DNA of 32,000 nt. It comes from Fastidiosibacter lacustris (GTDB taxonomy: Bacteria; Pseudomonadota; Gammaproteobacteria; Francisellales; Francisellaceae). The notes under the pieces are model-generated. The model was not told the DNA's origin, searched no databases, and was given only the letters and a program-made list of their open reading frames with translations. Shown in pieces: positions 1 through 32,000 of this stretch (position 1 is the stretch's first letter; each line of letters starts with the position of its first letter). A program made the position numbers and the translations under genes. The DNA is taken from NCBI RefSeq assembly GCF_003428155.1, contig NZ_QLIR01000018.1, forward strand, positions 1-32,000, written 5' to 3'.

Positions 1-25
1 GATGAATTTATTATTAGTATCCAAC

Positions 26-86
26 ATGAGGTTGCTCCTGTTTTTGATTTATTTTGTTTCACGTTTATCAAAACAGGCAACCTCAT
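26..86. repeat. Imperfect inverted repeat forming a long hairpin (ATGAGGTTGC..CTGTTTT / AAAACAG.GCAACCTCAT), about 135 nt beyond the rpoH stop
   Basis: ATGAGGTTGC (26-35) is the exact reverse complement of GCAACCTCAT (77-86). The pairing extends to about 17 bp with a 2-nt bulge. No U-run follows on either strand. Confidence 0.5.
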
Positions 87-219
87 CTAAGTCAAGATGA
101 ATGTCAGATTATATCTAGACTAATACAATATATGTGTTATAGAAACTGTAATTCAGCTAAAACAGTTGAATCTAGAAGAAATCAAGTCAAGTCTAAACTT
201 CTACAACTTATACAGTTTA

Positions 220-1095
220 TTATAACTTTAAAACTGCAATTTTGAGTTTGTGCATTGCTGCCTCTTCAATTTGTCGTATGCGCTCGGCAGAGACATTATG
301 CTTGGCAGCTAGGTCATGTAGGGTAAGCTTTTCATCAACAAACCAGCGCGACATGATAATATCTTTGCTGCGATCATCAAGCTTATCGATTGCGGCTTGC
401 AATTTCTCTTGCGTTTTTTGCTCAAAATCTTCTTCTGCTAAAGCCTGTTCTGGATTGGCAGATTGATCTTCTAAATACATTGCTGGGTGAAAACTTCTCT
501 CATCGTCATTCTCTTCAATTGGGGCATCAAAAGCCATATCATAAGCATTCATCCGTTTTTCCATTTCAAGGACTGTTTCTGGCTTAACACCTAGCTCTTT
601 GGCAACACTTTGAATCTCATCATCACTAAACCAGCCTAAGCGTTTTTTACTGCTCCTTAAATTAAAAAATAGTTTGCGTTGTGATTTTGTGGTAGCAATT
701 TTTACAATGCGCCAATTTTTGAGAATATATTCGTGCATTTCTGCTTTGACCCAATGAACAGCAAAAGATACCAAGCGTACTCCCATATCTGGATCAAAGC
801 GTTTAACTGCTTTCATAAGACCAATATTACCTTCTTGGATTAAATCAGTAATGGGGAGTCCGTAACCTGAAAAGCCACGCGCAACCTTAATAACAAAGCG
901 TAAATGTGACATAATCATTTTTTGAGCAGCTTCGATATCATTTTGGTAACGCAATCGTTTGGCTAATTCCTTTTCTTCTTCTTCAGATAGTATGGGGATG
1001 CTATTGGCAAATCGAATATAGCTATCCAAGCCGTCCGTATCTGATAAGGATGGAATAGGTAAGGTATTTTGTTTTAGAACTAAGTCTTTGCCCAT
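220..1095 (-). CDS. rpoH: RNA polymerase sigma-32 (heat-shock sigma factor RpoH)
   Basis: 291 aa. Has the diagnostic RpoH box QRKLFFNLR, region 2 [18 protein letters not shown] and the region 4.2 [22 protein letters not shown]. Confidence 0.95.
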
Positions 1096-1140
1096 AGAAT
1101 AAATACTTAAGTTGTTGTTAGTATTGTTGCATGGTTAAAA

Positions 1141-1149
1141 AGTATAGCA
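1141..1149 (-). promoter_or_regulatory. Candidate extended -10 element (TGcTATACT) for rpoH
   Basis: The reverse complement of 1141-1149 reads TGCTATACT, about 45 nt upstream of the rpoH ATG. There is no good -35. Sequence match only. Confidence 0.3.
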
Positions 1150-1285
1150 CAGTTAAATCACACAAAAATGGGGTTTTAAGCAAGAATCTGATTTATGCCT
1201 ACTATAGTTTGTTTGATGTATTTTGTTTGCATTATTACACTTAATAAACAAACCGAAATGAAAAGCCACAAAAGCAATTTATTTA

Positions 1286-1361
1286 TGGCGTCCCCAAGGG
1301 GATTCGAACCCCTGTTACCGCCGTGAAAGGGCGATGTCCTAGGCCTCTAGACGATGGGGAC
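1286..1361 (-). tRNA. tRNA-Glu (anticodon UUC)
   Basis: The reverse complement GTCCCCATCGTCTAGAGGCCTAGGACATCGCCCTTTCACGGCGGTAACAGGGGTTCGAATCCCCTTGGGGACGCCA folds as a cloverleaf. It has a 7-bp acceptor stem, a GGTTCGAATCC T-loop, an encoded CCA and a CUUUCAC anticodon loop. It is near-identical to E. coli tRNA-Glu. Confidence 0.95.
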
Positions 1362-1383
1362 ACAAAATGTGTCTAAATATGAC

Positions 1384-1459
<76 letters not shown>

Positions 1460-1472
1460 AAGCCGAAGCTGC

Positions 1473-1501
1473 ATTCTAGTGTGCTTTTTATGGGCTGTCA
1501 A
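1473..1501 (-). promoter_or_regulatory. Near-consensus sigma-70 promoter for the tRNA-Ala/tRNA-Glu transcription unit
   Basis: The minus strand reads TTGACA (1501-1496), a 17-nt spacer, then TAGAAT (1478-1473). A GC-rich discriminator GCAGC follows, and the mature tRNA-Ala 5-prime end lies 13 nt after the -10. Confidence 0.6.
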
Positions 1502-1823
1502 GCACTAGATTTTAATAAACAAAAAAATTACTTCTAATAGGGGTTAATTCCATACATGGTTCTGCTTATTGAGGCAAGGATTTTTATTTAGATATTGATA
1601 AATTTATTCTTTTTATATTTACGTATATTGCCGCCCATCTGAATAAAAGAATCAATAAATTGGAAGATTCACTCTTGGTTTAATTAGGTCTGAGATTATT
1701 TGTACATTAATTTCATCGAGGTTTCATGTTGCAAAAATAATTTATTTCACAGAATATGTGAATAACTACGCTATAATGATAACACGATCTAGTTAGCGTA
1801 AGTTAAAAAGAAAGTTTCCATCG

Positions 1824-2230
1824 ATGAAAAACAAACGACTCAATTTGGCAGGATTCTCGTTGATCGAATTATTGGTAGTGATTGCTGTGATTGCAATTTT
1901 AACTGCAATTGCGATTCCACTGTATAACAGTTATACGTTGCGTGCACATCGCTCAGATGCAATCAGTGCACTTAGCACAATTGCCATGAATGAAGAAGCG
2001 CATATGCTCAGTAGTGGAATCTATACTGGCACTTTGAATGAGGTCTGGTTAGGTACGACAAGTACAAGAGGCTTTTATGCTATGACCTGTCAGGCGTGAA
2101 TAGTAGCGGCTATGTAATAACAGCAACTCCAATTGGTTCGCAAACTTCTGATAGTGGGGACTGTCCTCATTTAACATTAGCAGCCAACGACGGTTCAATC
2201 ATCAGAACACCTACTGGTTGTTGGGAGTAA
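1824..2230 (+). pseudogene. Type IV pilin (PilE/PilA-like), reading frame broken by an apparent 1-nt deletion near 2094-2096
   Basis: The N-terminus MKNKRLNLAG/FSLIELLVVIAVIAILTAIAIPLY is a class III prepilin signal, with G-1, F+1 and E+5. The frame stops at 2097-2099 after ..GFYAMTCQA. A second reading frame, offset by one base and open from 2042 to 2230, encodes VNSSGYVITATPIGSQTSDSGDCPHLTLAANDGSIIRTPTGCWE, the typical pilin C-terminal disulfide loop. The joined length is about 135 aa. Confidence 0.75.
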
Positions 2231-2234
2231 GGTA

Positions 2235-2972
2235 TCAAAGTTTACGCCATAAAGCGTTGCCTTTGGATTTTTTATCTAGCAGGGTTAAGTATTCTTCATG
2301 TGCTTTGGGTGTACAATTGTCAGCAAGTAAATCAATAAGCCTTATTTTATTAACTTCTTCAGCTTTTGCATGTGTCTGTATGGTGGAGCTTGTGGCTAAT
2401 AAATGTGTTTGTGTATTGTCGCTTATGTCAGATAAGTTAAATAAATTAAGTTGTCCGCCAGTCATTAATAAATAGACTTCAGCTAAAAGCTCGGAGTCAA
2501 GAAGTGCACCATGAAGTGCTCGATGTTTGTTATTTACGCCGTAACGTGAGCAAAGCGCATCAAGCGAGTTTTTTTGTCCTGGATGTTTTTCTCTGGCCAT
2601 GAGTAAGCTATCAATGATAGTGCAGTGGTTTTCAATCTGTCCCCACTTATTTGACTTAAGGTGTTGAAGCTCCCAATTTAAAAAGGGTAGGTCAAAAGCT
2701 GCGTTGTGTATGATTAGTTCTGAGCCTTGTAGAAATGCTATGATTTCATCAATTTTGTCAGCAAAAAGTGGTTTATCTGCCAAAAACTCATTGCTGATTC
2801 CATGAACTTGGAAAGCTCCTGCTTCAACTTCAATATCTGGCTTGAAATAAAAGTGAAGATTCTTACCTGTAAGTTTGCGACTGATCATTTCAACAGCCCC
2901 AAATTCAATGATGCGATGACCAGCTTTATAGTCAAACCCAGTTGTTTCAGTATCTACAAAAATTTGGCGCAT
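2235..2972 (-). CDS. dnaQ: DNA polymerase III epsilon subunit (3-prime to 5-prime proofreading exonuclease)
   Basis: 245 aa. Has Exo I FVDTETTG, Exo II IIHNAAFDLPFL and Exo III-epsilon HGALLDSELLAEVY. Confidence 0.9.
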   Translation of the reverse strand: MRQIFVDTETTGFDYKAGHRIIEFGAVEMISRKLTGKNLHFYFKPDIEVEAGAFQVHGISNEFLADKPLFADKIDEIIAFLQGSELIIHNAAFDLPFLNWELQHLKSNKWGQIENHCTIIDSLLMAREKHPGQKNSLDALCSRYGVNNKHRALHGALLDSELLAEVYLLMTGGQLNLFNLSDISDNTQTHLLATSSTIQTHAKAEEVNKIRLIDLLADNCTPKAHEEYLTLLDKKSKGNALWRKL

Positions 2973-3230
2973 GAAACCTTTCTATTGGTTAGGCAAAATA
3001 TGGTAGCTATTATAGCCAAGCAAATATTGTTTTGACACAGTAATGTTTAGCAATAGTCACTATAGTTTCTCTTCCTTAAATGCACCATGATTGACAATTA
3101 ATACCAAGAGCGATTCAATGAATCTAGCGCTAACTCATTAATTTCATGACTTTTATTAGGTAGAGACTTAAGAGTAAAAAGTTTTGTTATTTATGTTGCT
3201 GAGTTATAGATTTAATTTATAGCAGATAGC

Positions 3231-4373
3231 TTATGGCAAGAAAAGGTAAATTAAGTCATTTAAAAACCGTTGTCCAATCTTGCTAGGGATAAAATATTTT
3301 CCATTTTGAATAAGCAGCTTGCGATTAATGGCTAGATCTAACGTTTGTTCAATCGTTTCTATTCCTAAACCAGTCGTTTGCTCAAATAAGTCAGTTGAGA
3401 ATCCATTGTATAAGCGTAGTGCATTGAGCATAAACTCATATGGACGATCTTCTTTCATAATTTGGGATTGCCCATAAGGAAACCTTTTTTCGCTGATATA
3501 GAGTGTTGGATGCTTGCGCTTCCAATAGCGCTTGATGATATTTTGTTGTGGATAACTTATTTTACTGTGAGCGCCTGCACCTATCCCTATGTAATCGCCA
3601 AAGTGCCAATAATTAAGGTTATGTTTAGCTTGGAGTGTTTTGCATTTGGCATAAGCAGATGTTTCATATTGATCAAAACCTTGCTCACCAATCAATGCTT
3701 TGCCTTGAGTTTCAATTTCATAAAGTAAATCTTCATCTGGCAGCTTAGGTGGTTTCACGGCAAAAGGGGTGTTAGGCTCAAGTGTGAGTTGATACCAGGA
3801 TAAGTGTGTTGGTTCTAAAGCAATTGCCTGGTTTAAATCATAGATAGCATCTCCAACGCTTTGATTGGGTAAGCCGTGCATAAGGTCAAGGTTAAAGTTA
3901 TTAAATCCCGCGCATTTTAGCTTTTCTACTGCATGATAGATATTTTGGTCATTATGAATACGACCAAGGATTTGTAGTTTATCATTTTGGAAGCTTTGTA
4001 CTCCAAGTGATATGCGGTTGATACCCATAGCTTTATAATCACAAAATTTACCATGCTCAATAGTACCTGGGTTAGCTTCCAATGTGATTTCGGTGTTATT
4101 GTCGGTAAGGTTGTGTTGATTAAGGTAATCAAAAAATTTAGATAATGTTAGGCTTGGAAATAATGAAGGTGTCCCTCCACCTAAAAAAATGGAGCTAAAT
4201 TTCCTGTCTTGTAAATCTTGATGATGACTTTCTAAATCACGAATAAGCGTTTGTAGATATTCGTTGGCTGGCAAGGATGTTCTTAATTGATGTGAATTAA
4301 AATCGCAATAAGGGCATTTTTTGACACACCAAGGAAAATGAACATAAAGGCTTATAGGTGGAAGTTTTAACAT
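3231..4373 (-). CDS. hemW: Radical SAM heme chaperone HemW (HemN-like, YggW family)
   Basis: 380 aa. Has the CxxxCxxC cluster CVKKCPYCDF and the motif FLGGGTPSLF, and the length is typical of HemW rather than HemN. The start ATG overlaps the usp stop (TAATG at 4371-4375). Confidence 0.85.
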   Translation of the reverse strand: MLKLPPISLYVHFPWCVKKCPYCDFNSHQLRTSLPANEYLQTLIRDLESHHQDLQDRKFSSIFLGGGTPSLFPSLTLSKFFDYLNQHNLTDNNTEITLEANPGTIEHGKFCDYKAMGINRISLGVQSFQNDKLQILGRIHNDQNIYHAVEKLKCAGFNNFNLDLMHGLPNQSVGDAIYDLNQAIALEPTHLSWYQLTLEPNTPFAVKPPKLPDEDLLYEIETQGKALIGEQGFDQYETSAYAKCKTLQAKHNLNYWHFGDYIGIGAGAHSKISYPQQNIIKRYWKRKHPTLYISEKRFPYGQSQIMKEDRPYEFMLNALRLYNGFSTDLFEQTTGLGIETIEQTLDLAINRKLLIQNGKYFIPSKIGQRFLNDLIYLFLP

Positions 4374-4819
4374 TATTTGGATTGACCAATGCGAATAACA
4401 AGTACATCACAGTGCGCGCGTTGCAATACACCATTTGCAGTTGAGCCAATAAAGCGCTCAACACCATAGCGACCATGGCTGCCGATAACAATAATATCAC
4501 AGTTAAGCTCTTCAGCAAGCTTGACGATTTTGCGCTTTGGTGAACCATGCAATAGATGAAAATCCGCTTCGATGTCAATTTGTGCCTCCAATGCTTTTAA
4601 ATGCTTCATATTTTCTTCTTCTAGATAATCCTCTAGATCAGAAATAGAAGGAACGCCTGAGGCCATGTAATATGGAATATTTGGTAAAACATTGACTACG
4701 CTTAATTTTGCATTATTGCGTTTAGCAAGAGATACGGCTTGTTCAATGACTGGTTGATTGTCGGCGTGTAGATCCGTCGCGAGTAAGATGTGCTTGTAAT
4801 TTTTCATCAGGAACTCCAA
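4373..4819 (-). CDS. Universal stress protein (UspA family)
   Basis: 148 aa. The C-terminal ATP-binding motif is VIGSHGRYGVERFIGSTANGVLQRAHCDVLVI (G-2x-G-9x-G-S/T). Confidence 0.85.
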   Translation of the reverse strand: MEFLMKNYKHILLATDLHADNQPVIEQAVSLAKRNNAKLSVVNVLPNIPYYMASGVPSISDLEDYLEEENMKHLKALEAQIDIEADFHLLHGSPKRKIVKLAEELNCDIIVIGSHGRYGVERFIGSTANGVLQRAHCDVLVIRIGQSK

Positions 4820-4989
4820 AACTATATTAATGTTGAACGATAAGCATTTTAAAAAACTTCATCTGTAAAAGATAGTGAGAGTTATGGTGAAAAAAATATG
4901 ATTGTGGTCTATTTCGCCAAATACTAGTTGAAATATAAGGGTTAAAAATTTAAGCTAGCCGCTATCGTTTTAAAGTCAATTCTAGGTAA

Positions 4990-5319
4990 ATGATGATGAA
5001 TGCGAATATGGGTAAGTTCATGCAACAAGCGCAAAAAATGCAAGAGCAAATGAAAAAAATGCAAGAGGCACAAGAAAGTATAGAGGTAACTGGTGAATCA
5101 GGTGTTGGTCTTGTAAAGGTAATTATGACAGGTAAACACGATGTTAAACGTGTTGAAATCGATCCAAGTTTGTTGACAGAGGAAAAAGAAATTTTGGAAG
5201 ATCTTTTTGCTGCTGCGGTTAATGATGCAGTGCGTAGAATTGAAACAAAGGCTCAAGAAAGCATGGCGCATTTTAGCAAGGGTTTTAATATTCCAGCTGG
5301 TTTTAAATTCCCATTCTAA
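4990..5319 (+). CDS. ybaB: Nucleoid-associated protein YbaB/EbfC
   Basis: 109 aa. Has the family N-terminus [20 protein letters not shown] and sits immediately upstream of recR, a conserved pairing. The exact start among four nearby ATGs is uncertain. Confidence 0.85.
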
Positions 5320-5343
5320 TTAATCTGATTTAATTCTTTTGAT

Positions 5344-5949
5344 ATGACGCAAAAATTGTTTTCACCTAAGGTAGAAGCCCTGATTGAAGCATTAAAAATA
5401 TTGCCAGGGGTGGGCAGAAAAAGTGCCCAGAGAATGGCGATTCAGCTGTTAGATAAAAAGCCAGATGCTGCTCAGCAATTAGCTCATAGTATTAGTGAGG
5501 CGGTACGTGCTGTAAAACGCTGTACGCAATGTAATATGTTATGCGAAACAGATGTGTGCCATATTTGTGCAAGTCCACGCCGAGACGATACACAACTTTG
5601 TGTTGTTGAGAATATGTTGGATATGATGGCAATTGAAAGTACCGCAATTTATTTGGGCAAATATTTTATTTTACATGGACGTATTTCTCCACTAGATGGG
5701 ATGGGACCTAATGAATTGAAATTACCAAGACTCAAAGCCATTGTACTTCAAAAGCAAATCACTGAGATTGTGATGGCACTTAGTCCATCTGTTGAGGGTG
5801 AGACAACGGTACACTTTATTTCAGATATGTTAAAAGTGCACGAGTGTAAGATTACACGCATTGGCTTTGGTGTGCCGTTTGGTGGTGAGCTTGAGTATTT
5901 AGATCAAAAAACTTTAACACATGCCTTTAATGCACGCGTAAACTTTTGA
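5344..5949 (+). CDS. recR: Recombination protein RecR
   Basis: 201 aa. Has the HhH LPGVGRKSAQRMA, the C4 zinc finger CTQCNMLCETDVCHIC and a Toprim region. Confidence 0.95.
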   Translation: MTQKLFSPKVEALIEALKILPGVGRKSAQRMAIQLLDKKPDAAQQLAHSISEAVRAVKRCTQCNMLCETDVCHICASPRRDDTQLCVVENMLDMMAIESTAIYLGKYFILHGRISPLDGMGPNELKLPRLKAIVLQKQITEIVMALSPSVEGETTVHFISDMLKVHECKITRIGFGVPFGGELEYLDQKTLTHAFNARVNF

Positions 5950-5984
5950 TTGACTTTTTATGATAAGTACTAGTCTTGCTCTAC

Positions 5985-6323
5985 TTACAATGCTTCTTCA
6001 TCTTTTTCGCAGGTGCGAATGCGAATGACTTCGTCTAAATGAGTAACAGTGATTTTACCTGAGCCGATTTTATCGCTTTTATTCACCTCAACGATGGCAT
6101 CAATAAACACATCTTTTTGTGTATCTTTGCAGATTACGTCTATTTTGATCTTCGGCAAAAAATCAACAGCATATTCTGCACCTCGATATAGTTCCGTGTG
6201 ACCTAATTGACGACCGAAGCCTTTGACTTCCGTCACCGTAATGCCAGATGCGCCTGCAATTAACAAGGCTTCACGAGTGCGATCCAATAAAAAAGGTTTA
6301 ATATAAGCAGTAATTAGCTTCAT
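5985..6323 (-). CDS. Nitrogen regulatory protein P-II (GlnB/GlnK family)
   Basis: 112 aa. The T-loop TEVKGFGRQLGHTELYRGAEY keeps the Tyr51 uridylylation site, and the protein aligns with E. coli GlnB over its full length. Confidence 0.9.
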   Translation of the reverse strand: MKLITAYIKPFLLDRTREALLIAGASGITVTEVKGFGRQLGHTELYRGAEYAVDFLPKIKIDVICKDTQKDVFIDAIVEVNKSDKIGSGKITVTHLDEVIRIRTCEKDEEAL

Positions 6324-6399
6324 GCTCGAATTAATTTATCAATTTGAATGACTATGCTACATTATGCACTATCTATAAGTAAAGAATTAAGAGTCAGCA

Positions 6400-6654
6400 A
6401 TGAAAATCAATAGCAAAATTATCGACGATGTTGCCAATAAAATTTCTCATTCCCTTCCTAGTGGAATTAAAAGTATTGCAAGCGAATTTGAAAGCAGTTG
6501 TAAAAGCATTCTTAAAGCAAGCTTCGAGAAGTTGGATTTAGTTACACGTGAAGAGTTTGATATCCAAAAAGAGGTTTTATTGAAAACTCGTCAAAAGCTT
6601 GAGCAACTCGAAAAGAAAATCGATGAATTGCTTGCTCAACACGATGGCAAATAG
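6400..6654 (+). CDS. ubiK: Ubiquinone biosynthesis accessory factor UbiK (YqiC/BMFP family)
   Basis: 84 aa. The coiled-coil core LDLVTREEFDIQKEVLLKTRQKLEQLEKKIDEL closely matches the E. coli YqiC core LDLVSREEFDVQ..VLLRTREKL. Confidence 0.85.
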   Translation: MKINSKIIDDVANKISHSLPSGIKSIASEFESSCKSILKASFEKLDLVTREEFDIQKEVLLKTRQKLEQLEKKIDELLAQHDGK

Positions 6655-6663
6655 GTAGTTTAG

Positions 6664-8169
6664 ATGTCATTGGCTACTGTTTATAGTCGTGCACAACTTG
6701 GAATTGAAGCACCTTCTGTCACAGTTGAGGTCCATTTATCGCAAGGTTTGCCAAGCTTGTCTATAGTAGGGCTTCCTGAAGCTGCGGTAAAAGAGAGTAA
6801 AGATCGTGTAAGAAGTGCGATCATCAATTCTGGCTTCCAATTTCCAACCAAACGTATCACCATTAACCTTGCTCCTGCTGATTTACCTAAAGAAGGCGGT
6901 CGATATGATCTTCCCATTGCTATTGGTATTTTACTTGCTTCCAAGCAAATCATAGCACCTGAAGTCTTGGAATATGAGTTTGCGGCTGAGCTTTCGCTTT
7001 CAGGGAAGCTGCGTCCAATAAAAGGCATGCTCCCTTTTGCTATTCAATGCTTAAAGAGTAGTCGCAGTCTAATATTTGCACTAAAAAACCAAGAAGAAGT
7101 GGCGCTTGTTCCCAATATGTGTGCTTACTCTGCCAAAAACCTACAAGAAGTTGTTTTGCATTTATCTAGGACTCAACTGCTAAATAAGTTGACTTTGTCC
7201 GAAAAGCAAATGAGTACACAAAGGCTGTTAGATTTAGCAGATGTTAAGGGGCAATTTCAAGCAAAACGCGCTCTTGAAATTGCAGCTGCGGGTGGGCATA
7301 ACCTATTGTTTGTTGGACCGCCTGGTACTGGAAAAACAATGCTAGCTTCTCGCTTTAATACCATATTGCCAGCATTGACGATGGATGAGGCATTAAGTAC
7401 AGCAATGATTGCCTCAATTAAGGGTATGAGCAATATTGCAGAGCGTTTTTATGAGCGTCCATTTCGTGCGCCGCACCACACGTCATCTGCGATTTCCCTT
7501 GTTGGTGGAGGTACTAATCCCAAACCGGGTGAGATTTCTTTAGCACACAATGGTGTGTTGTTTTTGGATGAGCTACCAGAATTTGATCGACATGTATTGG
7601 AAGTTCTACGTGAACCATTGGAATCTGGCACAATTATTATCTCTCGCGCCAACGCTCAAGTTGAGTATCCTGCTAAATTTCAGCTTATTGCAGCGATGAA
7701 TCCTTGTCCTTGTGGTTTTTTAGGCTCACAAGTAAAGTCCTGTAAAGATACGGATGTTCAGATAAAACGTTATCAACAAAAACTCTCAGGACCTTTACTG
7801 GATCGAATTGATTTACAGGTGGAAGTGTTAGAAGTTGATCATCACACTTTAACTAATATAGATCGTCAAGTTTCAAGTGCTGAAATAAAAGCGCGTGTTA
7901 CGGTAGCACGTGCACGTCAGCTTAAGCGCCAAAATAAAATTAATGCCGAACTTCAAGGCAAGGAAATTGATCAATTTTGTGTTTTAGGTAATAATGAGCG
8001 GCTGTTATTGGCGGATGCCATACAAAAGCTTGGATTGTCGGCAAGAGGGTATCACCGTATCTTAAAAATTGCCCGTACTATTGCTGACTTAGAGACCGCG
8101 GATTTGATTAGCAAACAACACATTCAAGAGGCAATTAGCTATCGCAAATTTGAACGTTTTCGTCAATAA
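6664..8169 (+). CDS. comM: YifB/ComM family Mg-chelatase-like ATPase
   Basis: 501 aa. Has Walker A GPPGTGKTM, Walker B VLFLDELPEF and the C-terminal RGYHRILKIARTIADL. Confidence 0.9.
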   Translation: MSLATVYSRAQLGIEAPSVTVEVHLSQGLPSLSIVGLPEAAVKESKDRVRSAIINSGFQFPTKRITINLAPADLPKEGGRYDLPIAIGILLASKQIIAPEVLEYEFAAELSLSGKLRPIKGMLPFAIQCLKSSRSLIFALKNQEEVALVPNMCAYSAKNLQEVVLHLSRTQLLNKLTLSEKQMSTQRLLDLADVKGQFQAKRALEIAAAGGHNLLFVGPPGTGKTMLASRFNTILPALTMDEALSTAMIASIKGMSNIAERFYERPFRAPHHTSSAISLVGGGTNPKPGEISLAHNGVLFLDELPEFDRHVLEVLREPLESGTIIISRANAQVEYPAKFQLIAAMNPCPCGFLGSQVKSCKDTDVQIKRYQQKLSGPLLDRIDLQVEVLEVDHHTLTNIDRQVSSAEIKARVTVARARQLKRQNKINAELQGKEIDQFCVLGNNERLLLADAIQKLGLSARGYHRILKIARTIADLETADLISKQHIQEAISYRKFERFRQ

Positions 8170-8198
8170 CATAAACATGAATAAAAATGGTAGTGTAG

Positions 8199-9113
8199 AT
8201 GAAAAAAATTAGTTCACAGTTATTAGTCTTTATACTGTATTTATGGAGCAGACTCAGCTTTGGTATGGCGCAACGTATTGGCTGGGTGATTGGATCATTA
8301 TTTTATTACTTTAATAATAATATGCGTAGAGTAGCAAGTATTAACATTGATAAATGCTTTCCTGATCTAAGTGTTTATCACAAAAAGCGTTTGTTGAAAA
8401 AAACGCTTCAGCAAACGTGCATGACAGGCGCTGAAATGCCTGCTATTTTATTCAAAAGTCCTCAAAAGCTATTGCAACAAATTCGTGTGACCCATGGCGA
8501 TAAACTGATGCAAAAGCTCTATGAAGAGGCGCGTGGAGTGATGGTGTTAGGGCCGCACATTGGTAGTTATGAAATAGGTTCTATGTTTTACCCAAATAGT
8601 TATCCTGCGGCAATGCTTTATACTCCACCCAAGATCAAGACTTTGGATCGACTCATTTTACGTGCACGTTCACGCCTATGCAAAAACATGTCTCCTGCTA
8701 GTCACAAGGGTGTCAAAATGCTGTTTAAAGCACTTGCCAATAAAGAAGTCATTGCGATGCTAACCGATCAAGTGCCAGTCGATGCAGGCGGCACTTACGT
8801 TGATTTCTTTGGTCATCCTGCTAAAACCATGAACTTTCCAACGAAGTTATACCAAAAGCTTAAACCTGCTGTTGTCTTGAGTTATGTTGTTAGAAATGGT
8901 ATCGGTAAAGGTTCTACTTTATTTATTGAGGATCTTGAACCTTTGATCAAAAAATATGAAATGCTAGATGATATTGAAGACCCTGTAGCATATGCTTTTA
9001 GTAAGCGTTTTGAAGAAATCATTCGCCAATATCCAGAGCAATATCAATGGACTTATAAACGCTTTAAATATCATCCAGATGGTTTGGACTACTACGAGAA
9101 GGATAAAAAATGA
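8199..9113 (+). CDS. Lipid A biosynthesis late acyltransferase (LpxL/LpxM/HtrB family)
   Basis: 304 aa. Has an N-terminal membrane anchor, the HX4E catalytic motif GPHIGSYEIG and the motif MLTDQ. Acyl-chain specificity is not inferable. The stop overlaps the hemE start (ATGA). Confidence 0.75.
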   Translation: MKKISSQLLVFILYLWSRLSFGMAQRIGWVIGSLFYYFNNNMRRVASINIDKCFPDLSVYHKKRLLKKTLQQTCMTGAEMPAILFKSPQKLLQQIRVTHGDKLMQKLYEEARGVMVLGPHIGSYEIGSMFYPNSYPAAMLYTPPKIKTLDRLILRARSRLCKNMSPASHKGVKMLFKALANKEVIAMLTDQVPVDAGGTYVDFFGHPAKTMNFPTKLYQKLKPAVVLSYVVRNGIGKGSTLFIEDLEPLIKKYEMLDDIEDPVAYAFSKRFEEIIRQYPEQYQWTYKRFKYHPDGLDYYEKDKK

Positions 9114-10147
9114 GAACCTTATTTTTGGATGCGTTGCTTGGCAAGCCCGTTGAACAAACGCCACTTTGGATTATGCGTCAAGCGGGTCGTTACTTGCCTG
9201 AGTATCGTAAAACGCGTGCCAAGTTTAATGACTTTATGCAGATGTGTCGTAATTCTGAGGCTTGCTGTGAAGTGGCTTTACAACCACTAGATCGTTATGA
9301 ACTTGATGCTGCTATTGTTTTCTCGGATATTTTAACCATACCTGAAGCAATGGGTATGGAACTTAAATTTATCTCAAGCAAAGGTCCTGTTTTTCCAACA
9401 CCACTTACCACACAAAAAGATATTGATGGATTGGATGACAAAAATGCGCTAGAAAAACTCAAATATGTGATGGACGCAGTTTCTACTACCAAATTAGCTG
9501 TAAAGAATCGAGTTCCTTTAATTGGTTTTAGTGGTAGTCCTTGGACGCTTGCAGCTTACATGGTTGAAGGTCAAGGGTCAAAGCAATTTACTGAGATTAG
9601 AAAAATGCTCTATAGTGTACCTTTTTTACTCCACACTCTGCTCAAAAAATTAGCTCATATCGTGACTGATTATTTAGATCAACAGATCCAAGCGGGTGCC
9701 GATGCAATCATGATTTTTGATACCTGGGGTGGTGTTTTGACTGAAAAAAGTTATGCACTTTTCTCATTAAATTACATGCGACACATTATTGCTGAACTTA
9801 AAGAACGTCATCCAAATGTGCCTGTTACGCTATTTACTAAAGGGGGTGGTTTATGGTTAGATCAGCTAGTGCAGGTAAACTGCAGTGGCGTGGGGATTGA
9901 CTGGAGTATAGACATAATGCGTGCACGTGGTCTTGTTGCTGACAAAGTTGCCTTACAGGGAAACCTTGACCCAGCTGTGCTTTACGGTGATCATAACAGC
10001 ATTCGTAATCAAGTAAAATATATTGTCGAAAGCCAGAAATGTCATTCTAAATTTGTGTTTAATCTTGGTCATGGTATTTATCCGGACATTGACCCAGATA
10101 AAGTAAAAACAATGGTTAATGCTGTACGTGAGTTTGGCATGAAATAG
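9110..10147 (+). CDS. hemE: Uroporphyrinogen decarboxylase
   Basis: 345 aa. Carries the UroD signature PLWIMRQAGRYLPEYR. Confidence 0.95.
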   Translation: MRTLFLDALLGKPVEQTPLWIMRQAGRYLPEYRKTRAKFNDFMQMCRNSEACCEVALQPLDRYELDAAIVFSDILTIPEAMGMELKFISSKGPVFPTPLTTQKDIDGLDDKNALEKLKYVMDAVSTTKLAVKNRVPLIGFSGSPWTLAAYMVEGQGSKQFTEIRKMLYSVPFLLHTLLKKLAHIVTDYLDQQIQAGADAIMIFDTWGGVLTEKSYALFSLNYMRHIIAELKERHPNVPVTLFTKGGGLWLDQLVQVNCSGVGIDWSIDIMRARGLVADKVALQGNLDPAVLYGDHNSIRNQVKYIVESQKCHSKFVFNLGHGIYPDIDPDKVKTMVNAVREFGMK

Positions 10148-10209
10148 AAAAACGACTAACTTTAACAATTATTAGCGTTCTTAACAAACAAAATAACAAC
10201 TGAGTTAAT

Positions 10210-11922
10210 ATGAAAAGAGTAAAACGATTTGAATTTAAGCGCAATCCAGAAACAGGTGAGATGTGGGTTGAAACAGACTTGCAAGGCAAGAGCTTATTAA
10301 CACTACCTTCCTTAAATAAAGGAACGGCTTTCTCAGAGCGTGAGCGTGAAGAGTTTGGACTCTTGGGTAAGCTACCTTTCCAGATTGAATCATTAGAAGA
10401 GCAAAAAACACGTGCTTATCAACAGTACAAATCTTTTCGCAGCAATATTGGGCGCCATAGTTTTTTAAAGAACCTGCATAATATCAATGAAACTTTGTTT
10501 TATCGCTTAGTGCGTGATAATTTAAATGAGATGTTGCCTATTATCTATACGCCAACTGTAGGTGAAGCAGTCATGCACTATAGTGAAAAATTCTTATCAC
10601 CTAGGGGTTTATATGTTGCCTATCCTGATCGCTATAAAATGCGAGAGATTTTACATAATCGTACTAACTCCGATATCGATATTATAGTTGTCAGCGATGC
10701 TGAAGGGGTGCTTGGTATAGGTGACCAAGGTGTTGGAGGTATTGAAATTCCTGTTGCTAAACTCATGGTTTATACCTTATGCGCTGGAATTAATCCTGGT
10801 AGATATTTACCTGTTTTTTTGGATGCTGGAACTAATAACAAGCATCTGCTTGAAGATCCTTTATATCTTGGGTGGCGACATGAACGTGTGCGTGGTGAAA
10901 AGTATGATGAAATGGTTCAGTTGTTTATTGAGGCGGTCAAAGCCGAAATGCCTGATACATTTTTGCACTGGGAGGATTTTGGACGAGACAACGCACGTAA
11001 AAATTTACTCAAATACCAAAATGAAATCTGTAGCTTTAATGATGATATGCAAGGTACAGCTGCAGTTGCACTAGCCGCATTAATTTCAGCTTCCAAACAT
11101 GCGAATATTGAGTTTTGTGATCAAAAATTTGTCATTTTTGGTTCAGGGACCGCGGGGATTGGAATTGCGGATGAAATTGTGAACGCTTTGGTTCGTTTAG
11201 GGTTTACCAAGCAGCAAGCTTATGATCATTTTTGGTGTATTGATAAAGATGGACTTCTCATCGACGATCAGCAAATGATGGATTTCCAGCGTCCTTATGC
11301 GCGCACGCGCGAATTAGTGAAAGACTGGTCACACGATGAACAAGGCCGCATTTCACTTCTTGAAGTTGTTAAACAAGCTAAACCGACTACCCTTATTGGT
11401 TGTTCTAGTGTCGCCAACGCCTTTAGTGATGACGTCATCCTTGAAATGGCAGACAACATTGAGCGCCCAATTATTTTTACCCTTTCTAATCCCACCAGTC
11501 GATGTGAGCGTATCCCACAAGACATTATTCGTTTAACTGAAGGTCGGGCTTTAATTGCAACGGGTAGTCCTTTTGATGACGTTGGCTACAAAGGTAAGGT
11601 ATATCGCATTGCGCAATCTAACAATGCACTTGTTTTTCCTGGAATTGGTCTAGGTATTGTTGCCATTCAAGCCAAACGGTTTACTGAAAATATGCTATGG
11701 GCAGCCTGTAAAGCTTTGGCAAATTATTCTACGCAAGATGACGATGCGTTGTTACCAAAGCTAAGTGAAGCATATAGCGTGAGTCGTCAAGTTGCTTTTG
11801 CTGTTGCTCGTCAAGCTATTGAAGATGGTGTTGCTGAAGATGTTGATGATATTTGGCGCAAGATTGATCATGTAATTTGGGAACCAAAATATTATCCATA
11901 TTATGTCTTTAAAGAAAACTGA
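10210..11922 (+). CDS. maeA: NAD-dependent malic enzyme
   Basis: 570 aa. Has the malic enzyme signature FNDDMQGTAAV and the dinucleotide fold FGSGTAGIGIA. Confidence 0.9.
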   Translation: MKRVKRFEFKRNPETGEMWVETDLQGKSLLTLPSLNKGTAFSEREREEFGLLGKLPFQIESLEEQKTRAYQQYKSFRSNIGRHSFLKNLHNINETLFYRLVRDNLNEMLPIIYTPTVGEAVMHYSEKFLSPRGLYVAYPDRYKMREILHNRTNSDIDIIVVSDAEGVLGIGDQGVGGIEIPVAKLMVYTLCAGINPGRYLPVFLDAGTNNKHLLEDPLYLGWRHERVRGEKYDEMVQLFIEAVKAEMPDTFLHWEDFGRDNARKNLLKYQNEICSFNDDMQGTAAVALAALISASKHANIEFCDQKFVIFGSGTAGIGIADEIVNALVRLGFTKQQAYDHFWCIDKDGLLIDDQQMMDFQRPYARTRELVKDWSHDEQGRISLLEVVKQAKPTTLIGCSSVANAFSDDVILEMADNIERPIIFTLSNPTSRCERIPQDIIRLTEGRALIATGSPFDDVGYKGKVYRIAQSNNALVFPGIGLGIVAIQAKRFTENMLWAACKALANYSTQDDDALLPKLSEAYSVSRQVAFAVARQAIEDGVAEDVDDIWRKIDHVIWEPKYYPYYVFKEN

Positions 11923-12064
11923 TTTTAAAAACGTTGTCAAAACAATTTGCGTGTAATCGAAAGTGTAGCAACTTTTGCTTAATAGAGAGGAGTAAAACTG
12001 CTTAACCATTTCAAGCAAGATGTGCATAATATTAAGCGTTTTAAATAAACAAACGAATTTAGTT

Positions 12065-13405
12065 ATGGCAAAAAGATATTTTGGTACCGATGGCGTGCGC
12101 GGGGAAGTAGGAAAATCACCAATGACAGTTGAGTTTGCAACAAAGCTTGGCAACGCAGTTGGTCAAGTATTACAAAACGCTAATCAAAAAAAAATAAAAG
12201 TGGTGATAGGACAGGATACCAGGCGTTCATCCGATATGTTAAAAACAGCTTTTATTGCAGGTATCACCGCCACAGGCGTCGATGTGATCAATCTGGGTGT
12301 GGTGCCAACTCCGGTTGTCGCATTCATGGTGAGTGAGCTTGATGCTGATGCAGGCGTAGTGTTAAGCGCGTCACATAATCCATATTATGACAATGGAATT
12401 AAGCTTTTCTCTAAAAAAGGGTATAAGTTAGCAGACGAGTTTGAATATGAGATTGAGCAGTATATTGATAATGACTTTTTTTACTATCATCCACAAGGTA
12501 AATTTGGTGAGATGTCTAGTCAAGTCAATCAAATCGAGCCATATATTGTACATTGCTTGAAACACTTTACTGATAAAATTAACTTAGCAGATAAAAAAAT
12601 TATCTTAGATTGCGCTAATGGTGCGCTTTATCGTACAGCACGTGAAGTATTTAAGTGTTTAGAACTTAATGTAATTGAGATCGCATCAAAACCAGATGGC
12701 TTAAATATCAATAAAAATTGTGGTGCAGTTCACCTTGATGCTTTAAAAACTGCGGTAGTCAATGAGTTTGCTGATCTTGGTATTGCATTTGATGGTGATG
12801 GTGATAGGTTAATGCTGGTGGATGAATCAGGTTGTGTAGTCGACGGTGATGATATCTTATTGTTGCTTGCAAGATATCCAGCGATTAGTCAAAGTGACAA
12901 TGGTATCGTTGGTACGGTGATGACAAATTTAGCAATTGAGCAGCAGCTGGCTAAGCTAAATATTGTGTTTGAGCGTGCCAAGGTTGGAGATCGTTATGTA
13001 ATGGAAAAGCTATTACAAAATAACTGGATGTTGGGTGGAGAGTCATCAGGACACATTATTAATTTACATTACAATACAACGGGTGATGGTTTGATGGCAG
13101 CCTTGCAAGTGTTGGCGATTTTAAGTCAAACTAATCAGAGTTTATCAAGCTTAATTGATGTGCAAAAAATGCCGCAGGCGATGATCAACGTACCGTTAAC
13201 AAGGAAACTAGATGCCAATGACATGAGTTTGTTAATAGAAGATGTAAGCTTTACTGAAAAAGCCTTGGCAGAAGATGGACGCGTGGTATTGAGACCCTCT
13301 GGAACAGAGCCCGTATTAAGGGTTATGGTTGAAGCAAAGTCGCAAGAGCTGGCTGTGGAATGGGTGAATTATTTGGTTGAGAAAGTTAAACAAAAGATTA
13401 AATAG
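12065..13405 (+). CDS. glmM: Phosphoglucosamine mutase
   Basis: Contains MAKRYFGTDGVRG, the phosphoserine loop SASHNPYYDNGIK, the Mg site FDGDGDR and GGESSGH. I placed the start at ATG 12065 rather than the ORF-track start at 12020, because homologs begin at M..YFGTDG. Confidence 0.95.
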   Translation: MAKRYFGTDGVRGEVGKSPMTVEFATKLGNAVGQVLQNANQKKIKVVIGQDTRRSSDMLKTAFIAGITATGVDVINLGVVPTPVVAFMVSELDADAGVVLSASHNPYYDNGIKLFSKKGYKLADEFEYEIEQYIDNDFFYYHPQGKFGEMSSQVNQIEPYIVHCLKHFTDKINLADKKIILDCANGALYRTAREVFKCLELNVIEIASKPDGLNINKNCGAVHLDALKTAVVNEFADLGIAFDGDGDRLMLVDESGCVVDGDDILLLLARYPAISQSDNGIVGTVMTNLAIEQQLAKLNIVFERAKVGDRYVMEKLLQNNWMLGGESSGHIINLHYNTTGDGLMAALQVLAILSQTNQSLSSLIDVQKMPQAMINVPLTRKLDANDMSLLIEDVSFTEKALAEDGRVVLRPSGTEPVLRVMVEAKSQELAVEWVNYLVEKVKQKIK

Positions 13406-13417
13406 TTGGAGTTGAGT

Positions 13418-14170
13418 ATGAGAAGACAAATTATTATTGGAAACTGGAAAATGAACGGTTCGTTGTTATCCATAAAAAGCTTGTGTGAATCATTAACTAA
13501 ACTCGCACATGAGTCAGACGTGGCAGATATTGCAGTGTGTGTGCCCAGCATTTATTTACCTTATGTGCAAACTAATCTTAAAAACATATGTTTGGGCGTA
13601 CAAAACGTAAGCCAATATAACAATGGTGCATATACGGGAGAAATTAGCACAACGATGTTACAAGACTTTAATTGTCGATATGTCATCGTCGGTCATTCTG
13701 AGCGCAGAGCATTTTTTGGAGAAACAGATGAAGATATTGCCAATAAGACCAAGCAAGTAGTGCAAGCAGGTTTAACGGCTATTGTTTGTGTTGGTGAAAC
13801 ATTGGAGGAGCGTACAACGGGTAATTTACAGTCAATTTTAGCCAGACAATTACAAGTCGTATTAAATAAATTATCGACAAAAGAGCTTGAAAAACTGATT
13901 ATTGCCTATGAACCTGTCTGGGCAATTGGCACGGGTTTAGCAGCAACAGCCCATCAAGTTCAAGATGTGCATCGCTATTTGCGCAAGATTGTCACAAACT
14001 TTGATGAAGAGCTTGCTAAAAACATCAAAATTATATATGGTGGCAGCCTAAAACCATCTAACGCAAGTGAACTACTAAGCTTGGAAGATGTAGATGGTGG
14101 GTTAATAGGTGGTGCTTCTTTGAACGGGAAGGACTTTGGTCAAATTATTAAGCAGGCAAAAAAAATATAA
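13418..14170 (+). CDS. tpiA: Triosephosphate isomerase
   Basis: Contains IIGNWKMNG, IVGHSERR, AYEPVWAIGTG and YGGS. I prefer ATG 13418, preceded by GGAG, over TTG 13406. The stop overlaps the secG start (TAATG). Confidence 0.95.
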   Translation: MRRQIIIGNWKMNGSLLSIKSLCESLTKLAHESDVADIAVCVPSIYLPYVQTNLKNICLGVQNVSQYNNGAYTGEISTTMLQDFNCRYVIVGHSERRAFFGETDEDIANKTKQVVQAGLTAIVCVGETLEERTTGNLQSILARQLQVVLNKLSTKELEKLIIAYEPVWAIGTGLAATAHQVQDVHRYLRKIVTNFDEELAKNIKIIYGGSLKPSNASELLSLEDVDGGLIGGASLNGKDFGQIIKQAKKI

Positions 14171-14640
14171 TGTTAGCATTGGTTATAACCATACATATAA
14201 TTGTTGCTGTTCTAATCGTAGGATTGATTTTATTACAGCAAGGCAAGGGCGCAACTATGGGAGCATCCTTTGGTTCAGGAGCATCACAAACTATTTTTGG
14301 AAGCAGAGGCGCGGCCCCTTTTATGTTTAAGCTTACTGCATTTTTAGTAGCAATTTTCTTTGTCACAAGTGTTGGTTTAAGCTATATTGGCAAACGTACA
14401 GCTGAGAATAGAGCATTGGCTGGTCAATCTTCAGCGGGTGTGACTCAAGCGGATTATCAAAAGCAGCAAGCTCAACAGCAAGCGCTCATTGACCAAGCAA
14501 AAGCAACAGTTGAGAAGCAAACTCCAAAACCTGATTCATTAAATATGAATGACTTATTGCAAACCTCAGCAGTTACTACTGATAAAACACCTAAAGATGC
14601 TACTTACAAAAAACCCTCAGAAAGTGAAAAACACCTGTAA
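14170..14640 (+). CDS. secG: Preprotein translocase subunit SecG, with a long hydrophilic C-terminal extension
   Basis: 156 aa. Two TM segments flank LLQQGKGATMGASFGSGASQTIFG. It is followed by tRNA-Leu, as in the E. coli secG-leuU arrangement. Confidence 0.85.
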   Translation: MLALVITIHIIVAVLIVGLILLQQGKGATMGASFGSGASQTIFGSRGAAPFMFKLTAFLVAIFFVTSVGLSYIGKRTAENRALAGQSSAGVTQADYQKQQAQQQALIDQAKATVEKQTPKPDSLNMNDLLQTSAVTTDKTPKDATYKKPSESEKHL

Positions 14641-14677
14641 AAGTTAAAGGTTCAGCTGCCTCGAAATAAGTTTTATT

Positions 14678-14763
14678 GCCAAAGTGGTGGAATTGGTAGA
14701 CACGCCATCTTGAGGGGGTGGTGAGTATCACTCGTGCGGGTTCGAGTCCCGCCTTTGGCACCA
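14678..14763 (+). tRNA. tRNA-Leu (anticodon GAG), class II with a long variable arm
   Basis: The sequence GCCAAAGTGGTGGAATTGGTAGACACGCCATCTTGAGGGGGTGGTGAGTATCACTCGTGCGGGTTCGAGTCCCGCCTTTGGCACCA has a GCCAAAG/CTTTGGC acceptor, a GCGGG/CCCGC T-stem, anticodon loop TTGAGGG and an encoded CCA. Confidence 0.9.
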
Positions 14764-14783
14764 AAAAATAAAAGGAAATAAGC

Positions 14784-15182
14784 ATGTTGCAATATAGTGT
14801 GTACCATGAGTTTTTACCGATTTTAATCTTTTTTATTATCGCCATATGTATTGCAATCGCAATGGCTGTAGGTGGTAAAGTTCTTTCCATTATCGTTGGA
14901 GTACATAAACCTAATCCGGAAAAAAATGCACCTTTTGAGTGTGGGTTCTCTGAGTTTGAAGATGCGCGCATCAAATTTGATGTGCGTTTTTATTTAGTGG
15001 CAATACTCTTCTTAGTCTTTGATTTAGAGGTCGCATTTATGATTCCATGGGGGGTGCTTGTCAGGGACAGTGCAGCAGGTGGCATATCTTGGGCTGCTTT
15101 TATTGCGATGATGGTTTTCTTATTTATCTTACTCGTAGGTTTTATCTATGAATGGAAAAAAGGAGCGCTAGAATGGGAGTAG
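14784..15182 (+). CDS. nuoA: NADH-quinone oxidoreductase subunit A
   Basis: 132 aa, three TM segments and the motif [12 protein letters not shown]. First gene of the nuo cluster. Confidence 0.9.
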
Positions 15183-15658
15183 AAGAAAACTTAAATAGTA
15201 ATAAAGGCTTTATTACTGCCAGTGCTGATTCTTTGGTTAACTGGGTGCGCACAGGTTCTTTGTGGCCAGTGACATTTGGTTTGGCTTGTTGTGCGGTTGA
15301 AATGATGCATTCAGGTGCATCGCGATATGATCTAGATCGTTTTGGTATTGTATTTCGTCCTAGTCCCCGTCAATCAGATGTGTTAATCGTTGCTGGCACC
15401 TTGTGTAATAAAATGGCACCCGCTTTACGTAAAGTATATGAGCAAATGCCAGACCCAAAATGGGTGATTTCGATGGGGTCGTGTGCTAATGGTGGTGGCT
15501 ATTACCATTATTCTTATTCTGTCGTTAGAGGTTGTGACCGTATTATGCCAGTTGATATTTATGTTCCTGGTTGTCCACCAACCGCGGAAGCACTTATTTA
15601 TGGTATTATTCAATTGCAAAATAAGATCAAACGAACCAATACGATTGCGAGGAAATAA
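15173..15658 (+). CDS. nuoB: NADH-quinone oxidoreductase subunit B
   Basis: The N2 cluster ligands are [20 protein letters not shown] and PGCPP. I prefer ATG 15173, with AGGAG 7 nt upstream, over 15152. Confidence 0.93.
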
Positions 15659-15660
15659 CG

Positions 15661-16329
15661 ATGTCCTTAACGCAGGAATTTATTGATGATTTAACAAAAG
15701 ACTTTGGTGGAAAGTTAGTCTCTATCACTTATGCTTATGGAGAATTTACTGCTGAGGTTCATAAATCAAACCTGATTAAGGTGATGACGCGTTTAAAGAA
15801 TATATTTAAGTTTGAACAATTAATCGATATATCAGGCGTGGATTATCTTTGTTATGGTGAAGATGAATGGAAAACAGAAAGTTCTACCAGTACTGGTTTT
15901 TCGCGTGGAATGGTAACAGGCGAGCTTTTACACAAAAAACTCAACAAAGGTAAAAAGCGTTTTGCAGTTGTGTATCATTTGATGAGTTTGGCGCTTAATA
16001 TTCGTCTACGTATTAAAGTATTTTTAGATGAACATGATTTGATGTTGCCCAGCGTAGTTGACATATGGTCTTCAGCAAATTGGAATGAGCGCGAGGCTTT
16101 TGACATGTTTGGTTTTGTTTTTATTGGTCATCCTGATTTGCGTCGTATTCTGACTGATTACGGCTTTGTGGGTTACCCCTTTAGAAAAGACTTTCCGCAA
16201 AGTGGCTATGTTGAGATGCGTTATGACGAAGTGCAAAAACGTGTGGTGTATGAACCCGTTGAAATTGATCCGCGTATCAACACACCAAAGGTTATCCGTC
16301 AAGATAATCGCTATTTAAATGAACAATAA
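15661..16329 (+). CDS. nuoC: NADH-quinone oxidoreductase subunit C (not fused to NuoD)
   Basis: 222 aa. Has the motif [16 protein letters not shown] and is positioned between nuoB and nuoD. Confidence 0.9.
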
Positions 16330-16341
16330 TTGAGCGTTGTT

Positions 16342-17595
16342 ATGGCAGAATTTAAAAACTATACAATGAACTTTGGTCCAGTGCATCCAGCCGCACATGG
16401 CGTGTTGCGTTTGGTTTTAGAACTAGACGGTGAAGTCGTTGTTCGCGCTGATCCACACATTGGTCTTTTACACCGTGGCACCGAGAAACTTGCAGAATCT
16501 AAACCATATAATCAAAGTATTGGCTATATGGATCGCTTAGACTATGTTTCAATGATGTGTAATGAGCATGCCTATGTATTGGCAATTGAAAAGCTTTTGG
16601 TTATTGAAGTGCCTAAACGTGCTCAATACATTCGAGTGATGTTTGCCGAGATTACGCGTATTTTAAATCACTTATTGTGGACGGCAGCAAATAGTCTTGA
16701 CTTAGGTGCAATGACGATGTTCTTATATGCGTTTCGTGAGCGTGAAGACTTGTTTGATTGCTATGAAGCAGTATCAGGAGCAAGAATGCATGCAACTTAC
16801 TTTCGCCCTGGCGGAGTGGTGCGTGATCTACCGTTGCAAATGCCAAAATATGAGAAATCTCGTTTTACTTCTAAACGTAAACTCAAAGCAATTAATAAAA
16901 ATCGCCAAGCTTCTCTCTTAGACTTTATTTGGGATTTTACGGAACGCTTTCCAAAATGTATTGATGAGTATGAAAATCTTTTAACCAATAATCGAATTTG
17001 GAAGCAGCGTACAGTTGGTATTGGGGTGGTTAGCGCTGAACGAGCAAAAGCATTAGGCTTTGGAGGCCCTATGCTTAGAGCTTCAGGTATCGCCTGGGAT
17101 TTGCGTAAAAAGCAACCATATGATGTTTATGATGAGGTGGAATTTGATATTCCGATTGGCAGTCATGGTGACTGCTATGATCGTTATTTAGTGCGCATGG
17201 CTGAGATGCGTGAATCAAATAAAATCATTCGTCAGTGTGTGAAATGGTTGCGTGAAAACGAAGGACCTGTAATGACGCCAAACCATAAGGTAACACCGCC
17301 TAAGCGTGACGAAATGAAAAACGGTATGGAAGCCTTGATTCACCATTTTAAACTGTTCTCCGAAGGCTATTGTGTGCCAGAAGGTGAAGTGTACGTAGGG
17401 ACAGAGCATCCGAAGGGTGAGTTTGGCATTTATTTAGTATCAGATGGTGCAAATAAACCCTATCGTGTCAAAATACGTGCACCAAGTTTTACTCATTTAA
17501 GTTCAATGAATGAAATGTTAAGTGGTCATATGTTGTCAGATGTACCAGCCATTATTGCCACGCAAGATATCGTATTTGGCGATGTAGATAGATAA
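16342..17595 (+). CDS. nuoD: NADH-quinone oxidoreductase subunit D
   Basis: Contains [15 protein letters not shown] and HRGTEKL. I prefer ATG 16342 over the TTG at 16330. Confidence 0.95.
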
Positions 17596-17608
17596 TTGGG
17601 ATTGCCAT

Positions 17609-18100
17609 ATGTTAGAAAAAAAACAAATTTTTCCAGGTCACATTACTGAGTTGCTAGAAAACTGGGAAAAACGTTACCCAAAAGATCAACAAAGATCGGT
17701 GATTATTCCAGGTTTGCATATATTGCAGGACCATAACAACGGCTATTTGACGATAGAGCTCATGGATAAATTGGCGCAATATTTGTCTGTTCCTGTAGCA
17801 CATGTTTATGAAGTGGCAACTTTCTACAGTATGTATGATTTACAAAAAGTAGGTCGGCATAAGCTTAATGTGTGCACAAATTTATCTTGTATGCTCAATG
17901 GTGCTAAAAAAATTATGACGCATATTGAAAATCGATTGGGCATCAAAGCAGGTGAAACAACGCCTGACGGGCGTATAACACTTAAGTCTGTTGAGTGCCA
18001 AGGTGCTTGCTGTGGTGCGCCCATGCTTGAAGTTGATAAGGTTTTTTATGAAAATCTAACGATCGGAAAAGTTGATCAATTACTAGATTCTTTGGAGTAG
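17609..18100 (+). CDS. nuoE: NADH-quinone oxidoreductase subunit E (2Fe-2S)
   Basis: 163 aa. The cysteine ligands lie in CTNLSCMLNG and CQGACCGAP. Confidence 0.93.
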   Translation: MLEKKQIFPGHITELLENWEKRYPKDQQRSVIIPGLHILQDHNNGYLTIELMDKLAQYLSVPVAHVYEVATFYSMYDLQKVGRHKLNVCTNLSCMLNGAKKIMTHIENRLGIKAGETTPDGRITLKSVECQGACCGAPMLEVDKVFYENLTIGKVDQLLDSLE

Positions 18101-18103
18101 CAA

Positions 18104-19375
18104 ATGGCGAATGAAGTTTGTTTTAGAACACTCCACCTTGAGCGACCTTGGTCGCTTAAATCATATGAGTCAGTTGGTGGTTACTCATATTGGAAGAAGA
18201 TTTTAGATGAGAAAATCCCACCTGAACAGATTATTGAAGAGCTCAAAAAATCTGGACTGCGTGGTCGCGGTGGAGCGGGTTTCCCTGCTGGACTTAAGTG
18301 GAGTTTTATGCCACGTAACTTACCAGGGCAAAAATATGTTGTTTGTAATTCAGATGAAGGAGAACCAGGTACGTGCAAAGATCGTGAAATCCTGCGCAAC
18401 AATCCCCATCAATTGATTGAAGGCATGGCAATTGCAGGTTATGCCACGGGTGCAAGTGTTGGTTACAATTATATTCGTGGTGAGTTTTATGAACCGATTG
18501 CACGTTTTGAAGCTGCACTCAATGAAGCAAGAGCGATGGGGTTAATTGGTTTTAACATAAGAAGCTCTGGGATTGATTTTAACCTTTATTGTTCCATTGG
18601 AGCAGGTGCCTATATTTGTGGTGAAGAAACTGCACTTTTAAACTCCTTAGAGGGTAAGAAAGGTCAGCCTCGATTTAAGCCACCATTTCCTGCGAATAAA
18701 GGCTTATATGGTTGTCCGACTAATATCAATAATACTGAAACCTATGCTTCAGTTCCACCGATTCTAGAACATGGTGGAGAGTGGTTTCAGAAACTCGGTA
18801 CTGAGAAAAGTGGTGGTACCAAGCTTTTTTGTGTATCAGGTCACGTTAATCAACCAGGGGTATTTGAGGTAGGCTTAGGTATTCCATTTAAAGACTTGTT
18901 GGCAATGGCAGGTGGTGTTCGTAGTGGTAAAAAGATTAAAGCAGTTATTCCAGGTGGAAGTTCCTGTAAAATTTTGACGGGTGAAGAAATGCTTGCACTG
19001 ACGATGGACTATGAAGCAATTGCTCAGGCAGGCTCTATGCTGGGATCAGGTGCGGTAGTCGTCTTAGATGAAGATACGTGCATGGTTGAGCTTCTAGCAC
19101 GGTTGGCCGATTTTTATTATGAAGAATCATGTGGTCAGTGTACCCCATGTAGAGAAGGGACAGGTTGGATGGCGCGTACACTTGAGCGAATATTGCACGG
19201 TGAAGGCAGATTAGAGGATATTAATAACTTGATTCGTGTGGCCTCCAATATTGAAGGAAATACGATTTGTGGTTTGGGTGATGCAGCAGCTTGGCCGGTC
19301 CAAAGTTACCTTAAGAAATTCAGACATGAATTTGAATATATGATTGAGAATAAACGTAGTATTGTCGCGGTTTAG
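18104..19375 (+). CDS. nuoF: NADH-quinone oxidoreductase subunit F (FMN/NADH site, 4Fe-4S)
   Basis: 423 aa. Has [16 protein letters not shown] and the cluster N3 motif [12 protein letters not shown]. Confidence 0.95.
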
Positions 19376-19413
19376 ATAATTTTGAGTAAGAAGAATTTAA
19401 AGTAAAGTTAAGG

Positions 19414-21825
19414 GTGAGTCCCGTGTCAGAAAAAGAAACACCAAAACAATTGAGCATTGAAATAAATGGTCAAAACTATCTAGCACATCCTGGTGAGATG
19501 GTCATTCAGGTGGCAGATAGGCATGGTATTTATATTCCACGTTTTTGCTATCATAAAAAGCTTTCAATTGCAGCAAATTGCAGAATGTGTTTAGTAGAAA
19601 TAGCAGGTGCCAGAAAGCCGTCTCCAGCATGTGCAACGCCAATCATGGATGGTATGAAAATATTCACAAAATCACCTACAACGATTGCATATCAGAAGAG
19701 CGTGATGGAGTTTCTGCTAATTAATCATCCATTGGATTGTCCGATTTGCGATCAAGGTGGTGAATGTGAACTGCAAGATATCGCAATGGGTTATGGTAGT
19801 GATGCTTCTAAGTATAGTGAAACCAAACGTGCCTTTGATGATCCAAGTTTAGGTCCATTGGTGGCAACCGATATGACGCGTTGTATTCAGTGTACGCGTT
19901 GTGTGCGATTTGGTGAGGAAATAGCAGGGGATAAGGAATTAGGTGCAATGGGGCGTAGCGATCACATGGAGATTAGCACTTATGTTGCAAAAACAGTCAA
20001 CTCTGAGTTATCAGGTAATATCATCGATCTGTGTCCAGTTGGTGCGTTGACCTCTAAACCATTTAGATTTAATGCTCGTGCATGGGAATTACTGCAGTAC
20101 TCAACGATTTCGGGTGCAGATGCAGTGGGTGCTAATATTTATGCGCATGTAAGACGCAATCAAATTATGCGTGTGATACCAAAAGAAAATGATGAATTAA
20201 ATGAAACTTGGCTTGCCGACAAAGATCGTTTTTATTATACAGGCGTTTATAGTGAAGATCGTGTGACTTCACCAATCATTAAGAAAAATGGACATTGGAT
20301 CGAAGTATCATGGGAAGAAGCGCTTGATTTTGTGAAGGTTGCAATTGAGCACACAAAAGAAAATGAAGGTGTTAATACCATTTCAGCCTTAGCATCTGAG
20401 TCAGCAACAACAGAAGAATTGTATCTATTGCAAAAGCTCATTCGTAAACTTGGTTCGAATAACATTGAAACACGCTTAAAACAAGGATCAAATGCTAAAA
20501 AATTACATACAGGAGTCGGTTTTGATTGCAGTTTTGCGGAGATTGAACAATCGGATGCAATTTTATTGCTTGGAAGTTACTTGCGCAAGGAAATCCCATT
20601 AATTAATCATCGCGTGCACAAAGCAGCAAAAAATGGTGCTAAGGTGTTAGCTATAAATAGCCAATATTACAGCTTTAATTATGAAATTCAAACCACATGT
20701 GTAGAAGCCAATGAATTCGTTTATGCTTTAGCAAGTTTGGTTAAAGCAATTGCCCAAAAGGTTGCTACCCCAATTCAGTCTGAAACTGTAAAATCAGTTA
20801 TTGATGCAATTGAGGTTTTCCCTGAAATTGAACACATTGCAGCTGAGCTTGGATGTTGTAAGAATCCTTTACTGATATTAGGTTTTGATGCTATTTTAAA
20901 TAAGGATTTTGCTGAAATTTATGCACTTTTCTTTGAGCTTAAACATTTACTTAATGCTAAAGGTGGTGTGTTGAGTATGGGGGCAAATAGCAAAGGCGCA
21001 CTTTTAGCAGGTGCCTCAGTAGATTACTCACCAGGTGGCGAAGAAAATCTGCAACATGGTTTAGCTCTACATGATATGTTGAGTAGTAAAACTAAGCTTA
21101 TGCTAAGCTTTGGCATTGAGCCTGAGTTAGATTGTATTGCTGGTAGTAAAGTGCTAAATGCATTAAAAGAGATTGATATCGTGGTTGCTTTCTCTGCTTA
21201 TGCTAATGAAGCCATGCGTGAATATGCTGATATTATTTTACCAATCACAACGCACTTTGAAACCGATGGTTCATTTGTGAATATTAATGGTCAAACCCAG
21301 CGCTTTAAAGCGGTAATATCTCCATATGAAGATAGTAAACCATTGTGGAAGGTACTGCGTGTATTAAGTAATTTATTAGCTATAGAAGGTTTTGATTACC
21401 AGACGTTAGATGAGGTTTATGCTGAGTATGCAGCCATTGAAAAAGTAGCACCTGTGCCGGTTATAGATGATTATTTAAAGAATGGATTGCCAAATTTGGC
21501 AGAAGGTTATTCGATTTTACCAACTGTTTCAATGTATAGTACATCAAGCACATTAAGGCGTGCGAAGCCATTGCAGAATACTCAAGATGCGATGTACTAT
21601 AAAGCGGTAAGGTTGTCAGCTAAGTTTGCTGTAGATAAAGGTATCGTTGACCAAACTGAAGTAAGCATTGGTATATCTGATCAATTTTACCAATTACCGA
21701 TTGTGATAGATGAAAATTTAGCTCAAAACACGATAGTAATTCCGTTCCAACTTCTGCCTCCTTGTAGTAAAAATTTAGCAAATGTTACAATTGCTGTAGT
21801 TAAAAATGAAGTGGTGGACATATGA
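19414..21825 (+). CDS. nuoG: NADH-quinone oxidoreductase subunit G
   Basis: 803 aa. Has [18 protein letters not shown] (N1b), [18 protein letters not shown] (N5) and [10 protein letters not shown] (N4). The start is uncertain: GTG 19414 or GTG 19423, and the latter has better spacing from AAGGG. Confidence 0.93.
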
Positions 21826-22835
21826 TTTTAGATATTATTTGGATCGTTTTGAAGATTTTATTGATAGTCATCCCATTGATACTTGTTGTTGCTTATTACA
21901 CTTATGCTGAACGTAAAGTGATCGGTTATATGCAGGATCGTATAGGTCCAAATAGAGTGGGTTCGTTTGGTCTTTTACAGCCAATTGTTGATGCAATTAA
22001 GCTTTTATTAAAAGAGATTATTATTCCTGCGAAATCAAACCGATATTTATTTTTTATTGCGCCGATGTTGGCTTTTGCTCCAGCTTATACTGCTTGGGCG
22101 GTTGTGCCATTTGGTCAAGGAGTTGTGTTAGCAAATATTAATGCAGGTGTGCTATATATTTTGGCGATGACTTCCATTGCAGTATATGGGGTGATTATTG
22201 CCGGCTGGGCTTCTAACTCGAAATATGCGATGTTTGGAGCATTACGTGCGGCAGCGCAAGTGGTCTCATATGAACTTGCAATGGGCTTTGCGATTATTGG
22301 TGTGCTGATTGCTGCTGGCTCCTTGAACCTAAGCACGATTGTCGAAACGCAAAAAGGGGGCTTTTGGCATTGGTATTTTATTCCACTTTTCCCGCTTTTC
22401 ATTATTTATTTTATTGCAGGAGTCGCTGAAACTGGGCGTGCGCCATTTGATGTGATTGAGGGGGAGTCTGAAATTGTAGCGGGTCACCATGTCGAATACT
22501 CAGGTGCACGCTTTGCGCTATTCTTCTTGGCAGAATATGCCAATATGATTTTGATCAGCTTATTAACAGCTGTTTTTTTCCTAGGCGGCTGGATGTCACC
22601 ATTTGAGCAGATTCCGGTGTTGGATAAATTCTTTAACTTTGTGCCGGGTATAATTTGGCTATTCTTAAAGACAGGGGTATTTATGTTTATGTATCTTTGG
22701 ATTCGTGCTACTTTTCCAAGATACCGTTATGATCAATTAATGCGTTTGGGTTGGAAGATTTTTATTCCAGTTACCCTAGTATGGGTAATTGTAGTTGCTT
22801 TCATGGTTAAACTTGGCTTAAGCCCTTGGTGGTAG
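21822..22835 (+). CDS. nuoH: NADH-quinone oxidoreductase subunit H
   Basis: 337 aa, polytopic. Has [20 protein letters not shown]. The ATGA overlaps the nuoG stop. Confidence 0.95.
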
Positions 22836-22851
22836 GAGAGGAGGTTTAGAT

Positions 22852-23343
22852 ATGTTTAAAACAATTAAACGTTATTGTCAGACTTTCTTGCTGTGGGAGT
22901 TAGTAAAAGGTCTTAAGATTACAGGTAAGCATCTTTTTACGCGCAAGGTAACCGTGCAATATCCTGATGAAAAAACACCACAATCAGGTCGTTTTCGTGG
23001 TTTACATGCTTTACGTCGTTATGAAAATGGTGAAGAGCGTTGTATTGCATGTAAATTGTGTGAAGTGGTATGTCCTGCTTTGGCAATTACAATAGAAGCA
23101 GCGCCGCGCAAAGATGGTTCAAGGCGCACCACAAAATATGAAATTGACTTATTTAAATGTATTTTTTGTGGCTTGTGCGAAGAATCTTGTCCTGTCGATT
23201 CTATTGTTGAAACACGTATATTTGAGTATCACTTTGAGAATCGTGGTGAAAATATCATGACAAAAGCAAAACTGTTGGCAATTGGAGATCAGTATGAACA
23301 GGAGATTGCCAGGGATCGTGAAGTGGACAAGGCATTTAGATAG
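22852..23343 (+). CDS. nuoI: NADH-quinone oxidoreductase subunit I (2x 4Fe-4S ferredoxin)
   Basis: 163 aa. Has [12 protein letters not shown] and [12 protein letters not shown]. Confidence 0.95.
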
Positions 23344-23351
23344 GAGCCAAG

Positions 23352-23954
23352 ATGAGCGTTAACATTATATTTTACGTTTTTGCAACCCTCACTGTTTTAG
23401 GTGCTTTGCTGGTGATTAGTGCTAAAAACCCAGTGCGAGCAGTGATTGCTAAGGTATTTACTTTCTTTGCAGCAGCGGGGGTGTGGTTAACTATGCAACA
23501 AGAATACTTGGCTTTACTTTTAATCGTTGTTTATGTCGGTGCGGTTTTGGTTATGTTCTTGTTTGTGGTGATGATGCTTGATATCGATATCATCATTAAG
23601 CAAAAAAAGCTTGTTTTCTATTGGCCGATTGTAATTGTGCTTTGTGTTTGTTTGGCTGTGTTGATTTCAATTGTGGCGACACATACGTTTAGCGGTAAAG
23701 TGCTCACAGGGGGATTAGGTACAGTTGAAAACCTAGGACGTGAGCTGTTTTCTGATAAATATCTCTATACTTTTGAGCTTGCAGGTATGATTTTGTTAGC
23801 TGCAATGGTTGCGGCTATCACGCTTACTTTCCGTGGTAAAAAACCAGGTAATAAATCTATGAACCCCGCATTACAAATCAAAACTCAGGCTAAAGATCGT
23901 TTGACAATGGTTAAAATGAAGTCTGAAAAGACTAATAAGGGAGAACCTAAATGA
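23352..23954 (+). CDS. nuoJ: NADH-quinone oxidoreductase subunit J
   Basis: 200 aa, hydrophobic. Has [17 protein letters not shown] and is in the expected operon position. Confidence 0.9.
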
Positions 23955-24268
23955 CAAGTATTCCTGTGCCCTTAACGCATTATCTTATTTTTAGTGCCAT
24001 TATTTTTTCACTGAGTGTTGCTGGTATTATCATCAATCGTCGTAACTTGTTGATCTTATTGATGTCAATAGAGTTAATGTTATTGGCGATAAATACGAAT
24101 TTTATTGCCTTTTCAAGTATGCTAAAGCAAAACACAGGTGAGGTGTTTGTATTCTTCATTTTAACTGTTGCAGCAGCAGAAGCAGCGATTGGTTTAGCGA
24201 TTGTTGTGGTGTTATTTAGAACACGTAAGACAATTGATGTTGGTCAACTTAATACACTAAAAGGTTAG
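23951..24268 (+). CDS. nuoK: NADH-quinone oxidoreductase subunit K
   Basis: 105 aa, three TM segments. Has [12 protein letters not shown] and [13 protein letters not shown]. The ATGA overlaps the nuoJ stop. Confidence 0.93.
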
Positions 24269-24272
24269 GTCA

Positions 24273-26282
24273 ATGGGTATTGATTTTATTATTGCTATCA
24301 TCATTTTGGCGCCAGCATTTGGTGCAATTGCGGCGGGCTTTTTTGCTAAGAAAGTCCAGCCTATTGGTGTGAATTGCATTACCATTGGCTTGGTTGGGTT
24401 GTCGTTTATTCTAAGTGTGGTCTTAGCTTTAGGCGTGTATCTAAATAATGCTGTTTATACAGCAACTTATTTTAACTGGGCTCTTTTTCCAAGTTTAGGC
24501 ATGAAAGTAAGCTTCACTGTCGATAGACTTTCTGCTTTTATGATGGTGATTGTGACTTTCGTATCAGCTTTAGTCCATATCTATTCAGTTGGTTATATGC
24601 GTGGTGAAGCAGGTTATGCGCGCTTCTTTGCTTACATTTCAGGCTTTACTTTTGCTATGTTGTGCTTAGTCATGGGTAATAACTTTTTATTACTTTTCTT
24701 TGGTTGGGAAGGTGTTGGTCTATTCTCGTATTTGCTTATTGGTTATTACTTTGATAAAGACTCAGCCAATGAGGCAAGTTTACGTGCATTTATTATTAAT
24801 CGGGTTGGTGACCTTGGCTTTTTATTAGGCATTGCTGCGGTCATTTACTACTGCAATTCCATTGATTATAGTACGGTGTTCACTACTATAGCCAATTTGG
24901 ATAATAACCAAGTGATTTCCTTTTTAGGCATGAAGTTTAGTCCAATTACCTTAATGTGCGTGCTGTTGTTTGTTGGTGCAATGGGTAAATCAGCTCAGTT
25001 TCCATTACATACCTGGTTAGAAGGCTCAATGGAGGGTCCAACACCAATTTCTGCTTTGATCCATGCTGCAACGATGGTAACAGCAGGGGTGTTTATGGTA
25101 GCGCGCTTATCTCCGATGTTTGTTCACTCGACAACGGCTTTAAGCTTTGTGATGATTATTGGCGCCATTACGTGTTTGTTTATGGGGTTGATTGCAATTG
25201 TGCAGATGGATATTAAGCGCGTTATTGCTTATTGTACATTATCTCAATTGGGTTATATGATGGTTGCTCAAGGCGCATCGGGTTTTTCAATCGGTATGTT
25301 CCATTTAATGACCCATGCGATGTTTAAAGCTTTACTATTTTTGGCAGCAGGTTCGGTGATTGTTGCGCTTCATCACGAGCAAGATATGCGTAAAATGGGT
25401 GGATTGCGGAAATACATGCCTATTACCTATATTTGTATGATCATTGGTGGTTGGGCGCTTGCAGCTATCCCTCCATTTGCAGGTTTTTTCTCAAAAGATT
25501 TAATCATTGAAACAGCAGAAATCACTACTTTACCTGGTCATGAATTTGCGTATTATTTAGTATTGGCATGTGCATTTGTTACTCCATTCTATACTTTTAG
25601 AATGATTTTTATGACTTTTCATGGTCAGCCAAGAATGGACGCGCATACTAAGGCACATATAAAGGAATCACCTTGGAGTATTTTGATTCCACTTATTTTG
25701 CTAGCCATTCCATCGATTTTTATGGGTATGTTGTTCTTTGAACTAGCGTTAACACCAAATACAGCTAATTCAGACGGGTTCTTTGGCAATACTATTGCGC
25801 AATATATGCAACCGCAATTAGGTAACATGACCGTAATTAGCGTATTGGCAGAAGAAGCAATAACGAAAACACCTTGGGACTACATTATGCACTCCCTGCA
25901 TACTGCTCCTTTTTGGTTAGCAGTCTTAGCTTTGATTCTAGCCTATATCTTTTATGTTTTGATGCCAAATATTCCAAAGACACTCGCCAACGTACGCTCA
26001 GGTATGGGTATTTTGCATTATGTGTTAGTAAAAAAATACTTTATTGATGAACTGTATGACTTGGTGTTTGTTAAAGGTACGAGGTTATTGAGTAAATTTT
26101 TATGGGTTGTCGTTGATATCTTTATGATCGATAAAATTGCTGTGCAAGGTAGTGCAAATTTAATTTATTTCACTGGTAAGAAACTGACCAAGGTTCAGCG
26201 TGGTTATTTGTTTGATTATGCGTTGGTGCTTTTGATCGGTGTATTGGCATTAATCACATGGCTTATTTTTTGGGTAAACTAG
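24273..26282 (+). CDS. nuoL: NADH-quinone oxidoreductase subunit L
   Basis: 669 aa, antiporter-like. Has WEGVGLFSYLLIGYYF and GPTPISALIHAATMVTAG. Confidence 0.95.
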   Translation: MGIDFIIAIIILAPAFGAIAAGFFAKKVQPIGVNCITIGLVGLSFILSVVLALGVYLNNAVYTATYFNWALFPSLGMKVSFTVDRLSAFMMVIVTFVSALVHIYSVGYMRGEAGYARFFAYISGFTFAMLCLVMGNNFLLLFFGWEGVGLFSYLLIGYYFDKDSANEASLRAFIINRVGDLGFLLGIAAVIYYCNSIDYSTVFTTIANLDNNQVISFLGMKFSPITLMCVLLFVGAMGKSAQFPLHTWLEGSMEGPTPISALIHAATMVTAGVFMVARLSPMFVHSTTALSFVMIIGAITCLFMGLIAIVQMDIKRVIAYCTLSQLGYMMVAQGASGFSIGMFHLMTHAMFKALLFLAAGSVIVALHHEQDMRKMGGLRKYMPITYICMIIGGWALAAIPPFAGFFSKDLIIETAEITTLPGHEFAYYLVLACAFVTPFYTFRMIFMTFHGQPRMDAHTKAHIKESPWSILIPLILLAIPSIFMGMLFFELALTPNTANSDGFFGNTIAQYMQPQLGNMTVISVLAEEAITKTPWDYIMHSLHTAPFWLAVLALILAYIFYVLMPNIPKTLANVRSGMGILHYVLVKKYFIDELYDLVFVKGTRLLSKFLWVVVDIFMIDKIAVQGSANLIYFTGKKLTKVQRGYLFDYALVLLIGVLALITWLIFWVN

Positions 26283-26306
26283 GGCATTTAGAGGAAAGTT
26301 AATATT

Positions 26307-27920
26307 ATGTTTATAACTCATTATTTACTGAGTTTACTAATTTGGGTGCCGGTTATTGGCGGCTTTATTGTGCTTGCGGCAAAATCTCCTGATGGCAAGA
26401 AAGAAGCAGCGCGTTGGACGGCACTGGCAGTGGCGGTGATAACGCTTCTATTGTGTATTCCTTTATATCTTGAGTTTGATCCAACCACTGCACAAATGCA
26501 GTTTGTTGAGCGTGTACGTTGGTTTAGTTTGTTTGCTAATAAAGATGCCGTTTATTACTATCTTGGTGTAGACGGTTTTTCTGTATTGTTTATTATTTTG
26601 ACAAGTTTCACCAACCTTGTAATTGTGCTGGCGGCTTGGCATAGTATCAAGGTGCGTTTAAGACAGTACATGGCGATCTTTTTGATTACAACAGGCTTAA
26701 CCAATGCTGTTTTTATGGCACAGGATACTATGCTTTTCTATATTTTCTGGGAAGCATTATTAATTCCAACAACTCTGGGTATTGGTATTTGGGGCGGTAA
26801 GAAAAAGGCCTATGCAGCTCTTAAATACTTTTTGTATACCTTTGCAGGTTCTATCTTCTTATTGCTTGCGTTTTTATACATACAACGACAAGTAGCCGCT
26901 TTGCCCACTAGCTCACTTGTGGATAGTGGCACGTTCTCGATCCAAAACTTTATCTTCTGGGCAACGGAAGTTAATAACATAGGGCAATTGATCAATATTA
27001 CGCTAACGACGCAATTGCTATTGTTCGGTGCATTTTTCTTGGCTTTTGCCGTTAAAATACCGATGTGGCCGTTTCATTCATGGTTACCAGATGCGCATTC
27101 AGAAGCACCCGCGGGTGGTTCGGTTGTTTTGGCTGCTTTGATGTTAAAGCTAGGTGCATATGGTTTCCTACGCTTTGTGTTGCCTCTGATTCCAGCAGTT
27201 ACTGCTATGTTGGATTGGTTTTTAATTGTTATGTCCCTCATTGCTATTGTATACGTTGGGATTGTTGCAATTGCTCAAACTGATTTTAAACGCTTAATTG
27301 CTTACTCATCCATCTCACATATGGGATTAGTGACATTGGCAATGTTTTCGATCTTTCTTTTAGTAAAAAATAATCCAGATCACATGCTTGGAATGGCGGA
27401 TGCGCAGTTTGCCATTCAAGGTGCGGTGTTTCAGATGATTGCTCACGCTTTTTCGTCAGGTGGAATGTTTATTGGTTGTGGTTATTTATATTTACGGATG
27501 CAAACACGTAATATTGCTGATTTTCAAGGTGTTGCCCGTTCAATGCCAATATTTGCGACTTTTTTTATGTTATTTTGTTTAGCAAACGTCGGACTCCCAG
27601 GCACAAGTGGTTTTGTCGGTGAGTTTTTAATTATTTTAGCTGTGTTTAAATATTCTCCTTGGGTGGCACTGTTAGCAGGATTGACACTTATCATTGCACC
27701 TGCTTATACGCTTTGGATGTATAAGAGGGTGTTCTTTGGTAAAGTAGTAACCACACAAGTGGCGACACTTAAAGATATTTCTGGACTTGAGATTTTTGTG
27801 CTTGTGTTGTTGGCAATACCAACGATTTTGTTTGGTGTTTATCCTGAGCCGATTTTACAACTTTCTTCTGCGGCTTCAACGCATATCATCCAAGCTGCAC
27901 ATGCGATAACGATAGGATAA
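26307..27920 (+). CDS. nuoM: NADH-quinone oxidoreductase subunit M
   Basis: 537 aa, antiporter-like. Has HSWLPDAHSEAPAGGSVVLAALMLKLG. Confidence 0.95.
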   Translation: MFITHYLLSLLIWVPVIGGFIVLAAKSPDGKKEAARWTALAVAVITLLLCIPLYLEFDPTTAQMQFVERVRWFSLFANKDAVYYYLGVDGFSVLFIILTSFTNLVIVLAAWHSIKVRLRQYMAIFLITTGLTNAVFMAQDTMLFYIFWEALLIPTTLGIGIWGGKKKAYAALKYFLYTFAGSIFLLLAFLYIQRQVAALPTSSLVDSGTFSIQNFIFWATEVNNIGQLINITLTTQLLLFGAFFLAFAVKIPMWPFHSWLPDAHSEAPAGGSVVLAALMLKLGAYGFLRFVLPLIPAVTAMLDWFLIVMSLIAIVYVGIVAIAQTDFKRLIAYSSISHMGLVTLAMFSIFLLVKNNPDHMLGMADAQFAIQGAVFQMIAHAFSSGGMFIGCGYLYLRMQTRNIADFQGVARSMPIFATFFMLFCLANVGLPGTSGFVGEFLIILAVFKYSPWVALLAGLTLIIAPAYTLWMYKRVFFGKVVTTQVATLKDISGLEIFVLVLLAIPTILFGVYPEPILQLSSAASTHIIQAAHAITIG

Positions 27921-27928
27921 GATTAAAT

Positions 27929-29371
27929 ATGATGTTAGCAAATATTATCACTGTATTACCTGAAATTACCTTGAGTATTGGCGCACTTGTAGTGATGTTA
28001 TCTGACTTGTTTTGGGGCAAGAGAGTTAAGAATATCGCCTATATTTTGACTCAGTTATTTTTAATTATTGCGTCTTGGATTTTATTGAAGTCTTTGTTAA
28101 GCCACGTCCATGTCGGTTTTGAAGGGCAAACTCTATCCAACGAACTAACTTTTGTATTGCAAGAAGTTATTGTGTTAGTTGCGTTTTTCGTGTTTATCTA
28201 TTGTAAAGAATACATAGAAGATAGGCAGTTACCGCAAGGTGAGTTTTATGTGTTAGCACTTTTGTCTATTTTGGGGGCGCTGGTGTTAACTTCAGCACAT
28301 AGTTTATTAACTATTTACATTGGATTAGAGCTTTTATCTTTACCGCTTTATGCACTTCTTGCGATTCGCCGCGGATTTGCTAAAGGTGCTGAAGCAGCAA
28401 TTAAATACTTTGTATTAGGAGCGATAGCATCAGGCTTGTTATTATATGGAATGTCGTTTATCTATGGTATTACTGGCAGTCTGGATTTAACTGAAATTGG
28501 TAAATACCTTACCAATCCAACAGCTGCACATATGGATATCGTGTTAATCGCTATGGTATTAATGATTACAACGGCTACTTTTAAGCTTGGAGCTGTGCCT
28601 TTTCATATGTGGGTACCAGATGTTTATGAAGGCTCACCTAATGCAGTGACTGCTTTTTTAGCGTCAGTACCAAAAGTTGCCGCTTTTGCAATGCTTGTTA
28701 ATATTCTAATGATTGCAATGCCAGCACAATCCTTTGCCTGGACAAAAGTATTAATGGTATTGGCAGTGATTTCGATCTTCTTTGGTAACTTGATGGCGCT
28801 AGCCCAGAAGAACCTTAAGCGTTTATTAGGTTATTCCACGATTTCGCACGTCGGATTTGTGTTGTTAGCGCTTATTTTGAATCCCACTGCTTTTGCGGTA
28901 TCAACTGCATTATTTTATGTTATCATCTATGTACTTATGTCAGCAGCAGCTTTTGGTGTACTTATCGTATTGAGTGTTAAAGGTAATGATGTTGAAAACC
29001 TAGGTGACTTTGCAGGACTGAACCGTCGTAATCCGTGGATTGCCTTTCTAATGTTGATCGTCATGTTTTCAATGGCAGGTATTCCACCGTTATCAGGTTT
29101 TACAGCTAAGCTTTTTGTGATTATGGGCTTGGTTGATACAGGGCATCTAGGTTTGGCTATTTATGCACTTATCATGTCTGTCATTGCTGCATATTATTAT
29201 TTACGTGTTATTAAAGTGATGTACTTTGAGTTACCTAAAAACCAGACCCCTGTTTATGCCAATAAAGTTACTTTGTTTGGCTTGAGTATTAACACCGGAC
29301 TGATTTTACTATTAGGGGTATTCCCAGCACTTCTTGTTACACTTATTACACCAATTTATATGCTGTTTTGA
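27929..29371 (+). CDS. nuoN: NADH-quinone oxidoreductase subunit N
   Basis: 480 aa, antiporter-like. Has FHMWVPDVYEGSPNAVTAFL. Last gene of the operon. Confidence 0.95.
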   Translation: MMLANIITVLPEITLSIGALVVMLSDLFWGKRVKNIAYILTQLFLIIASWILLKSLLSHVHVGFEGQTLSNELTFVLQEVIVLVAFFVFIYCKEYIEDRQLPQGEFYVLALLSILGALVLTSAHSLLTIYIGLELLSLPLYALLAIRRGFAKGAEAAIKYFVLGAIASGLLLYGMSFIYGITGSLDLTEIGKYLTNPTAAHMDIVLIAMVLMITTATFKLGAVPFHMWVPDVYEGSPNAVTAFLASVPKVAAFAMLVNILMIAMPAQSFAWTKVLMVLAVISIFFGNLMALAQKNLKRLLGYSTISHVGFVLLALILNPTAFAVSTALFYVIIYVLMSAAAFGVLIVLSVKGNDVENLGDFAGLNRRNPWIAFLMLIVMFSMAGIPPLSGFTAKLFVIMGLVDTGHLGLAIYALIMSVIAAYYYLRVIKVMYFELPKNQTPVYANKVTLFGLSINTGLILLLGVFPALLVTLITPIYMLF

Positions 29372-29400
29372 TTTTTATTATTAGGAGTATTTCTAGCACT
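29301..29400 (+). repeat. Imperfect direct repeat: nuoN codons about 458-468 (29301-29331) are duplicated immediately after the nuoN stop (29369-29400)
   Basis: Copy 1 is TGATTTTACTATTAGGGGTATTCCCAGCACT. Copy 2 is TGATTTTTATTATTAGGAGTATTTCTAGCACT. About 26-27 of 32 aligned positions are identical, and copy 2 begins with the nuoN TGA stop itself. Confidence 0.7.
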
Positions 29401-29585
29401 ATAGAGTCCTAACTTTCTATCTTAACTTTACTTTAAGTTGTTTCAGTAATTACCAGTGATGTATAGTCATTCTAATAAATATTCACATTATCCAATCTAT
29501 ATTTCAAAATGGTTATCATAAGATATAGGATAGATTTGACACTTAGAAATTTAAAATGTTAGATGTGGTCTGTGGAGCGCTTACA

Positions 29586-31301
29586 TTAAGCCAACCAAAA
29601 GAAAATTACTATGGCTATACAGATCGTAATGAAAAAGAAAATCTTAGTAGAATTGTCATCAATATTTTTTCTTTCCAATGGTTTATTTACTGAGCTTTTA
29701 GTATTTAATTTAGATAATGAATTATGAGAATTGTTAGAACTGAAAGGTGATTTCTGACCAAAATGAGTATTACGGTTTCCATTATTTTTAATAGTAGATT
29801 GACTAACAGTTTGTGGTTTATTTATTGTGTTTTTCATCGATTTTATATCATTTAATAAACTAATGTTTTTATTTGATTGTTGTGGAAATGAAGTAATCTT
29901 ACTTATTGTTTTATCATGATTTTTAATATGCTTTAAATCATCTAAAATACCTTTATTATTATCCTTAATATTAGGAATTACAGCTTTAGTTTTATTTAAT
30001 CGAAACTTTGCATCTTGTTCATTCATAATAAATAGCTGGTTAATATTTTTAAGCTCCATTTGTATTTGATTAGGTGCGCTTTTATGAGTTAAGAACATCC
30101 CACTAACACTTATCCATTTTGAAACTAAGTTATCTAAACTACCAACTCTTTTAATATCATTAGGTGTACAATTCCATACTACTATTTTTATCATTTTTTT
30201 TCCTTTAGAATAGGAGCTAAAATTTAAAAAAACGTATGGTTGATTAATTGTTGTCGTGCCTGATTTGTAGTTATGTATTTTCCCAATTAATTCTACTTTA
30301 GTTCCAATCAAAGAATATGCTAGATTATAATCGGTAGCATCAACCACTGGAAATGCTGCAATATAATTCTTTTCACTAAATGGAGTTAATGAATGATTGC
30401 TAGTAGGAATGTTGCAACCATTTAAAAAATCGCTAAGAGTTGGTATTGATAGATAAGAGCTTTTGCAGATAGACATAAACCATTTAGCTTTATCCTCTAA
30501 CTCATTTATTCTTAAAATACTATTGAAAATTTTAGAAGATTCTGGATCTCTAAAATCATTAGCCTTAAATACAATTGCATCACCTGAAGCACTTTCATTC
30601 CATATATCAGGTCTTTTTTGTAACACGTCTATTGCTAGAGAAAGTGATATAAATGAGAATCTATCAAGTTTGTTATCATAAGGGTTTATTTTTTCTCTTT
30701 CTGGATGTTGAAAGTTTCGCTGCCCAAGTTCAGCACTACCTAAATTTTTTATACCTTCAAAAAACATTCCATCATAATCTATTAATTTCACAGAGTAGTC
30801 AGAACTATTCACAATAAGATTATCAATTTGAATATCTCCATGTGCTATATTATTTTTTTCTAAAAATATATTTAAACCCAATAATGATTGATTAAGTTTT
30901 ATTAAAGCACTTGGATTATTTAGATTGTTCTCAATAAATTCACCAAGGGTTTCTCCATTAGCCCAATCCATTTTTATAATTGGGTATTTTTTCCCTTTTA
31001 CTAATATGCCATTAGCTATAAAATCAAAATTAAGAAAATAATTTGAATTTAGTTTGTTAATATTTTTAGATATTTCCGCATAACGTGCTTCAAGTGATTT
31101 CGATTCTTTATGAAAGCAGCGAATTGCATATTTTTTGTGATTATATTGAGCTATGTATGTTAATGCAAATCCACCACATAATGCTAATGGAACTCCTAAT
31201 CCAGTTTTTTTGAAAATAGCATATTTAAGCTCATGATCACTAAAACATCCTTTAGGATTTTGTAATGCTTCTTGGTAATTTTCAAGGCTTGGATAAGGCA
31301 T
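29586..31301 (-). CDS. Multidomain protein: N-terminal atypical (eukaryotic-like/APH-RIO-type) protein kinase fold, OB-fold-like beta domain, Asn/Ser/Lys-rich linker and a C-terminal transmembrane tail anchor
   Basis: 571 aa. The Gly-rich loop region is GLGVPLALCGGFALTY, followed by the beta3-like YAIRCF. The catalytic loop is AHGDIQIDN (HGDxxxxN) and the metal-binding region is KLIDYDGMF (DxDG). Residues about 330-425 alternate beta-like segments (KVELIGKIHNY, PYVFLNFS, IKIVVWN, WISVSGMFLTH, QIQMELKNINQLFIM). Residues about 440-550 are low complexity. The last 19 aa, IFFFITICIAIVIFFWLA, are hydrophobic. The gene is clearly more AT-rich than its neighbours. Confidence 0.6.
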   Translation of the reverse strand: MPYPSLENYQEALQNPKGCFSDHELKYAIFKKTGLGVPLALCGGFALTYIAQYNHKKYAIRCFHKESKSLEARYAEISKNINKLNSNYFLNFDFIANGILVKGKKYPIIKMDWANGETLGEFIENNLNNPSALIKLNQSLLGLNIFLEKNNIAHGDIQIDNLIVNSSDYSVKLIDYDGMFFEGIKNLGSAELGQRNFQHPEREKINPYDNKLDRFSFISLSLAIDVLQKRPDIWNESASGDAIVFKANDFRDPESSKIFNSILRINELEDKAKWFMSICKSSYLSIPTLSDFLNGCNIPTSNHSLTPFSEKNYIAAFPVVDATDYNLAYSLIGTKVELIGKIHNYKSGTTTINQPYVFLNFSSYSKGKKMIKIVVWNCTPNDIKRVGSLDNLVSKWISVSGMFLTHKSAPNQIQMELKNINQLFIMNEQDAKFRLNKTKAVIPNIKDNNKGILDDLKHIKNHDKTISKITSFPQQSNKNISLLNDIKSMKNTINKPQTVSQSTIKNNGNRNTHFGQKSPFSSNNSHNSLSKLNTKSSVNKPLERKNIDDNSTKIFFFITICIAIVIFFWLA

Positions 31302-31309
31302 AAGTAATC

Positions 31310-32000
31310 CTAAAGTTTAAGACTAATTAAAGTTGTATCATCTAGTCTAATGGAGTTATTTTTTCTATTATGCTCTATTAAATTCAAAAAGCTTTCTGTA
31401 TCTTCTATTTCTAAAAGTTGACTCCATTCAGATGTATTATTTCTTTCATACATTTTTAAAAACCATTCACCTAAAGCATCAGACATAACTAAAATATGTG
31501 GAAATTCAAAATGCTGTAAGTCCCATACTCCTGTGTTAATTTCACTAATAACGTCATCATTACTAAAACTGTCATATTTACTTTCAGATGCTAACAATAA
31601 AGGTCGATGAGAGAACTCACAAGATTCAAGATAATGAAAAGTATTAATTTTCACATTGCCATCAAAAAGGATAGCTATACAATCGCCAATAGATAATAAT
31701 TCAACTTTCTTTTTATCTTCATCAAAAGTAAGACCTAGTAAAGTTGAAAAACTACCCCGGCTATATGATGCTAATTTAGACCAACTAAAGTCAGATTTAT
31801 CAAATTGAATAGAATAATTAAATCTGGCTTTTTCAAGCCATTCGGCATTGATGCATTCTGATTCAATATACTGATTAGCCAATACAGTTGCCCATTCTTT
31901 TGCCGCAAATGATTCACTGGCACCATCGCATAGTACAACCTTTTTATTGTCATAATTTATACAGAACACATCTTCATTACTTGAAAATTCAGTGGATTCT
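31310..32000 (-). CDS. PP2C-like Ser/Thr phosphatase (resembles the PP2C_2 type), 5-prime end outside the window
   Basis: The frame stays open to position 31999 (..ESTEFSSNEDVFCINYDNKKVVLCDGASES..). PP2C-type motifs occur in order: NEDVF, LCDGASES, LLSIGDCIAILF, ILVMSDALGEW and the C-terminal LDDTTLISLKL. The stop TAG lies 8 nt before the kinase ATG and overlaps an AGGA Shine-Dalgarno. Confidence 0.6.
   Translation of the reverse strand, partial: ESTEFSSNEDVFCINYDNKKVVLCDGASESFAAKEWATVLANQYIESECINAEWLEKARFNYSIQFDKSDFSWSKLASYSRGSFSTLLGLTFDEDKKKVELLSIGDCIAILFDGNVKINTFHYLESCEFSHRPLLLASESKYDSFSNDDVISEINTGVWDLQHFEFPHILVMSDALGEWFLKMYERNNTSEWSQLLEIEDTESFLNLIEHNRKNNSIRLDDTTLISLKL

Follow-up and report, generated by a model that had tools for sequence, protein, structure and literature searches.

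The window (the whole 32,000-nt stretch of Fastidiosibacter lacustris DNA analysed here) closes with an AT-rich islet carrying two genes on the minus strand: a PP2C-type phosphatase gene, inside which the window ends, and behind it a gene for a kinase-like protein with a predicted OB fold. Their positions, together with those of the domains and of the adjoining DNA, are collected in Table 1. The last product of the neighbouring nuo operon is a 100% match to F. lacustris NuoN (the equivalent gene of the sibling strain L085 matches Pfam Proton_antipo_M). The islet cassette stands directly 3′ of this operon and is convergent with it.

Table 1. Features of the islet and of the DNA adjoining it.
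Feature	Positions	Strand	Remarks
nuoN	27929..29371	+	Closes the nuoA-N operon (14784-29371); native core DNA adjoining the islet
Native nuoN 3′ flank, 94 nt	29372..29465	+	Common to sibling strain L085
Foreign AT-rich islet	29466..32000	-	Left junction 29465/29466; right end beyond the window; from GC, GC3 and sibling divergence
STK_OB kinase gene, 571 aa	29586..31301	-	Stop 29586-29588; ATG 31299-31301; PADLOC and Pfam matches
C-terminal hydrophobic tail anchor, aa 548-571	29589..29660	-	Predicted helix; hydropathy
Asn/Ser/Lys-rich low-complexity linker, aa 436-547	29661..29996	-	Predicted disordered
OB-fold domain, ~aa 318-435	29997..30350	-	Domain-only model; Foldseek
Protein-kinase domain, ~aa 1-300	30402..31301	-	AlphaFold model, Foldseek, hhalign, motifs
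Phosphatase-kinase spacer, 8 nt	31302..31309	-	Between TAG 31310-31312 and ATG 31299-31301
PP2C-type phosphatase gene	31310..32000	-	ORF runs past the window end; ~11-15 N-terminal codons beyond the window

A first-pass annotation, made from the sequence alone, had noted a change of composition and a flip of coding strand after nuoN, and both are borne out. GC drops from 0.387 in 1-29371 to 0.283 in 29372-32000; because 268 sliding windows of 2629 nt taken across 1-29371 span 0.363-0.414 (sd 0.011), the latter segment lies about ten standard deviations below the mean (z ~ -10). GC3 is 0.170 in the kinase gene and 0.192 in the phosphatase gene, against 0.27-0.37 in all 28 of the other long ORFs in the window. 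The annotation had named a sliding-window GC or codon-usage calculation as a check, and here GC and GC3 both deviate. The strand does change, from nuoN on the plus strand to two ORFs on the minus strand. The annotation had drawn the islet from 29372 to 32000: the foreign, AT-rich nature of the stretch stands, but its left edge moves to 29465/29466, the first 94 nt being shared with the sibling strain.

This edge was defined by comparison with L085 (GCA_024208055.1), which is 99.84% identical to the window over 17929-29465 and diverges completely from 29466; the 340 nt past the breakpoint in the sibling hold no ORF and gave no match to any sequence compared. Unrelated genes lie downstream of nuoN in two Cysteiniphilum genomes, in Fangia and in one metagenomic relative; in Cysteiniphilum litorale the site is occupied by a type I R-M plus AAA_13 cluster. 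The comparison of nuoN flanks suggested in the annotation shows that the pair is not conserved there, the sibling and the genomes of all four relatives being different. The kinase is identical to an NCBI protein of F. lacustris, and a search of 5.8 billion proteins placed its next homologue at 49% identity; for NuoN, by contrast, relatives stand at 90%, 83% and 78%. Because its composition deviates, the sibling breaks at 29466, the post-nuoN genes of relatives differ and the nearest kinase homologue reaches just 49% identity, the islet is strain-specific, horizontally acquired accessory DNA, much as the annotation had proposed in calling it accessory and compositionally foreign. It combines the two marks of a genomic island: deviant composition and presence/absence polymorphism among close relatives.

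No tRNA was found near the islet and no integrase at its visible end, where terminal and flanking repeats likewise gave nothing convincing. The phage collection searched gave no match to the islet, and the plasmid search returned only two, both distant, cyanobacterial and 32-34% identical. A promoter and terminator scan of the locus yielded nothing exceeding shuffled expectation; RNA folding of both 3′ flanks (29372-29465 included) gave no structure better than shuffles.

The kinase and phosphatase genes

The products of the two genes match PADLOC models for components of the TerY-P defence system, a search that the annotation had recommended. Residues 1-525 of the kinase cover positions 1-523 of the 562 in the STK_OB profile (PDLC02223, 7.2e-176), and the phosphatase covers positions 16-238 of the 242 in the PP2C profile (PDLC02222, 4.3e-69). 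The match of the kinase to Pfam Pkinase is weak (2.7e-8, 34 bits), and a search of NCBIfam found no dedicated model for either protein.

Structural comparison points the same way. In the AlphaFold model the block pLDDT of the kinase domain exceeds 80 over most of its length, falling lower around residues 31-50 and 171-210. The top PDB matches listed by Foldseek are all protein kinases (PRPF4B, ASK1, WNK1 and PknB; E 4e-9 to 1e-7), and hhalign pairs the domain with PknB at a probability of 95%, the HRD, DFG and SPE motifs being aligned. The motifs themselves (H154-G-D156-x-Q-x-x-N161, I-D175-Y-D177-G and FQHPE) indicate an intact catalytic loop and metal-binding Asp. The remark in the annotation that the N-terminal sequence does not look like the canonical Hanks type has a real basis at one position: HGD...N, IDYDG and FQHPE align to PknB and the protein has a kinase fold, but the Lys of the beta3 AxK motif is replaced by Arg (A59-I-R61). 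Since Arg is present in 118 of 120 homologues, the substitution is not specific to this locus. Such an exchange usually weakens canonical kinases, and kinase activity is accordingly best described as putative.

The OB domain, modelled alone, has a pLDDT of 84.6, and its PDB matches in Foldseek (the anticodon-binding OB of AspRS, Teb1 OB-A, MCM10 with ssDNA, RPA, PriB and SSB; E 9e-5 to 7e-3) suggest a fold of the nucleic-acid-binding type. Profile-HMM and structure searches of the kind that the annotation called for have in this way recovered both a kinase fold and an OB fold. The linker that follows is poorly conserved in the homologue alignment, with pLDDT below 50 at residues 438-478 and 490-547. 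It leads into a predicted helix at residues 548-570, KIFFFITICIAIVIFFWLA (Kyte-Doolittle 2.97, block pLDDT 80-89), which would supply the anchor of the membrane-anchored kinase envisaged at first pass: the protein is predicted to be a membrane-tethered Ser/Thr kinase. In most homologues a CFI-box-CTERM domain stands where this one has a plain hydrophobic tail, a minority architecture shared by at least 15 of the 120 homologues. NF041770 (CFI_box_CTERM) matches one homologue (P0103) and matches neither the window kinase nor its nearest relative (P0002).

Some 11-15 N-terminal residues of the phosphatase are missing from the window, because its PADLOC match begins at profile position 16; the family alignment agrees. 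The motifs NED, DGAS, GD, (T/S)DA and DD are invariant or nearly so in that alignment, and the phosphatase keeps all the metal-binding acidic motifs of PP2C enzymes. A profile of the family matches Stp1-type PP2C structures (6ihl/5f1m) at E 0.004, and Pfam PP2C_2 matches 12 of 23 family members, the window phosphatase itself having no Pfam match. Together with the PADLOC match these results uphold the original description of the protein as PP2C-like. At the junction with the kinase gene the minus strand reads TAG-GATTACTT-ATG, in which the AG of the stop codon and the GA that follows form an AGGA. The arrangement reported at first pass (stop, 8 nt, start, with a Shine-Dalgarno sequence overlapping the phosphatase stop) can be read directly, and the two genes are translationally coupled.

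Relation to TerY-P and to other kinase-phosphatase systems

Gao et al. reportedly described the three-gene TerY-P cassette as a defence system in 2020. According to a passage in PMC7699616 (citing Gao et al. 2020) TerY-P is active against T7-like phages, and a passage in PMC11090510, citing the same work, presents modules with OB-fused kinases as stand-alone defence systems. In Pseudomonas aeruginosa TerY-P restricts only Autographiviridae, protects at low and high MOI, and leaves most cells alive (10.1101/2022.08.12.503731).

A scan of genome contigs returned 80 other, homologous loci. The PP2C gene is directly upstream of the kinase gene in 64, and in 63 of these an ORF of ~277 aa precedes the pair; at the remaining locus (L058) the sequence is truncated by the end of its contig. 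Five ORFs of this class that were sampled match the PADLOC TerY model (1e-172 to 2e-100) and give weak matches to Pfam VWA. Because no flanking gene family is common to more than 5 of the 63 loci, the triad is a self-contained cassette. In the window two genes are readable and the position of TerY falls beyond 32000; going by family synteny, a 277-aa TerY gene should lie directly upstream of the phosphatase gene, at roughly 32040-32880.

By this comparison the stretch that starts at 29466 and runs on past 32000 is very probably the 3′ two-thirds of a TerY-P cassette (TerY-PP2C-STK_OB) gained by horizontal transfer, the antiphage role being ascribed by analogy with its homologues. The TerY-phosphorylation triad had been one of the candidates named in the annotation and, given matches to PADLOC models by both proteins and a TerY-sized ORF upstream in 63 of 64 loci, it was the right one. 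The annotation's further suggestion of an uncharacterised variant falls away: the islet belongs to the described TerY-P family and is not a new kind of system, its OB-fused-kinase branch having already been tested experimentally as stand-alone defence, according to passages in PMC11090510 and PMC7699616. Like other members of the OB-fold branch (TerY PDLC02224, PP2C PDLC02222, STK_OB PDLC02223) the islet has kinase followed by OB fold, phosphatase followed by kinase on one strand, tight spacing, catalytic motifs and, in both proteins, full-length model matches. It differs in that its kinase is at most 49% identical to any known member, in the plain hydrophobic tail where most members have CFI-box-CTERM, and in being very AT-rich. 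No second member turned up in the Fastidiosibacter and Francisella relatives that were compared.

The presence of two genes only in the window, both the kinase and its nearest relative being without CFI-box-CTERM, might instead indicate a kinase-phosphatase switch that does without TerY, as a decayed remnant or as a separate two-component subtype with a tail-anchored kinase. A search seeded with the closest TerY, which returned no Fastidiosibacter protein among the best 120 of more than 7,500 matches, would fit such a view. We consider it very unlikely: the nearest tail-anchored relative itself (P0002, at locus L081) has TerY directly upstream, in the order TerY-PP2C-STK and with 5-nt spacers, all 63 homologous loci in which the DNA ahead of the pair can be read have a TerY-sized ORF there, and the phosphatase ORF runs unbroken as far as the window reaches, beyond which the 33,427-bp contig has up to 1.4 kb more sequence.

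TerY-P can be set beside three other kinase-phosphatase arrangements. In Type II/III-A CoCoNuT systems (McrBC-related) the same logic of vWA, PP2C and STK is found, but there the fusion partner of the TerY-P kinase is a zinc ribbon, and the triad lies within a larger cnuHE operon (PMC11090510); the islet kinase has an OB fold instead, and the homologous triads stand alone, with no conserved flanking genes. The E. coli K-12 triad YegL/PphC (YegK)/YegI has an analogous architecture (vWA protein, PP2C-like phosphatase and atypical Ser/Thr kinase; RefSeq names pphC as protein-serine/threonine phosphatase PphC and yegI as putative serine/threonine-protein kinase YegI), but places YegJ between the kinase and phosphatase genes and is without the signature of the OB-fold branch. 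BLASTP of the islet proteins against this triad found nothing significant (E 0.08 for the best segment of the kinase domain and E 6.9 for the phosphatase), and none of the three E. coli proteins matches the PADLOC STK_OB, PP2C or TerY models. Membership of the yegL-yegK-yegI sequence family was rejected on these grounds, and the likeness drawn at first pass is one of architecture and not of common sequence family.

With PknB/PstP and Stk1/Stp1 the islet shares the kinase fold, the HxD...N loop and the D-x-G and (S/A)PE motifs, and its phosphatase profile aligns to Staphylococcus-type Stp1. The kinase differs from these in its beta3 Arg, OB fold and C-terminal anchor, has no PASTA domains, and is accessory and not core. 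That the pair serves housekeeping Ser/Thr signalling of the PknB/PstP type, or tellurite and metal stress, in place of phage defence strikes us as highly improbable. A ter-linked metal-sensing phosphorylation switch was proposed by Anantharaman et al. 2012, as summarised in a passage of PMC11090510, and the vWA/MIDAS domain does bind metal; but the window holds no ter genes and none are conserved beside the 63 triads, the pair is absent from the site in a 99.8%-identical sibling, no close homologue was found elsewhere, and passages in PMC7699616, PMC11090510 and 10.1101/2022.08.12.503731 describe members of the OB-fused-kinase branch as anti-phage.

A eukaryote-like kinase secreted as an effector, together with its own phosphatase, of the kind known from amoeba-associated Gammaproteobacteria and offered at first pass as an alternative, is scarcely credible: a host in the Francisella-related Fastidiosibacteraceae, a eukaryote-like kinase fold and the foreign composition of the islet would suit it, but the proteins match a defence-system model over their full length, hundreds of free-living bacteria of the Beta-, Gamma- and Alphaproteobacteria carry homologues within the three-gene TerY-PP2C-STK cassette, the C-terminal transmembrane tail and nucleic-acid-type OB fold fit a resident sensor better than an exported protein, and the neighbouring DNA in the window has no genes for a secretion system.

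A possible mode of action

Returning to the TerY-P reading, we infer a mechanism from the architecture and from the published phenotypes of homologues; no description of the trigger or substrates of TerY-P was found in the literature searched. The co-translated PP2C phosphatase would keep the membrane-tethered kinase silent. On infection by a T7-like podophage, a phage-derived ligand may shift the balance towards phosphorylation: most likely nucleic acid held on the OB fold, or else a protein or metal signal received through the vWA/MIDAS of TerY. Phosphorylation of TerY, host targets and/or phage targets could then block phage development and would not kill the cell.

The assignment would extend TerY-P to a lineage related to Francisella, and TerY-P defence components would be a preferable annotation to the generic ‘protein kinase domain-containing protein’. 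A small tail-anchored variant that combines a beta3 Arg with a predicted ssDNA/RNA-type OB fold is also a reasonable object for biochemistry. As a tentative and rather doubtful extension, the site after nuoN may be a recurrent integration hotspot for defence genes in Fastidiosibacteraceae, and tail-anchored TerY-P without the CFI box, with an obligatory beta3 Arg, may form a distinct membrane-proximal sensor of phage nucleic acid with non-canonical ATP binding. The nucleotide-precise insertion boundary between near-identical strains is useful for the study of how small defence cassettes without obvious integrases move. On the hotspot view the occupants of the site would be TerY-P in this strain, the type I R-M and AAA_13 cluster in Cysteiniphilum litorale, and something else in the sibling strain.

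The islet downstream of nuoN

The first-pass annotation had placed an AT-rich accessory islet directly against the complex I operon, marked by a flip of coding strand and a drop in GC after the nuoN stop. Both changes are borne out: the two ORFs that follow lie on the opposite strand, and GC content is 0.283 over 29372-32000 as against 0.387 for 1-29371, where same-size sliding windows (n = 268) reach a minimum of 0.363 (sd 0.011; islet z ∼ −10). GC3 is lowest in both islet genes (0.170 in the kinase gene, 0.192 in the phosphatase gene, versus 0.27–0.37 in all 28 other long ORFs). The pair is translationally coupled: on the minus strand the phosphatase/kinase junction is TAG-GATTACTT-ATG, with a spacer of 8 nt and an AGGA made of the AG of the stop codon plus GA, exactly as first read.

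Features of the islet and its surroundings (window coordinates unless stated)
Feature	Position	Strand	Remark	Basis
tRNA-Glu/tRNA-Ala pair	1286-1459	-	near left window end; not bordering the islet	
tRNA-Leu(GAG)	14678-14763	+	directly upstream of nuoA; not bordering the islet	
nuoN	end 29371	+	closes nuoA-N operon starting at 14784	ORFs; Pfam labels on sibling-strain equivalents
Kinase ORF, 571 aa	29586-31301	-		ORF call
Kinase hydrophobic tail	29589-29660	-	compared with CFI-box-CTERM of P0103	
Kinase beta3 AxK site	31119-31127	-	A59-I-R61, Arg for Lys	
Phosphatase ORF	31310, running off window end at 32000	-		ORF call
TerY (predicted)	∼32040-32880		on source contig	family synteny

For both the kinase and NuoN an identical Fastidiosibacter lacustris protein exists at NCBI. 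A sibling strain (GCA_024208055.1, locus L085) is 99.84% identical over window positions 17929-29465 and diverges completely thereafter, its contig ending 340 nt on. Because identity stops there, the foreign DNA starts at 29465/29466 rather than at 29372; the first 94 nt past the nuoN stop belong to the native sequence, which the sibling strain shares. Those 340 nt past the breakpoint (L085 11538-11877, GC 0.326) hold no ORF and no match among the sequences compared. At the left islet end the window shows neither a tRNA nor an integrase gene, nor any terminal repeat.

In a collection of 5.8 billion proteins the kinase has a single entry, on one contig, and the next match has 49% identity; for NuoN, by comparison, there are relatives at 90%, 89%, 83% and 78%. 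The genes 3′ of nuoN are unrelated in each of the four relatives compared, and the kinase/phosphatase pair is absent from this position in all of them: a type I restriction-modification cluster with DUF1016 and AAA_13 genes is found in Cysteiniphilum litorale (L086), an OmpA-like gene, an HTH gene and pyrG in Cysteiniphilum sp. 19S12-1 (L087), fumarase in a metagenomic relative (L088), and an unknown 395-aa gene plus a permease in Fangia hongkongensis (L090). The locus is thus not conserved with native composition, and its composition deviates; the region 3′ of nuoN is therefore a real, well-delimited accessory islet.

The kinase and the phosphatase

The predicted identities of both genes were settled by the PADLOC defence library, Pfam being nearly blind to the two. 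The kinase scores just 34 bits against Pfam Pkinase, and its residues 1-525 match PADLOC STK_OB (PDLC02223) at 7e-176. Pfam gives no match for the protein encoded upstream of it; this one matches PADLOC PP2C (PDLC02222, 4e-69) from profile position 16, so some 11–15 N-terminal residues lie beyond the window edge, in agreement with an alignment of the phosphatase family (A2). The PP2C acidic motifs NED, DGAS, GD, (T/S)DA and DD are kept in that alignment, 12 of 23 family members match Pfam PP2C_2, and the family profile reaches Staphylococcus-type Stp1 PP2C structures (E 0.004).

In an AlphaFold model of the kinase, for which 24 homologues were used, block pLDDT exceeds 80 across most of residues 1-435 (lower values around 31-50, 171-210 and 301-310), and the top PDB matches listed by Foldseek are all protein kinases (PRPF4B, ASK1, WNK1, PknB). 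Residues 305-440, modelled separately (pLDDT 84.6), match OB folds of the nucleic-acid-binding kind: AspRS (anticodon-binding domain), Teb1, MCM10 with ssDNA, RPA, PriB and SSB. Profile and structure searches recover kinase fold, OB fold and PP2C family alike. A disordered linker rich in Asn, Ser and Lys (436-547) leads to a strongly hydrophobic terminal helix (548-570), and to call the kinase membrane-anchored, as had been done, is fair in the sense of a predicted C-terminal tail anchor.

Against PknB, hhalign equates HGD-x-Q-x-x-N with HRD...N, IDYDG with DFG and FQHPE with SPE. The N-terminus had looked non-canonical to the earlier reader because the beta3 lysine is replaced by arginine, a feature of the family (118/120 STK_OB-family homologues) and not of this locus alone; together with the intact C-lobe catalytic motifs it suggests that ATP is bound in a non-canonical arrangement throughout the STK_OB family.

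Unlike most homologues, this copy has a plain hydrophobic tail in place of the CFI-box-CTERM domain (NF041770; residues 536-603 in P0103, a homologous kinase), a minority architecture present in at least 15 of the 120 top homologues, nearest relative included. Searches on the NCBIfam entry returned its name only, with no function. Comparison of the C-termini suggests that the two endings may be functionally interchangeable membrane or localisation modules.

A three-gene cassette in related loci

Of the 600 pattern matches listed for GTDB species representatives, 534 were confirmed as relatives, and 80 loci were kept. In 64 of these the gene immediately 5′ of the kinase codes for a PP2C homologue; in 63 of the 64 it is preceded by an ORF of ∼277 aa, the sole exception being cut by a contig end. 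Five sampled ORFs match PADLOC TerY (1e-172 to 2e-100) and, weakly, Pfam VWA. At the locus of P0002, closest relative of the window kinase (L081), the order is TerY-PP2C-STK with 5-nt spacers. Clustering of the flanking ORFs of the 63 loci gave no further family common to more than five loci, so the triad forms a mobile cassette that is self-contained.

Judged by profile matches and family synteny, the islet is a TerY-P system of the OB-fold branch, with its last two genes within the window. The source contig (33,427 bp) extends up to 1.4 kb beyond position 32000, where TerY is predicted. A TerY-seeded protein search returned no Fastidiosibacter protein among the best 120 of more than 7,500 near-equidistant matches. 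A two-gene kinase/phosphatase variant without TerY, conceivable solely because the window ends inside the phosphatase gene, is unlikely given the synteny of the family. A translocated eukaryote-like effector kinase, proposed earlier as an alternative, is contradicted by the distribution of the family in free-living Proteobacteria and the fixed three-gene cassette, as well as by the kinase's tail anchor and OB fold. Two findings contradict a housekeeping or tellurite-stress role: the sibling strain does not have the pair at this site, and no ter gene is a conserved neighbour at the 63 triad loci.

The TerY-P assignment itself had been among the first-pass candidates and holds for the system, but not for the suggested kinship with E. 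coli yegL-yegK-yegI. YegL-PphC-YegI has only architecture in common with the window pair: the E. coli proteins are not significantly similar to those of the window, and they miss the PADLOC models. In the TerY-P modules of CoCoNuT systems the kinases end in a zinc ribbon (PMC11090510), whereas the window kinase carries an OB fold. At 12 loci (L057, L065, L066, L069, L071-L073, L075-L077, L079, L080) the same kinase module sits in proteins of ∼800–1200 aa (kinase near locus position 10001 in most) with no PP2C or TerY neighbour, and these therefore represent a different architecture of this kinase family.

Proposed mechanism and spread

TerY-P is described as protective against T7-like phages (PMC7699616), and kinase/OB-fold fusion modules as stand-alone defence systems (PMC11090510, citing Gao et al. 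2020). In P. aeruginosa TerY-P restricts Autographiviridae only, and its protection, seen at low as well as high MOI, leaves most cells alive (10.1101/2022.08.12.503731), a phenotype that argues for direct interference with phage by TerY-P homologues rather than abortive suicide. For trigger, substrates and the role of TerY we infer, from the anatomy of the system, a phosphorylation switch in which the co-translated PP2C would hold the tail-anchored kinase off. A phage cue, most plausibly single-stranded nucleic acid on the OB fold or a signal via the TerY vWA/MIDAS protein, would tip the balance, and phosphorylation of TerY, host or phage targets would block phage development.

The islet is a further member of the known TerY-P defence system, seen in part in the window, and of interest for its precise strain-level breakpoint, the hint of a defence hotspot downstream of nuoN and the TerY-P mechanism. 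HsdR, HsdS, DUF1016, AAA_13 and HsdM genes lie directly 3′ of nuoN in Cysteiniphilum litorale (GCA_052059965.1, L086 11571-19390); with restriction-modification and TerY-P at the same site, it may be a defence hotspot in the family.

Plasmid relatives of the kinase are confined to two cyanobacterial matches (Calothrix and Acaryochloris; AP025019.1 157994-159193 and NZ_AP026079.1 46347-47348) at 32–34% identity, and the phage collection searched holds none; the cassette thus seems to spread mainly via chromosomal islets. The AT content of this copy is far above that of its host. In several unrelated hosts (L081 8437-11710, L001, L025, L074 and others) TerY-P cassettes lie 5–11 percentage points below flank GC, which is consistent with repeated recent transfer. 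Over 55 loci the mean difference between cassette and flank is −1.6 points, the cassette being lower in 31.
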